From Thermoplasmatota archaeon (GTDB lineage Archaea; Thermoplasmatota; Penumbrarchaeia; Penumbrarchaeales; Penumbrarchaeaceae), in NCBI GenBank assembly GCA_029762535.1, contig JARVGK010000004.1, positions 1-64,000 on the forward strand: 64,000 nucleotides of DNA, given 5' to 3'. Positions within the stretch are counted from its first letter, which is position 1; each line of letters opens with the position of its first letter. Of the stretch, positions 1 to 64,000 are shown piece by piece. The notes beneath the pieces are model-generated. The model was not told the origin of the DNA. It did not search any database and saw only the letters and a list, made by a program, of their open reading frames with translations. The position numbers and the translations under genes were made by a program.

Positions 1-272
1 GTTAGTCTATTCCATTGGTCAGTATAAGATTCGTACTGCATTAAACGTATTGAATCAAACGATACTAAACCAAGTTAAAAAGCCTACTCAGAAACCTACA
101 TTAAGATGGGTGTTTCAGATTTTTGAAGGATTGCATTTAGTAACATATGAAGAGAATTCAGAGGTAAAGTATCAAATATCGAACTTGAAGGAGAAGCATG
201 TACAGATAATCAAACTATTGGGGCCAACCTTTGAAAAAACATATTTGCTTTCTTAGAGGTGCGGAATGTGGG
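1..272 (+). mobile_element. Right end of IS1634-type insertion sequence; putative terminal inverted repeat TGCGGAATGTGGG at 260-272
   Basis: Transposase stop at 256 is followed directly by TGCGGAATGTGGG, a terminus I recognise from IS1634 elements; left end is outside the window. Confidence 0.7.
2..256 (+). CDS. IS1634-family transposase, C-terminal part (begins before window)
   Basis: Frame is open from nt 2 (LVYSIGQYKIRTAL...); NQVKKPTQKPTLRWVFQIFEG is the characteristic IS1634 transposase C-terminus. Confidence 0.85.
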   Translation, partial: LVYSIGQYKIRTALNVLNQTILNQVKKPTQKPTLRWVFQIFEGLHLVTYEENSEVKYQISNLKEKHVQIIKLLGPTFEKTYLLS

Positions 273-576
273 TTATCAGACATCATATCTATTTAGAATA
301 CAAATGTGGATGGCGAATACCTTAACATATAATGGGCATATGTTTTCTGCGAGCTAAGGGAACTATATCAAAACTTATTAAAAATATAGGAGATAAAGTT
401 TTATAAAAAAGGACTTTATGGAACTAATTAACGTAAATATCCAAATAAAATGTATAATCATAATATTCATGTCTTTTTGATCATTATAATAAATTCACAA
501 TAAAAATACCATATTTGAAAAATTCATATCCATTGTTCATAATAGAAACCCCAATCTTTAATGTTATCATGAATTA

Positions 577-1500
577 TCAAAACTCACCCTTGCGATAGAG
601 TGGAAAATAACTGCTATTTTTATCTGTCATTTTAATGCAAAGTCTATCATATTCCTTTCTATTGAATACATGTCCGCAAAAATAGACCGGCCTCTTTTCC
701 GTTGCCCACCCCTCCTTGAACTTTATCAGACCATGGTCGTCATCTTTCAATCCTGCACCTCCGCCGATATCAAGGCATGTTAAACCTTGGACCTTGAAAT
801 GTTCTATCGCATACCATCGAAGGGCATATGATGCTGACATCCTGTATCCCATATCGTTATAGGCGCTCATGTGAGTATAACCGAAGTTACCATTCACATA
901 CCATATATTCACTCCTACCGTTTCACCCCTAATTTTCGCCCTGAATACGTGGATTCCCTCGACCTCAAACTGCTTGGAATGAGATCTTCTCGAGAATGCC
1001 TTGATACCTTGTATATCATGCCTTTTCAAGAGGTGTGAATAGAGCTCGATCCATTCTTCAAATATTTCATTGGGATCATCGATCCTCTCCACTTCGACCA
1101 TTTGTAAAGCTTTCCTTGCTCTTTCGCGATGATGTTTGGAGACTATTCGTTCCATGGACAGAGATGTATCTATCAGATAATGTGTTTTGAACGGCTTCAC
1201 GATCTCATTGAATGTATCTTTGAGTGATTCTTCGCTGTAATTCCCGAAAACATCCGTCACAAGGAACAAGGATACGTACTTTTCCTCATCGAAATTTTGA
1301 ATATCAAATTTAAGATCCTCCCATTTCTTACAGCAGAAGATCGGATAACAGCCCATCACATCATAATGTTCAGACCCGGGAATGGAGCGTTCTATCGCAT
1401 AACCCCGACAATGGTCAAGATAACGAACAATTCCATGTTCCTCGAAGGATTCGGCATATTTTGGATCGTAATACCCTTTCATTTCATAACTCCAGGACAT
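577..1500 (-). CDS. GNAT-fold / FemAB-like acyl- or aminoacyl-transferase (glycan tailoring)
   Basis: 307 aa; SKHHRERARKA helix, ASYALRWYAIEHF and LDIGGGAG...GLIKFKEGW motifs typical of FemAB-related GNATs in polysaccharide loci. Confidence 0.7.
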   Translation of the reverse strand: MSWSYEMKGYYDPKYAESFEEHGIVRYLDHCRGYAIERSIPGSEHYDVMGCYPIFCCKKWEDLKFDIQNFDEEKYVSLFLVTDVFGNYSEESLKDTFNEIVKPFKTHYLIDTSLSMERIVSKHHRERARKALQMVEVERIDDPNEIFEEWIELYSHLLKRHDIQGIKAFSRRSHSKQFEVEGIHVFRAKIRGETVGVNIWYVNGNFGYTHMSAYNDMGYRMSASYALRWYAIEHFKVQGLTCLDIGGGAGLKDDDHGLIKFKEGWATEKRPVYFCGHVFNRKEYDRLCIKMTDKNSSYFPLYRKGEF

Positions 1501-1523
1501 CCTTTGATGCGTTTATGCATGAT

Positions 1524-2420
1524 CTAACCCCAATCATACCTCTTACCAAGTAATCTGAACAAGTCCTCATTATACGGATCGTAGAATTCCCTGAGAATAT
1601 CTCTTGAGACCTCGTCCATCCTCTTTCCGCCGTATTCGCTGCGATGAGCATCCTTGAGATCGACGCTCTTGAAATCGAATCTTGGTATTTCGAGAAAATC
1701 CGTTATTATATCAAGCGTTTCCAGCTTATTTTTCTTCAGTTCGGAACTCTCTATGATCAATAACTGTTCTTTAGGAAAGAACCTGTAATAGTTTTTGATC
1801 TGCTCCGCATACATCCCCCTTCTCACAAAACTGGGAGCATATCTGAACTCACCCCTTTTTATAGAGGAGATCTCCTCATTGATATAATCGTTGAAATTCA
1901 TATACATATCGGCATTGAGGAATTCCCTCATCTTCATTGATCCATCAGAACCGTACTTCTCGATCAAACCGACTATGAGCCTATCCTTGTCATGACCGTC
2001 CGTTCTGTTGTAATACTTGATGAAGTGATTCCACTCTGAATAGGCCCTATCCACCGGATTTCTTAATAACAGTATCAACTTTATATTCTCGTTGAACTTA
2101 TGGATTCTCTCTGCAGTTTCCGGTATGAAAATATATTCGGGGGTTTTTTCGAATATTTTATATTTCCTTGAGAATCTTATCGGGAAGAACTGTCGGTAAT
2201 AATCCAGACCCTTGAAATAATTATTATTTGAAAAAAAACTCACCTCTTTTCTTGCTGAACGAAGAAGAGGATGCTGATCAAGATAGTATTTGAGAGATAC
2301 GGTCCCTGCCTTCTGGGCCCCTATTATCAGAAAATCTGGAGAATTATCCATTCCCAAACTGATGAGCATTTTCTTTATCCCAATGTATCCTGCATTTTTT
2401 ATTTTGTCTAACGTCATCAT
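1524..2420 (-). CDS. PAPS-dependent sulfotransferase (heparan-sulfate sulfotransferase-like)
   Basis: 5'-PSB loop PDFLIIGAQKAGTVSL, EKTPEY, 3'-PB LLRNPVDRAYSEW, C-terminal FYDPYNEDL...W; start moved to ATG 2420 (GAGTGA upstream, avoids overlap with next gene). Confidence 0.9.
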   Translation of the reverse strand: MMTLDKIKNAGYIGIKKMLISLGMDNSPDFLIIGAQKAGTVSLKYYLDQHPLLRSARKEVSFFSNNNYFKGLDYYRQFFPIRFSRKYKIFEKTPEYIFIPETAERIHKFNENIKLILLLRNPVDRAYSEWNHFIKYYNRTDGHDKDRLIVGLIEKYGSDGSMKMREFLNADMYMNFNDYINEEISSIKRGEFRYAPSFVRRGMYAEQIKNYYRFFPKEQLLIIESSELKKNKLETLDIITDFLEIPRFDFKSVDLKDAHRSEYGGKRMDEVSRDILREFYDPYNEDLFRLLGKRYDWG

Positions 2421-2452
2421 TTCACTCAACTTAAAAATGAGAAAAGAATATT

Positions 2453-3106
2453 TTACTTTTCCAAAAAATTGATCCTTGCATCCTTCATCCCCTTGCAACC
2501 GGACATGTATATGTCCCCTTTTTTCGATTCCTCGATCAATCTTCTTTTGACTTCCGGATCGATCCCCTCCGGTTTCATGACCTCATTGCCATCTATTGTA
2601 AAACTATTCTTGATCCTCTCTTTATGATATTCCAAATATTTATCAAAGGTAGAATAAAACCTTGCGGGGACTCCAACAACACATGAATTAGGAGGTATAT
2701 CTTTATTGACCAGAGAACCTGAAGCTACAACAACATTCGGTCCGATGGTCACCCCGGGAAGAACGATCACATCAGTTCCGATTATGCAATTCTCTTTTAT
2801 ATGTACCCTCCCCAATCTTCCCCACCCTTCAAGGTGAGGAAAGGTGGAGGCATCATGAGCAAGTATCTTCGCATCACGGCTGATTATGGTATTATCTCCT
2901 ATCTCTATCAAATAACAATAATGTGGATCGATCTTAGCTTCAGGATGTATCAGTACATTCTTTCCGACCCTCATGCCATCCTTGATCATCTTTTCTATCT
3001 TTCCCTTGTGGTCGGTCATCAGTCCCAGTGACATTAAAACCTTTTTTTTCAAATTCAAGAAACCGATGATGATACTTCTTAATATCCTTCTGATCAAAGA
3101 AAACAC
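2453..3106 (-). CDS. Hexapeptide-repeat (left-handed beta-helix) O/N-acyltransferase
   Basis: IEIGDNTII, ILAHD, IKENCIIG, ILPGV-like VLPGVTIGPNVVVASGSLV, GVPAR. Confidence 0.85.
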   Translation of the reverse strand: MFSLIRRILRSIIIGFLNLKKKVLMSLGLMTDHKGKIEKMIKDGMRVGKNVLIHPEAKIDPHYCYLIEIGDNTIISRDAKILAHDASTFPHLEGWGRLGRVHIKENCIIGTDVIVLPGVTIGPNVVVASGSLVNKDIPPNSCVVGVPARFYSTFDKYLEYHKERIKNSFTIDGNEVMKPEGIDPEVKRRLIEESKKGDIYMSGCKGMKDARINFLEK

Positions 3107-3496
3107 CTTGGGATCTTATCACTAAAAAAAAAGGTAAAAACACTACTTAAATACAGTAAAATAACATATCGAGTATTTTCTCTTCCAAAGTGCGATCCAG
3201 CGGACATACCATTGTAGCTCATCTTATCATACTTCTTTTCCTTGATCGTAGTAGCATTATTACCATATAAAAGGCTTTCCAGAAGGTTGAGGAAAGAAAG
3301 AAAAAACGCATCATCCATCTGTTTCGCAATCATTTTCTTTTTTAGGGAAATGCCCAAACGGGTTACAATCAATTTTTATCGTCTCTTTTCTTGCCGGATC
3401 GAATTTGTTTTCTTCCTTCATAATGATCGGATGAGACAACATCTGATACGTTTTATACATGGCCCCTTATTATCAAAAGGTCGGATCATTGGATCA

Positions 3497-5611
3497 TCAA
3501 TCCAGGATCACCTTCATGGTTCTGACATGCTCCATCAGATCGTTCTTCCCATTTCTGATGTCCTTAATGAAATGTATGATCTCATCACGATGGCCCTTGT
3601 CCGTTTTTAACAGGTCCTTGTGCTTTTTCGTTCTACCATTCCGGATCAGTTCAAGCTGCCTGAAATCGGTCATTCTGGCCATGGCGTTCTCGCAGTAGAT
3701 CTCCGCGAACTCCTTGGAGGTCGATGATTCACCAACTGTATTATATACGATACTGGCAAGGGATCCGTCCCCCATCTTGAGGGTCATGGCTATGTTCTCT
3801 TTTGATTCCTTAACGGATAGAGCTGGATGGTCCACCTTGAAATAGTGATGATCGATTATGGGAGAACCTATCATGTACTGACAGAAATCCACGAAGTGAC
3901 AGAGTTCGGAAACATATCTGGATCCCCCTTCTCGATCCTCGTAGACCCAGCTGTTCGATGGCATCTTGCCGGCGTTGACCCGGTAGAATATCATCATCGG
4001 ACCTTTTCTGTCCTTGAAGAAATCCCTCATTCTGAGTGTAAGAGGAGCGTATCTTCTATTGTAACCCACCTGGAGGATGACATCGGGATTCTTCTTGTGT
4101 GCCTTTTCGATCCCCTTAAGCTCCTCGATGCTCAATGCCAGAGGCTTTTCGACGAAGACATGCTTTCCAGCCTCTATCGCCTCTATGGCCATCTTCGCAT
4201 GTGTGGAATTTCGGGTCGTGATAACTATGGCATCTATGTCCTTGTCCTTCAATAGCTCTCTGTGATCGGATGTGACATAACGGAAACCATGTACCTTTGC
4301 CGTGGATTTTGAGCTGGCGCCGGATCCCACTGACAAACCGACAAGGGAGATCCCATCCATGCCCTTGATGGCCGGAAGCAGCGTCGTTGTGGCGAAGGAT
4401 CCCGCTCCGATCCAGCCGATGTTGACATCCCCTTTATGTGTCTTCTTCTTGGTACCCTCGACCTCGAACTTCTTACTGGGATCCTTTTTGGTATCGTATG
4501 TGAGAACTATTCCCATGTAGGGCTTCTTGGTCTTTGAGCTTATCAGTTCATAGGCATCTGCGGCCTTTTCTATATGGAACTCATGGCTGATTAGATAATC
4601 CAGAACGATCTTTTTCTGGGATAGCAATTTGAGGAATGATTCCATGTTCCTCTTTTCCGTCCAGCGTATGTAGCCGATCGGATAATCATGCCCCATCTCC
4701 TCGTATTCAGGATCATATCTTCCCGGACCATAGGAACAAGATATTACGAATTCAAGCTCCTTGGGGTAATAGATATCTCTGGGTATCTCCATACCGGAAA
4801 GGCCTACCAGAACCACTCTCCCCTTTTTTCTTGATATCTTCCCGGCAAGCTCCAGTGGCTCGTTCGATCTCGTTGCGGCTGTGATGATTACGGAATCGAA
4901 CCCGACACCCTCGGTGAAGGATTCTGCCTGAGACTCTATGTTCTCGGCAGAGGCTGAGCATCCATCGTCAAGGCCCAGTTTTTTCCCGAGTTCTATCTTT
5001 TTCGTATCTATCTCTATTCCGAATACCTCGCATCCGGACGCTTTAAGGATCTGGACGGTCAATTGACCTATGAGTCCCAGGCCTATCACTGCGACCTTTT
5101 CACCCACCCTCACATCGGCATTCCTGACGCCCTGCATCGCGATGGATCCAAGCGTGGTGAAAGATGCATCACGAAGGCTTACATCATCTGGAACCTTCAC
5201 ACACAGGTTCTTCGGGACGAACACCATGTCGGCATGATTTGCATATCCTACGCCGCCGCAAGCGACCCGGTCGCCCTTGTTGAAAGGTGAATTCTCTGAT
5301 GTTTTAGTGACGATCCCTGCACATGAATACCCCATAGGCTCGGGCTTGTCCAACCTGCCGGTTACGGCCTTGTAAGCTGTGATCGGACCCTGTTTTTTCG
5401 CAAGCTCGACAACTTTCATGAACATGTCGGGTTTCTGCCTGGCTTTGCCGATATACGAGGATCCGGCAAGATTTATGAGCATGCTTTCGGTCCCGGCGCT
5501 GATTACGGAGAAATGGTTCTCGACGATCACTCCCTCCCCTTTCATCACCGGAGGAGGCACATCATCAACGATGACCTCGCCTGATCTGAGATTAACCAAA
5601 GCCTGTTTCAT
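3497..5611 (-). CDS. Bi-domain oxidoreductase (Zn-alcohol-dehydrogenase-like + Gfo/Idh/MocA) of sugar-nucleotide biosynthesis
   Basis: ISAGTE, GYSCAG, GLGLIG, SYGPGRYDPEYEE...RWTEKRN; second domain GWIGAGSF, HVFVEKPL, VGYNRR. Confidence 0.9.
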   Translation of the reverse strand: MKQALVNLRSGEVIVDDVPPPVMKGEGVIVENHFSVISAGTESMLINLAGSSYIGKARQKPDMFMKVVELAKKQGPITAYKAVTGRLDKPEPMGYSCAGIVTKTSENSPFNKGDRVACGGVGYANHADMVFVPKNLCVKVPDDVSLRDASFTTLGSIAMQGVRNADVRVGEKVAVIGLGLIGQLTVQILKASGCEVFGIEIDTKKIELGKKLGLDDGCSASAENIESQAESFTEGVGFDSVIITAATRSNEPLELAGKISRKKGRVVLVGLSGMEIPRDIYYPKELEFVISCSYGPGRYDPEYEEMGHDYPIGYIRWTEKRNMESFLKLLSQKKIVLDYLISHEFHIEKAADAYELISSKTKKPYMGIVLTYDTKKDPSKKFEVEGTKKKTHKGDVNIGWIGAGSFATTTLLPAIKGMDGISLVGLSVGSGASSKSTAKVHGFRYVTSDHRELLKDKDIDAIVITTRNSTHAKMAIEAIEAGKHVFVEKPLALSIEELKGIEKAHKKNPDVILQVGYNRRYAPLTLRMRDFFKDRKGPMMIFYRVNAGKMPSNSWVYEDREGGSRYVSELCHFVDFCQYMIGSPIIDHHYFKVDHPALSVKESKENIAMTLKMGDGSLASIVYNTVGESSTSKEFAEIYCENAMARMTDFRQLELIRNGRTKKHKDLLKTDKGHRDEIIHFIKDIRNGKNDLMEHVRTMKVILD

Positions 5612-5660
5612 CTTGAGACCTGCCGTTTACTATCTTTGAACGTTGGATGTTACTTCAATG

Positions 5661-6908
5661 TTATGGACATGAGATGTTGTTACCATTGCCGAGCACCTTG
5701 ACGTTGAATCCCGCCTTCATCCATGCAGCGTGATCGAGGACGTTCCTGGTGTCGATGATGTTCTTGTGCCTCACGAGGAGTTTTCTGGGATCCAGTTCCT
5801 TGAACGCATCATGGTCGGTAATCAGGACCAGACAATCAGAATCCTCTATCGCCCTGTTGAGGTCCAGGATATTGTTGGGATCCCCCTCTATCAAAGGATC
5901 GTGGAACACCACATCGATCCCCTCGTTCTCGGCGACCGAAGCTACCCTGAAAGCGGGGCTTTCTCTGACGTCATCCACATTCGCCTTATAAGCAAGGCCG
6001 AGTATCGTTATCTTGGGATCCTCTATTCCGTGTATCATGTCCTTGATGTGTTTTAAGACGTGGATCGCCATGAAATCGTTGATCTCCCTTGCTACGTTGA
6101 TGATCTTGGACTTGGTCGATTTCACCACCATGAACCACGGATCTATGGCTATGCAATGGCCGCCGACTCCGGGACCGGGTTTGAGGATATTCACTCTTGG
6201 GTGTTTGTTCGCAAGTTCTATCGCTTCCCAGACGTTGACCCCGATGTCCTCGCTGATGAGAGCGAACTCGTTCGCTAGGGCGATGTTGATGTCCCTGAAA
6301 GTGTTCTCCATGAGCTTGACGAATTCAGCGGTGGTCACATCAGTCAGGAACAGGTTCCCTTCGATGAAAGTTGAGTAGAGATCATGTGCCCTCTTTGCGG
6401 ATGCTTCATCCATACCACCGATTATACGATCGTTTTTCACCATCTCCGTTAAGGTCTTTCCCGGTATGGCCCTCTCCGGACAGTGTGCGTATGAGAATCT
6501 TTTCACGCCTGTCCTTTTGAGTATCGGGATCACGAAGTTCCTGGAGGTTCCCGGCTGCACGGTGGATTCCAGAATGACCATGTCCCCCTCCTTGAGAACA
6601 GTGGCTATTGATTTTGCCGCGGCCTTGACGGCCTTGAGGTCCGCCATCTTCATCTCCCGGTCTAGCGGTGTCGGAACGGCGATGATGTAGACATCGCAAT
6701 GTTCGAGAGTCAAGGAGGCCCGGAAGTTATCCTTTGCCTCCATGAATAGCTTTTCCAGACCCGGTTCATCAAAGGGCATTATGCCCGCGTTCAGCTTTTC
6801 GATCACATCCTCTTTGATATCCACTCCGAGGACGCAATTTCCGTTCCTGGCCAGTATCAATGCGTTGGGAAGTCCGATATATCCTAAGCCTATCATTGCG
6901 ATATTCAT
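5661..6908 (-). CDS. wecC: UDP-N-acetyl-D-mannosamine dehydrogenase-like nucleotide-sugar dehydrogenase
   Basis: GLGYIGLP, AVPTP, LEST, HCPER, KLMENTFRDINIALANE, PGPGVGGHCIAIDPWF, GLAYKANVDDVRESP. Confidence 0.85.
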   Translation of the reverse strand: MNIAMIGLGYIGLPNALILARNGNCVLGVDIKEDVIEKLNAGIMPFDEPGLEKLFMEAKDNFRASLTLEHCDVYIIAVPTPLDREMKMADLKAVKAAAKSIATVLKEGDMVILESTVQPGTSRNFVIPILKRTGVKRFSYAHCPERAIPGKTLTEMVKNDRIIGGMDEASAKRAHDLYSTFIEGNLFLTDVTTAEFVKLMENTFRDINIALANEFALISEDIGVNVWEAIELANKHPRVNILKPGPGVGGHCIAIDPWFMVVKSTKSKIINVAREINDFMAIHVLKHIKDMIHGIEDPKITILGLAYKANVDDVRESPAFRVASVAENEGIDVVFHDPLIEGDPNNILDLNRAIEDSDCLVLITDHDAFKELDPRKLLVRHKNIIDTRNVLDHAAWMKAGFNVKVLGNGNNISCP

Positions 6909-7229
6909 ATCTTTGCACCTCAGATAACTATGAACGAAATACTAATCATGTAAAATATGGTATTGATGGATATGATCGATGGTAGATGTGTTATCATTCT
7001 TCGACCATGGAGCGCTTTTTACTCTCATTTCTATGATTATCCGAAAACGGGTTGAATAGGATATTGATATGGAGAGATGATAGCGGGTCTTCCCTATCCT
7101 TTTTCGGTTTTGACTCGTCCCCGGTCATGTTATCGATGTATGAGCCCGCTTGCAGACTTATAAAGACCGCTGTATTATTCTTAGTTCAGGAGAAAAACTG
7201 CCTGGACAAGGTATATATGCCACTTTTGT

Positions 7230-8636
7230 TTGTATGAGAGAACAATGAGGTTGATGAATAACCGGTATTATCTTGACCTTCTACTTGCATTCGTCATTTC
7301 CTCGCTATTCTACCTACTTTTCTTCTTCATGCCGGGATCGAAGCTCATGAGGGCAGTGCTTGGTATCCCCTTCCTGTTCTTCATCCCAGGGTATATGATA
7401 ACAGCGCTTCTCTTCCCTCCTGTACAAGAGGATGAGGACGAGGAGGAGGATCCTCCGCCAGTGAAGAGGTCCAGATTTGGATTCAAGTTCTCAAAGAAGG
7501 AGGAAGGATCCGATGAGGAAAAGATCGAAAGGGGTGTGGATTGGCCTATCAGGATCGCGCTCTCGGTGGGGATATCTTTAGGAGTGGTCGGTATAGTCTC
7601 ATGGATACTCAACGATCTATACCCCATAAATCCTGAGTTCTTCGGTGTCAGGTCCGACAGGATGGTCCTCATCATCTACATCCTTTCAGTGGTTTGTGCT
7701 GGAGGCGCCATCATACGCAGGTCAAGGCTTGACCCCGAAATGCAGGAGAAGTTCAGGATCCCATCGATCAGGCTCTTCGAGAACGATCCCAGGGACATAA
7801 TCATCACAAGTACATTGATACTGATACTTATCGGTGCCATCGGTTACGGCGTTTATCTGAGGCAGCATCATCATCCTGCAAGCGATCGCTACACGGAGCT
7901 GTATATCCTCGGCCCCGATCAGAAGATAGAGGGTTATCCAAGCATTGTTATGATCGATGAATTAAGGACGTTGTATCTGGGACTTGCAAATCACGAGTTC
8001 GAGAGCCGGGATTATGATATCGTCATGTCCCTCGATTACCAGGGATTCGACATAAGGATCGATGATCTGAGCGATCTCAGGATGAACCGTTCCGTCAAAT
8101 ACCTTTTCAACATAAGCTTAGGGCACGGTCATAGGTTTGAAGAACCCATTTCATTTTTCTTCGACACACAGGGCCAGTATCTGTTCTCCATAATGGTCCT
8201 GGACAAGGATGGAAGTAAATACAGGGAGGTCAAGCTCGATATCACGGCTCTTGAACCTTCTAACATGATACGATCCGATGATATGATAATGTATCTGGCT
8301 GATGAGTATGGGATCCCATCGGATCTGCCCGCGACCCACTGGAACGAGAATATCCTATCCTTCAAGCTTGTCATTGTGAACAATGACCTATCCGATCCTA
8401 TCAATACCAATGTTACCTTGAACTATGGAACTCGAACTTTCTATGAACTCATAGAGCCGTTCTCCGTCCATGCCTTGAATTCGAGCACTGTACTTTATTC
8501 GACATATGAAATACCTGCCCAATCAAGATATTCATATCACTTCAGCATTATTCTCCCTAAAGGTAACTTCGATATGATAATTCAGCTCAACAGGGACGAT
8601 CTTACCACATTCCATAGGGGCATAAGGGTCCAATAA
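7230..8636 (+). CDS. DUF1616-family membrane protein with extended extracellular C-terminus (true start probably ATG 7245 or 7254)
   Basis: R..LGIPFLFFIPGY...ALLFP, RIALSVGISL, and YTELYILGPDQKIEGYP signature after about 5 TM helices. Confidence 0.75.
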   Translation: MYERTMRLMNNRYYLDLLLAFVISSLFYLLFFFMPGSKLMRAVLGIPFLFFIPGYMITALLFPPVQEDEDEEEDPPPVKRSRFGFKFSKKEEGSDEEKIERGVDWPIRIALSVGISLGVVGIVSWILNDLYPINPEFFGVRSDRMVLIIYILSVVCAGGAIIRRSRLDPEMQEKFRIPSIRLFENDPRDIIITSTLILILIGAIGYGVYLRQHHHPASDRYTELYILGPDQKIEGYPSIVMIDELRTLYLGLANHEFESRDYDIVMSLDYQGFDIRIDDLSDLRMNRSVKYLFNISLGHGHRFEEPISFFFDTQGQYLFSIMVLDKDGSKYREVKLDITALEPSNMIRSDDMIMYLADEYGIPSDLPATHWNENILSFKLVIVNNDLSDPINTNVTLNYGTRTFYELIEPFSVHALNSSTVLYSTYEIPAQSRYSYHFSIILPKGNFDMIIQLNRDDLTTFHRGIRVQ

Positions 8637-8707
8637 GAACATGTACAAGTATCACCGAAAAACTATTTTTAATAAGAAGCTCATGTTTCTAACTCAAAGG
8701 TGCGAAA

Positions 8708-11700
8708 ATGGTCACTGATAGAGGTGCAATCGCTTATTTTGTAATATCGTTCATTATATTTTCCGGATTCGTTCTACCCGCAAAGGGAGAGAATTCTCCA
8801 CATATCAGTGATGAGAGGGATCCATGGACCGATGAGGACGATCTGGTTTTCATCCATCATTCCGTGGGAAGGAACTGGTTGTCCGATGGTTTGAACAGTG
8901 CATTGATAGCGAAGAGCTACATCGATGAAAGGAACGATATATACTACGGAACAGATCTGGATAATAACAGCGGCCGACCAAAATCCATCGCATCTGATGT
9001 CGGGAATTATACCGAGATGAGACATTGGATATTATGGTTCAACGATTATCTTGATGCGGTTCTTGACCACGATTGCGCAGATGGTGTGAACCGGATAGTC
9101 ATGTTCAAGAGTTGCTATCCCGCAAGCAAGATCGGTTCTTCCGGAACGGAACCTGGGGATCCATTCAGTTCAACTAAGTCAATGGCAAATTACAAAGCTG
9201 TGTTCAGGCATTATTCCGGGGACAATAAGACATATTCAAGTAACGGATACACATATCTTCCATTGGATAGGGTCTTTGCATCCAATCCGAATACTCTGTT
9301 CATCTATGTTACCTCTCCGCCTCTGCATTATTCTCCCTGGGATGCGACAAGCGATACTGAAGCCGCAAGAGCGAGAGATTTCACTGATTGGGTCAAGAAC
9401 GATTGGCTGAACGATTATAACAGAAAGAATCCGGGGCTGAACAACGTGGCCGTATATGATTTCTTCAACTTTCTGGCATATCCCGACGATCATGCTTCAC
9501 ATCCCAATCGTCTGAAAAAGGAATACGGAGGTGAGACGGGGAATTCGCATCCCAACAAGACCGCGAACCAGGGAGCCACGGCGGATTTCGCCGGAAAGGG
9601 AGCGTTCCTGGATAACGCATGGGCAATGTTCAACCGATCCATCGAATACCATCAATGGGGGGGATCCAGACGCGATAGGATGAATACCGGTCGCTCACCA
9701 TACGGTCACGATTTCGAGAGGGCGAATTACAGGTGGAAATTCTCCAGTGGAGGGGAGATACACTCATCACCCGCGATAGATCGAGAAGGAAGGATATATT
9801 TCGGATCTGACGATGGCAAACTCTATGCCCTCTATCCAAACGGTTCATTGATATGGTCCTTTAAAACCAGTGGAAAGATCAGGTCATCTCCGAATATCGA
9901 TCATTCCGGGGTTATATATTTCGGGTCTGACGATGGTAGGTTCTATGCCCTGTATCCTAACGGTTCACAGTTATGGAACTTCACGACAGGTGATAAGGTC
10001 AGGTCATCTCCGAATATCGATCATTCCGGGGTTGTGTATTTTGGCTCTGACGATGGTAAACTATATGCATTATTCCCAAACGGATCTCAGGCTTGGAACC
10101 TATCGACCGGGGGAAAGATCAGCTCCAAACCTGCGATCGATTATAATGGAATTGTCTATGTATCATCAGATAATGGTAGATTGCACTCCGTTGAGATAAA
10201 TGGGACCTTGCGATTCACTATCAATATTACCGGCCCTGGAACACCTGCCATAAATGGGAACGGTCAGATAGTAGTTGGTTCCTCTAATGGAAGGGTCTAT
10301 GAATTGGATGATTCAGGCAAGATAATATGGAATTACACTTCTATCGGTGCAGATTTTTCTTCGCCATCCATCGATTTTGACGGGTATCTGATCGTATCGG
10401 ATCAAAAGGGATATGTTCTATCCATCTTCAACGGATCGCTGAACTGGAGGAAAAGCATGGGAGGGAATGTCAGCACACCTCCTGTTATTAACAACGGTTC
10501 CAAGGTCTATTTCGGGATGGAGAACGGCAGGGTCGTATCTTTGAATCCCAATGGCACACATGATTGGAACTTATCGTTGGATGATAGGATAACATCCGGT
10601 CCGGTGATCGATTCGGACGGCCGTATCTATGCTGCTACAGAGAACGGAACGCTCTACTGCATCGGTATCACCAAGCCGACACCGCCGACTTCGGCAGCAC
10701 TAACGAAGTTCGGATCGTCGTTCAACATAACGTGGGGATCGCCCCTCAACGACGGAGGCAGTACAGTTACTAGGTACGTAGTACTTAGATCGATGGATGG
10801 AGAATCCTACAGCAGTATAGACGAAACGGAACTGATGTATTACAACGATACCTCTTCAAAGTCGAATTCCCTCTATTTTTATCATGTGAAGGCCGTTAAC
10901 TCGGTTGGCCAGTCAGAACCAAGCATCACGATGACGGGGGATCACAAGCGTCCTGTTCTCGCAATTGATTCCACCCCTGTATCCGGCACCACGGGTGATC
11001 CTTTAACCTTCAAAGCATCGTTCAGTGATGACAGCGGAATATCCGAGGTTTATCTTGTGGTGACGATACCGGGTAACGGTTCGTACAACCTTACGATGGT
11101 TCCAGGTACTGAATATCAAAGGACCATAATCGTTTCATCCGATACGACATCAAGCATATCCTACAGATTCGTGTTCTCGGACAAGGTCGGTAACTGGAAC
11201 CAAACAACGAACAAACAGATCACGGTCTATGATAACGACCCTCCGGAATTCATACAAGATGGTACTCCGAAAAAGATGAACATGTCCCAAGACCTCTGGT
11301 TCAACGTCTCTGTCTCAGATAATATACAGGTCTCATCGGTTTACGTGGAATACTGGTTCGGATCGGGGTCCCATACCAATGTAAGTATGTCCGGAACGGG
11401 GCCATACACCTACAAGATCACGATCCCTTCGGATATGAAAGATAATTTACACTATATATTCCATGCCGTTGATAACTCAGGTAACTGGGCCCATACCTCT
11501 CAAAAGGACATATCCATATTCGACAACGACAGACCCACGTTCGGGACGGATTCGACTCCTAGCTCCGGGACAACTGGTGAATCCCTTACCTTCTCGATTT
11601 CCGTATCGGATAACATAGGTGTATCATCAGTGTTTGTTGAGTATTGGTTCGGATCTGGGTCGCATACGAATGTGAGCATGAGCGGTTCTGGTCCTTATAC

Positions 11701-14515
11701 GTATCAGATAACGATACTCTCAAGCTCAACAGATACCCTTCATTACATATTCCATGCAGTTGATACTTCGGGTAACTGGGCTCACACATCACAGAAGAAC
11801 GTGACCATTACCGACAACGACAAACCCACGTTTGGAACGGATTCAACACCAAGTTCGGGAACAACAGGCGACTCATTTACCTTCTCAATTTCCGTATCGG
11901 ATAATATAGATGTGTCATCAGTGAATGTGGAGTATTGGTTCGGATCTGGATCCCATACGAATGTGAGCATGAGCGGTTCTGGTCCTTATACGTATCAGAT
12001 AACGATACTCTCAAGCTCAACAGATACTCTTCATTACATATTCCATGCAGTTGATACTTCGGGTAACTGGGCGCATGCTTCCCAGAAGGATGTGACCATT
12101 ACCGACAACGACAAACCAACATTCGGAACTGATAACACTCCGAGCTCGGGAACCACGGGGGATCCGTTCACGTTCAACATATCGGTGACGGATAATATTG
12201 GCGTTTCATCGGTCTTTGTCGAATATTGGTTCGGAACAGGAGAACATGATAATGTGAGCATGAATGGCTCAAGGGCGTATATTTTCCAGATCACGATGCC
12301 CTCGAACTCGACGGATACTTTACATTACATATTCCATGCGGTAGATGGTTTCGGGAACTGGAACGATACGATACAAAAAGATGTGTTGGTATCTGACAAC
12401 GATAGACCCGTGTTCGGAACAGATGCAACACCCGGATCAGCAAGGACAGGCGAGGAATTCACCTTCAGTATCATGGCCTGGGATAACATTGCGATCTCTT
12501 TCATCTATCTGGAATACCGGTTCGGGACAGGAGATCATAATAACGTGAGCATGGAAGAATCGGGACCATACACTTACCGGATCACTATACCTTCGAACTC
12601 GACAGATACGCTTCATTACCTGTTCATTGCGGTAGACCAGTCCGGGAATTGGGCCAATACCCTGGAGATGGATGTGATAATAACTGATGAGGAGAGACCA
12701 ACATTTGGATCGGATGATACATCTCATTCGGGAACAACCGGGGATCCGTTCACGTTCAGTATATCAGTGACGGATAATATTGGCGTGTCATCTGTCTTTG
12801 TCGAATACTGGTTCGGGACAGGAGAGCATTACAACGAGAGCATGAACGGATGGGGGCCTTATACCTATCAGATCACGATATCTTCCCATTCGACGGAGAC
12901 GCTCCATTACATATTCCACGCCGTTGATGGTTCCGGCAACTGGAATGATACGATACAAAAGGATGTATTGGTATCTGACAACGATAAGCCGTTTTTCGGA
13001 ACCGATGAAACACCTGCATCAGCGATGACCGGGAACAGATTCACCTTCAGCATCATGGCCTGGGATAACATTGCGATCTCTTTTGTCCATGTGGAATACT
13101 GGTTCGGGACAGGAGAGCATTACAACATGAGTATGAACGGATCGGGACCATACACTTATCGGATCACTATACCTTCGCATTCGACAGATGTACTTCATTA
13201 CCTGTTCCATGCGGTTGACGAGGCCGGGAATCGGGCACATACCTTAGAGAGGACCGTTGCCGTTTTGGATGATGACGTCCCGGTATTCGGATCGGATTCA
13301 ACTCCGATCTCAGGAACGACCGGGGACCTGTTCATGTTCAACATCTCTGTGACGGATAATATTGGAGTGTCATCGGTCTTTGTCGAATACTGGTTCGGGA
13401 CAGGGGAACATAATAACATGAGCATGACGGGATCGGGTCATTATATCTATCAGATGATCATCCCATTCGACTCGATCGATCCCCTGCATTACATATTCCA
13501 TGCTGTTGATGATTCGCTCAATAGAAACCATACCATTGAAATCACCGTGACGATCGAGGATAATAAAAAACCAATTTTCCTCTCCGATCAAACGCCCTCT
13601 GAGGCGTATACAGGGGAAAATATCATTTTCAACATATCTGTGACGGATAATATCGGCTTATCGATGGTATATCTCGAGTACTGGTTCGGAGAGGGTGAGC
13701 ATTACAATGTGAGCATGGAAGGCTCGCACTTTTTCATGTATGATCTGTCCCTCCCGTTGGGATCAAATGATGTGCTTTATTACATATTCAGAGCTGTTGA
13801 CCCATTCGGGAACTGGAACATGACAAAACAAAAAGAGATCGTGATTCATGATGAGATTATGATCGATGATGAATCGCCCACATCCGATGCCGGACCCGAT
13901 CGAAAGGTCCCTGCGGGAACGATCGTCGAGCTTGATGGTTCAGGTTCGAAAGATAATGTCGGGATCGTGAACTGGACATGGTCTTTCAATGACGGCTCAA
14001 GAGACATTGTCATCTATGGCGCAATAGCTTATCACAACTTCTCCATACCTGGAAACTACAGTATAGGTCTTAATGTGACGGATGAAGCGGGAAATTACGC
14101 TTCCGATCATTTTCTGTTGACGGTCGAACCGATCATCAACGGCAATGGAAAGATAGATGAAGGCCCCCTTACACAGGGATTCGACATTAAAGATCTTTGG
14201 TGGTTGGCCCTGATCATTATAGCATGGATGATAATGCTTATTATCGGCATTTTAACGATGATAAATAAGAAAAAGGACGATCAAGCAGTATCGGCCAATT
14301 TGTCTGAAGTCACCTCATTCGATCCGGAACCGGTAAACGCTTCGGAAGATGTTGACATATCAAACGATGGGATAGGTAAAGAGGACCCCATTGATATGGA
14401 TGAGGAGATCCCAATAGAGGGTTTGGAGTTGGAAGAACTCGACATTCCCTCTGTTGAGGAATACCTGTCATCTCTTGATATAGAGGATCGGCCGGACACT
14501 GGAACCGAACCATGA
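8708..14515 (+). CDS. 1935-aa cell-surface protein: signal peptide, HHSVG (SGNH-like) head, PQQ-type beta-propeller, FN3, 10 x 97-aa Ig-like repeats, PKD, C-terminal TM, acidic tail
   Basis: Hydrophobic N-terminus; SSP.ID..G.IYFGSDDG.LYAL.PNGS..W repeats; WGSPLNDGGSTVTRY (FN3); ADAG-like SDAGPD...LDGSGSKDNVGIVNWTWSF (PKD); LWWLALIIIAWMIMLIIGIL TM. Confidence 0.85.
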   Translation: MVTDRGAIAYFVISFIIFSGFVLPAKGENSPHISDERDPWTDEDDLVFIHHSVGRNWLSDGLNSALIAKSYIDERNDIYYGTDLDNNSGRPKSIASDVGNYTEMRHWILWFNDYLDAVLDHDCADGVNRIVMFKSCYPASKIGSSGTEPGDPFSSTKSMANYKAVFRHYSGDNKTYSSNGYTYLPLDRVFASNPNTLFIYVTSPPLHYSPWDATSDTEAARARDFTDWVKNDWLNDYNRKNPGLNNVAVYDFFNFLAYPDDHASHPNRLKKEYGGETGNSHPNKTANQGATADFAGKGAFLDNAWAMFNRSIEYHQWGGSRRDRMNTGRSPYGHDFERANYRWKFSSGGEIHSSPAIDREGRIYFGSDDGKLYALYPNGSLIWSFKTSGKIRSSPNIDHSGVIYFGSDDGRFYALYPNGSQLWNFTTGDKVRSSPNIDHSGVVYFGSDDGKLYALFPNGSQAWNLSTGGKISSKPAIDYNGIVYVSSDNGRLHSVEINGTLRFTINITGPGTPAINGNGQIVVGSSNGRVYELDDSGKIIWNYTSIGADFSSPSIDFDGYLIVSDQKGYVLSIFNGSLNWRKSMGGNVSTPPVINNGSKVYFGMENGRVVSLNPNGTHDWNLSLDDRITSGPVIDSDGRIYAATENGTLYCIGITKPTPPTSAALTKFGSSFNITWGSPLNDGGSTVTRYVVLRSMDGESYSSIDETELMYYNDTSSKSNSLYFYHVKAVNSVGQSEPSITMTGDHKRPVLAIDSTPVSGTTGDPLTFKASFSDDSGISEVYLVVTIPGNGSYNLTMVPGTEYQRTIIVSSDTTSSISYRFVFSDKVGNWNQTTNKQITVYDNDPPEFIQDGTPKKMNMSQDLWFNVSVSDNIQVSSVYVEYWFGSGSHTNVSMSGTGPYTYKITIPSDMKDNLHYIFHAVDNSGNWAHTSQKDISIFDNDRPTFGTDSTPSSGTTGESLTFSISVSDNIGVSSVFVEYWFGSGSHTNVSMSGSGPYTYQITILSSSTDTLHYIFHAVDTSGNWAHTSQKNVTITDNDKPTFGTDSTPSSGTTGDSFTFSISVSDNIDVSSVNVEYWFGSGSHTNVSMSGSGPYTYQITILSSSTDTLHYIFHAVDTSGNWAHASQKDVTITDNDKPTFGTDNTPSSGTTGDPFTFNISVTDNIGVSSVFVEYWFGTGEHDNVSMNGSRAYIFQITMPSNSTDTLHYIFHAVDGFGNWNDTIQKDVLVSDNDRPVFGTDATPGSARTGEEFTFSIMAWDNIAISFIYLEYRFGTGDHNNVSMEESGPYTYRITIPSNSTDTLHYLFIAVDQSGNWANTLEMDVIITDEERPTFGSDDTSHSGTTGDPFTFSISVTDNIGVSSVFVEYWFGTGEHYNESMNGWGPYTYQITISSHSTETLHYIFHAVDGSGNWNDTIQKDVLVSDNDKPFFGTDETPASAMTGNRFTFSIMAWDNIAISFVHVEYWFGTGEHYNMSMNGSGPYTYRITIPSHSTDVLHYLFHAVDEAGNRAHTLERTVAVLDDDVPVFGSDSTPISGTTGDLFMFNISVTDNIGVSSVFVEYWFGTGEHNNMSMTGSGHYIYQMIIPFDSIDPLHYIFHAVDDSLNRNHTIEITVTIEDNKKPIFLSDQTPSEAYTGENIIFNISVTDNIGLSMVYLEYWFGEGEHYNVSMEGSHFFMYDLSLPLGSNDVLYYIFRAVDPFGNWNMTKQKEIVIHDEIMIDDESPTSDAGPDRKVPAGTIVELDGSGSKDNVGIVNWTWSFNDGSRDIVIYGAIAYHNFSIPGNYSIGLNVTDEAGNYASDHFLLTVEPIINGNGKIDEGPLTQGFDIKDLWWLALIIIAWMIMLIIGILTMINKKKDDQAVSANLSEVTSFDPEPVNASEDVDISNDGIGKEDPIDMDEEIPIEGLELEELDIPSVEEYLSSLDIEDRPDTGTEP
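9745..10670 (+). repeat. About 40-aa (120 bp) PQQ/BamB-like beta-propeller blade repeats
   Basis: aggtcatctccgaatatcgatcattccggggtt occurs at 9881 and 10001 (120 bp apart); about 8 blades in translation. Confidence 0.85.
10940..13850 (+). repeat. Tandem array of ten 291-bp (97-aa) intragenic repeats
   Basis: Unit starts (D-N-D-x-P) at 10940, 11231, 11522, 11813, 12104, 12395, 12686, 12977, 13268, 13559; consensus DND.P.FG.D.TP.SGTTG..FTF.ISV.DNIGVSSV.VEYWFG.G.H.N.SM.GSGPY.Y.ITI......LHYIFHAVD..GNW. Confidence 0.95.
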
Positions 14516-14528
14516 GGGACAATCGTTT

Positions 14529-17500
14529 TCAGAAAGCTTCTTTTGACATGGGATCGTCAGGAACATCCGCTATCTCTGTCACTTCTTCCAGAGGTATCAT
14601 CAGATCATCTATCTCTTTCATGATCTCATCGATATTAAGGTTCTCAACATCGATATCAGATACGTTCGCTTCATCCTCGGGTGGATCGGCATCGTCAAGC
14701 GGAGGCTGTTCATATTCATCGAATTCTTCCACTTCCTCATATTCCGTAAAGTCCTCTGGAGGGGGCGAGATATCTTTGCTTTTTCTTCCCAGTATGAATG
14801 AGAAAAGTATCAGGATCATGGTTGTGATACAGAATATCATGGTAATTATGACGAGTGTCCTGCTATCTGCGACCTCATGAACTATCGTTTCAGGGACGGG
14901 ATCCTTATTCTCATCGATCGGGTCCTCTTCATTTTCGGTGTTAACCACACCTTCGATCTGTGACTCTATCTCAAGGACAACCGGGGTTTCAACATAGTTT
15001 CCGTTGACATCCGTGACCTTGAACCAGAAGCTGAATGGAGCGTCTATTAATTCTATGAATTTCTTGTATATGCCGGCATCTCCGGTCAACGGGATCTCGA
15101 TGAGCTCATCTTGTATTTCGATAAAAAGGGACACATCCCCGATGCCGATATTATCATGGACCTCGATCTCGAAGCTGTATCCGATTCCGCCCATTATCCT
15201 CTTTGTCGATGCGTCTATGATCTCGGGTGGGTCATTGTCTTTTATAATGATCGTTCTTTCATTACCCATCAATATGTTTCCCGATACGTCCTTCACCCAT
15301 AATCGATAATGAATATCAGAGGTCATATCGAAGGGGATCGCTATCTTTCCGTGGTGATCTCCGGCCTCATGTCTCAATGTGATGTTCGTTGAAGGAGCGT
15401 CTTCGCTCCAGAACTGGAAGATGACGGACCTGATCCCGATGTTATCCTCTACGGTGACCATAATGTTGAAGGGATCACCGGTGGTTCCATATTCATCCGA
15501 TCTATCATGAACTATCCACGGTTTGACATTATCGATGATGGGAACGCTTATTGCAGGAAGTTCCAGCATATTTCCGCCGATGTCCCTTGCATGTATGCTG
15601 TATTCAAGGGACCCCATGTGATCCATCGGTATCACTATGGCCTTTTTGATATGCCCCTGTTCTCCGGATATGGAGTAGCTTTTCTCCCCGAGGATATAAT
15701 CGATCCTTGTTGAGGAGATCCCCCTGTTATCCGTTATGACAATGTCGAATCTGAACTCCTCCCCTGAATAACCTATCTGATCCGTGTTGTCGCTATGAAG
15801 CACTGGAGGTTCGCTGTCCATTACATCTATGATCATGAAGGAGGTTATGTTCTCATTTCCGCTGCTGTCGGAGAGGTTCAAGCGATACTGAACGAGTTCT
15901 GCTGCAGGATCGGATAATTGGTGGGAGTATTCGTGATGATCGCCGATCTTGATGAGATCGTAGCTTAGGATCTGATCATTCTCGATTATCTCTACGATCG
16001 TTCTATCAAGCTTTATGTTGTCGTATAGTTCGAACTTGAAATCGATCCGATCCCTTTGGTCCGATGAATGAGTTGTCAGGTCATCCAACATCGATGGTTC
16101 GATAACATCGATTATTCTTATGTTATGATCCCTGGATGAGGTCTCAAGACCTCCCAGGTCCCTAGCCGTTGTATGGTATGATATTGTCCCTATGAGGTCA
16201 TTTGGTATGGTCAGATATCCGATCCAGTTTCCAAAATTTACATCTCCCTCGTCTATTTTGAGATCGATCTGGCCGCTGAACAGGTTTTTTTCGTGCTGGT
16301 AGGTCACCTTCACATCATCTATACCATCCATGTCGGAAGCTGTAATGTCGAATTTGAGCTTCTCCCCGGTCCCGATGGTATCCACGGTCAGGTCCGAAAC
16401 GATGATCGGCCGATCCTCTCTTGTTATGGAGATGTTTAAGATATCGCTTTCTTTGATCAGTTCGAACTGCAGGGATCCCGACTCATTTGAGGATGCTACC
16501 AGACTGGGGATCCCATTCTCGAGGATGGTGTATCTCTCTTCAGGCAGCAATCCTTTAATAAGATATGTCGCCTTTTTGTCGGTTGTCCTGTCCTCTTCGG
16601 TCCATTCCAGAACAACATCACTGTATCTGTTGTATGAGTTTACTTTGATTGTACTAACGTGAGGAACGGGGGATGTCGGGATCCAATCCTCGTTCACTAC
16701 TATGGAAAGATCCACCCCGTCGTCATCTTCCGAGACTTCTTCCGTGTATCGGAATCTCCCATCCTCGTAGAGGAAGATCTCCCTCCCGATCTTGATGGGA
16801 TCCGATCCCATGATGTTGGGAGGAACGTATTCTATCGCTCCTATGTCCGGGATCCCGTATATAGGGGATCCGAATATATCTGAGGGATATTCAATAAAAG
16901 ATAGATCTGTAGCCATATCTATACATGGAGAATCATTTGATAATTGATAGTAGCTATTGCTTATCCATTTTATTGAAGGATCAGTTTTCATCCCATTTTG
17001 ATCATGTCCATATGTATTTGTCCATTTGGAAATATTGATAATATCTGTGCCTGTCCTGCCTGATTTCACTTGGAATTCTCCAGGACCATAAATATTACCA
17101 TTACAATAGAATCCCGAGTGATCCGCTCGAAAAGAATCATACTGGAAATCAAATACATAAAATGGCATACGGTTTTCTTTGGTTGTGAAGATATTTGATA
17201 TTATTGAAATGTTATTTAAATGTTGTCGGCTATCAGCTATTTCTATTAATCCACTATGAGTCATATTTTTTCCATATGCAAATAAATTTTTATATAATAA
17301 TATATTATTCACTTTAAATGAATGATAATTTACACTATTAATATTCAATGAATAGGGAGCATGTCCTTTATTTAATGATACAATATTATTATAGAATGAA
17401 ACATTAGAAACAGCAATATATATTTGACCCATTGACGCATTACCATAAAAAAGGTTGTTAAATGCTTTTATGTTATTTGCACTACTATCTATATGTAATA

Positions 17501-18467
17501 ATTTTAAAGGACAATCACTTACGATATTATTATAAATAGAAATATTGCTTCCAGTTGTAATGTCAATACCATCAGCATTTACACTATTTTTTATTATATT
17601 ATGGTGTATTGATATATTCGTTCCTAGATGAGTGCTATAATGGCTATTACCTTCATGTAGTGTTATTGAATCTCCATATGACCTTGTAATCTTATTATGT
17701 GCAATTTCTATATCTGATCCATGAAAAGTTGAATCTCCCATAAGTGCAATTCCAGAACCACCATATATTAAACCTGTATCTTCAATAGTGTTATTTATAA
17801 TTTTTAGATTAAATTCGCCAAAAGGAGCGTAAATTCCCCATCTTCCGACATGATGAATATAATTATCTTTAATTGTGACTCCATAATGACGTGAACCTAC
17901 TGATTGTGTTACAACACCACTTGATAAATTAAAGATTTCAAAACCCGATAAGGTTACATAATTACCTCTAATATCAATGTATCCACCCCAGTTACCATTC
18001 ATTTTTGGATGTGACCCATTTCCATATGATTTTAAAATAATATGATTTCCTTTGGAGCCTGAGCTTCTGAATTGAAAAAAGCCATCATGGCATTTGCTTA
18101 TATCCCATTCACCACCCTTAATGAAATTAATATTATCTCCGCCAGTAAAGGTAGTAACTTCATCAACGTTTTTTAGAGTTTTCCATGGCCCATTATTTCC
18201 CGAAGTGAATTTTTCGGACCTACCATCCCAATTATCATTTCCGTTGATCGAATCTACATAGAAATTCCTGGTTGTTGGAGATCTTGTTTCATTGATGGAT
18301 TCATCTATGGTCGATCCATCGGTCTCGAAGAGCATCGATTGTCCGGATATGATAGCTCCAACAAGTAGGAACAACAATAAAATCGTTATACCTGATAAGT
18401 CCCTTTTTAAGGTTTTTTGAGCCTTCTGTGAAATCATTACTACACCTTTCTTCTGATGGTATATCAT
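14529..18467 (-). CDS. 1312-aa cell-surface protein: right-handed parallel beta-helix (pectin-lyase-like) head, SPCID...PDIGAIEY motif, about 5 Ig-like stalk repeats, C-terminal TM, acidic tail
   Basis: FYVDSINGNDNWDGRS...GPWKTL start, many I.NN.I repeats, repeats such as GTTGDPFNIMVTVEDNIGIRSV, TM LVIITMIFCITTMILILFSFILG. Confidence 0.85.
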   Translation of the reverse strand: MIYHQKKGVVMISQKAQKTLKRDLSGITILLLFLLVGAIISGQSMLFETDGSTIDESINETRSPTTRNFYVDSINGNDNWDGRSEKFTSGNNGPWKTLKNVDEVTTFTGGDNINFIKGGEWDISKCHDGFFQFRSSGSKGNHIILKSYGNGSHPKMNGNWGGYIDIRGNYVTLSGFEIFNLSSGVVTQSVGSRHYGVTIKDNYIHHVGRWGIYAPFGEFNLKIINNTIEDTGLIYGGSGIALMGDSTFHGSDIEIAHNKITRSYGDSITLHEGNSHYSTHLGTNISIHHNIIKNSVNADGIDITTGSNISIYNNIVSDCPLKLLHIDSSANNIKAFNNLFYGNASMGQIYIAVSNVSFYNNIVSLNKGHAPYSLNINSVNYHSFKVNNILLYKNLFAYGKNMTHSGLIEIADSRQHLNNISIISNIFTTKENRMPFYVFDFQYDSFRADHSGFYCNGNIYGPGEFQVKSGRTGTDIINISKWTNTYGHDQNGMKTDPSIKWISNSYYQLSNDSPCIDMATDLSFIEYPSDIFGSPIYGIPDIGAIEYVPPNIMGSDPIKIGREIFLYEDGRFRYTEEVSEDDDGVDLSIVVNEDWIPTSPVPHVSTIKVNSYNRYSDVVLEWTEEDRTTDKKATYLIKGLLPEERYTILENGIPSLVASSNESGSLQFELIKESDILNISITREDRPIIVSDLTVDTIGTGEKLKFDITASDMDGIDDVKVTYQHEKNLFSGQIDLKIDEGDVNFGNWIGYLTIPNDLIGTISYHTTARDLGGLETSSRDHNIRIIDVIEPSMLDDLTTHSSDQRDRIDFKFELYDNIKLDRTIVEIIENDQILSYDLIKIGDHHEYSHQLSDPAAELVQYRLNLSDSSGNENITSFMIIDVMDSEPPVLHSDNTDQIGYSGEEFRFDIVITDNRGISSTRIDYILGEKSYSISGEQGHIKKAIVIPMDHMGSLEYSIHARDIGGNMLELPAISVPIIDNVKPWIVHDRSDEYGTTGDPFNIMVTVEDNIGIRSVIFQFWSEDAPSTNITLRHEAGDHHGKIAIPFDMTSDIHYRLWVKDVSGNILMGNERTIIIKDNDPPEIIDASTKRIMGGIGYSFEIEVHDNIGIGDVSLFIEIQDELIEIPLTGDAGIYKKFIELIDAPFSFWFKVTDVNGNYVETPVVLEIESQIEGVVNTENEEDPIDENKDPVPETIVHEVADSRTLVIITMIFCITTMILILFSFILGRKSKDISPPPEDFTEYEEVEEFDEYEQPPLDDADPPEDEANVSDIDVENLNIDEIMKEIDDLMIPLEEVTEIADVPDDPMSKEAF

Positions 18468-18735
18468 GATATTTATGGCGAATATGGGATATCCCTGGGG
18501 AAGTCCCTGCCATATGCCCCATCGGTTAGATTCCTTCTAGTTGTTATCATTTTTGATAATGGAAGACCGTATATATCTTGACATATGATTCGTATTCTGC
18601 TTCCTTTGTTATCTGACTGGTATATCATAGGACATCTTGTGTCGATGATTAGTTGTTATATTATATTTACGGTAACTATTGTGAATCTATTATTGTCCTA
18701 ATTCATTTGGTATATTGTTATCTAAAAATAATATA

Positions 18736-19836
18736 TTATACTATATCCAGAAAGACTCTTTCCAATCTTCGAGATATTTTTTGGATATCATATAGGTCAT
18801 ATGATATCTCTTTTGCCCTGTCTCCCATGATCTTGATCTTCTCAGGATGTTCAATAAGGTGCCTTATCTTCTTTTCCAACAAATCTATCGTTGGGGCCAT
18901 CATGCCTAGACCATGTTCTGATATCATATCATCTGGATCGGCATTCATGGATATTACGGGAGTACCCCTCATCCATGCTTGGACGAATGTGTTTGAGAAT
19001 CCTTCGGATTCACTCGTGCTTACAAGTATCCATGATCGAGCTATGTGGTCATTGGTCGTATCAAAATCCCTCTCTCCAAGATATTTCAGATTTTTAATGA
19101 GGTCGATTTCCGTTTTCATATTTTGATAATACCTTTGATCGTGTGGTCTTCCTATCATGATGAAACGAGCACCTGTATCGGACATCCTCTTTGCCAATTC
19201 AATAAATATTTCTGGCCTTTTCAACGGTTTGATATTTGCTACCCATATGATCGTGGGTTTTTTTTCTTTTTTTGGAATGCTCTCGGGGATCTCATGACCA
19301 ATGGGAATAATTATCGATTCGATGTCATAATTATCCTTGAAAAGCTTTTTTTGATGTTCTGTCTGGCATATTATCTTTGAAGAGTAGGAATAATATCTAG
19401 ATATTAATTTCCTGTTAATTATCTGAAATGGGAGTGATGGAGTTATGTAAAGCTTTGGTTTTCTGCAGTGCCTTTCCATTGAAAGAGCACTTACAACCGG
19501 TATTCTCCTTTCCTTTCCATATGTACTTATGATATCAATGAAATGATAATCTCCTCTCTGATATATTATATCAGGATTTATTTTATCCAATAATTCATAT
19601 ATTTTTTTTTTGGAGAGGTAATGTAATGTATTAATTCTTTTAAAAGGTCTTTTTATTCTATATATTTTTAAACCTCTATCGTCAATATCTGGAAACAATT
19701 TGAATGAATCTCCTTGACATAAATAAACCATTTCATGTCCAAAAGATAATAAATGTTTGATTAATAATGATGATTGAATTTCAGCTCCGCCGATCTTATC
19801 TTTGTAATATTCTCCCAGACAAAAAAGGATCTTCAT
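18736..19836 (-). CDS. GT4 glycosyltransferase
   Basis: IGGAEIQ, WVANIKPLKRP, SESEGFSNTFVQAWMRGTPVIS. Confidence 0.9.
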   Translation of the reverse strand: MKILFCLGEYYKDKIGGAEIQSSLLIKHLLSFGHEMVYLCQGDSFKLFPDIDDRGLKIYRIKRPFKRINTLHYLSKKKIYELLDKINPDIIYQRGDYHFIDIISTYGKERRIPVVSALSMERHCRKPKLYITPSLPFQIINRKLISRYYSYSSKIICQTEHQKKLFKDNYDIESIIIPIGHEIPESIPKKEKKPTIIWVANIKPLKRPEIFIELAKRMSDTGARFIMIGRPHDQRYYQNMKTEIDLIKNLKYLGERDFDTTNDHIARSWILVSTSESEGFSNTFVQAWMRGTPVISMNADPDDMISEHGLGMMAPTIDLLEKKIRHLIEHPEKIKIMGDRAKEISYDLYDIQKISRRLERVFLDIV

Positions 19837-19851
19837 ATTATAACTTCCAAA

Positions 19852-21018
19852 TTATATTAATAAGTTCATCAGAGATAATACATCTTCGTATAGTATATTT
19901 TTTGAATATGAACTTCTAATATTTCTAATATTATTATACTTTTCTTTATAATCATTGACATTCATATTCCTTAATAATCGGGATATTTCATCTTTGTGAA
20001 AATTAACGACCCAACCGATATTTTCTTTCTTAACGAATGATGCGGTATCATAATCACCAAAGACGATGATAGGTCTCATTCCTCCAATGGAATCAAAGAA
20101 TTTATTCGGGATCGATTGTCCGATCATTGGTATTACAGTTATGTCGCTGGAATTCATATAGTCCACAACTTTTGATTTATCGACGAAACCAGTTAATTCT
20201 ATATTATTATATTCATTTTTCTTGATATATTCTTTCACCATATTTATATTATCTCCTCCGCCCACCATGGTGAATCTTACAATTTTATTCTCTCCGATGG
20301 CATCGATTAATGGATAAAAATTGAAATTCAAAGAGAAATTTCCTATGAATAATAATTTCCACTTACCCGGTATAATATTTGGTTCTTTGATATCATTCCA
20401 TCTATCGTTATCATAACCTAAAGGAACGAATATTGAATTTATCGGTTTTGAATATCTTTTTATCCAATCAATAAAGCTCGGTGAAACATATAAAAAATGT
20501 TTTATATTCCACATCGATAAAAATAAAAATACTGAACAATAAAAATTAAATAATATACTGATGAAATTATTTTGGGGAAAAGCATCAGGCCAAATGTCTC
20601 TCACATCTAGGATTATTTTAAATCTTTTAATAAGGGAGATCCAGCTCGTTACGAAGATAAGTTCCATGGGTCTTGAAGGTATGATTACAAGATCGGCTTT
20701 ATTTTTTAAAAGGAACAACCCCGTTTTAATAGCGAATTCAATATGACTTAGGATCCTTTTGGGAGAGAGGATCTTTTTATACCCAACATTTTTCTGGACC
20801 TTTAATTTGTAAGGAACGCTGGATACGGCTCTTTTGATATCCTCTTTCGAGAAGAAGGTCTTATCGGCATGGTAGAAATTTGTTGTGATATATGTCACAT
20901 CATATCCCTTTTTTACAAGCATATCCGCTATCAGTGGATGCCTGTTTCCACGCTTGGTCATCACATTTTCAAACGGGGTTAAGATAAAGATCCTTTTTTT
21001 TCTATTTATGAAGATCAC
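19852..21018 (-). CDS. GT4-like glycosyltransferase (WbuB-like)
   Basis: ILDVRDIWPD, MVGGGD, IPNKFFDSIGGMRPII; GT-B organisation. Confidence 0.75.
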   Translation of the reverse strand: MIFINRKKRIFILTPFENVMTKRGNRHPLIADMLVKKGYDVTYITTNFYHADKTFFSKEDIKRAVSSVPYKLKVQKNVGYKKILSPKRILSHIEFAIKTGLFLLKNKADLVIIPSRPMELIFVTSWISLIKRFKIILDVRDIWPDAFPQNNFISILFNFYCSVFLFLSMWNIKHFLYVSPSFIDWIKRYSKPINSIFVPLGYDNDRWNDIKEPNIIPGKWKLLFIGNFSLNFNFYPLIDAIGENKIVRFTMVGGGDNINMVKEYIKKNEYNNIELTGFVDKSKVVDYMNSSDITVIPMIGQSIPNKFFDSIGGMRPIIVFGDYDTASFVKKENIGWVVNFHKDEISRLLRNMNVNDYKEKYNNIRNIRSSYSKNILYEDVLSLMNLLI

Positions 21019-22117
21019 CCTTTAATAAATTCTGGTAGGTTCCATATATCTGTGCGATGATTATTCTTGATTCATATCTTTTGAAAGCTTCTTCTTTTAT
21101 GCTTTTTGACATCTCATAGAACATATCATAATTCTTGAATACGTATTCGATCTTATTCATCAGATCATCGGGATCCTTCTGTTTAACTATGAAACCGTTT
21201 TCCCCGTTCCTTATGACCTCCTTCAAAGCGGCAACATCCGTGGATATGATCAAACAGCCTCCTGCCATGGCCTCCATCACAACAGTTGGGCATCCTTCCG
21301 GATAATAAGATGGATAGAGAAAAATATCGCTATCATTGAATTTTTCTACCTTCTTTTGATCGGGATAGTAACCTAGGTAATTCACCTTTTCTTCAATACC
21401 ATATAACTTGATTTTTTCCTCAAACCTTACTCTGATTTCATCATTAACGAACCAGCCGATGAAATCCATTCTGAAATCATACCCTTTCAGATGAAGTCCA
21501 TGAAGGGCCTCAAGGATCACCAATATCCCCTTCTCCTCCTGCATCCTGCCGACATATAAGAGATTTGGAGTCTTGCTCTTTTTCCTTTTATAACCTGAGA
21601 AGAGATCTCCATCAAAGAAGGTCTTGCTAACCTCGATCTTGGAGAGACCCAAATTCTGAAGCGAATCCTTGAAATCCTCAGCGAGAACGTATAAGGAATC
21701 AGCCTTTGAATATATACAATGAAAAATTATTCTTCTTATTGTGGATTCTTTCAGTTTCTTGTAATATCCTTTATCCCAACCATGGAAGAAGACCAATACT
21801 TTTTTTCTCATGGCTTTTGAGATCAAGATATATATGGAATCCCTCACTATAGGAACTGTGAAGAAAGATGGATTCAGATGCACAATTCTCGAACTTCTAT
21901 CGGTAATTATTTTTCTGATGAATCTAACTAAATCTTTTGGGTATGATAATACATAAGGTATAATTTGCTTAGTGCTCTGTTCTTTTGATATGCCCTGCTT
22001 GAAGTGTTCAATAGCTATATCATCATGAGAATAGTTCTTGAAGAAGATCCTAAAAAAATTGGTAACTCCACCTGGCACTTTCAAGTCCCTGGTCATAATA
22101 AGTGCCTTCGGTTTCAA
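21002..22117 (-). CDS. GT4 glycosyltransferase
   Basis: PGGV, LYVGRMQEEKG, PEGCPTVVMEAMAGG, NGENGFIV. Confidence 0.9.
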   Translation of the reverse strand: MKPKALIMTRDLKVPGGVTNFFRIFFKNYSHDDIAIEHFKQGISKEQSTKQIIPYVLSYPKDLVRFIRKIITDRSSRIVHLNPSFFTVPIVRDSIYILISKAMRKKVLVFFHGWDKGYYKKLKESTIRRIIFHCIYSKADSLYVLAEDFKDSLQNLGLSKIEVSKTFFDGDLFSGYKRKKSKTPNLLYVGRMQEEKGILVILEALHGLHLKGYDFRMDFIGWFVNDEIRVRFEEKIKLYGIEEKVNYLGYYPDQKKVEKFNDSDIFLYPSYYPEGCPTVVMEAMAGGCLIISTDVAALKEVIRNGENGFIVKQKDPDDLMNKIEYVFKNYDMFYEMSKSIKEEAFKRYESRIIIAQIYGTYQNLLKGDLHK

Positions 22118-23286
22118 CGATGATCACCATTACCTAAACATTTTACCAATGCCAGTAAGATCCAGCTGTCTCCCCATCTGGTGTAATCATTGTTGTTTTT
22201 GATAATAGGCCATACTTGATGTCTGGTTCTACCATCTGAGCGTATCATTCTTTTCAGGGTCCAGGATAATACTTTCTCGAACTTATCTCTAACGAACGGG
22301 AACATGGATGAATTGTCCTTTAATGTTATCATTGCCTGGGCCTGATTGTGGATATCTATCGGCCACTTCCTGGGATATCGATAGTATGTTCTGCCCCGAT
22401 CATCGATGGTCTTTATATAGAATCTCAGCCCCTTCTCGATCCTTGGGAGGATCCGTTCATCCTTGTCGATCTCCCAGATGGATCTCAGGCCATCGAGGAT
22501 GAAGCCCTGGTGAAAGTCGAACTGCTTCCTGAACTTGCCTGTAGAGGGATCTATACTGTAATACCACGATCCATCGGCGTTCTGCTTGGATAATGTGAAG
22601 TTCAGAGCCTTTTCTGCAATCTCAAGGATATCATCCTTCTTTAGAACTGTTCCAGCTCTGAAGAGATAACTGGACCCGAGTATGTTGGCGTTATGAACGA
22701 CGTTATTATCGTGAGGTGAATAACTGAAGCATATACCCTCATCGTCTTTGTGGATGTTGAGGTCGTTCATGATGAAATCGGCTATTCCACTTATCGTTCT
22801 CTTCAACTCTGGATTGGCATCGAAATTATAGAGGTCGATCAGAGAATGGCCGATAAAGCTTGTCACAACTATTGAAGGCTCATATCTGGGTATGAACTTG
22901 TGAAGGTCCTGCCATGGAAAATGATAACCCCAACAAGGTCCGGAATAATCCATGTTCTGATTCTCAATGATCCATGAATGTATAAATTCGATCTCTTTTT
23001 CGAGATCTGGAATGATGTCATGATCTTTACCTTTCTTGAGGATCAAAAGGGCTCTGAGCAATAGACCCATAGTCTTCGGGTTCACATCCTTTTTTATCCT
23101 CAGTATTGACCTGAAGTTTATTGGTGAATAGACGAGCAACTGGGTGGATGCGATCCTTATCCATCTGTTCTCGAACGAGGTTATAATGGGACTGTTCAGG
23201 CAGTCATAGGGGTCGTATCCTTTGTAATCGTTTCTTTTGATGTTTTGATAGATCGATCCGATGATCCTCTTTGTATCGTTTTCCAT
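22114..23286 (-). CDS. Uncharacterised (alpha/alpha)6-barrel-like protein of polysaccharide loci
   Basis: GYDPYD.LNSP, NPKTMGL, CWGYHFPWQ, CFSYSP...VHNANILG, QNADGSWYY, DFHQGF, WPIDIH, YTRWGDSW; start moved to ATG 23286. Confidence 0.65.
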   Translation of the reverse strand: MENDTKRIIGSIYQNIKRNDYKGYDPYDCLNSPIITSFENRWIRIASTQLLVYSPINFRSILRIKKDVNPKTMGLLLRALLILKKGKDHDIIPDLEKEIEFIHSWIIENQNMDYSGPCWGYHFPWQDLHKFIPRYEPSIVVTSFIGHSLIDLYNFDANPELKRTISGIADFIMNDLNIHKDDEGICFSYSPHDNNVVHNANILGSSYLFRAGTVLKKDDILEIAEKALNFTLSKQNADGSWYYSIDPSTGKFRKQFDFHQGFILDGLRSIWEIDKDERILPRIEKGLRFYIKTIDDRGRTYYRYPRKWPIDIHNQAQAMITLKDNSSMFPFVRDKFEKVLSWTLKRMIRSDGRTRHQVWPIIKNNNDYTRWGDSWILLALVKCLGNGDHR

Positions 23287-23299
23287 GATAACTACCCAT

Positions 23300-24325
23300 T
23301 CAATCCTCAAGTGCGGATCCCAGCTTTTCAAAGAACTCTATCTGGACCTTCTTGGGATCGTGTCCATGTGTGTCGTTAATGTGCTTTTTTTCAAGTATAT
23401 GATCGATGATCTCATCAACATCCCTTGAATGGACCATCATTCCTTTTTCTATCAGGTCTTGATCTACAGTTAATAATTCTTTGCCAGGAAAGAAGGAAAC
23501 GGCCTTCCTCCCGATTATGGCTCCCTCCCTGGCCATCGTCCCTGATCCAGTTAGGACCCCCATTGAGTAATATATCAGGTCCAGACCATTCAACGGCTTT
23601 GGAGGTATATGGACGTTTTTCCTGCCGCTGATGTTCCAATCGCTCCTGTCCCTGGGCAGGAATACGATGTTTATTCCTTCTTTTTCGAACCGATCCAAGA
23701 GGATTTCGGTTATGCTCTTTTCTTCTTTCACATAGAATGATGCCAATGCCTCAGGCCTTATGACGATATAGTCTTTGAACGGTAGCTTGCTGAGTATATC
23801 TTTATTCGGTATATGACCGGATATGTAAATGTCCTCTTTGTAACCGTCATAGGTCAGGATCCTCGATCGGGAGAAATGCTTCTTGAACCGATGTTTAGTA
23901 CATTTGGGAACTATCAGGATATCGGTTTTCGTCTTCAACCATGATTCTATCTTCTGTATTCTGCCAGAGCCTTTGTTGTATTTGACATCATTATCAAGCA
24001 TTAGAATCGTTTTCTTTCTCCGCATCCATCCAACGGCAACGCTCATGGGATTCTCGAATGATAATGCGGTATCGAACCTCTTCAGATGAAGAGAAAGTTG
24101 TAACGTCCTTATTGCAATGGATGATGTTTTCAAGAAAGCGTTCTCGTAATCCTTGCCTATCGCATCGCCTTTTATTCCAAGATCATTTGCGATGGATAGT
24201 GTCTCGCCCCTGTCTCTCATTGTAACGTTAAGCCGGGCATTTTTGGAGATCCTGTCTATGACCGGTTTGAAGAACAGGGGATGCGAAGGGTTGAGAAGAT
24301 CTATCCAAACGGTTCCATTCATCAT
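23300..24325 (-). CDS. DUF354-family GT-B-fold protein
   Basis: VWIDLLNPSHPLFFKP, YDGYKE, IRPEALASFY, GSGTMAREGAIIG. Confidence 0.85.
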   Translation of the reverse strand: MMNGTVWIDLLNPSHPLFFKPVIDRISKNARLNVTMRDRGETLSIANDLGIKGDAIGKDYENAFLKTSSIAIRTLQLSLHLKRFDTALSFENPMSVAVGWMRRKKTILMLDNDVKYNKGSGRIQKIESWLKTKTDILIVPKCTKHRFKKHFSRSRILTYDGYKEDIYISGHIPNKDILSKLPFKDYIVIRPEALASFYVKEEKSITEILLDRFEKEGINIVFLPRDRSDWNISGRKNVHIPPKPLNGLDLIYYSMGVLTGSGTMAREGAIIGRKAVSFFPGKELLTVDQDLIEKGMMVHSRDVDEIIDHILEKKHINDTHGHDPKKVQIEFFEKLGSALED

Positions 24326-24326
24326 C

Positions 24327-25883
24327 TCATTCCTTCATATACATATCTTTATTATTCTTTATCGATTCCCGATCTATCTTCCCATTTGCTGTAAGCGGCA
24401 TATGATCGATAAAATAGACTCTCTTGGGTATCATGTATTTCTCGAGCCTTTCGGAACAGAATCTGAGAATGTCATCCTCTTTGACCTCTTTTAAACTCTG
24501 TGCAAAGCATATGAACCTGTTACCGAGAATATAATCGGCAATGGGAATGACCACACAGCTTGAGATCCCATCCATTGATGTAATTACGGCTTCAACTTCC
24601 TGTGGGGTCGCTTTCTCACCCCCTATCTTTATTACCTGATCCTTCCTTCCAACAAAGTAGAGATCCCCTTCTTCATCGAACCTGAAGAGATCACCTGTTA
24701 ACAATATCCTTTCACCAGTGATATCGTCTTTGATGATAGTTCTCTCTGTCTCTATGGTATCGTTCCAGTAACCGATCATGATATGCGGTCCTTTCACAGC
24801 TAGTTCGCCGATCTTTCCTGGTTCATGAATAGGTTTTCTGTCATCGTCTAGTAGAATGACATCGGTGTTCGGGATTGCTTTACCGACCGATGTCGGCTTT
24901 TCCATTATCTTACTTGGATCGAGGAACGATACCCTCTTGCATTCGGTCAATCCATACATAGAATAGATAGAAACGCCAGGAAACATCTGGATTAGCTTTT
25001 CGATGGTCTTTGGAGACAATGCTTGTGCGGTGTTCGTTATGTATCGTAGAGAGGATAGATCGTAATTTGTTATGTCTCCAAGTCTTAGTAAAATCTCTGC
25101 CATCGATGGAACGATCGGGAATCCGGTCACTCTCTCTTTCTGGATCCTCTCGAGTAGTTGATTGAAGAAAGTGAAGGACTTTTCAAGGATTAGCGTTCCA
25201 CCACTTTTAATGGACATTATCGCCTGATACAGACCATAATCGAAGGATAAAGGTATGGCGTTTAGTATAACATCATTCTCATCGTTGTTGAGATATTCGA
25301 TTATCGAGTTCGATGCGGCGTCGATATTTGCATGGCTCAGAGTCACTCCTTTTGGTTCTCCGGTGGACCCGGATGTGAACATGATCAGTGCGACATCTCT
25401 TTCATTCGGGGACTTCATCTCGCGTAGGTTATCCGGACTTTTACATAGATCAGCGAATATATGATATTCGTTCGTTATCTCTTTATCTATTAAGCCATCT
25501 CCAAGACCAATTATGATCTGCCTATCGGATCCCTTCACGCTATCATTTACCATATCTCGGTTCAGATCATCCGCCATTATACATTTTGGATCGCATTTGT
25601 CGATAATTGTTTTGAGTTTTTCCTGCTTTATTTGGGGGTTGACTGGAACGAATATTGCCCCCATCTTCGAGGCTGTAAATAATGATATAACGGTTTCTGG
25701 TTTGTTGCCGGTCATCACAACGACGCGATCTCCGCCTCTTATGCCTATTCTTTCCATATTGGATGATAGATCGTCCGTTATCCTATCCAATTCGTCATAG
25801 GTATATGTCTGATCTCCGAACTTGATCGCGATCTTATCCCTATATCGATGAGCGGATTTCGTGAGGTATTCGCTGAGTATCAT
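24327..25883 (-). CDS. Class I adenylate-forming enzyme (stand-alone A domain / acyl-carrier ligase)
   Basis: A3 FTSGSTGEPKG, A4 PLSFDYG, A5 SMYGLTE, A7 TGDL, A8 GRKDQVIKIGG, A10 PLTANGKIDR; start moved to ATG 25883 (GGTG SD). Confidence 0.9.
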   Translation of the reverse strand: MILSEYLTKSAHRYRDKIAIKFGDQTYTYDELDRITDDLSSNMERIGIRGGDRVVVMTGNKPETVISLFTASKMGAIFVPVNPQIKQEKLKTIIDKCDPKCIMADDLNRDMVNDSVKGSDRQIIIGLGDGLIDKEITNEYHIFADLCKSPDNLREMKSPNERDVALIMFTSGSTGEPKGVTLSHANIDAASNSIIEYLNNDENDVILNAIPLSFDYGLYQAIMSIKSGGTLILEKSFTFFNQLLERIQKERVTGFPIVPSMAEILLRLGDITNYDLSSLRYITNTAQALSPKTIEKLIQMFPGVSIYSMYGLTECKRVSFLDPSKIMEKPTSVGKAIPNTDVILLDDDRKPIHEPGKIGELAVKGPHIMIGYWNDTIETERTIIKDDITGERILLTGDLFRFDEEGDLYFVGRKDQVIKIGGEKATPQEVEAVITSMDGISSCVVIPIADYILGNRFICFAQSLKEVKEDDILRFCSERLEKYMIPKRVYFIDHMPLTANGKIDRESIKNNKDMYMKE

Positions 25884-25896
25884 GGAATACACCGTA

Positions 25897-26256
25897 TCAG
25901 CATATGGAAACTGCAACGGCAACGGCCATATCTTTGATATGTGAAATGGAAGCCTCGATCCTCTGTATTTTCATTTCGGATGCGATCCTGGCCACATCTC
26001 CTGAGAGAGTGACTTCGATCCTATCCCCTTCGGTCTTGACCGTACCGATCTCCCTCCAGTCCGGAGACCTTTCTTCGGATATCCCCAAGGACTTGTAAAC
26101 CGCTTCCTTCAAGGCGAATCTGGCAGCAAAATGCAAAATATCGTCGTTCTTTGATGAGCAATAACTAATCTCTCCTTCTGTGAATATCCTGGAGAGATCT
26201 CTTATTTTACCGAATGATTCCACATCAACGAGATCGATCCCTATGCCCTTTATCAT
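25897..26256 (-). CDS. acpS: Holo-[acyl-carrier-protein] synthase (AcpS-type phosphopantetheinyl transferase)
   Basis: 119 aa; GIGIDLV, IFTEGE..Y, FAARFALKEAVYKSLG, SISH. Confidence 0.92.
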   Translation of the reverse strand: MIKGIGIDLVDVESFGKIRDLSRIFTEGEISYCSSKNDDILHFAARFALKEAVYKSLGISEERSPDWREIGTVKTEGDRIEVTLSGDVARIASEMKIQRIEASISHIKDMAVAVAVSIC

Positions 26257-28067
26257 AATTTATGCACCTTCGATCCCCTGATCAGTATCCTTCCATCGCC
26301 CTGATCGTATATGGTGTTGTTGATATCATCGAAGATATTCTCCTGGATCCCCCAGTAATGCATATTTCCTTTGATCTTATCATTATCTATTATCAGGTCG
26401 GTCCTTAATGTGTAATTTTCATCTCTTAAGGATCCGGGCGCTTCCCTGTACATTCTCATTTTCTCGGGTACTTGCAGGCTTGATGAGGCGACCGGATAGA
26501 AAGATCTGAATGATACGAAAACGGTTTGATTCCCAAGGGAGAAATCCTCGATGAACTCCCCGGGAATTATCGATCCGTTATCCTCGATATAACCGAAACC
26601 GCTGATTGTCGTATTTACTGAATAATTGAGGTTGAAAAGAATGGGTCCTGTTATCATCATCGCGATTATGATTATCATGAACCGGCTGTTTTTGAACATT
26701 CTTCCGATATATTGTGGAGTGTTCACGAACATTACCTGAACCGCTCTCTGGCCAAGGATCGCATAGTTGAAGAATCCTCCTGCCATGAAAGCAAGTGAAC
26801 CTCCGAAGAGGTAGATGTCGAAGAAGTTAATATGTTTCTTGGAGACTTTGATAAGACTGATGGTGATGAGGGCGACAAATAAGAATAAAATAATTATATT
26901 GACATATCTCAGTAACAGGTGGATCTCCCCCGGAACTAGGTCATATAATGGATAGTTCTCAAAGCTTGCCAGCCCAACTTTTGTTTTACTCCCAAGGAAA
27001 TATGATACTATGAACCACGTCTCACCTCTCTCATCGCGTGTATATAGAAGATCCTCTATGAATTCGAATCTGAAGAACCTTGTTTTGTAGCCATAAATGT
27101 AAATGGCGATCAAAAGTATCAATGAAATATCTTTCTTTCCACTTATCCCGATAAATGATTCGATTTTATTCCGGGTAAAATATTGGATCGAGATGAAATG
27201 TTGTTTCACATCCTTGGCAATGTTGAATAATCGAAATAAAACATGTCCTATTGAATCACTTGTCCTTAAGAATTCCTTGATCTTTTCCAATTTATCTGAA
27301 GTTGATATTTCGGTTGTCTTTTTGATGATCACGGCCATGAGGAAGAAGAAGAACATGAAAGGATGTGAGTAAACGCAAAGAATGAAGAATACTATTGTTA
27401 AATAGTAGTATATTACATTCTTTGTTTCCTGGAGTCTTACATAGGACCCTATGGTAAGTAACATGAATATCAATCCCACGAATTGCGGGATGAATTGAGA
27501 ATTGATAAAGAAAAAGGTCAGAATGATGTAAGCAGCCGGATAGATGATGAAACTCGCCGGATATCTCCTTGAGAACTTGACCATTGTCAATGGCAGTACC
27601 AGTGGGATCGCAAGTAGGTAAACGAAGAATCCTAAATTTGTTGTCCCGTAGTATGATAACCCGAGAACATCCATGATAACCCTACCCGAAGTGAAATATA
27701 TCGGGCATGTGAAATATGTGAAAAGGGCCGGATCTATGTAGATATTGCGTGATAGATGTCGCATGAACATCGATGTAGCGCCGATATCTGTCTGCTGCGG
27801 TACTATGATGAAGAACAGGTTGAAAGCGTAAAAGACAAAAAAGAACAGAACTGAAAGTAGCATCACTGACACTTTTGATCTCACCTTTAAAGCTATGAAA
27901 ACGATCACGCCGGAATATAAAAGGAGCAGGATCCAGAAAGACATTGGTACGCTTTCTATTATAGATCTTCCTCTGTCGATACTTGCGGGAAAAGCGAATA
28001 GGATTATATCGACCAGAATAACAAGGAGGATCATTATGACGAAAAATAGGTATTTGTTGATCTTCAT
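26253..28067 (-). CDS. Polytopic membrane protein (about 12 TM), possible GT-C / Wzy-like polymerase or transferase
   Basis: 604 aa with many hydrophobic helices, QQTD loop after early TMs, FIPQ..GL and YSHP motifs, C-terminal soluble domain; glycan-locus context. Confidence 0.5.
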   Translation of the reverse strand: MKINKYLFFVIMILLVILVDIILFAFPASIDRGRSIIESVPMSFWILLLLYSGVIVFIALKVRSKVSVMLLSVLFFFVFYAFNLFFIIVPQQTDIGATSMFMRHLSRNIYIDPALFTYFTCPIYFTSGRVIMDVLGLSYYGTTNLGFFVYLLAIPLVLPLTMVKFSRRYPASFIIYPAAYIILTFFFINSQFIPQFVGLIFMLLTIGSYVRLQETKNVIYYYLTIVFFILCVYSHPFMFFFFLMAVIIKKTTEISTSDKLEKIKEFLRTSDSIGHVLFRLFNIAKDVKQHFISIQYFTRNKIESFIGISGKKDISLILLIAIYIYGYKTRFFRFEFIEDLLYTRDERGETWFIVSYFLGSKTKVGLASFENYPLYDLVPGEIHLLLRYVNIIILFLFVALITISLIKVSKKHINFFDIYLFGGSLAFMAGGFFNYAILGQRAVQVMFVNTPQYIGRMFKNSRFMIIIIAMMITGPILFNLNYSVNTTISGFGYIEDNGSIIPGEFIEDFSLGNQTVFVSFRSFYPVASSSLQVPEKMRMYREAPGSLRDENYTLRTDLIIDNDKIKGNMHYWGIQENIFDDINNTIYDQGDGRILIRGSKVHKL

Positions 28068-28080
28068 GATAGAACACCAT

Positions 28081-29280
28081 TTATCTTTTTATCGAACTCT
28101 TGTAATGTGCCTTGAGGTCGGATGCCATCTTCTCATAGTTTCTATGATCCAACACCCATTCCCTTCCTTTCATACCCATGTGCCTTGAATTATCGATATC
28201 GTTCATAAACTTTGTGATTGCATTGATGATCTCCGGTAAGGAATATGGAGGGGCGATGCCTCCTCCGCTTTGTTCTATCACTTTTTGTTGGTCTCCGATC
28301 TCTTTGTTGGCCACGACCGGTACTCCTCTTGATAGGTATTCCACGACCTTGGTGGGTGATGATACGCGATATGCCAGTATCGGTGGTAGTATCGAAAGGC
28401 CCAGATCGCTATTATCTATTAATGTTGTGACCTCTTCAAATGGAACTTCATCGATCAGCTTCACTTGGTTCTTTAGTCCAAGCTCTTTAATTCTTCGTAT
28501 CAACTTCTCACTGTAACTCTTTCTGAATACCTTACCTACGATCATTAGTTCTACTGGTACATCACTTTTCTTTATAAGACCATTTATAATTTCCAGAAGG
28601 AAGTCTATCCTTCTTACAGGGGTTATCTGACCCAGGTAAATCATTCTGAATCTTTTATCATGATCGTATTTATACAGGATCCTTTTTTCCATCATGGACC
28701 TTGCCGGGCATAATGGTAAAGGATATATCTTATCTGTTGGAACGCCCCTCTTTGTATAATATTTGCCCATTTCTTCCGATATTGGGTGGAATATATCCGC
28801 TCTTTTGATCAACCATGCTAATATCGGTTTTTTTAAATATGCCTTTGCCGTCTTGAATAATGTCAAGATGGATGGCATTGATTTTAACTCGTTCAACTCC
28901 ATGTCAAAGAACAATGACGATAGATAATATGCGAATTTTTTACCATGTGCTTTCGCAAGAAAGAAACCGATTATCCCTTCCAAAATACCGTCATTGCATA
29001 ATACGATGTCTATATTGGGTTCACTCTGTAAAATCTTTGAAGCAGTTTTGTATTTTTTATATACGGCCAACCTTGATATTACATCGCCGATATTCCCTTT
29101 GAGGGGGGTTGGCTTAATAAGATGGATCTCATTGTTTTTCAATGTAATTGTTTTATTCGCATCACCGTATGCTATCCAGTGTACCTTATCATCACCGGAG
29201 GCGAAATATCCCATGAACAGCTGATTGAGTCTGACTCTTCTGAATGGATATTTCTCCTTCGGCAGTAATAAAATATCCAT
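28081..29280 (-). CDS. GT4 glycosyltransferase
   Basis: IYLGQITPVRRIDFLL, SSPTKVVEYLSRGVPVVA. Confidence 0.85.
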   Translation of the reverse strand: MDILLLPKEKYPFRRVRLNQLFMGYFASGDDKVHWIAYGDANKTITLKNNEIHLIKPTPLKGNIGDVISRLAVYKKYKTASKILQSEPNIDIVLCNDGILEGIIGFFLAKAHGKKFAYYLSSLFFDMELNELKSMPSILTLFKTAKAYLKKPILAWLIKRADIFHPISEEMGKYYTKRGVPTDKIYPLPLCPARSMMEKRILYKYDHDKRFRMIYLGQITPVRRIDFLLEIINGLIKKSDVPVELMIVGKVFRKSYSEKLIRRIKELGLKNQVKLIDEVPFEEVTTLIDNSDLGLSILPPILAYRVSSPTKVVEYLSRGVPVVANKEIGDQQKVIEQSGGGIAPPYSLPEIINAITKFMNDIDNSRHMGMKGREWVLDHRNYEKMASDLKAHYKSSIKR

Positions 29281-29293
29281 TCGATATTCCTCA

Positions 29294-30508
29294 TTATTTT
29301 TTCATTATGTCATAGATCAATTTGTTAAAACCGAAAATGACTTTGTATCGAATGTTCGATCCGATCTTATTATCGGATCTTAAATCCTTCCCTTCATCCG
29401 TTAGAATTCTTAGGATCTCTTTAAAACACCTCTTAACAAGGTCTTTCGATCCATCCATACCATATTTGAGATGCATGTGGAATTTTGGAGATACTAGAGT
29501 GCCCATTTCATTGATAAGTCCGGTTGATATCAGATTTGGTGCTATTATCTTCACCGGTAATAAAAATCTATGGGTCCATTGATAATCAGCATCACATTCC
29601 TTTGATAATGATCTGTTGATTTTCAGCTGGAGATACGATCTCTTCTTCTTATCATGTATAAATGGTGGAATGTTGTAAGGCCGGGGTTCGAAACCTTGAA
29701 ACGTGAAGGCATGGAAATCCATGTAGAATATCGGTTTTATCCTTTTACAGTAATTCCATATATGGTGGCTTTCGGGACATTCTTTTTTCGTGTTTCCAAA
29801 GAATTTCCAGTAAAAGTTTATCCCGTTTGTATTCGATCCCTGTGTATTATGAAAATAACCATCCGGATTGACTATCGGGATGAGTGCGATGTTGAAATGA
29901 TCCCGAGATCCGTCCTTTAAATTCATTTCAGATAATACCTCAGCGATGGCTTCCAAGGCAATGAGATCGTTCTCCGGAGGATGGAAACCTGACAGGAATA
30001 GCAGATACGGCGATCCTTTATCTTTTACATACTCAAATACCTTTATTTCCCTCCCTTCAACGGTCTTTCCTATTGAGATCTCATTTGCGCCTCCCTTCAA
30101 AGCCTTTTCCCGAATGGATTCCAATATCTCTTCATGGTCCATGGGTATGTAGTTGCTGATGAATGTCGAACCGGGGGCGATCCTCAATTCGAATCGATAT
30201 TTTCCGGGGAGGAGCATCCTTCCATCGATCTCCTCTTTGATATATTTCTCCTGATCTTCGTTCCTTATCCAGAGCCATCCCAAATCCTGATTCATATCTT
30301 CTTTATCATTACATCCTATGCAGAATTTTACATTAACGGGAACATCACCATCATTTCTGGCCATGAAGTGAAAATGTAGATTGTAATCGTGATCCTCGAT
30401 GTATCCTATTGTTATCGGATCCTTCTTTAATTCTATGAAAGCAACATTTTTTTCGACCCTTCCGGATCCGAGCATGGATCCCTTGAAATCGCCGTCTATG
30501 GTTATCAT
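29294..30508 (-). CDS. M14-family zinc carboxypeptidase/deacylase-like protein
   Basis: IGKTVEGREI, GFHPPE (HxxE), IPIVNPDG, YMDFH; N-terminal IDGDFKGSMLG resembles cytosolic carboxypeptidases. Confidence 0.75.
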   Translation of the reverse strand: MITIDGDFKGSMLGSGRVEKNVAFIELKKDPITIGYIEDHDYNLHFHFMARNDGDVPVNVKFCIGCNDKEDMNQDLGWLWIRNEDQEKYIKEEIDGRMLLPGKYRFELRIAPGSTFISNYIPMDHEEILESIREKALKGGANEISIGKTVEGREIKVFEYVKDKGSPYLLFLSGFHPPENDLIALEAIAEVLSEMNLKDGSRDHFNIALIPIVNPDGYFHNTQGSNTNGINFYWKFFGNTKKECPESHHIWNYCKRIKPIFYMDFHAFTFQGFEPRPYNIPPFIHDKKKRSYLQLKINRSLSKECDADYQWTHRFLLPVKIIAPNLISTGLINEMGTLVSPKFHMHLKYGMDGSKDLVKRCFKEILRILTDEGKDLRSDNKIGSNIRYKVIFGFNKLIYDIMKK

Positions 30509-30513
30509 GGATA

Positions 30514-31794
30514 TCAGATCGCCTTAATATCGATAACTGAGTTCTTCTTTCTGAGTAGAAATACTGTCAAGCCGCTCATTATGACAACTGTTGTCAAACC
30601 CACTATCATCGTGGAGTATGCTATTCCGATAAGCCCGAACCATTGAAGGAACAGATAATTCAACCCGATGTTCACAACCGGGGGTATCCAGTATAGATAC
30701 AGGAGTTTCAGCTCGTTACCTGTCGCCTGGAGCGCATTGTAGAAAGGCAGCTCGAAATATTTGAAGGCGAGGTAGAATATCAGCACGGAGAAAATCGGCG
30801 CGGCTTTAAGATATTCATCGGAGAATATGATGCCTATTATTGGCTCCGATGCCAATGACAGGACTGCCGCTCCCAGGATAACGACCGCGCCCATCAGGGT
30901 CCCCCATTGGAACAACCTCTTGACCTGAATGGTATCCTGGCTCTGGAATGTCTTGATGAACATCGGGAACGTGGCGATGAACAGAAGGTTCCTCAGGATC
31001 ACGCCCGGACCCATTAGATTGACCGCGATGCTGTATATACCCACATCCTCGTAAGGCCTCAAATTGGATATCATGAGTATGTCTATGGATGTCGCCAGAT
31101 GACCAAGGAATAACAGTAAGCTGAAGATTATCACGGGTTTTATCAGGCTCCATCTCGTATCCAGCATCATCCTGAACGTTATTCTTGCGAATCTCCTCGA
31201 TATCCTGATGTTCAAGATCAGGGAAATGGCGAGGGTCAGAATACTTGCTATCAGCAGGATCGTCAGGCCAAGGTTGAAAACCACTACTATTATCGTGAAT
31301 ACCAGGTAGATCAGACGATGGATAACACCTATTAAAGCATGATACTGCATCCTCTCGTGTACCTGATAGATTATCATGTAAAATCCTTCTAATGAACTTA
31401 GAAGGAGAGTTATGGAATAAATTGCGATCAATATCTTGGTGTATGGGTCGTAATTTACGAATAGTAAACCGATCAAAGACAATCCGATCGATATTGATCC
31501 GACCAGTACCCTCAAACCGACGGTGTTCGAGAGTATATCATCGAGCTTCTCCTCGTTCTTGACGCCTTCCCTGATTAGAACCTTGTTGATCTGGGGAAGG
31601 GTAAAGAACAGGAATAATGAGATGTACGATGTGACGGTGGAATAGATACCGTAATCTCGCACCCCGAGATATCGGGTGATCAAAATGAGCCCGATCATGG
31701 CCATTATCTGGGCAATAACATTTCCAACAACAAGATAAGAGAAATTCTTCATGGCCAGCTTGATCCTGCTGCCAAGGGTCATGTCGGCCTTCAT
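30514..31794 (-). CDS. Wzx/MATE-like oligosaccharide flippase
   Basis: TRYLGVRDYGIYS, IDILMI...VGIYSIA, NIGLNYL...FGLIGIAYST; about 12 TM. Confidence 0.9.
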   Translation of the reverse strand: MKADMTLGSRIKLAMKNFSYLVVGNVIAQIMAMIGLILITRYLGVRDYGIYSTVTSYISLFLFFTLPQINKVLIREGVKNEEKLDDILSNTVGLRVLVGSISIGLSLIGLLFVNYDPYTKILIAIYSITLLLSSLEGFYMIIYQVHERMQYHALIGVIHRLIYLVFTIIVVVFNLGLTILLIASILTLAISLILNIRISRRFARITFRMMLDTRWSLIKPVIIFSLLLFLGHLATSIDILMISNLRPYEDVGIYSIAVNLMGPGVILRNLLFIATFPMFIKTFQSQDTIQVKRLFQWGTLMGAVVILGAAVLSLASEPIIGIIFSDEYLKAAPIFSVLIFYLAFKYFELPFYNALQATGNELKLLYLYWIPPVVNIGLNYLFLQWFGLIGIAYSTMIVGLTTVVIMSGLTVFLLRKKNSVIDIKAI

Positions 31795-31847
31795 CGGATC
31801 AACTCAATGATAAAAGGAACGGATAATTTCTCATGATAAGGTCATCA

Positions 31848-32699
31848 TCATTGATCTCTACAGGCTTTGATGAACCTCATCGATCCATTGTATGATAAGA
31901 ATTCAACATGGGAAAAGATGTCGCTTCTCTTGAACAGCCTCCCCACCAAATTCTCCTGACCTTCTCCGAACTCAAAAGCAAGGGATCCCCCTTCCTTCAA
32001 GATAGATGAAGATTCATTGATCAATCTGTTCAAGATATCGATCCCGAATGGGCCTCCGTCAAGGGCTATGTGCGGTTCATGGTCCTTGATCTGGGGATCC
32101 ATCCTCTCGATGGAGGATCTTGGAATATAAGGCGGATTGCACACTATCATATCAATCTTGGAGGATAGGCCCATTTCCCTTATCGGAGAAAGGAGATCCC
32201 CCTCAATGATATGTACCCTATCATCAAGACCGTATCTTTGCACGTTGAGTTTTGCAACTTCCAGGGCATCGGGGGATATGTCTATAGCATAGACCTCCGC
32301 GTCTGGGTTCTCCAGGGCTATTGAGATCGCGATATTGCCGCAGCCGGTCCCTACATCGACTATGATTGGTCGATAATTTTTTAACGCGATAGAAGCGATA
32401 TGATCCCTGGCCAGATCGACCAGTAAGAATGTTTCCGGTGTGGGGATCAGTGTATGATTATTGACGATGTATCTTCTTCCCATGAACACCGCTTCCCCTA
32501 ATATGTATTCGGGCGGTGTGTTCTCGTATCTCTTCCGTAAGTAATCGTATTCCAGCATGCGGTTGAGCACATCCTCCGGATCCAAATCCGTTATCTTTCC
32601 ATCCAGAAGATGATCGAGCAATCGCATGAACTCGGCGAATTGGTCCTTGCCATCGATCCCGTCCATGTGATCGAATACCTTCTTCCACCCTTCGTTCAA
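31848..32699 (-). CDS. Bacterial-type PrmC/HemK-like N5-glutamine (amide) methyltransferase
   Basis: PEYILG...F.G, LIPTPET, VDVGTGCGNIAI, CNPPYI, EPHIALDGG; N-terminal domain divergent. Confidence 0.8.
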   Translation of the reverse strand: MNEGWKKVFDHMDGIDGKDQFAEFMRLLDHLLDGKITDLDPEDVLNRMLEYDYLRKRYENTPPEYILGEAVFMGRRYIVNNHTLIPTPETFLLVDLARDHIASIALKNYRPIIVDVGTGCGNIAISIALENPDAEVYAIDISPDALEVAKLNVQRYGLDDRVHIIEGDLLSPIREMGLSSKIDMIVCNPPYIPRSSIERMDPQIKDHEPHIALDGGPFGIDILNRLINESSSILKEGGSLAFEFGEGQENLVGRLFKRSDIFSHVEFLSYNGSMRFIKACRDQ

Positions 32700-32704
32700 G
32701 AATA

Positions 32705-33694
32705 TCAGACCTCCCTTGAAGGAGGCAGATCGATGACCCCAAATAGTTCTGGACGCATGTGAAGGTATGATGTACTCCTCTTCTTCTGCTCGATGTCCTT
32801 GTATATCCTGAGGACCTGACCAAGGCTAAGTCCCGTTGTCTTCGAACATTCATCAAGTCCGACATCGTTGTTGTAGCAATAGAGCATGAGGTCCATAGTC
32901 CTCAATGGTATGGAGAAATAGAACTCCTCTTGTGTTTGCTCCATGGGGAAAGTATCGGTCGTTGGGGTCCTTTTTATGATCTCATCCGGTATCTCGTAAT
33001 GCTCCGCCAGCTGATATACCTGGCTTTTGTAAAGATGGGCTATGGGTTTGAGATCGGCGGCACCATCTCCGTTCTTGACGAAGAACCCGAGCTCATACTC
33101 CAGGCGATTGGGTGTTCCCACGACCGCATAGTTCAGCCGATCCGCGTGATGGTATTCCATCATCTTTCTCACGCGCTGCTTGAAATTGGATGCGGCTATA
33201 ACGCCGAGGTAACTGGAAGAGGTCATGCGTTTATTTACAGTACTTCCGTCAGGTAGTTCGACGACGATCTGGGAGATGCTTATCCTATCGGATGAGAGGA
33301 TGTTGGGCAGTATCACCTTGCACTTCCAGCTGTCCTCATATTCGGGTATCACCTCACGAATGGACATCCCCCGTCTGGTGTAGCATCCCGATGCAACAAG
33401 GATGGATGTTATATCCTCAACGATCGTCTCGATCCCGAGATGGTCCGCGATGATTCGGCCCAATCTGTTGGTATCCTCTTTTCCCTCCCTCTCGGGCATA
33501 AGGATGCCGAATACCCGTCCGACCCCAAGGGCCTTTGCGCATATCTCAGCACAGACCGAGCTGTCAAGTCCGCCGGAAAGTCCGATGACCACGCCCTTCT
33601 TCCTCATCCTTGACAGAACAGAATCCGAAATAGCTCTCTCAAGCCTCTCTGCCTCTTTATCGCAGTCCATGAAGAGCGGTTCGTGATCGTTCAT
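32705..33694 (-). CDS. NH3-dependent NAD+ synthetase (NadE)-like protein, paralogue 2
   Basis: GLSGGLDSS PP-loop, NFKQRVRK, GTPNRLE...GFFVKNGDG..D..PIAHLYKSQV. Confidence 0.85.
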   Translation of the reverse strand: MNDHEPLFMDCDKEAERLERAISDSVLSRMRKKGVVIGLSGGLDSSVCAEICAKALGVGRVFGILMPEREGKEDTNRLGRIIADHLGIETIVEDITSILVASGCYTRRGMSIREVIPEYEDSWKCKVILPNILSSDRISISQIVVELPDGSTVNKRMTSSSYLGVIAASNFKQRVRKMMEYHHADRLNYAVVGTPNRLEYELGFFVKNGDGAADLKPIAHLYKSQVYQLAEHYEIPDEIIKRTPTTDTFPMEQTQEEFYFSIPLRTMDLMLYCYNNDVGLDECSKTTGLSLGQVLRIYKDIEQKKRSTSYLHMRPELFGVIDLPPSREV

Positions 33695-33701
33695 GTCCTC
33701 T

Positions 33702-34673
33702 CTAATCTCCTTCGAACATATTAGGAGGGAGCATCCTCAGATGCCGGGATGCTGTATGCTTCCTCTCGAAATCCGTAAAAGCCCTCTTCACCTGCTCCGT
33801 TCCAAGTCCCATTATCGAGGCTGTTCCTCGCTCGTCCATGTCATTCTCCCAGGCATAGAGGAGCATATCGAGCTTCTCGTACGGCATCCTGAAGAAGAAA
33901 GCCTCGTCGGAAACATGGGAGTTGAAAGTGTCCGGGGACGGTGGACGGTCGATAATACCCTGATGAACGCCAAGATGCCGTGACAGGGAATAGACCTGTG
34001 TTTTGTAAAGATGGGCAAGCGGCTCGATATCCACCCCCCCGTCCCCGTATTTGACGAAATAACCCTGTATCATCTCGGTCCTGTTCGTGGTCCCGCACAC
34101 GGCATGGTTCATGGACTCGGCGTGATAGTACAGGTGCATCATCCTCGTCCTCTGCTTGGTATCCGTTGCGGCCAGTATTACTTGGGAGTCTTTCCTTCTG
34201 AGCCTGGTCGAGAATACGATGTCATCCCCTTCCATAATGTCTATGGAAAAGAAGTTGATGGAGTCCTTCTCAAGGATATTCTCGGGCAGGTAAAGCCTGA
34301 TCCTGTGGTTTGATGAGTATGCCGGATATATTTTTCTGATGATCTCATCCCGTTTTTCGTATGTGCCGAACGCCTCAAGAACGCTTGTGATATCCTCGAC
34401 AACATACTCTATCCCAAGGGATTTGGCATGCTCTCTGGCAAGTCTTTCGCTAATGGGATTCGAATCTTTTTCAGGCAGTATAACGCCAAACACATTCTTG
34501 CTACCAAGGGCTTTAACGCACAGGGTAAGGGTCAAAGCGGAATCGATGCCACCGCTAAGTCCTACGATATAGCCCTCCCTCTTGTGTTCGTGTAGGTATT
34601 CCTTGAGGAAATGACAGATGCGATCCGCCTCTTTTTCCGGATCGATATTCATCACCTCTTTGTTTAAAGGCAT
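33702..34673 (-). CDS. NH3-dependent NAD+ synthetase (NadE)-like protein, paralogue 1
   Basis: GLSGGIDSA PP-loop, TKQRTRM, GTTNRTE...GYFVKYGDGGVDIEPLAHLYKTQV. Confidence 0.85.
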   Translation of the reverse strand: MPLNKEVMNIDPEKEADRICHFLKEYLHEHKREGYIVGLSGGIDSALTLTLCVKALGSKNVFGVILPEKDSNPISERLAREHAKSLGIEYVVEDITSVLEAFGTYEKRDEIIRKIYPAYSSNHRIRLYLPENILEKDSINFFSIDIMEGDDIVFSTRLRRKDSQVILAATDTKQRTRMMHLYYHAESMNHAVCGTTNRTEMIQGYFVKYGDGGVDIEPLAHLYKTQVYSLSRHLGVHQGIIDRPPSPDTFNSHVSDEAFFFRMPYEKLDMLLYAWENDMDERGTASIMGLGTEQVKRAFTDFERKHTASRHLRMLPPNMFEGD

Positions 34674-34691
34674 ATGATATCACCTTGAGGA

Positions 34692-34955
34692 TCAAAGCCC
34701 CTTCTTTCTTCGGACGAATTTTTCGATATTGTCGATGGTATCCAGGTTCTCCGGGATTATTTCATCATTTTCTATGACCATTTCGAACTTTTCTTCCAGG
34801 AATTCGATGACCTCGAGTATTCCCGTGGAATCGACGATCCCGGTGTCCATTAAAGATAGGCCGGGATCCAGTTCCTTGAACTTGTCGGAAAGATAGAAAT
34901 TCGATGCAATGAACGTTCTTACTGTCTTGACAATATCATTGGATCCATCTGTCAT
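34692..34955 (-). CDS. Acyl/aminoacyl carrier protein (ACP, DltC-like)
   Basis: 87 aa, acidic; L..TGIVDSTGILEVIEFLEEKF with phosphopantetheine Ser in DS; PENLDTIDNI. Confidence 0.9.
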   Translation of the reverse strand: MTDGSNDIVKTVRTFIASNFYLSDKFKELDPGLSLMDTGIVDSTGILEVIEFLEEKFEMVIENDEIIPENLDTIDNIEKFVRRKKGL

Positions 34956-35040
34956 CTATACCACTCTAGGAACTATCGGAAAAAGGGTTGGGAATATATT
35001 AACTGTTCCTTACCAGTTATGATCTGATATAATCGCTTGG

Positions 35041-35064
35041 CTGTGCCTAGGTTTGGAGGCACAG
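35041..35064. other. 8-bp hairpin (CTGTGCCT-N8-AGGCACAG) between small ORF and ACP
   Basis: Perfect inverted repeat seen directly. Confidence 0.45.
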
Positions 35065-35087
35065 TTGTCCTACCGGCTCATATCTCA

Positions 35088-35258
35088 TCAATACCGGTTT
35101 GGGACGGTCTTGGGGGGATATCTTACGAGGAGGATCTGCCTGAAATCGGTCCTCTCCGTTCGGACCTCGGTGACGCAATCCCTATCCAAGCTGGATATAA
35201 GGCTGTTTTTGTCGGTCTCGAGAAGATATGCGCCCTTCTCCTTGGTCTGTCGGCTCAT
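35088..35258 (-). CDS. Putative 56-aa small protein (below ORF-track cutoff)
   Basis: MSRQTKEKGAYLLETDKNSLISSLDRDCVTEVRTERTDFRQILLVRYPPKTVPNRY; GTGGTG SD-like site, upstream AAAAAGTATAAGTA TATA-like box, downstream hairpin. Confidence 0.4.
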   Translation of the reverse strand: MSRQTKEKGAYLLETDKNSLISSLDRDCVTEVRTERTDFRQILLVRYPPKTVPNRY

Positions 35259-35411
35259 GATGCACCACTATCTCCGTTAGGGGAGGATGGTCTTAAGCCC
35301 TGGAATTACTTATACTTTTTGCCGATTTCGGTTACAGTTTTTTATCTACATGGTTGTTGCTATTTAAATAGGGTTGTCTAATCATGTACAATTTATTACA
35401 ATATTGACATT

Positions 35412-36356
35412 TCATAGTTTATTCTTTTTCTTGTTCGCCATGTCCAGCAGGATCTTGATCACCCTCTCGGAAACCTGGTTCATCCCGAGAAGAATGATCC
35501 CCGAGAACATGAAGAATCCACCCATAATGAGAAGCGATGCGAATATGTAAAGACCGATCAGGGACAGGTTCTCTTCGCCGCCTAAGAAGAGGCGTCCCAA
35601 AAGGACGACCAGCAGCGCCCCTATCGTCGACAGGAAGGAGAGCGCCCCGAAGAACCTCACCGGTTTGTGTATCCTTAGAACCCTCATGGCTCTGGCCAGA
35701 ACGGAAAGTCCATGGTACCACGATGGTTGAGTGCTGGTGTCCAGTTCGCTGTAGGTCGATTTGATCCCGATCTCCTTCCACCGGAACCCGGCCCTGTCAG
35801 CGAGTGCGATCAGTTCCGATTCCACGGAGAAACCGGTCTCCATGGACTCCATCAGGGATGTGACCGTTTTCATACTGTAAGCCCTGTAACCGGACTGTGA
35901 GTCCTTGATGATCTTGTTCAAAGAAAGCGATGTAGCGGTGGAGAGGATCCAGTTGCCGAACACCCTGTGGAAGGGCATCTCCTCCAGGCCCTCGTCGTGA
36001 TGCCATCTGGAACCTATGGTTATATCCACTTCTCCCCGCTCTATCGGCCGGACTAGTTTTGGGATCATGCTGGGGTTATGCTGTCCGTCGCCGTCGATGA
36101 ACACGATGATGTCATATCCACTCCGGTCCGCCCATTTGAACGCAGTGATGATGGCGGCTCCCTTGCCCCTGTTGCAATCATGGGATATGACCTGTGCGCC
36201 GGCCAGTTTTGCCACCAGTGCGGTATTGTCGGTAGATCCATCATCCACGACCAGTACCGAGTCGGCATACTCCTTGCTGAGAAGCACGACGGACGCTATC
36301 GTCCTCTTCTCGTTGAGCGCCGGTATCGCAACTAATACCTTGTTCATCATCATCAC
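35412..36356 (-). CDS. GT2 polyprenol-phosphate glycosyltransferase (DPM1/GtrB-like) with 2 C-terminal TMs
   Basis: IPALNE, VVDDGSTD.T, NRGKGAA, FIDGDGQH (DxD), IGSR, DSQSGYRAY. Confidence 0.9.
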   Translation of the reverse strand: MMMMNKVLVAIPALNEKRTIASVVLLSKEYADSVLVVDDGSTDNTALVAKLAGAQVISHDCNRGKGAAIITAFKWADRSGYDIIVFIDGDGQHNPSMIPKLVRPIERGEVDITIGSRWHHDEGLEEMPFHRVFGNWILSTATSLSLNKIIKDSQSGYRAYSMKTVTSLMESMETGFSVESELIALADRAGFRWKEIGIKSTYSELDTSTQPSWYHGLSVLARAMRVLRIHKPVRFFGALSFLSTIGALLVVLLGRLFLGGEENLSLIGLYIFASLLIMGGFFMFSGIILLGMNQVSERVIKILLDMANKKKNKL

Positions 36357-36368
36357 TTCTATATGACC

Positions 36369-37220
36369 CTAATCATAGAACTTCTTTATCGCCTCGAGAC
36401 GCTCCACCATAACGTTCAATGCGTTAAGTATTATCCCGGCGACAAGCATGAACCCTCCGATCATGAACAGGAACAGCGTTATCAGTGCCGGAAAATATGA
36501 CACTTCTCTGAACTTGAAGAAATGGTTCACTGTATAGAGGCCGCTTACGAAAGCCGTGGTGATCGTGGCCATGCCCAGCATGCTGTAGAATAGAAGAGGA
36601 TGGTATCGGACAAGGGCGGTGATCGTTCCTAGCGGGGATCTCGGGAGGAATTTCAGGAAAGATATGCTCCTCTTCTTCGATCTGGTCTCTATCATCTCCT
36701 TGATCGATAATATCTCAAGGTCCTCTCTAGATGCGATGTCCACAAGTTCGCTCTCGACGTTTGATATGCTTCCTCCGTCCATGATCTCGAGAAGGCCTCG
36801 ATCAATTGCCCAGCATCCGATCGAACTGCCCTCCTTTGGTGGGAAAACATAGGCTGATGCGAACCTGTCGCCTTCGTTTATGCTTCTTGTTATCAGGCTT
36901 ATCGCGTCCTCAGCGTCGTTGCCTCCTGAGAGATCGAGAATGATCAGAGTGTCCTTCTTATCCTTTCTTCCGATCTCAAGGGCTTTTTTTACTACATCCT
37001 TCTTCATCACCTTTCGGTTGAACCTTATGACCCGGATCCCGGATTTGAGGGATAACTGAAGTGTCCTGTCGGAGGAGTTGTTGTCAACAACGGCTATGTC
37101 GAGATCCCTCTTCAGCTTCTTCCTGATATGATGAATGATAAGCAATGCATTCGATGCAACGGTCATCTCATCGTTGTCGGTGAGTATCACCACCTTGAAC
37201 GATTTTTTATTTATCCGCAT
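36369..37220 (-). CDS. Degenerate GT2-like protein with GtrB-like C-terminal TMs (lacks DxD)
   Basis: VVDNNSSDRT retained; LDLSGGN in place of DGDGQH; RYHPLLFY followed by 2 TMs. Confidence 0.65.
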   Translation of the reverse strand: MRINKKSFKVVILTDNDEMTVASNALLIIHHIRKKLKRDLDIAVVDNNSSDRTLQLSLKSGIRVIRFNRKVMKKDVVKKALEIGRKDKKDTLIILDLSGGNDAEDAISLITRSINEGDRFASAYVFPPKEGSSIGCWAIDRGLLEIMDGGSISNVESELVDIASREDLEILSIKEMIETRSKKRSISFLKFLPRSPLGTITALVRYHPLLFYSMLGMATITTAFVSGLYTVNHFFKFREVSYFPALITLFLFMIGGFMLVAGIILNALNVMVERLEAIKKFYD

Positions 37221-37564
37221 ATGATCACTCTGATAGATCGTTAAGGAAAAGGATATCCATTCCTTAATAAATATATCATAAAAAAATCAACAATATAAAA
37301 AAACCCTCATGATCTACAAGTTCACAACATAGTATGAAAATTTTATTCGGGTTTTTTCATAAGTCCCTCGCGACACTTAAAATAGGATCCGGGACTTCGA
37401 AATAGTCGAATAATAACTGATGTTATTTCACCTAACCTGCCAATTACATTGGCATGTTCCGAGCCCAACGGAACGTCAATTTTAAGTCATCGTTGGGCAG
37501 AGGTATGCAAATCGGTATGCCAAACCTTGCTGTGATTTTCATACTAAATGACTAATTGTGGAGT

Positions 37565-38716
37565 TCACCTGTTATATAATTTTAAATATACGTTGTTTAG
37601 TAGGCTGCCCCTATCGTCCCTGAAGCTTTGAATGGTTCTCCAATCGGTTATGGACCCTTCGAACTCATCTCTGCTCATTCCAATTTGACATAGGAACCAA
37701 TCAAGGTTTGGCGGGTCCTTATTCTCATCGTTGTAGTTTTTCTCATACAGCATCGCTTCGTCCCTCTTCATCGATCCCAGTCGGATCAATGAACTGTTCT
37801 TGCATGTGGCATCCGATAATCCTTTTGCCTTTTTTGATTGAGCGTACGAGGCTATCTTGCTTGCCTTGCAGTCCATATGTTCTACCTGATCCGAAGGCTC
37901 TGTCCACCCCATCTCTTTCTTTATGGTACCGAGTATCTCATCGTAGGACGGCCCAAGATGATCGTATATGCTCACATGCCTCGGAGTGGTCGGATCGGGA
38001 ATCCTCAATAGAGCTGTTGAAAGATGTACGATCCTTTTCAGGTCCCATTTTACCGTGAACTGTTTCATGGCGTCGACATTGAACGATAACTTCTCATTCT
38101 CGACCACTCTTGAAAAGAAGGCTGCATCACCGTTTTGGAAGAGTTCCGGAACTCTGGCAAGATAAGAATATCTTGCTCCCGTACCTTTTATGATCAAGGG
38201 AACGTCGAACATATCAGCTCCCATCTTCGATACTATCTCGATCCCTCTCATGCATGGAGGACAGAACGTTCCGGTTTTTCTTAAGAAAAGGCCGTATAGT
38301 TCCATCATCTCCTTTGGATTCGGACCATAGATAAGATGATCCGATCCGGTTTTATTAATGGCATTTCTTATGTTCTGTTTTGCATGGTCAGAAAGTAGGC
38401 CGTTGTCAAAAGTTATGGATAGGCTTTTCATGCCGTATACCTTGTCTGCAAGATAGAGGCAATAAACGCTATCCTTTCCTCCGCTCAAAGGCACGACGCA
38501 ATCGTAAGGTCTCTTTTTCTTCTTAGCCCATAGAACAAGTTCATCGAGTTTTTTTTTTCTTTCTTCTTTCTCATTATCTAACTTTGTGAGCAGTTTCTCA
38601 TAATAATTGCAATTATTGCATACACCTCTATCGTCCAACTTTACGCTTGGAAGGGTTGTGGGCATCACACACTTGTGACATCTAATGAAATTTTTTTCTT
38701 TATTTGTATCAACCAT
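37565..38716 (-). CDS. N-acetyl-sugar amidotransferase (WbpG/PseA/WbuX family)
   Basis: CHKCVMP...GVCNNC, YDCVVPLSGGKDS, FCPPC, EMGW...HMDC, SLIRLG.M.RDEA; start moved to ATG 38716. Confidence 0.85.
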   Translation of the reverse strand: MVDTNKEKNFIRCHKCVMPTTLPSVKLDDRGVCNNCNYYEKLLTKLDNEKEERKKKLDELVLWAKKKKRPYDCVVPLSGGKDSVYCLYLADKVYGMKSLSITFDNGLLSDHAKQNIRNAINKTGSDHLIYGPNPKEMMELYGLFLRKTGTFCPPCMRGIEIVSKMGADMFDVPLIIKGTGARYSYLARVPELFQNGDAAFFSRVVENEKLSFNVDAMKQFTVKWDLKRIVHLSTALLRIPDPTTPRHVSIYDHLGPSYDEILGTIKKEMGWTEPSDQVEHMDCKASKIASYAQSKKAKGLSDATCKNSSLIRLGSMKRDEAMLYEKNYNDENKDPPNLDWFLCQIGMSRDEFEGSITDWRTIQSFRDDRGSLLNNVYLKLYNR

Positions 38717-38754
38717 TCCCCTGCCTCCTGATATAAAATGGTGATGAATTTGGA

Positions 38755-40032
38755 TCATAGGCTCCAGTAATGGATCCCCGTTCCGGAAAAATCTTTGCGG
38801 TCCAGGACATATTTCACATCTATCAGGACGCCGTTTTTGTTGCGGAACATCTTCTTGAATCCTTCTATCCCAAGATCCAGATATTCCTTATGCGGGACCG
38901 CCAGGATCACCGCGTCGGCTTTGGGAAGGTCCTCGAAACAAGTAAGGCCGAAACCGTACTCCTCGTTCGCATCCCTCTCTGAAGCGCAGGGGTCCGAGAT
39001 CGACACATCAACGCCGAATTCCAGAAGCTCCCTGACGATATCTACCACCCTGGAGTTCCTCACGTCCGGAACGTTCTCCTTGAATGTGATCCCCAGGACG
39101 TTCACCCTTGCCCCGTTCACGTTCTTTCCGGCCTTGATCAATTGTTTTATGGTCTGCTCCGCGACGTAGAAGCCCATGTCATCGTTGATCTTCCTGCCCG
39201 CAAGGATCACCTGGGGATGATAGCCCAGTTCCTGCGCCTTGTAGGTGAGATAATACGGGTCCACCCCGATGCAGTGGCCTCCGACGAGCCCCGGAGAGAA
39301 TTTCAGGAAGTTCCATTTCGTGCCGGCCGCCTTCAACACCTCTTTGGTATCTATCCCCATCCTCGAGAAGATGAGGGACAACTCGTTCATGAAAGCGATG
39401 TTGAGATCCCTCTGGGTGTTCTCTATGACCTTGGCCGCCTCAGCCACCCTGATAGAAGGTGCTCTGTAAACCCCCGCCTCTATGACGGATCCGTAAACCT
39501 CCGCTATGATCTCGAGGGTCTCATCGTCCTGTCCGGCGACTATCTTGAGGATCTTCTCAACGGTATGCTCCCGATCCCCGGGGTTGATCCTCTCCGGGGA
39601 GTATCCGAGCTTTAGATCGATGCCGGACCTAAGACCGCTGACCCTCTCCAAAATTGGTCCGCACACCTCTTCGGTAACGCCTGGATAGACCGTGCTTTCA
39701 AAGACGACGATCGATCCCTTACTGATGTTCCTTCCGACGATCTCCGAGGCCGCTATTACGGGTGTGAGGTCCGGAAGCTTGTTCCTGTTGATGGGCGTTG
39801 GAACGGCCACGATGAACATCTCATTGTCCCTGAGATCGGATTCGGATGATGTGAACGTGATACTGCTGCTTTTCACGGCCTCGTCGCCGATCTCGTTCGT
39901 CGGATCGACCCCTCTCTTGTAGAGATCTATCTTTTCCGGGCTGATGTCGAATCCTGTGACCTTGTGCTTTTTTGATAGAGCATAGGCCAGTGGTAGGCCT
40001 ACGTAACCCATTCCTATGACCGCAATATCCAT
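38755..40032 (-). CDS. UDP-N-acetyl-hexosamine 6-dehydrogenase (TviB/WbpO family)
   Basis: GMGYVGLP, ESTVYPGVTEEVC, GYSPERINPGD, AEAAKVIENTQRDLNIAFMNE, AAGTKWNF..FSPGLVGGHCIGVDPYYL. Confidence 0.9.
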   Translation of the reverse strand: MDIAVIGMGYVGLPLAYALSKKHKVTGFDISPEKIDLYKRGVDPTNEIGDEAVKSSSITFTSSESDLRDNEMFIVAVPTPINRNKLPDLTPVIAASEIVGRNISKGSIVVFESTVYPGVTEEVCGPILERVSGLRSGIDLKLGYSPERINPGDREHTVEKILKIVAGQDDETLEIIAEVYGSVIEAGVYRAPSIRVAEAAKVIENTQRDLNIAFMNELSLIFSRMGIDTKEVLKAAGTKWNFLKFSPGLVGGHCIGVDPYYLTYKAQELGYHPQVILAGRKINDDMGFYVAEQTIKQLIKAGKNVNGARVNVLGITFKENVPDVRNSRVVDIVRELLEFGVDVSISDPCASERDANEEYGFGLTCFEDLPKADAVILAVPHKEYLDLGIEGFKKMFRNKNGVLIDVKYVLDRKDFSGTGIHYWSL

Positions 40033-40070
40033 TCCTATACCTCTTGTATCAGATCGATAAAAATATGTTT

Positions 40071-40898
40071 CTACTCACCTGTAAGGGATGTACGATCGCC
40101 TCTTCCCCCAAGGACATCGATGATCCTCTTGCAAAGAAGAGGGGCCACCTCGGCTGAGAATTCCTTGTTGGGATGGGAATTGGTCGATGAGACGGCATAT
40201 TCGTCCTTGAGATATAGGGATCCCCCGGTCTCCAGGGAATAGAAGTCCCAGAGGAATATATTGTCCCCTTTCTCGTCCCAATCGTTCTTCACCCAGTTGA
40301 CGAACCCCTTCATCCTCTCGGCCTTTTCGGGTTCAGTGTTGTTCCTGACCAGTGCCGGACCGGTCCAGAGTATGAATTTCGTGTTCGGGAATTCGTGCAT
40401 CTTCACCTTCAGCGCCTCGTACTGCAGCTTGTAGTTCTCGATGCTCTTGACGGAGGATGATACATCCCCCTTTCCCGTATCCTCCTCTATTTTCGCCACC
40501 GGGAAGCAGTGCTTGAATACGACAACATCATAATTATCGACTATCATCTCAAGGGTCGGCTCTCTCATGTATGCTTTATCGCCCGCGTTCTTGACCCATA
40601 TGTTCCAGTAGTCATATGGATAGTTGTTCCAGCCGTAGGGATCCCTCTTTGGAAAGGATTGCTCGATGATGTTCAGGTTACTGTCATGATCCCTGATCCC
40701 TTCTACTACACCGCCCTCCCAGATATTTCGCCCTGTGCTGTGATGGAGATAGAGTATGTTGATATCGCCTCCGCCCGGATCCTTCAGGACCGGTTCCGAT
40801 CTGGATAGTTTGTTTATGAGGAACCTAAGACCCAGAACGGTGGATAGTAGTATGATGAGGGAAAGGAATGCTATGGGTATGATATGTCTTCTCTTCAT
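40071..40898 (-). CDS. N-terminally anchored HHSTG (SGNH-like) domain protein
   Basis: N-terminal TM; YLHHSTG, FKHCFP, WVKNDW, DFY, NSHPN; clear paralogue of the head of 8708..14515; start ATG 40898 with GGAGG SD. Confidence 0.7.
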   Translation of the reverse strand: MKRRHIIPIAFLSLIILLSTVLGLRFLINKLSRSEPVLKDPGGGDINILYLHHSTGRNIWEGGVVEGIRDHDSNLNIIEQSFPKRDPYGWNNYPYDYWNIWVKNAGDKAYMREPTLEMIVDNYDVVVFKHCFPVAKIEEDTGKGDVSSSVKSIENYKLQYEALKVKMHEFPNTKFILWTGPALVRNNTEPEKAERMKGFVNWVKNDWDEKGDNIFLWDFYSLETGGSLYLKDEYAVSSTNSHPNKEFSAEVAPLLCKRIIDVLGGRGDRTSLTGE

Positions 40899-41301
40899 CG
40901 GGAGATCCTCCAAATATCTGGCGCTTTCGCTGGGACCGACAGGCTTTCTTCACCGGATCCTTCATGGGGATCCTCCGTTCACACGGTCGGTCGGTCGCAT
41001 ATCTGGGTGTTATTTTTTTTCGGTCTAGGCTCCTGAAGCCCCGCCAGTTGGCGGAGATGTTTTTGATTACTTAAACGATTCTACAAGGTAACGACCATAC
41101 AAGAATAATGGGCCCGATCTCGGATCCATGCCTTGATGAGGATAGAGGGTCCGTAGCGTGTATTTTTATCTACGACGATGTATCGATGAGAGATATTACC
41201 GTCAAACCGTACTTATTAAAATTCATAATGGGTTTTATTGTTGTTCCATAAGGATTTTTTTAAAAGAAGTATTATTATCAACCTTTGTTTTAATCACCTC
41301 C

Positions 41302-42051
41302 ATGGTCCGGGGCATCCTCAGGAGGATGATCACTGTTTTCAAGGATCGGGGGATCCTCCCCGGCATAAAGCATGTTCTTAGAACTATTTTCAGGATATTC
41401 ACTAGGATGCTATGGGACAGAAACGATCTTGATTTCTATCTCACTATTATACCAAACGATATCAGAATCGGAAATGACCCTGATCAGATCGAATTAAAGG
41501 AGATAACGAGGGATCAGATAGAAGGATATCCGGATTATTTCGATGGATGGTTCGATAGGGATAAAGCGATACGTTTTCATGATGAAGGCGATGTTTTACT
41601 TGGATTGTGGGATAGTGATAGGATAATATTCTTCCAATGGTTAGGGTTGAAAAGGATCAGGTTCCTCCGCCTCGGACTTGAGATCAGACCTCCTGTAGGA
41701 TACTGCTCTATGGCATGCATGTACACCCCTCCTGAAAGAAGGGGACAAGGAATAGCTACCATGGCAAAGCCCAAGGTGATTGATTATCTCAGGGATAGAT
41801 CGTTCAAATACATCATCGGGTTGATATCTCCCAAGAACAGGACGTCGAGGAATATCAACGAGCGCATCGGAGGGATCCCATATCAGAATGTTAGATATCA
41901 CAGAGTTCTCTTCTTGAAGATATATCGTCTGAGAAGCTTTTCGGATGATAAAAAGGCCACGTTCTTTAAGCTCGGTAAAAGGGACGAAAGGATATGGAAG
42001 TATTTCCTTTCGGATATGAGAATATTGCAGCAGACGGTTGATTCTACATGA
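41302..42051 (+). CDS. GNAT-family acyltransferase
   Basis: YTPPERRGQGIA (motif A R.G.G.A), N..S...NERIG; start moved from 41158 to ATG 41302. Confidence 0.7.
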   Translation: MVRGILRRMITVFKDRGILPGIKHVLRTIFRIFTRMLWDRNDLDFYLTIIPNDIRIGNDPDQIELKEITRDQIEGYPDYFDGWFDRDKAIRFHDEGDVLLGLWDSDRIIFFQWLGLKRIRFLRLGLEIRPPVGYCSMACMYTPPERRGQGIATMAKPKVIDYLRDRSFKYIIGLISPKNRTSRNINERIGGIPYQNVRYHRVLFLKIYRLRSFSDDKKATFFKLGKRDERIWKYFLSDMRILQQTVDST

Positions 42052-43142
42052 AGAAAATAATAATTAATCGGTTGGGCAGGTTCGCGTCAAATTACCGTAA
42101 GGTCCGCCATTTCAGAAAGAAGATAAAGGAGATAGACTCAAGGCTCGATAGATTGGGGGTTCCGAAACTTGATAGAGGATCGATCAGAAGGATCGATGAA
42201 TTCTGGAGTGGCTATGGCCTGAAAACAATACCTCACTGGCACAGGATGATGACCTGGGGTTGGGGGAGGTTCGAGCTCGGCTTCGTTCCTGAGGATATCT
42301 ACTATCCTTATCTTGAGAAGAGTGGGAACTACGATTTCCTTACAAAGGCATATGTTGATAAGAACAATTACGACAGGATATTCGGAAAAAGAGCGATCCC
42401 GGAAACGATAGTTCACAATGAGAACGGTCACTACTCTGATGAGGACCATGAGGATATGACCTTCGAGCAGGCCGTCCGTAGAATATCACAAGAGGAGGGT
42501 GAGATAGTCATCAAACCATCTCTCGCATCAGGCGGCGGCAGGAGGATTTTCATTGGAAAGGTGATGGGAAAGGAATTTGTAACAGATAAGCAGAGAGTGA
42601 ATATAGCATCATTCCTGAAGGATCACGGACCAGATTTCATAGTACAGAGGTTCATCGATCAGCATCATAGGATCGCTTGCTTTCACCCGGGAAGCGTCAA
42701 CACCATAAGGGTGATGACCGCAAGGACCAATAACAGTATAGAACACCTATCTATGATTTTACGTGTTGGATTAGGTTTCAGTAGAAATGATAATATGACA
42801 ACAGGTGGATTAGCTATTGGAATAGACATAAGTGGAAAGATGAGAAAAAGATCCTTTGATGATTTTTTTAGGAGGTATGATAGACATCCTGATACAAATA
42901 TCACATTCAATGGATATCCCATCCCTTGCTATGATAAGGTTCTGGAATTTACCTCTCATTTACATCGAAAGTTAAGGTATTTCCAGTTCGCGTCGTGGGA
43001 TGTGGCGTTCGATAAAAAAAGAGGACCGATCATGGTCGAAGTTAACCTTTACGGACAGGAAATCATCACACATCAGATCCTCAACGGTCCACTATTTGGA
43101 TCCGATCCGAGCCGAATACTGGACGAATGCCTCAGGAAATAG
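42048..43142 (+). CDS. Sugar-transfer-associated ATP-grasp ligase (ATPgrasp_ST-like)
   Basis: DKNNY, VIKPS..SGGG, VQRFIDQH...HPGSVNTIRVMT, DN...GG, HPDT...F....IP, SWDVA...EVN. Confidence 0.85.
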   Translation: MKKIIINRLGRFASNYRKVRHFRKKIKEIDSRLDRLGVPKLDRGSIRRIDEFWSGYGLKTIPHWHRMMTWGWGRFELGFVPEDIYYPYLEKSGNYDFLTKAYVDKNNYDRIFGKRAIPETIVHNENGHYSDEDHEDMTFEQAVRRISQEEGEIVIKPSLASGGGRRIFIGKVMGKEFVTDKQRVNIASFLKDHGPDFIVQRFIDQHHRIACFHPGSVNTIRVMTARTNNSIEHLSMILRVGLGFSRNDNMTTGGLAIGIDISGKMRKRSFDDFFRRYDRHPDTNITFNGYPIPCYDKVLEFTSHLHRKLRYFQFASWDVAFDKKRGPIMVEVNLYGQEIITHQILNGPLFGSDPSRILDECLRK

Positions 43143-44424
43143 ACTTTTTCCCTTTCCCTTTTAATAACCGGCTCCATGTCAACCAGATAGAAAGGCCGAG
43201 ATATATCGAATATACCATCAGGGTCGAATATGCGATCCCGATAAGCCCGAAATATTTCAAGAAGATGATGTTCAATCCTATGTTCAATACGGGAGGGACC
43301 CAGCTGATCTTCAGAAGCGACATCTCGTTGTCGCTCGCCTGCAGGAAAAGCCCGAATGGCAAGGTCATGAACCCGATGGCCTGGTAGAAAACAAGCACCT
43401 GGAATATGGCCTTGGATTCCTGATAGTCGGGAAAGAGCACATCTATCAAAGGTCCTGAGATTATTGCGAGAAAGAAAGCTCCGGCAAGTGCTATCGATCC
43501 GAAACCGCCTGCCATTATCGCCAACTCCTTGGCACCTGGCCTTTGCTCTTTGAAGAGTTTAACGATGAGGGGAAAAAAAGAGATCGCTATGAGATTCTTC
43601 AGAACGGATAGCGGATCGACCAATCTCTCGACCACCGCGTAGATCCCCACGTCCGACACCGGGCGCAATAGAGATATCATCAATACATCGATGCGGGTAC
43701 CAACAAAACCGCAAAAAAGCAGTATGGAAAAAATTATTGTGGGTTTCATGAGTTTCCAATCCCAAATGAACTTGAACGTCAATTTGTATCCTGCGATCTT
43801 TCTTGTGACGATATAGGTAATGAAAAGGATACTAAGGTTTATCACGACCAGAGCCACGGCGATATGGATAACACCCAACCCCAATACCAGTAAAGAGATG
43901 GTGATGACCACGAATGCGAATTTATTGATTATCTGAAATATCGCTATGAAATACATTCTGTTCGTTATCATGAATATTGATGTGAGATAGCTCTCGAATC
44001 CGTAATAGAAGAGGTCCGGTATGATAATAAGGACTATGATCTTCAATTCAAGGGAGTATGGTGTGAATAGCAGCAGGAAAAGCGCGACCATGATGGCGAT
44101 CAAAACGAAAGCGGTCTTTACCCCGAAGGTCCTCTCAAGAAGGGAGCCGATCTTTTTCGGGTCCCTTGACCCCGAACGTATCAACACTTTGGACATCTGT
44201 GATAATGTAAGTAGGCTGAAGATCGAAACGTAGGAGATCGCGGCGCTGAGTTTGCCATAGTCCTCCTTCCCGAGCATATTGGCTATGAATAGAAAACCTA
44301 TGGTCGAGATCACGATCGATATGATATTTCCGAGTGTGAGAAAAGAGAGATTCTTTAGGCCCTGGATAAGTGTGCGCATCAAGGATATCTTATTATGATC
44401 TTGGTTTGATTGCGTGATGATCAC
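43132..44424 (-). CDS. Wzx/MATE-like oligosaccharide flippase (second copy)
   Basis: LGKEDYG, RIDVLMI...VGIYAV, NIGLNII...FGLIGIAYST. Confidence 0.9.
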   Translation of the reverse strand: MIITQSNQDHNKISLMRTLIQGLKNLSFLTLGNIISIVISTIGFLFIANMLGKEDYGKLSAAISYVSIFSLLTLSQMSKVLIRSGSRDPKKIGSLLERTFGVKTAFVLIAIMVALFLLLFTPYSLELKIIVLIIIPDLFYYGFESYLTSIFMITNRMYFIAIFQIINKFAFVVITISLLVLGLGVIHIAVALVVINLSILFITYIVTRKIAGYKLTFKFIWDWKLMKPTIIFSILLFCGFVGTRIDVLMISLLRPVSDVGIYAVVERLVDPLSVLKNLIAISFFPLIVKLFKEQRPGAKELAIMAGGFGSIALAGAFFLAIISGPLIDVLFPDYQESKAIFQVLVFYQAIGFMTLPFGLFLQASDNEMSLLKISWVPPVLNIGLNIIFLKYFGLIGIAYSTLMVYSIYLGLSIWLTWSRLLKGKGKKSIS

Positions 44425-45614
44425 CTTGATCGCATGGTTCTTTTCTTTCTTTGCATCTCTTTTTTAAAGATCATTTCATATTTCAAAACATTCTTTTTTG
44501 GATCATAACTTTCAATAACATGCTTTCTTGCTCTTTCCCCAATCTCTTGTGCGAATGATGGATCGTCGAGCAATCTCTCCACTGCATCGGCAAAGGCTAC
44601 CGGATCGTTCCTTGACAGCAATCCCGTTTTTTCATGGAGGATATATTCATCGATACCACCGACATCGGAAGCAACGATTGCCCTCTCGAGCAACATCGCA
44701 TCGAGAATGGCCTTGCTGACACCTTCCCATTCCGATGCATGCACATAGATAGAGCCTTTTGATGTCTCCTCCCGTGCATCCTCCATGGATAGGAATCCGG
44801 TGAAGATCACCTTTCCATCAAGTCCCAGCTCACTTGTGAGCTTTTGAAGATATTCTCGATTGGGGCCATCCCCAACGAGTACAAGTTCCAGGTCCCTCCC
44901 CCTTTTAATCAACAGATCAAGAGCTTTGATGAGGATTTCCTGACTTTTTTGATAGTTCTTTAACGAACCAACGCTCACTAACCTTCCACTTACGCTTTTG
45001 ACCTTCTTCTTTTCGATGATCTCCTGCCCTATCTCCTGCACTATTGTCCTTGGTTCATAGCCCATTGTTTTTATATGGAATAGTTTGAACTCCTCCGCAA
45101 GATGATCGCAGTTGGATATGAATAGGTCGGTCTCTCTTAATGAGGTCCTCATGCTGTCAAGGTCATTACCCGGGGTCTCCCCGATCCGTTCCCAGAACTT
45201 GCCGCCGATCCTCTGAATTCGGATAACGGGCCTACCTTTTGTCTGTTTTGCGATGCAGTACCCTGCAGGATGTGGGGTGTAGGTGATCATGATATCGAAC
45301 GAATGTCGTTTCATTAAACTGGATATCTTTGAACGAAGCGACCATTTCTGGATCACATCGTTCAGGATTATGATCCTTTTCATGATCCTGTGCAGCAGCG
45401 GAATGTAAGGCATCCAAACTCGATGCACGGATATTCCCGATACAATATCGACTCCACTTCTCAATCTTCCCTTTGTTATATAATGGACGTTATGACCTGA
45501 ACGCGCCAATTGCGATCCCAAAAGTCTCATTGACCATTCCGCCCCCCCGATGGACCTGTTCTCTTCATCGAAAGGGGAGTTGATCGAGATCATGAGGATC
45601 TTCATTTCAGGCAC
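44421..45614 (-). CDS. GT4 glycosyltransferase
   Basis: IGGAE, VGDGPNR, SEWEGVSKAILDAM, ASDVGGI. Confidence 0.9.
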   Translation of the reverse strand: MPEMKILMISINSPFDEENRSIGGAEWSMRLLGSQLARSGHNVHYITKGRLRSGVDIVSGISVHRVWMPYIPLLHRIMKRIIILNDVIQKWSLRSKISSLMKRHSFDIMITYTPHPAGYCIAKQTKGRPVIRIQRIGGKFWERIGETPGNDLDSMRTSLRETDLFISNCDHLAEEFKLFHIKTMGYEPRTIVQEIGQEIIEKKKVKSVSGRLVSVGSLKNYQKSQEILIKALDLLIKRGRDLELVLVGDGPNREYLQKLTSELGLDGKVIFTGFLSMEDAREETSKGSIYVHASEWEGVSKAILDAMLLERAIVASDVGGIDEYILHEKTGLLSRNDPVAFADAVERLLDDPSFAQEIGERARKHVIESYDPKKNVLKYEMIFKKEMQRKKRTMRSR

Positions 45615-46765
45615 CTTCGGATTATCGTATTCTCCGTTCCATGAACATTACGATCGCTTAGGATCTCACAAAGGGTCAATTCCTGTATCCAATGGTTGGC
45701 CTTGATGAAAGAAAACTCTGCACATACTTTCTGATAATAACCTGAAAAGCCGTCTATCTCCAGCTCTATACCATCATCGACCCTGAAAAAACACGACACC
45801 TCGTTCACCAAAAAACCCCTTTTCCGATCCTTTATCAGGTCAACTGCGATTATTCGTTTATCCAGTGCGTCTCGTGTCCTTTCTGCAATGCGAAGCGCTT
45901 CCTCCGGTATGGGACCATGAACCATATTCCCCGCACCAGAAGCCCTAAAATCACCTTCTTTCGGATACCTTCTGTAACCGAAGAACTTGTCCTTGAGTAC
46001 GATAACCCTCAGATCGTAAAGGGAATCTTTTATGAACTCTTGAAAATATACATATCCAATTTGTTTTTGGTGTGGCCAGTAAGTGTTTCTTCCTCCATTG
46101 AAAACCTCATCGACGAAACTTAGGGCCTCTTTCCTTGACCTGAGAAGTTCTACCCCTTTTGATCCCGATCCTGTTCTTATCTTTGTCACGATCGGATAAT
46201 TGCATTTTTTCAGATATTCTTTTATTTCCTCAAGATCGTATGAAATGAAGGTTTCTGGTGTAGGTATTTCCTTCATTGAAAGCAGATAAGATGCCTTGAC
46301 CTTATCCTCATTGGACCAAATCTCATTCAAAGAGGGGAAACAATCCTTGCCCTTATACACCTCCAAAGCAAAGATCTTCTCTCTGGCCTCGTCCATGGAG
46401 ATCGGATCGCTGTTCACTCTCCATATGATCATATCAAATCTATTGGATTCCTTCAACCAATCGGATGTATGTATGTTGTAGATTTCGTATGGGATCGAAT
46501 TGTTCTTCAGAAACCTCTCATATTTGGGCCAGTATGCCGTGTAAGGAACGGTCTTTTCTCTGGGAAAATCCTTTACCAATCCGATCTTTGGTCTTTTCCA
46601 TCCGTCGGGCCATTCCATGATCACAGGGTCCATCCTATCAAGCAATCTTTTATCATCACCTGAGAGTAGATCCATGTTGGAACGTCCCATTTTCTTTCTT
46701 AAAAACTTAAAAAACTGGAACCTCAATAGCGCTCTCTTGATGCGCTTTGATGAGATACCGATCAT
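45602..46765 (-). CDS. RimK-like ATP-grasp ligase
   Basis: EDKV, IPTPETF, YPIVTK...GSGSKGV, YFQEFI...YDLRV, GDFRASGAG, AVDL, NEVS. Confidence 0.85.
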   Translation of the reverse strand: MIGISSKRIKRALLRFQFFKFLRKKMGRSNMDLLSGDDKRLLDRMDPVIMEWPDGWKRPKIGLVKDFPREKTVPYTAYWPKYERFLKNNSIPYEIYNIHTSDWLKESNRFDMIIWRVNSDPISMDEAREKIFALEVYKGKDCFPSLNEIWSNEDKVKASYLLSMKEIPTPETFISYDLEEIKEYLKKCNYPIVTKIRTGSGSKGVELLRSRKEALSFVDEVFNGGRNTYWPHQKQIGYVYFQEFIKDSLYDLRVIVLKDKFFGYRRYPKEGDFRASGAGNMVHGPIPEEALRIAERTRDALDKRIIAVDLIKDRKRGFLVNEVSCFFRVDDGIELEIDGFSGYYQKVCAEFSFIKANHWIQELTLCEILSDRNVHGTENTIIRRCLK

Positions 46766-46882
46766 GTATGGGTAAATGAATCTTGATATAAACCTTATTC
46801 GAAAAAATCATTTTTTACATAATTTATATCAAAGGATCCATTAAGGAAAAACAAATGGCTGTCAAATAGGTTGAATATGTAT

Positions 46883-46910
46883 AAAAAAAAAGGCGCGGAT
46901 CTACCGCGCC
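46883..46910 (-). terminator. GC-rich hairpin plus U9 tract terminating the 46937..48166 gene
   Basis: GGCGCGG-N5-CCGCGCC (46892-46910) with A9 at 46883-46891, i.e. T9 after the stem on the minus strand. Confidence 0.7.
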
Positions 46911-46936
46911 CGTGAATTATTTATGATCTATTGAGT

Positions 46937-48166
46937 TCACTTCTTCCCGCAGGATCTGCTGTTCTTCCATTTTAGGATCCTGTTCCTGATCCTCTTCCTC
47001 TTCGAGCAGCTGTCCGATGTGTCCGAATCATCGTCATCGGAATCATCACTCACCTCATAGGTGAAATACATTCCCCAGTTGCCCTTCTTGGTGAACCTCT
47101 CCCCCTCTCCCCATGCGGTCTCGTCGTCGCCGTAGCAGTAGCAGGGGAGGTCCACCATGATAAGAACGGTTTGTTTGGCATTTCCATTAGAGTCGACCGG
47201 AGCGAATATGACCCCGATCCTCTCACCGCATCCGGGTTCATAATCCTCAATGTCCTCTGCTAATTCCACAAGTTCGGCAGTGAGGTCCCTATCGAAACCC
47301 AGAACGCTGAAGTCCTTGGCCATCTGATCGTCATCATAGATATCCTGCGCGTCATCGTAGTCGATGAGGTTCCATATGGCCATCTGAACCTCCTTGTATG
47401 TGAAGTACTCGCCATCGTATTCTTCGGACTCCTCTCCTACGAAGTCCTGGTTCAGGAGCCAGTTCACCCTGAAAAGGTTATCCGGAGAGTCGACAAGCCC
47501 CGTGGGAATAGTTTCATAGCTGCTGTAGACGTTCGACGAATAATCGGTCTTCTGGTTTATCGTTCGGCCTATGTCAATGCACCAACCCTCGTGATCTCCG
47601 TTGAGGAAAGTATCATCCGATACGGAGACCTCGGGGAAATAAGCAGGAGAATCGGAAGAGGGATACAAAAGACTCACCGTGGCGGTCTCCGGCAGCGAAT
47701 CCTCGAAACCATCGAGATCCACGAAGCAGTCGTCGCAGTCGCAGTCCTCGCATTCGACGATCTCGACCACTACCGCGTGCGCTGCGATGTAGAGCTTGTC
47801 GCCCTTGGGCAGCTTGATCTTGTACTCGTACTCCGTCACCGCAGGATCATGGTCCGTCTTGTGATCGAACTTCCCCGGGACCGGGTTCCCGGCCCTGCCC
47901 GCAACGGGGAAGCATTTCACGGACGTCGCCACATGCAGGTGTGTCTCCGTGATCGCCCAGCCATCCTCATCGATAACGTACTTCACGTAAAGGTAGCCTC
48001 CTTCGTTCGAAACCTGTACCTCGCCGACATCCGTCGTCTTCCCGGCAAGAAGATCAACGACCGTCGTCCCCTCTCCGTTCGCCTCTATCGAGTAAAGCGT
48101 CGCGAACGTAACGAACGCCATAAGCCCTATCACAACCATCGCTGCCACAGGCAGTAACTTCTTCAT
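46937..48166 (-). CDS. Secreted protein with putative thioester (TED/TQXA-like) domain
   Basis: Signal peptide MKKLLPVAAMVVIG (GGAGGTG SD, start 48166); WCID, VQMAIW and KQTVLI motifs. Confidence 0.7.
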   Translation of the reverse strand: MKKLLPVAAMVVIGLMAFVTFATLYSIEANGEGTTVVDLLAGKTTDVGEVQVSNEGGYLYVKYVIDEDGWAITETHLHVATSVKCFPVAGRAGNPVPGKFDHKTDHDPAVTEYEYKIKLPKGDKLYIAAHAVVVEIVECEDCDCDDCFVDLDGFEDSLPETATVSLLYPSSDSPAYFPEVSVSDDTFLNGDHEGWCIDIGRTINQKTDYSSNVYSSYETIPTGLVDSPDNLFRVNWLLNQDFVGEESEEYDGEYFTYKEVQMAIWNLIDYDDAQDIYDDDQMAKDFSVLGFDRDLTAELVELAEDIEDYEPGCGERIGVIFAPVDSNGNAKQTVLIMVDLPCYCYGDDETAWGEGERFTKKGNWGMYFTYEVSDDSDDDDSDTSDSCSKRKRIRNRILKWKNSRSCGKK

Positions 48167-48310
48167 TTCCAGCACCTCCATCATAGCGGATCCCCATCCT
48201 CCCAGAAAGCTATCTCTGGCAGTGATGCGGTTTCCCGCTTTCAAAATGATATCCCCAAATCACTATAAAAACGATTCTGTCAATCACGTATATCTATGTA
48301 CATACATCAT

Positions 48311-49138
48311 CTACTCGAGCCTCCGGATCTCGGATCGCCTCCACCTCCTCTCCGACCTGACCTTCTCCGTGATCACCGTGAGCGCGTTCAGCATCATCCC
48401 CGCCACCATCATGAAGCCCCCGATCATGACGAGGGCCACGGTCAGAAAAGCGCTCGGGTAGTACAGGTTCTGGTTCTCGTAGAAGTAATCGACTGTATAG
48501 AACCCGGATCCGATCGAGAGCAGCATCAGGGCCATCCCGATCCCGCCGTAGAACTTCAGGGGATGCTTCCTCCTCATCAGCCTGAACACGCCCACGGGAT
48601 CGAACCTCTCAGAAGACCTCTTCATCTTGCCGTGCTCCAGGACATCCTCGGTCTTTCTGGACATCTCGAGCTCCCTGGACCTTAAAAGCCCGAGAAGGTA
48701 CTCCTGCACGTCCCTGCCAGAGAGGGCCTCCAGGTTCTTCCGGTCCAGAGCTATGCATCCGATGGTGTCCCCGCCCTGTTTCGGGCTGATCCAACCAGTG
48801 GCGAACCTGTCCCCCTTCTCCATCACGGCATATAGAAGGCTGATCGCGTCGTCCGCGGTGTTCCCTCCCATGAGATCGAGGATCACATAGAGCCCTCTGT
48901 CCTCCTTCAAGGCGACCTCTACGGCCTTGTTCACCACGACGGACCGGGACATTACCCTCTTGTACCTTATCACCTTGGACCCGGCCCTCTTGGCGAACCA
49001 TTCGGTCCCGTCACTGGAGCCGTTGTCCACCACCGTGAAGGATACGTCCACATCGCTGAACTCCCCCCTTATCTTCAGAATGGTCGAGGCTATGAAATAC
49101 GCCATATCCCTTGCCAGTATCACGACCGCGACCTTCAA
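48311..49138 (-). CDS. Degenerate GT2-like protein, paralogue of 36369..37220
   Basis: VVDNGSSDGT, LDLMGGNTADDAISL, GDRFA, IGC.ALDR, HPLKFY followed by 2 TMs ending IGGFMMVAGMMLNAL. Confidence 0.65.
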   Translation of the reverse strand: MKVAVVILARDMAYFIASTILKIRGEFSDVDVSFTVVDNGSSDGTEWFAKRAGSKVIRYKRVMSRSVVVNKAVEVALKEDRGLYVILDLMGGNTADDAISLLYAVMEKGDRFATGWISPKQGGDTIGCIALDRKNLEALSGRDVQEYLLGLLRSRELEMSRKTEDVLEHGKMKRSSERFDPVGVFRLMRRKHPLKFYGGIGMALMLLSIGSGFYTVDYFYENQNLYYPSAFLTVALVMIGGFMMVAGMMLNALTVITEKVRSERRWRRSEIRRLE

Positions 49139-49191
49139 CGCTACCGCCCGATGATCCCTGAAGGTGTGGGTACATATTTAAGTTGAACCAT

Positions 49192-50001
49192 CTATATCTT
49201 CAGGTTCCACGCATCGTTCCCGTATCGGTCCCTCACGAACAGCTGGGACATCTTCTTCTCCTTCATCGAATACTCCGAGATCTCCGATGCGATCCCGAAG
49301 ACCTCCTCGAATCCTTTCATGAGATGCGGGACCAACTCACGGGCCTCGACCCTCGTCCCCAGCTGCTCGCACACGCTCGTGGCCCTGCACATCACCATCG
49401 CCCTCATCACCTCCCTCTTATCCGAAGCGATCCCGGTCACGTCAAGCAGCCTGTCCACGTCCAGGCTCAGGGGGATCGACCCATGCTGGAGGATGACCAT
49501 CCTCTCCCTGGTCTGGGCTGAACCTATGATCTTCCTCCCGCCGGAGACCACCTCGTTCGCGGTTGGGGTATAGAAGCATATGCCCTGCCCCGCCGGATCC
49601 GCCCTCATCGCCCCGTCAATGGCTATCGAGGCCTTCACACCGATCGATCCAAGGCCCTTGACCAGTGCCCTGGATATCGTCTTGTATGTGTCCACCACCC
49701 CGATCCCGTCGAAGGCGGGGTGGTCCAACCGTATAGCGATGGAATAGGTCAGCTCGTCATCGTGAAGAACGGCCTCCCCTCCGGTCAGCCTCCTGACCGC
49801 CTCAACCCCCCATCTCGAGCAGGCCTCCATGTCCACCTCTTCAACTCTCTGGAACCTTCCCAACGACAATCCGGGGGGATCCCATTGATAGAACCTGAGG
49901 CAGGGATCCTCCCCTGCTATGACGCTTCGAAAAACGGCCTCGTCCCTGGCCATGTTGACACATGGCCTTTGCCGATCGTCAATGAACGTTCGGAACCTCA
50001 T
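49192..50001 (-). CDS. LipM-like octanoyltransferase (lipoate-protein ligase family)
   Basis: NMARDEA, LRFYQW, RRLTGGEAVLHDDELTYS, ICF, GRKIIGSAQTR...ILQHGSI; co-linear with Bacillus LipM as I recall it. Confidence 0.8.
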   Translation of the reverse strand: MRFRTFIDDRQRPCVNMARDEAVFRSVIAGEDPCLRFYQWDPPGLSLGRFQRVEEVDMEACSRWGVEAVRRLTGGEAVLHDDELTYSIAIRLDHPAFDGIGVVDTYKTISRALVKGLGSIGVKASIAIDGAMRADPAGQGICFYTPTANEVVSGGRKIIGSAQTRERMVILQHGSIPLSLDVDRLLDVTGIASDKREVMRAMVMCRATSVCEQLGTRVEARELVPHLMKGFEEVFGIASEISEYSMKEKKMSQLFVRDRYGNDAWNLKI

Positions 50002-50002
50002 C

Positions 50003-50848
50003 TCAAGCCTCGATGCCGGAGAACATCTCGCGCATCTCCTCGTACCTGTTCGACAGCATCTCGAGCGCGTGCGCGAGAGCGTCCTTGGCCTTCAAGGACC
50101 CGTCCGTCTCGAAGGTGAACAAGAATTTTTTATCCGATCCCTCCACCGTAACGAGTGAAACGCCTTCGGCGTCCGTGCAGGCCTGAACACAGTTCATGCA
50201 CAGATCGCATCTCTCGGGATCGACCACCTTGACCTTGCCCTCATCCAGTTCGAAGACCTTCTTGGGGCAGGAGGACACGCATCGCTTGGGATCGGCGCAG
50301 TCCCCCGTCAATTTCACAGTTGGATAATACTTGTATCCGCATACGGTCACAGGCTGCCATTTCGCGTGCTGCGCACCCGTTCCCATGACCGCCGTGGCGT
50401 ATATGAGGAGAGCCTGCTTCTCCTTCAATTTGACTATGGGGATCAGCTGCTCCTTGACCGCCAGGGACATGTCCCCAAGTGGTTGGAGGTCCCCGGAATA
50501 CACCATGCATGGCCCTTTCTTGTTCAATACGTAGATTATGGTGCAGTGGGGGCAGCCGTTACCCTCGCATTCGCATCTGTCCTTGAACGTGAACTGGGTC
50601 AGATCGGTGGGTATCGGGACCAGCCCAAGTCTGTGGGCGATCATCTCGTCGAAGAGGGCGGAGTTGGAGTCGTATTCGTTGCCTTCCTCATCTCTTATCG
50701 GACCCATGTGGAACTCGACCTCATCGATCGCCATCTTGGGGACCTCGGAGACCAGGGTCCTCCTCAGGGTGTTGACGATATCCGGCATGGTCCCGTCCAC
50801 GACGAACGAACATCTCGTATCGGTCAGCTCCCTTACCTGAAGTTTCAT
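50003..50848 (-). CDS. rpoD: DNA-directed RNA polymerase subunit D (Rpo3)
   Basis: NTLRRTL..EVP..AI, NSALFDEMIAHRLGLVPI, CECEGNGCPHC, HAKWQP, ferredoxin-like insert, FETDGSL. Confidence 0.97.
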   Translation of the reverse strand: MKLQVRELTDTRCSFVVDGTMPDIVNTLRRTLVSEVPKMAIDEVEFHMGPIRDEEGNEYDSNSALFDEMIAHRLGLVPIPTDLTQFTFKDRCECEGNGCPHCTIIYVLNKKGPCMVYSGDLQPLGDMSLAVKEQLIPIVKLKEKQALLIYATAVMGTGAQHAKWQPVTVCGYKYYPTVKLTGDCADPKRCVSSCPKKVFELDEGKVKVVDPERCDLCMNCVQACTDAEGVSLVTVEGSDKKFLFTFETDGSLKAKDALAHALEMLSNRYEEMREMFSGIEA

Positions 50849-50858
50849 GATCGCACCC

Positions 50859-51248
50859 CTATACCCTTCTTCCCCTCTTTCCGCCCTTGGGTTTCGTTCC
50901 GTCGTGCGGTATCGGGGTCACATCCTCTATCCTTCCTATGCGGATTCCAGCCCTGGAGAGGGACCTTATAACTCCCTGAGCTCCGGGACCTGGCGAGATA
51001 GGGCCGTTCCCTCCGGGGGCCCTGACCTTGATATGAATGTTGGAGATACCCTTTTCCCTGGCCTTATCGGCTATGAACTCGCCCGATCTCATGGCGGCAT
51101 AGGGGGAGGATTCGTCCTTGGCGGCCTTAACGACCATTCCGCCGGTGCATTTCGCTATGGTCTCGGCACCGGTCAGATCGGTTAGGGTGATCAGAATATT
51201 GTTGTAGGAGGCGTAGATGTGACATATTCCCCATTTCTCGGACATCAC
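50859..51248 (-). CDS. rps11: 30S ribosomal protein uS11
   Basis: [41 protein letters not shown]. Confidence 0.98.
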
Positions 51249-51829
51249 TCCTCACCTCCGATGGTTATCTTCTCGGCCACCTGGGAGGGCGCTTCCTCCA
51301 CGGATTGCGATCTCGGCCTCATGGGATGCTCCTCGTTCGTGAACGGGGACCTCATCGTGTAATCGAGCGATCTCTCGTCCTTGCTGTCCACGAGCATCCC
51401 GGGGATCGTGACCTTCCTGCCGCTGAGAAGAACATGCCCGTGAACGATCATCTGCCTTGCCTGGAGCGGGGTCTGCGAAAGGCCCTTGTTGTAGACGAGG
51501 GTCTGCAGCCTCCTGGAGAGCAGGTCCTCGACGTTCAGACCCAGGATGTCCTGGAGGTTGGAGCTCTCCTTGAGAAGCCCTATCCTCATGCATCTCTTCA
51601 AGAGCTGCTCCGTCTCCTTCTTTGCCTGCTCGTCGGCGGTCCTGTTCCTTGCCTGAAGGTTCCTCGCCTGAGACCTGAGGCTTCTGAGATATGAATACGC
51701 CTTATAGACCTCGGTCTTATTTTTGAGGCCGTACTTTATAACGAGCTCCTTCTCCTCCTTTATCCTCTCCCCGCGCCAGGGATGGGACGGGACGTCGAAC
51801 TTCCTTCTGAGCTTCTTCGGATCTCCCAT
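51245..51829 (-). CDS. rps4: 30S ribosomal protein uS4
   Basis: MGDPK...[28 protein letters not shown]. Confidence 0.98.
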
Positions 51830-51843
51830 TCATTCACCCCCGA

Positions 51844-52341
51844 TCACTTGCTTTTCCTCGTCACGCCGATGGTGGATCCCCTTCTCCCGTTCGAGGAGGT
51901 CCTCTGGCCCCTGACCTTGTGGCCGTTATCGTGTCTGATCCCTCTGTAGCATCGGACCTTCCTGAGCTCGCCGATGTCATCTTTGTGCTGAATATCGACA
52001 TTCACCCCCAGGACATGCGTGTCATCTCCCGTCTCGAAGTCCTTCTGCCTGTTGAGCATCCATGACGGGAACGTGGAGGGGAGTTCCTCGATTATCTGCC
52101 CCAGCGTCTGAACATCCTCATCCGAGAGGTTGCCGATCTTCATTTCCGGGGGCTTTCCGAGCTTTCTCGTGAGTACCTCGGAGAGCCTGTAGCTGATCCC
52201 GGGTATCGAGGTGAGTCCGTCCTTGATGGTCCTCTCACCGTTGATGTCGCTGTTGAAGAGACGAACTATGAACTTGAAATCCTTGTCCCTTTCCTCTTTG
52301 GGCTTTCCATCGCTGCGAGCTTTATCCTTTTTCTGGGCCAC
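51844..52341 (-). CDS. rps13: 30S ribosomal protein uS13
   Basis: FKFIVR, P.WMLNRQKD..TG, YRGIRH..G.KVRGQRT. Confidence 0.98.
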   Translation of the reverse strand: MAQKKDKARSDGKPKEERDKDFKFIVRLFNSDINGERTIKDGLTSIPGISYRLSEVLTRKLGKPPEMKIGNLSDEDVQTLGQIIEELPSTFPSWMLNRQKDFETGDDTHVLGVNVDIQHKDDIGELRKVRCYRGIRHDNGHKVRGQRTSSNGRRGSTIGVTRKSK

Positions 52342-52513
52342 GTGCTAGCCTCCGGTATCGGATGGTCCCTTTCAAATAAGACCAGTATTTAAACATATCT
52401 GGCAGGGACCTTTGAGGACCCCCGATATTGCTTCTTATTTATATCCCTTTCCATGAGCCGGGAATAAACAGGCATTAAATAGGTATTCGCTTTCAGGTAG
52501 ATAGTGAGGGAAA

Positions 52514-52951
52514 ATGGCAAGGATCACCCTATACAGAAGCGCAGCAGCGCGAGAAGGTACGACCTTCACATATATCGGTCAGGCTCCAGAATGTGCCGAG
52601 TGTAAGGTAAGAGCGATATGCCACAGCCTTGAAGAAGGACACGTCTACAGGATCACGGCGCTCAGGGACAAGGAGCACGACTGCGCCGTTCACGAAGGGG
52701 ACAAGGTGCGGGTGGTGGAGTACGAGGAGATGCCCCTGGAGATCGCCGTTCCTGTGAAGAAGGCGATGGAGGGTGCCATAATAACCCTTGATGGGAGCGA
52801 ATGCACATGGGCATGGTGCGCATCCCATGGATATTGCCGAAGGACCGCCCTGCCAGAGGGTGCCAGGGTCAGGATACTGTCCCTGGGCGAGGACCTGGAA
52901 TGCGCCAAGGGCGCCAAGCTGAAGAGGGCGGTCGTGGAGATCGAGGGGTAG
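52514..52951 (+). CDS. UPF0179-family archaeal protein
   Basis: ITL, ECAECKVR..C, LEEG..YRI..LRDKEHDCAVHE. Confidence 0.85.
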   Translation: MARITLYRSAAAREGTTFTYIGQAPECAECKVRAICHSLEEGHVYRITALRDKEHDCAVHEGDKVRVVEYEEMPLEIAVPVKKAMEGAIITLDGSECTWAWCASHGYCRRTALPEGARVRILSLGEDLECAKGAKLKRAVVEIEG

Positions 52952-52955
52952 TTGA

Positions 52956-54203
52956 TTGAGAATATCCGGACTTTACAGGATGACTCCCGATAAGAGGAGG
53001 GAGGAGATCGCTAAAAGGATGCAGATTGACCCGTCCGTCTTCAAGGGATTGGACATGAGAAGCATGGACATAGAGGACCTGGACGGGATGATCGAGAACG
53101 TGGTAGGGGCCTTCGTACTTCCGGTGGGGATCGCCGCGAACTTCGTTATAAACGGCAGGGAGACGCCCGTGCCGATGGCCACCGAGGAGCCATCGGTCGT
53201 GGCCGCCGCCTCGAGGATCGCCGCATGCACCGAGGATTTCACCGCCAGATGCCCTGAGTCGATCATGATAGGTCAGGTCCAGATTCTGGACGTTCCCGAT
53301 ATGGAGGGGGCGCTATCCTCGATCGACAGGAACAAGGACGGGATCGTATCCTCTGCGAACGCCGTCGATCCGGTCCTAGTATCCTCGGGCGGCGGGGCCG
53401 TGGACATCGAAACGAGATCACTGGACACCCCTTCGGGCGCGATGCTCATCGTACACCTGCTGGTCGACTGCAGGGACGCCATGGGGGCCAACGCGGTTAA
53501 CTCCATGGCCGAAGCGGTGTCGCCGATGCTGGAGGACCTCACTTTGGGCAGGGCGCTGTTGAGGATACTTTCGAACCTGGCCGTGAGGAGGATCGCCACC
53601 GCCGAGGCCAGGTTCGACAGGGAAAGGCTCGGAGGTACGGAAGTGGTCGATGACATCATGAACGCGTACCACTTCGCTTGCGCCGATCCTTTCAGGGCCT
53701 CGACCCACAACAAGGGTATCATGAACGGCGTCTCCGCTGTTGTCCGCGCTACAGGGAACGACACTCGGGCGGTGGAGGCTGGAGCGCACGCATACGCCTC
53801 CCTTTCAGGTAATTACGGCCCGCTGACCTCTTACCGCATCGACGAGAGCGGGGACCTCGTTGGGAGGATATCGATACCCGTCCCGGTCGGGACCGTCGGA
53901 GGTATAACCAAGGTACATCCGGGAGCCAGGGCATGCCTCCGAATATTGGGCGTGAATAGCGCCTCCGAGCTGGGCTGTGTCCTGGCATCCGTCGGGCTAG
54001 CTCAGAACCTGGCAGCCCTGAGGGCGCTCTCGGCGGAGGGAATACAGAGAGGACATATGAAGCTCCATGCCAGGAACCTTGCGATTCAATCAGGCGCATC
54101 GGTGGACGAGGCTCCCTTGATCGTGCAGCGCCTGATAGCGGAGGGGAAGGTCAGCGCCTCGAGGGCCAGGGACATCCTTCTATCCCTCAGGGGCTCCAAA
54201 TAG
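52956..54203 (+). CDS. mvaA: Hydroxymethylglutaryl-CoA reductase, class II
   Basis: MIENVVG, PMATEEPSVVAAAS, DAMGAN, RILSNL, THNKGIMNG, ATGNDTRAVEAGAH, GIQRGHMKLHA. Confidence 0.93.
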   Translation: MRISGLYRMTPDKRREEIAKRMQIDPSVFKGLDMRSMDIEDLDGMIENVVGAFVLPVGIAANFVINGRETPVPMATEEPSVVAAASRIAACTEDFTARCPESIMIGQVQILDVPDMEGALSSIDRNKDGIVSSANAVDPVLVSSGGGAVDIETRSLDTPSGAMLIVHLLVDCRDAMGANAVNSMAEAVSPMLEDLTLGRALLRILSNLAVRRIATAEARFDRERLGGTEVVDDIMNAYHFACADPFRASTHNKGIMNGVSAVVRATGNDTRAVEAGAHAYASLSGNYGPLTSYRIDESGDLVGRISIPVPVGTVGGITKVHPGARACLRILGVNSASELGCVLASVGLAQNLAALRALSAEGIQRGHMKLHARNLAIQSGASVDEAPLIVQRLIAEGKVSASRARDILLSLRGSK

Positions 54204-54255
54204 GGTTAAATAAGGTCTATCGCCTTCAAGTGGGATATCATCGGAGGGATGTCCA

Positions 54256-54744
54256 ATGTTCGATCTGGAAATGGTGTCGATAGAGAAGCCCGAGGACGTC
54301 AATTTCATCCTGGGGCAGTCGCATTTCATAAAGACCGTCGAGGACCTTCATGAGGCGATGGTCGGGTCCGTCCCGGGGATCCGGTTCGGGATCGCCTTCT
54401 GCGAGGCGTCGGGGAAATGCCTGGTCCGCTGGAGCGGGAACGACGATGAGATGATGGAGCTGGCGAAGATGAACGCATTGAAGCTATCATGCGGGCACTC
54501 GTTCATCATATTCATGAAGGACGCGTTCCCGATAAACTTCCTCAACGCGATAAAGAACGTATCCGTCGTATGTTCCATATACTGCGCCACGGCCAACCCG
54601 ACCGACGTCATCGTCGCGAAGAACGAGCGTGGAAGAGGTATAATGGGCGTGGTCGACGGAAGCCTTCAGACCGGGATCGAGACGGAGGAGGACCGGCAGT
54701 GGAGGCTCGGTTTCCTCAGGAAGATAGGATACAAGCTGGGTTGA
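54256..54744 (+). CDS. Adenosine-specific kinase family protein (PAE2307-like)
   Basis: NFILGQSHFIKTVEDL, FGIAFCEASG, CATANP, GRGIMGVVDG, FLRKIGYK. Confidence 0.88.
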   Translation: MFDLEMVSIEKPEDVNFILGQSHFIKTVEDLHEAMVGSVPGIRFGIAFCEASGKCLVRWSGNDDEMMELAKMNALKLSCGHSFIIFMKDAFPINFLNAIKNVSVVCSIYCATANPTDVIVAKNERGRGIMGVVDGSLQTGIETEEDRQWRLGFLRKIGYKLG

Positions 54745-54750
54745 ACTCAT

Positions 54751-56532
54751 ATGAGCGAAGATGCCCCACCCAGGAAGACGCCCGTATCGAAGGCCGTGCT
54801 GCCCGTCGCGATGATGGTGGCGCTGTTCATATTGACCATAGGGTTGGCCCTGGTGGTCGCCCCGTTGTACCTGAGACAGGGGCTCCAGGCCTTCGGTGAG
54901 GAGGGGGCGAAGAACCCCCTGATCGCCGTTTACTACCTGGTCATGATCATATTCGTCACGGTCGTCATACTGCTTCTCAGGAAGTTCCTGAAGAGGCGCA
55001 GGCGCAATTTCCTGAAGTACGTGCTGGGAGCGGCCGTGCTGCTTTCGACGTATGCGGTCATATGGCCCCTCCTCACCGCCGCCATCCACGGACTCCCGCC
55101 GGAGTGGGAGGAGAGCACCCTGTCCCTCTCTAACCCCATTGACGCGATCGCCCCTGACGTGCTGGTCTATCCGCACGGTTTCGGCATCCTTGAGGGGGGC
55201 GGTCTCGTGAGGATCGTCCACGCGGATAACGCATCCACCTTCCGCTCTCTGGGCGGGTCCGTCATCGAGAGGACGGAAAGCTCCGCGAGGATCTGGATGC
55301 GGGGAACCCCATTCCACGTCCGCTGGGAGATCCCTCTATCGGAGGATGAGGAGATAACGTCGATCTCCCCCATCGAAGACGATCTGGCCATGACCATAGT
55401 TAAAGGGAATTCCTCATCGATAAAGCTCCTCATCGAGGGCTCTTCGACCACCGTTGGATCGAACTCCACCTACGACCTACATTTCGTATCCGGCACCGAC
55501 CTGGCCTATTCCGGCCCAATTCTCTACCGTTTCTCCATTGAAAACACAACGTTCAACCTCACGCTCGAACCGTACCATACGTTCGATCGCGACATCCTGT
55601 GGGCCAGGTCGGATGGGGTCCTACTCGTGTCCACGGCGGGGGGACCTTTCCTGGAGGATGATGAGATGGTTCAGGCATCCGATACACGCTTCGACGATCC
55701 ATCCCTCGTATCCCTGGCTTATGGGCCGGAAGGCTGGGAGATCGCCGCTGTCAGAGGCGGGAACCTGTTCATTATAACGCAGGAAGGGACCGATATCTGG
55801 TACCTCTCCGGGGACGACGTGATCATGGTGCATCACAACGAACCGGGCGGCGTCCTCACATTCGTATCGGGGAGGAGCGTCGAGACCGGGACGCTCCCGA
55901 AGAGCTACAACACCGCCCCCATGCATATAGCGTCCTTCGCCATGGCATCGGGGCTCGTGGTCCTCCTCTTCATAAAACCGAAGTGGTACATTGTGGACCT
56001 CGCCGGGATCCTGATGGGAGCCGGGGTCCTGTCCCTCATCGGCATCTCGCTCTCCATACTGCCCCTGATCCTTCTCCTCGTACTTCTTGCGGTGTACGAC
56101 TTCATCTCAGTTTACAAGACCAAGCACATGCTGACCCTTGCCGAGTCCGTTGTGGAATCGAAGCTGCCCATACTGTTGGTCTTCCCCATGAAGCCCTCAT
56201 ATCGCTACGAGGAGGAGAAGGACCTACTGGACAGGTCCAAACCGCGTCAGGCCATGTTCATGGGATTGGGAGATGTCATAATCCCCGGGACCCTGATCGT
56301 ATCCGCCTCCACCTTCCTCGCGGGCAGGGGCGGCGCGTCGGTCCTGGGGATGCCGCCCCAGATGGGGGTCGCCCTCTTCGCTCTGGCGGGGCTTTTCGTC
56401 GGTTTCTCAGGCCTCATGTACCTGGTCCTCAAGGGCAAGGCCCACGCTGGCCTTCCGCTGTTGAACTCGGGGACCATACTGGGCTTCCTTCTGGGCGAAC
56501 TGCTGTTCTTCGGGAGGATAATACTACTTTAG
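54751..56532 (+). CDS. Presenilin-family intramembrane aspartyl protease (PSH, A22) with large insertion
   Basis: LAVYDFISVYKTKHMLTLA (YD), FMGLGD (GxGD), HAGLPLLNSG. Confidence 0.9.
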   Translation: MSEDAPPRKTPVSKAVLPVAMMVALFILTIGLALVVAPLYLRQGLQAFGEEGAKNPLIAVYYLVMIIFVTVVILLLRKFLKRRRRNFLKYVLGAAVLLSTYAVIWPLLTAAIHGLPPEWEESTLSLSNPIDAIAPDVLVYPHGFGILEGGGLVRIVHADNASTFRSLGGSVIERTESSARIWMRGTPFHVRWEIPLSEDEEITSISPIEDDLAMTIVKGNSSSIKLLIEGSSTTVGSNSTYDLHFVSGTDLAYSGPILYRFSIENTTFNLTLEPYHTFDRDILWARSDGVLLVSTAGGPFLEDDEMVQASDTRFDDPSLVSLAYGPEGWEIAAVRGGNLFIITQEGTDIWYLSGDDVIMVHHNEPGGVLTFVSGRSVETGTLPKSYNTAPMHIASFAMASGLVVLLFIKPKWYIVDLAGILMGAGVLSLIGISLSILPLILLLVLLAVYDFISVYKTKHMLTLAESVVESKLPILLVFPMKPSYRYEEEKDLLDRSKPRQAMFMGLGDVIIPGTLIVSASTFLAGRGGASVLGMPPQMGVALFALAGLFVGFSGLMYLVLKGKAHAGLPLLNSGTILGFLLGELLFFGRIILL

Positions 56533-56541
56533 AGGTGTGCA

Positions 56542-57258
56542 ATGACCTTGATAGTCATCGCAGGGACCCTGTTCCTGGCGGGTTTGGTGCTGGGGTCCAC
56601 CCTGTGCAACCTCACCTGCGGGCCCATCCTGCTAATGCGCATGGTCGGAAGGGGTAAGGGCTGGAGGGACGGCATCGCCATGGCGCTGATATTCACCATG
56701 CCCAGGGTGTTCGTTCTGACAGCGTTCGGAGCGATCGTAGGTTACGCCGGAAGCTACGCCTCCAGACATATCGACGCCGATATCATCGCTTACGTCCACG
56801 CCGTGGTCTATCTGATCATAGCCGTGGTCATGATCATGAACGGCATAGGGCTTGCAAGAGGGGAGAAAAAGACCTGCAGGAAAGGTAGCAAGGGTTGGAT
56901 ACTGTCGAGGTTCTCGGATCCGGGCAACTCCGATGAGAGGCTGCATCTGTTCGCGCTGGGCTCCTTGTTCTCGCTCGTTTGCATCGGAGAGGCATGGGGT
57001 TTTCTGGGCATCTCGCTCGTGGAGGGCGCCATGCAGGGGGCCAACCCCACTTCCGGAGCGCTGTTGGGCGCTTCGGCGATGCTCGCCCTCTCATTGGGTC
57101 TGACGGTCCCGCCCGTAATACTGTCCGCAATGGCCTCAGAGGCGGCGCATCGCATAGACCTCAGTGAGATCGCCAGGGCCGGAGGCTGGGTCCTGGTGGT
57201 CCTCGGCGTTCTACTGATGGCGTTCGAGGTCTATTCCATATACTCCCTCATGACCTGA
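56542..57258 (+). CDS. DsbD_2 / TauE-like multi-TM protein
   Basis: GL..G...C...CGP motif, about 6 TM, second Cys in LVCIGE, GL..P. Confidence 0.6.
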   Translation: MTLIVIAGTLFLAGLVLGSTLCNLTCGPILLMRMVGRGKGWRDGIAMALIFTMPRVFVLTAFGAIVGYAGSYASRHIDADIIAYVHAVVYLIIAVVMIMNGIGLARGEKKTCRKGSKGWILSRFSDPGNSDERLHLFALGSLFSLVCIGEAWGFLGISLVEGAMQGANPTSGALLGASAMLALSLGLTVPPVILSAMASEAAHRIDLSEIARAGGWVLVVLGVLLMAFEVYSIYSLMT

Positions 57259-57640
57259 ACAGATGCGTATGGCATCGGCAGTCGGAGCAGCCGATCCCTG
57301 GGATCCCCTCATGCTCAAAAGAGAGCCTGTGCGCGGCGCCGCACTCTCCTCCTTCGGTATACGGCGTCCACCAGATCCTCCTCTCCGAGGAGCAGGCGAC
57401 GATATGATCTATATGCCATCTCCTCCTTTCGGATACAAAGAGGTGTCTGGATGCCCTGGAGCGAAGCCCCCTCTTGGCGCTGCCCACGTAGAGGTAGCTC
57501 CCCCCCTCGAATCGGACCGGACCCTTTTTTCCGACATCGATGACGATCTCGTCGGGTATGAACAGCTCCAGAATGTACACGGCGGGTTCCGCAATCAGAG
57601 GTGGCACTGCCAGCGCGAAGTCTTCTATCAATCCCATCAC
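57248..57640 (-). CDS. GIY-YIG (DUF123/Uri) endonuclease-like protein
   Basis: YIL, G.YLYVGSA..GL..R..RH, RWHID, EC, G.SDCRC.THLF. Confidence 0.85.
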   Translation of the reverse strand: MMGLIEDFALAVPPLIAEPAVYILELFIPDEIVIDVGKKGPVRFEGGSYLYVGSAKRGLRSRASRHLFVSERRRWHIDHIVACSSERRIWWTPYTEGGECGAAHRLSFEHEGIPGIGCSDCRCHTHLFRS

Positions 57641-59556
57641 TTGAACCGGATCGTCTCGAGGTTCATGGGGGCATATGTCGTCATGCCGTATTTCCTGTGA
57701 AGGGACGAGGAGAAGTCCATCTCCTTCATCTCGTCGCCGTGATGTATGACGACCCGATCCGGTTTGGGCTCCATCGTGGATATGTAATTGATGAGCTGCT
57801 TCCTGTCGCTGTGGCCGGAGAAACCGTCTATTGTCTCGAAGCTGGCCTTTAGATGTATGGCCATGGGTTTACCCTTCTCCTGAACGATCAGCTCGGTCAG
57901 GCCCTTCTGTATCTTACGGCCGAGCGTACCCTCCGCCATATAGCCGACGAAGACCAGACAGTTCCGCGGGTCGGGTGCCATGTGCTTCAGGTAATCCATG
58001 ACTGGACCGCCGTTGAGCATGCCTGAGGTCGCAAGGATTATACAGGGTTCCGGGCTGTTCTTTATTTCCTCTCGCATCTCCCTGCTGTCAACCTTGCGGA
58101 AGAAATCGGTGAGGAACGGGTTCTCGTTCCTCTGGAATATCTGCGTCCTTAGCTGATTGTTGAGGTATTCGGGATAGGCCGTGTGTATCGCGGTCGCCTC
58201 CCATATCATCCCGTCAAGGTAGATAGGTACCTTGGGTATCTGCCCCATCTTCATCTGTTTTTCGAGGACGATCATCACCTCCTGGGACCGCCCCACGGCG
58301 AAGACGGGTACCAGGGCCTTACCTCCGCGGCTCAGCGTCCGCTGCATAACGGACCTCACCTGGTCCGCCGCCTCCTTCCTGGTGGGCTGGAAGTCCCTCT
58401 TTCCGCCGTACGTCGATTCCATAACCACGGCCTCCACCCTCGGGAACTTGTTCGTGGCCGCGTTGAAGAGCCAGGTCCTCTCGTACTTTATATCGCCGGA
58501 ATAGACGATGTTATAGAGGCCATCGCCGATGTGGAAGTGGGGCGATGCCGATCCGAGGATGTGACCTGCGTTGTGCATCGTCAACCTGACGTCCGGGGCG
58601 ATATCGGTCGTCTCGTTGTACTTTATCACGATGGTGTGAAGGATCGCCTCCCTGACGTTCTCCGAATCGTAGGGGGGTCTCTTACCCTCGGCCCCGGCGA
58701 CCTTGATATAATCGAGAGCCAGGAGGGCCATGAGGTCCCTTGTGGGCGGGGTGCAGTATATCGGCCCGTCGTATCCGTATTTGTAAAGCAATGGCACGAG
58801 GCCGCTGTGGTCGAGATGCGCGTGGGTCAGCACCACCGCGTCTATGGACTCGAACGGCTGTACCTCGGACATCTGAAGGTAAGGTGAAGGATGATCATGG
58901 GACCCGACATTGACCCCGACGTCTATCAGTACCTTTGAGTTCCTGGTCGTGAGCATGTGGCAAGCTCTGCCCACCTCCCTGTAGCTGCCCAGCGATGTCG
59001 TCCTCACCCAGTTATCATCGTCAGGGATGTCGCGGAATATCCGTCTCCCCACCTTTTTCAGGAATTCCTTCCTCTTCTCGGTGACCTGTGGGTCCTTCAG
59101 GAAATGCCTGATGTCCTTTACGCTCCGCGATTCAATGGGCGGGGTGCGGACCACCTGGGGGGCCCAACCGGTATTCTTCTTGATCTCGTTGAGGTTGGCC
59201 CCGTGTTTGCCGATCGCCAGGCCAGGTGAGATCGCCTCTATGGTCACCTCGTTGGAGTCATGGTTGAAGGCGATATCGGTGACCTTTGCCTCCTCGGGTA
59301 TTATCGCCTTGATGGCATTGACCGACTCCTCTATTCCGAAGACCAAAGAGTCATGAGGGCGGATAGCCACCCTTCTCTTCAGTCCCTGAGCTATCTTCCT
59401 CACCAGGTTCGAATCGTATACGAACTCGTCCATGTTCTTGGTCTGAATGACGACCACCGGACCCTCGAACTCGACGCCCGTTATGGTTATCTTGTCCCCT
59501 ACGATGTCCTCGACGTCCTTCCTCAGCTTTCTGATCAATGCCTCATAGGTCAACAA
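57637..59556 (-). CDS. aCPSF1 / FttA beta-CASP ribonuclease with KH domains
   Basis: EFEGP, PGLAIGKHG, EVGR, THAHLDHSG, NAGHILGS, MESTYGG, FAVGRSQE, TSGMLNGGP, GFSGHSDR; TTG start near 59553-59556 likelier than 59622. Confidence 0.95.
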   Translation of the reverse strand: MLTYEALIRKLRKDVEDIVGDKITITGVEFEGPVVVIQTKNMDEFVYDSNLVRKIAQGLKRRVAIRPHDSLVFGIEESVNAIKAIIPEEAKVTDIAFNHDSNEVTIEAISPGLAIGKHGANLNEIKKNTGWAPQVVRTPPIESRSVKDIRHFLKDPQVTEKRKEFLKKVGRRIFRDIPDDDNWVRTTSLGSYREVGRACHMLTTRNSKVLIDVGVNVGSHDHPSPYLQMSEVQPFESIDAVVLTHAHLDHSGLVPLLYKYGYDGPIYCTPPTRDLMALLALDYIKVAGAEGKRPPYDSENVREAILHTIVIKYNETTDIAPDVRLTMHNAGHILGSASPHFHIGDGLYNIVYSGDIKYERTWLFNAATNKFPRVEAVVMESTYGGKRDFQPTRKEAADQVRSVMQRTLSRGGKALVPVFAVGRSQEVMIVLEKQMKMGQIPKVPIYLDGMIWEATAIHTAYPEYLNNQLRTQIFQRNENPFLTDFFRKVDSREMREEIKNSPEPCIILATSGMLNGGPVMDYLKHMAPDPRNCLVFVGYMAEGTLGRKIQKGLTELIVQEKGKPMAIHLKASFETIDGFSGHSDRKQLINYISTMEPKPDRVVIHHGDEMKEMDFSSSLHRKYGMTTYAPMNLETIRFK

Positions 59557-59729
59557 ATCACTTCCCTTGGCGCTGCATAAAACATACCTTCGGGTCGGAT
59601 ATGCTATCGATCCCGAACGCATGTCGCGGATTTTTTATGAATAATCTTGAAATGCCATACAAGGGTCCCGATCATCGTTCGGTCCCAGGTGAATAACCAA
59701 AGGTTGTTTAGAATATGCCTTCCCAAATA

Positions 59730-60371
59730 TCATTTGATATTTAATTTTTCCTTTCTCTTGGAGAGCTCGGCAGGTTTTACGGGGTTCCATCCGGACTTGT
59801 TGATCACAACTATGTCGTATCCGTCGCCCGATGCCGAATCCCTCTTCATGGCGGAACGCAGCGACTTGATGGCCAGGTCAACGCCGTCCTTCGTGGTGAG
59901 GTCCTCCCTGTATCCGTCCTCGAGCATACCGTAGGCGAAAGGGGACCCCGATCCGGTGGCGCAGTACATATCGGGAATGGACCCGCCGGCCGCGTCTATG
60001 GAGAATAGATGTCCTCCCTCATCGTCCCATCCACCGATCAGAAGCTGAACCCAGTAAGGGTAATATCTGCTGCCGGAGAGTATGTTGGCGGTGAGAGTGG
60101 CAGCGGCCTTTATCGTCATGGGCTGCTCCCTCTTCAGCCTGTAGAGCTCCGCTTCAGCTCTTAGGTACCTTGCAAGAGTCTGCGCATCCCCGACAAGGCC
60201 GGCCGTGGTCAGGCCTATATGCTTGTCTATATCGAAAAGCTTCTGGGTGTTGGAGTGGGCGATCATGTGCCCCATCGTCGCCCTGCGCTCCGTGGCCATC
60301 ACGACACCGTCCTTGCAGACGATGCCTATGGTCGTCGTCCCTGTCTTCATGAGCTCCTGCTCGTCCTTCAT
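59730..60371 (-). CDS. psmB: Proteasome beta subunit
   Basis: Propeptide ...KTG/TTT, ERRATMG, AGLVGDAQ, TGSGSPFAYG, RDSASG; GAGGTGA SD. Confidence 0.97.
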   Translation of the reverse strand: MKDEQELMKTGTTTIGIVCKDGVVMATERRATMGHMIAHSNTQKLFDIDKHIGLTTAGLVGDAQTLARYLRAEAELYRLKREQPMTIKAAATLTANILSGSRYYPYWVQLLIGGWDDEGGHLFSIDAAGGSIPDMYCATGSGSPFAYGMLEDGYREDLTTKDGVDLAIKSLRSAMKRDSASGDGYDIVVINKSGWNPVKPAELSKRKEKLNIK

Positions 60372-60544
60372 ATCGATTTCACCTCGTTGGAGATTGCAAA
60401 GAAAGCTGCTCCCCCATTTTAACCGTCGTATTTATATTTGTTGCAGGGGTGGATGGACCATGGACGTTCTAAAGGATATCCAAGATCGAGGCGGATACGG
60501 CTATGAGGCATAAGTTTTATGATGTCGGACCCATACGACATCTC

Positions 60545-63500
60545 ATGGAATTCCGCCCCGCCGCCATAATCGCGCTCGTTCTCGTTCTGACCGCGCTCAA
60601 CGTGGTCGCTGTAGGGCATCGCTCCGCGGATGAGATGGATGAGAGACCTTGGTATTTCGAATTGGACATCGACGGGGACAGGCTCGACGATCGGTTCGAC
60701 CGGCTGGATCTGGACAGCGCGTCGCTGTTCGGCAGGATGGGGGTCCTTCTGCACTTCCCGTCCCTTCCTTCCGGGGAGGATGCCGCTAGGGCGCTCTCCG
60801 ATCTGGAGGGGCGCGGGCTCTCCCCGGAACTGCACAGGATCGGAAGGCATGTCCCGGCCCTCTACATCACTATAGATGCCCGGGAGTATGGACTCCTCAA
60901 AGGTGTGGAATGGACGAATGAACCATCCTTCGTTGAGTTCCGCCCCCCGCAGGTGTCCATGATGGACGTATCCTCCAGGGCGGTGAGGGCAAGGCCTTCG
61001 GACCTGTATTCGCCCCTCACCGCGGGGGATCTCGGATATGACGGCAGCGGCGTGAACATCGCGGTCCTGGACACGGGCGTGGACAACACGCTGCACGAGT
61101 CGTTCCGGAGCCGAGTGGTCTACGGCGTGGATTTCACAGGAGCGACCGTCATATACGGATTGGACCCGGACGATATCGACGGCCACGGCACACACGTTGC
61201 CGGGACCGCTCTCGGGACCGGGGGACAGTCCGGGACTTATCAGGGTGTCGCCCCCGGCGCTGGGCTCATCGACCTGAGGATATCGAAGATATACGGGGAC
61301 ATATCGGGGAACCTGGAGGCGGCCCTCGAGTGGCTCATAGACAATCACGAAGAGAGGGACATCAGGGTCGCGTCGATATCCTTCGGCTCCACCTCCACCT
61401 CGAGCGGAACGGATACCATATCCCGGCTCGTGAACGCGCTGGTGGAGGAGGGCGTGGTCGTCGTCGCGGCCGCCGGGAATAGCGGGGTCCAAGGTCTTCC
61501 AACCCCCGCGGCGGCGGATCTCGCCATAACCGTCGGCGCATCAAACGACCGCAACACGGTCGACCGCTCCGACGATGTTCACGAATCCTTCTCGAACAGG
61601 GGTCCGAGGGCCTCCGATGGGGACCAGGACATGCTGGACGAGCTCAAGCCGGATGTCCTTGCCCCCGGCCGTGACATCATCTCGGCTCAGCACAACTCAC
61701 TCTCTGGCTACGTGGAGATGACCGGGACATCGATGTCCTGCCCGGCGGTATCTGGCGTTGTCGCCCTCATGCTTCAGGCCAACCCGGACCTGGATCCCAT
61801 TTCCGTAAAGGGGATACTGAGATCGACCGCCCAGCAGACGATGGGAGCCTCCAGGTCCGACCTGGACCCCAAATACAACTACAGGTCCGGGTGGGGACAT
61901 ATCGATGCCTACGGTGCGGTCAAGAGGGCGCTGGACCTCAAGTCGGCATCTTTCACAGGCCCGGAGAAGGTCCCCGTGTCTCAGCCCTTCGCGGTCGATG
62001 TACGGGCCAACTACACGAGGACCCAATGGGTCACGGGCGCCGAGAGCTTCACGCTGAGGGTATCATCGCCCTCTGAACTTGGAACGCCCAAGGTTGTCCA
62101 GCACAGCGCCAACGGAACCCCCCACCAGGTGAAGGGGCCCGTTCGGGATGGCCAGTATTGGATCGTCGATATCTCGATCACGGGGGAGGGCCCCATTGAC
62201 GAGGCGTCACCCCGTATGGTCATAGAGTATCTCGCCCCTGCTGTGGCCGGGACGGCCTTCGATATAAAGGGGGAGGTCCTCATCGGGGGGGTCTCGACAG
62301 GAGAGGAGACCTGGACCTCGACCGCCGTCGATGTGCAGAGACAGACGGACCTCTCCATAGTCCCGCTCGCCATTTGGTTCTCCCAGAACATCGTGAACTC
62401 GGGGGACGAGGTAACGATAAGTGCGAGGGTCAACAATACAGGGGCCGAAGCGGAACAGGCTTTGGTCAGGATCTATGACGGTCCCGCCAGGACGGGGGAG
62501 GTAATAGGGGAGGGCAGGTACGATATACCAGGGGACGGTTACGTCATCGCCTCCTTTACCTGGATCGCGAACCCAGGTCTGCACATCATCACCGCAGTGG
62601 CCGATCCGGACAACGAGATAAACGAGCCAAACGAGCTCAACAACTCCGCGGAGAGGCCACTGACGGTATTGGGGTTCAATCCTCCGCCCGTTGCGCAGCT
62701 CACCATCGATCCCGACAGGACAACGGTCATGTCCGAAGTGGAATTCGACGGTTCCGCCTCATACGACACGAACCCGATCGGCGGGAACGTGGTCTCGTAC
62801 AATTACGATTTCGGGGACGGATCGACCAGCGGATGGGTGGAGGATGGCCTTATTGTCCACCGCTACTCGGTTCCCGGCATATACACGGCCTCTCTGACGG
62901 TAAGGGACAACGGCGGGGCCATTAGCCAGAACGACGCCTCCGGCACGGTGGAGGTGCTGGACCTGTCGCTCGACAGGCTCGATCTCTATCTCGACGAGGG
63001 AGGCGGTCTGAACGGGACCTACCCTTCATCCCACGAACACCCTATCGAAGAAGGGGCCAACAATGCATTGATCGGCACATGGGCGTCCGATCCCTTCGAA
63101 GTGGATACCCAGCTGGTTTCGGTAATAAGCCTGGTCCTACACGTGTCCGGCTCTTCCAATTCAACAGGCATCGATGCGAGATTTGAGGATAGCTCCGGGA
63201 CCATCGGCTCCGTCTCGATGGGACCTCACGCCGTGAATGGCGAGATAACTTTTATAGCGGACATATCCACCGAGAACCATGAGATCCGCTACGATGACGG
63301 GCTCAGGCTCGTCCTGAGCGCAAGCACGGATGGGGACGTCAAGTTGCTGATGGGGGCGGAACTATCCAGGATATCACTCTACCCGGCGCCTTCCCCCAAC
63401 GAGGAGCCGGTGGCCGACGCCGGAGGGGACATATCCGTAAAGGCGCTTCAGAGCGTCCTGTTCTCGGGATCGGGCAGCGACGCGGACGGGGGGATCATAT

Positions 63501-64000
63501 CCGCAAGATGGGACGTCGACGACGACGGTGAGTGGGAGGCGGAAGGGCCCCAAGCCATGACCTACGAATACCCGGGATATGACTCACCCGGGACCTACAG
63601 AGCTGTGTTCGAGGTCAGGGACGACAGTGGTTGGTGGTCCCGGGACACGATGATGGTGACCGTGTTTCCCTTCGACCACAATTTCCCGCCCACCATCAGC
63701 ATGGACTGCCCCGGAGAAGGACCTCACTCGGGCCTGCTGGCCATCAGTGGGTCCTCCTCGGACGATGGTGAGGTCCTATACGTCGAGATATCGATCACCT
63801 ACTCCAACGGAACGCCGGTCCTCTCCGGGGAATATGCCGATGGCACATCTTTCTGGACCTACGTTTGGGACACGACGAAGGCCGCCAACGGGGATCACAT
63901 CGTAGAGGCGTGGGCCTTCGACGGTCAGCTCCGTTCCGAGCCCGCGTCATGCACGGTGTCGGTGCACAACGATTTCCACTCCCCGGAGATATTGGAGGTA
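60545..64000 (+). CDS. Secreted S8 subtilisin-like protease with CARDB, PKD and Ig-like domains (3' end beyond window)
   Basis: Manual translation from ATG 60545: signal MEFRPAAIIALVLVL, VLDTG, DGHGTHVAG, AAGNSG, GTSMSCP, VADPDNEINEPNELNN (CARDB), PKD motifs; the same frame reads open at the window end. Confidence 0.9.
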   Translation, partial: MEFRPAAIIALVLVLTALNVVAVGHRSADEMDERPWYFELDIDGDRLDDRFDRLDLDSASLFGRMGVLLHFPSLPSGEDAARALSDLEGRGLSPELHRIGRHVPALYITIDAREYGLLKGVEWTNEPSFVEFRPPQVSMMDVSSRAVRARPSDLYSPLTAGDLGYDGSGVNIAVLDTGVDNTLHESFRSRVVYGVDFTGATVIYGLDPDDIDGHGTHVAGTALGTGGQSGTYQGVAPGAGLIDLRISKIYGDISGNLEAALEWLIDNHEERDIRVASISFGSTSTSSGTDTISRLVNALVEEGVVVVAAAGNSGVQGLPTPAAADLAITVGASNDRNTVDRSDDVHESFSNRGPRASDGDQDMLDELKPDVLAPGRDIISAQHNSLSGYVEMTGTSMSCPAVSGVVALMLQANPDLDPISVKGILRSTAQQTMGASRSDLDPKYNYRSGWGHIDAYGAVKRALDLKSASFTGPEKVPVSQPFAVDVRANYTRTQWVTGAESFTLRVSSPSELGTPKVVQHSANGTPHQVKGPVRDGQYWIVDISITGEGPIDEASPRMVIEYLAPAVAGTAFDIKGEVLIGGVSTGEETWTSTAVDVQRQTDLSIVPLAIWFSQNIVNSGDEVTISARVNNTGAEAEQALVRIYDGPARTGEVIGEGRYDIPGDGYVIASFTWIANPGLHIITAVADPDNEINEPNELNNSAERPLTVLGFNPPPVAQLTIDPDRTTVMSEVEFDGSASYDTNPIGGNVVSYNYDFGDGSTSGWVEDGLIVHRYSVPGIYTASLTVRDNGGAISQNDASGTVEVLDLSLDRLDLYLDEGGGLNGTYPSSHEHPIEEGANNALIGTWASDPFEVDTQLVSVISLVLHVSGSSNSTGIDARFEDSSGTIGSVSMGPHAVNGEITFIADISTENHEIRYDDGLRLVLSASTDGDVKLLMGAELSRISLYPAPSPNEEPVADAGGDISVKALQSVLFSGSGSDADGGIISARWDVDDDGEWEAEGPQAMTYEYPGYDSPGTYRAVFEVRDDSGWWSRDTMMVTVFPFDHNFPPTISMDCPGEGPHSGLLAISGSSSDDGEVLYVEISITYSNGTPVLSGEYADGTSFWTYVWDTTKAANGDHIVEAWAFDGQLRSEPASCTVSVHNDFHSPEILEV

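Follow-up and report, generated by a model that had tools for sequence, protein, structure and literature searches.

An archaeal carrier-protein cassette with two NadE-like enzymes in a glycan operon, a candidate source of amidated aspartate-derived acyl groups

The window, that is, the whole 64,000-nucleotide stretch analyzed, contains a run of ten minus-strand genes between positions 24327 and 34955. All ten open reading frames are real and lie at the places and in the order given in the preliminary description. Their host is an uncultured archaeon from sediment that resembles Thermoplasmatota. The run begins with a stand-alone carrier protein of 87 aa (ACP, 34692..34955), whose phosphopantetheine site is Ser43 in the motif DSTG. 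It continues with two putative NadE-like amidoligases of the PRK00876 family, NadE1 (33702..34673; 'DTKQR' clade, with an insertion of ~55 aa and no HKR motif) and NadE2 (32705..33694; 'NFKQR' clade), and a PrmC/HemK-like NPPY amide N-methyltransferase (31848..32699). These are followed by a Wzx-type flippase with a Polysacc_synt match (30514..31794), an M14 zinc-carboxypeptidase-like protein (29294..30508) with HPPE and DFH zinc ligands and a weak Peptidase_M14 match (7e-07), a GT4 glycosyltransferase recognized by family match (28081..29280), and a polytopic membrane protein of 604 aa (26253..28067) from an archaeal family without a Pfam entry. An AcpS-type phosphopantetheinyl transferase (25897..26256) and a stand-alone VinN-type adenylating ligase (24327..25883; AMP-binding match, 8e-83) complete the run. 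For the ligase, the ATG at 25883, giving 519 aa, is a more likely start than the TTG at 25922. Intergenic gaps from the ACP to the last GT4 range from -4 to 53 nt, and the ACP is preceded upstream by a gap of 456 nt. The previously described continuation into DUF354 and three GT4 genes is present, except that a protein of 405 aa, weakly matching GH88 (22114-23331), sits between them. Two further minus-strand features belong to the context: a WbuX-like PP-loop amidotransferase with a TviB/WbpA-like UDP-GlcNAc 6-dehydrogenase (37565..40032), a likely uronic-acid sugar source, and a hexapeptide-repeat acyltransferase (2453..3106), a candidate displaced member of the cassette (N-acetylase or transferase).

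The ACP, the ligase and the NadE-like genes recur together in many other genomes, as the preliminary description required, and their co-occurrence is thus not due to chance. They are core members of the cassette, as is AcpS in archaeal versions; the PrmC-like gene is optional. Among 31 bacterial NadE2 loci, an ACP is present in 24, a ligase in 22 and an AsnB in 25. In six related loci a NadE1-NadE2 tandem follows the ACP, and the PrmC-like gene comes next in five of the six. The parts are not always together: no VinN-type ligase was found in three genomes of the archaeon's taxonomic family that have a PRK00876 NadE (G006, G013 and G001, 86-90% complete), and three others have a ligase with no NadE nearby. 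NadE1 and NadE2 lie on different contigs in G008, and in L064, L066 and L068 NadE1 stands without NadE2, alongside a GNAT and a WbuX-like protein. The control genome, M. acetivorans, has PRK00876 and PF00550 matches, each at genome level only. Genes for glycosyltransferases, flippases or export surround the cassette in most of the examined loci; the cassettes of L064 and L065 lie outside glycan clusters.

The flippase, M14, GT4 and membrane-protein genes are variable neighbors among relatives, and an M14 gene adjoins the cassette only in the analyzed locus and in L063, which has no PrmC. For this reason, and since the interval 24327-34955 yielded no gene recognizable as an ACP-to-glycan transferase, calling the module self-contained was an overstatement. 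The 604-aa membrane protein gives a weak lead to a GT-C fold (model pLDDT 50, best E 4e-3) and has no MBOAT match; identity with PglB or AftA was rejected since the matches are not significant and the model is poor. The GNATs at 577-1500 and 41158-42051 were likewise set aside as transferases, having no homologs in related loci. Orthologs of the hexapeptide acyltransferase follow NadE/PrmC genes in four relatives, with 40-46% identity and E-values from 1e-47 to 1e-59; other hexapeptide proteins match at 1e-16 or weaker.

The ACP has no Pfam match, but it is matched by NCBIfam ACP models and by peptidyl carriers of solved structure (2MY5, 9e-09), and Ser43 is invariant in 21 homologs. The dedicated phosphopantetheinyl transferase that had been proposed for it is encoded in the run (ACPS match, 8e-14). 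The accompanying premise, an archaeon without ACP machinery of any other kind, does not hold: on contig C17 lies a type I PKS/FAS that contains four ACP domains and an AcpS domain of its own.

Over its substrate-pocket region, the ligase has VinN as its best solved match by far (E 8.5e-30; next, 1.8e-12; DltA, 1e-10). The VinN pocket residues D230/F231/S299/K330/R331 (PMC11253843) align to D228/Y229/T298/K329/R330 of the ligase, which also aligns ungapped to VinN at the shortened pocket loop. Aspartate was assigned to BolO from the same pocket residues (PMC7756342). This agreement with VinN suggests that the cargo is likely L-aspartate, bound by its beta-carboxyl. The ligase is not of the DltA type suggested earlier, its pocket being VinN-type and pointing to L-Asp; DltA profiles score 217 bits against cut-offs of 476 and 560. 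The best NCBIfam match is TIGR03098 (395 bits, below the cut-off of 592). No TIGR03099/LysA-type PLP decarboxylase, the VinO role, was found in the genome by a search whose control matched 13 of 14, and a search for glutamate mutase, which would supply 3-MeAsp, gave no match in the genome and none in its control. Closthioamide was rejected as a model for the ligase, since in its pathway hydroxybenzoate is the substrate loaded by CtaI, and an ATP-grasp enzyme carries out the Asp step. A different pocket occurs in 9 of 22 bacterial ligases beside NadE2-clade genes, so the presence of the NadE does not imply aspartate in every locus.

The two NadE-like proteins score 393 and 464 bits with PRK00876 (cut-off 313), and both retain the PP-loop SGGxDS and the adenylation residues. 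A C-terminal HKR, which we take to be the deamido-NAD contact as in B. subtilis NadE, is present in 11 of 11 canonical rows of the NadE alignment and in none of the cassette rows; NadE1 has HL and NadE2 has YL at this position. The insertion region comprises 63-66 residues in the cassette NadEs, against 7-12 in canonical ones. A canonical NadE is encoded on another contig (C4). A quick tree places it with vertically inherited archaeal NadEs and separates it from the cassette copies with an SH-aLRT value of 100. By these comparisons neither copy in the window appears to be the housekeeping NadE, as had been anticipated. NadE1 and NadE2 share 39% identity, and each is 54-58% identical to different bacterial relatives in separate clades; a recent duplication is thereby ruled out. 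Structure prediction of a NadE1 dimer with the ACP gave a complex score of 0.39 (best control, 0.00), runs agreeing in at least 89% of contacts and partner pLDDT being at least 78. Of the 80 solved pairs, 58 attained the score mark, as did 2 of the 110 mismatched ones, and scores of 0.60 or less cover only 7 of the 80 solved pairs and both mismatches, so that the predicted docking of NadE1 with the ACP is weak.

The PrmC-like protein passes TIGR03534 (210.7; cut-off 199.1) and possesses the SAM motif and NPPY. PrmC_N (PF17827) matches neither this protein nor its ~96 closest homologs, only more distant ones, and the protein belongs to a cassette-linked clade. The gene is present in 3 of 41 kin genomes, always adjoining a cassette NadE, and on a Nitrospiraceae contig it adjoins AsnB-ACP-ligase. 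Nor is it the only candidate housekeeping copy: a separate HemK2-like gene on C58, scoring below its cut-off, is the likelier aRF1 methylase.

The core of ACP, ligase, PRK00876 NadE and AcpS is an already known, functionally unsolved cassette of the S. meliloti type. The pSymB operon of S. meliloti 1021 has the order asnB-smb20651 (ACP)-smb20650 (ligase)-nadE1. Identity is 37% for the ACP, 41% for the ligase and 52% between its NadE and NadE2, and the two ligases share the pocket motifs FDYG / NTA / TECKR. The S. meliloti ligase acylates its cognate ACP in vivo and is not a long-chain acyl-CoA ligase (PMC7232532). Compared with S. meliloti, the archaeal locus lacks AsnB, adds a NadE of the other clade, a PrmC-like methyltransferase and a dedicated AcpS, and has its cassette genes spread through a glycan operon in an archaeal host. 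Earlier work on S. meliloti reportedly obtained fatty-acylated ACP in E. coli. Distinctive of the archaeal version are the two NadEs from separate clades in tandem and the failure to find AsnB: in the 93% complete genome, searches for an AsnB-type glutamine amidotransferase gave only short PP-loop matches (control matched 11 of 14). The cassette was most likely acquired from bacteria. No characterized ACP/NadE/AsnB glycan system, and no archaeal example, was found in the searchable literature, which covers few subscription papers, and a survey of the NADS family makes no mention of the neighbors of the cassette NadE clade.

Other known systems resemble parts of the locus. VinN/VinL (vicenistatin), FlvN and BolO/BolC likewise combine a stand-alone adenylating enzyme with a D/F/S/K/R pocket and a stand-alone ACP, but the archaeal locus has no match to a VinO-type decarboxylase and no PKS/NRPS acceptor; instead it lies among glycan genes and pairs the ligase and ACP with predicted amidoligases and a methyltransferase. 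In the exosortase-A-associated system the ligase TIGR03098 pairs with the decarboxylase TIGR03099, which was not found in the archaeal genome. The Dlt system (DltA/DltC/DltB/DltD, teichoic acid D-alanylation) also adenylates an amino acid, loads a dedicated carrier and serves a surface polymer. The archaeal ligase differs from it in its pocket, modification of the cargo while still carrier-bound is predicted, and no Pfam match to the DltB MBOAT or to DltD was found among the proteins of the locus. The cassette NadEs share the fold (Foldseek E 1e-18), PP-loop and adenylation residues of NH3-dependent NAD synthetase (2E18, 1NSY), from which they are set apart by a ~55-aa helix/strand insertion, HL or YL for HKR, and a separate clade.

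On balance, we think it somewhat more likely than not that the cassette supplies a surface glycan with an amidated acyl group derived from aspartate. AcpS would convert the ACP to its holo form at Ser43, a step well supported by family membership. The ligase is then predicted from its pocket to adenylate the beta-carboxyl of L-aspartate and form isoaspartyl-S-ACP, as VinN does on VinL. One NadE-like enzyme may adenylate the free alpha-carboxylate and amidate it with ammonia, giving isoasparaginyl-ACP, and the PrmC-like enzyme may methylate the carboxamide nitrogen. The preliminary description assigned amidation to the NadE pair; amidation is retained here, but isoaspartyl-ACP offers only one free carboxylate, which means that the two NadEs would have to pair as a heterodimer or one of them act on another substrate. 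The second NadE would most likely take the bacterial role of AsnB, amidating a second carboxylate such as the C6 of a uronic acid, with a NadE1/NadE2 heterodimer as the alternative. The acyl group might finally be transferred from the thioester to an amino sugar bearing a free amine, e.g., UDP-3-amino-GlcNAcA made via WbpA/B/E-like genes, which lie on another contig than the cassette; the hexapeptide acyltransferase is the best candidate for this transfer. Transfer to a lipid-linked glycan before flipping, as proposed earlier, is no more likely than transfer to an NDP-amino sugar. GT4s and the flippase would build, then export, the decorated glycan. Comparable chemistry occurs elsewhere: Providencia has aspart-4-yl amino sugars and Treponema has aspartyl-Fuc4N (PMC10609480), and an N-acylated, C6-amidated 2,3-diaminoglucuronic acid occurs in Methanoculleus (PMC11407970). 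A more specific reading, which we regard as rather doubtful, is that this sediment-archaeal lineage has put together a stable carrier-protein assembly line independent of glutamine, with two NadE-derived enzymes acting on substrates other than NAD precursors, one on ACP-bound isoaspartate, the other on a UDP-uronic acid, and PrmC-derived amide methylation yielding N-methyl-isoasparaginyl surface glycans. We know of no glycan on which an N-methyl-isoasparaginyl group has been described.

Several other readings are each improbable. A NadE-like enzyme could adenylate a uronic-acid carboxylate and couple it with the Asp-ACP alpha-amine; the carboxyl that is left would be capped by the other NadE and the methyltransferase. 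The flanking uronic-acid dehydrogenases fit such an amide ligation, as do the amino-acid amides of uronic acids in archaea (cf. threonine amides on methanococcal glycans); a separate acyltransferase, none of which was found in the interval, would be unnecessary, and the NadE insertion could enlarge the nucleophile site. We nevertheless consider it unlikely: an ACP release step would be required and no thioesterase is seen, ammonia is the known substrate of the NadE family, and the PrmC-like partner implies a primary carboxamide. Marginally less likely is a product that is a small molecule or lipid head group (e.g., N-methyl-aspartimide or an amino-lipid), the position in a glycan locus being incidental. 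Systems of the VinN type supply natural-product pathways, a PKS/FAS is encoded in the genome, and L064 and L065 show that cassettes can lie outside glycan clusters; but glycosyltransferase, flippase or export genes surround most examined loci, the genome gave no match to a TIGR03099/LysA-type decarboxylase, and the PKS is on another contig.

It is less probable again that NadE1 and NadE2 form one obligate heterodimer performing a single amidation, AsnB being replaced by nothing. NadE is a dimer with its acceptor site at the interface, and the tandem arrangement in six loci is consistent with this. However, many genomes have a NadE of one clade only, NadE2 alongside AsnB in bacteria and NadE1 in the three loci named above, so that each can work without the other, and the NadEs of G008 are on different contigs. 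The least probable reading is that the genes serve no common function and are superfluous or decaying products of transfer, namely surplus NAD synthetases, a surplus release-factor methylase and an acyl-CoA ligase. It agrees with the database names, NAD synthase and release-factor methyltransferase, and with the patchy, partial occurrence in kin. Intact frames, an order kept in six loci, clade-specific loss of HKR, the VinN-type ligase pocket and the invariant ACP serine argue against it.

The archaeal version would be a compact test case: all its members are soluble, it has its own phosphopantetheinyl transferase, a specific predicted cargo (L-Asp) and no glutaminase, and learning which NadE replaces AsnB would show what AsnB does in the bacterial form. 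Because the cassette genes are very widespread and are routinely annotated as NAD synthase, release-factor methyltransferase and acyl-CoA ligase, solving their function would put many annotations right and provide a definition of carrier-protein-dependent glycan tailoring. More than 6,600 proteins match NadE1 at E <= 1e-60, and the spread of the cassette includes 116 plasmid records.

The preliminary description placed ten ORFs in one minus-strand run, and an ORF check confirms their positions and order. Its family labels are supported by family searches for every gene except the membrane protein (26253-28067), which matches no family. Packing is operon-like from the ACP (34692-34955) through a GT4 at 18736. 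RNA-polymerase D, S11/S4/S13 and proteasome genes at 50-60 kb of the window indicate that the host is an archaeon. GC content is 33-50% in the glycan region versus 53% genome-wide, and the sequencing runs that match best come from metagenomes of mud and sediment. The 456-nt gap 5' of the ACP (34956-35411) contains an AT-rich, TATA-like stretch near 35000, a probable promoter; relatives have insertions at the equivalent site, after a GT2 pair.

NadE1 (33702-34673) and NadE2 (32705-33694) are probably not part of NAD metabolism. The genome has a canonical third NadE on contig C4, and in a quick tree (68 rows, SH-aLRT support) it clusters with NadE sequences from ten kin genomes (support 100). 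The window copies fall in two other clades, both including bacteria, with the motifs DTKQR (NadE1; 20 rows, support 100) and NFKQR (NadE2; 36 rows, support 99), so neither is the sole housekeeping copy. Both retain the PP-loop and adenylation residues, have HKR substituted, and carry a ~55-residue insertion, modelled as two helices and three strands on the NadE fold (pLDDT 91.5); all rows of the C4 clade have HKR and none has the insertion. PRK00876 matches occur in 6/301 phylum genomes, five of these Penumbrarchaeaceae, and in the M. acetivorans control. A predicted complex of the NadE1 dimer with the ACP scored 0.39 versus 0.00 for the best control, weak support for docking.

The genes co-occur elsewhere, as had been proposed. 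Bacterial NadE2 loci (n = 31) include an ACP in 24, a ligase in 22 (13 VinN-type, 9 of another type), AsnB in 25, AcpS in seven and a PrmC-like gene in two; two intact NadE genes are found together in none of the 31. The AsnB-ACP-ligase-NadE cassette of S. meliloti pSymB is similar (ACP 37%, ligase 41%, NadE 52% identity), and its ligase acylates the cognate ACP and is not a long-chain acyl-CoA ligase (PMC7232532). The window cassette is a variant missing one defining feature, AsnB. NadE1-clade loci, also found in other archaea (L065, G142), have a WbuX-like protein and a GNAT as partners instead (L064, L066, L068). Tandem ACP-NadE1-NadE2 occurs at six loci (the window genome, G006, L062, L063, L090 and L091), five of them with the PrmC-like gene next, and genome G008 has the same genes divided between two contigs; these are kin and do not count as independent cases. 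The flippase (30514-31794), M14 protein (29294-30508), GT4 (28081-29280) and membrane protein vary between relatives. The full gene order recurs only in L063, where a hexapeptide acyltransferase takes the PrmC position; in four relatives this gene lies downstream of the NadE/PrmC genes, and its window orthologue is at 2453-3106. The cassette is real and apparently not housekeeping, and its twin-NadE, AsnB-less, methyltransferase-bearing form is new and conserved within one archaeal family.

The best solved match to the ligase (24327-25883) over residues ~190-380 is VinN (E 8.5e-30; next 1.8e-12), which binds Asp or its 3-methyl derivative as a beta-amino acid and passes it to a free-standing ACP (PMC11253843). 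Counting along the alignment (16-residue offset) places the VinN pocket residues D230, F231, S299, K330 and R331 (PMC11253843) at D228, Y229, T298, K329 and R330 of the ligase (531-aa numbering). No TIGR03099-type decarboxylase was found in the genome, and a glutamate mutase search of it gave no match, with the controls unmatched as well. The pocket and the missing decarboxylase make L-Asp, held intact as isoaspartyl-ACP, the likeliest cargo, and a NadE-like enzyme would then have a single free carboxylate to act on. The cassette does not belong with the Dlt system and resembles VinN/VinL in its predicted loading mode, here probably put to glycan tailoring. At L018, L022-L024, L026, L027, L042, L043 and L046, mainly in spirochaetes, the same NadE/AsnB/ACP set is joined by a ligase of a second type (pocket FY/HY..G, QAGG, EATR), whose cargo is likely another acid. 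In one genus, three genomes (G011, G005, G023; loci L086, L087, L088) have a VinN-type ligase without adjoining NadE, possibly a decaying cassette; in G023 a solitary ACP gene stands at the end of a contig.

The PrmC-like methyltransferase (31848-32699) clears the PrmC model without a PrmC_N match and sits in a discrete clade of homologues. Its gene is present in 3/41 kin genomes, each time adjoining a cassette NadE, and adjoins AsnB-ACP-ligase in a bacterium; one examined homologue sits outside any cassette. A HemK2-like gene on contig C58 is the likelier aRF1 methylase, and the PrmC-like gene is not the only housekeeping copy either. PrmC methylates a carboxamide nitrogen, which fits an amide produced by NadE.

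In the proposed mechanism, the ACP would become holo-ACP, the ligase would load Asp to give isoaspartyl-ACP, a NadE-like enzyme would amidate it, the PrmC-like enzyme would N-methylate the new amide, and an amino sugar would receive the acyl group. The role of AsnB, on another carboxylate, would fall to the second NadE. Asp loading is probable and each later step less so; the whole, from loading through transfer with AsnB replaced, is somewhat favored. Amide ligation to a uronic acid, in place of amidation, is unlikely, and a product other than a glycan slightly less likely still. A NadE heterodimer with a single reaction is improbable, and genes without joint function are more improbable still.

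An amino-uronic acid would in principle be available to the cassette, given the UDP-GlcNAc dehydrogenase, UDP-ManNAc dehydrogenase and WbuX-like genes of the window and the WbpB/WbpE/WbpD-type trio (3-dehydrogenase, aminotransferase, acetyltransferase) on contig C69 (L110:1-2556). The trio would serve 2,3-diamino-uronic acid synthesis and is distant from the window dehydrogenases. Amino sugars bearing aspartyl groups occur in bacteria (PMC10609480), and a methanogen has an N-acylated, C6-amidated diamino-glucuronic acid (PMC11407970). The WbuX-like amidotransferase (37565-38758; 194 bits versus a cut-off of 203) has an N-terminal CxxC and 25% identity to DUF7411 partners of NadE1-clade cassettes; no HisH/HisF-like genes adjoin it. 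A second glycan block (41158-46765) encodes a GNAT, a sugar-transfer ATP-grasp (PF14397), a second flippase, a GT4 and a RimK-like ATP-grasp; the ATP-grasp proteins may be further amide-forming enzymes for decorating glycans. The locus extends to 577-6908 (FemAB/GNAT, sulfotransferase, hexapeptide acyltransferase, bi-domain oxidoreductase and WecC-like genes), separated from the rest by two large surface proteins (8708-14515 and 14529-18467). The M14 protein keeps its zinc ligands and has INFYWKF in place of the DLNRNF-type carboxylate-binding motif typical of M14 enzymes; its specificity may be altered.

Elsewhere in the genome, contig C17 (L104:819-17261) encodes a 3308-aa type I PKS/FAS-like protein (KS, AT, four ACPs, KR, DH, C-terminal AcpS domain) and, after it, a 2142-aa single-chain acetyl-CoA carboxylase whose central domain is present in 15/41 kin genomes and 0/14 controls. 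The rest of this contig is archaeal-looking.
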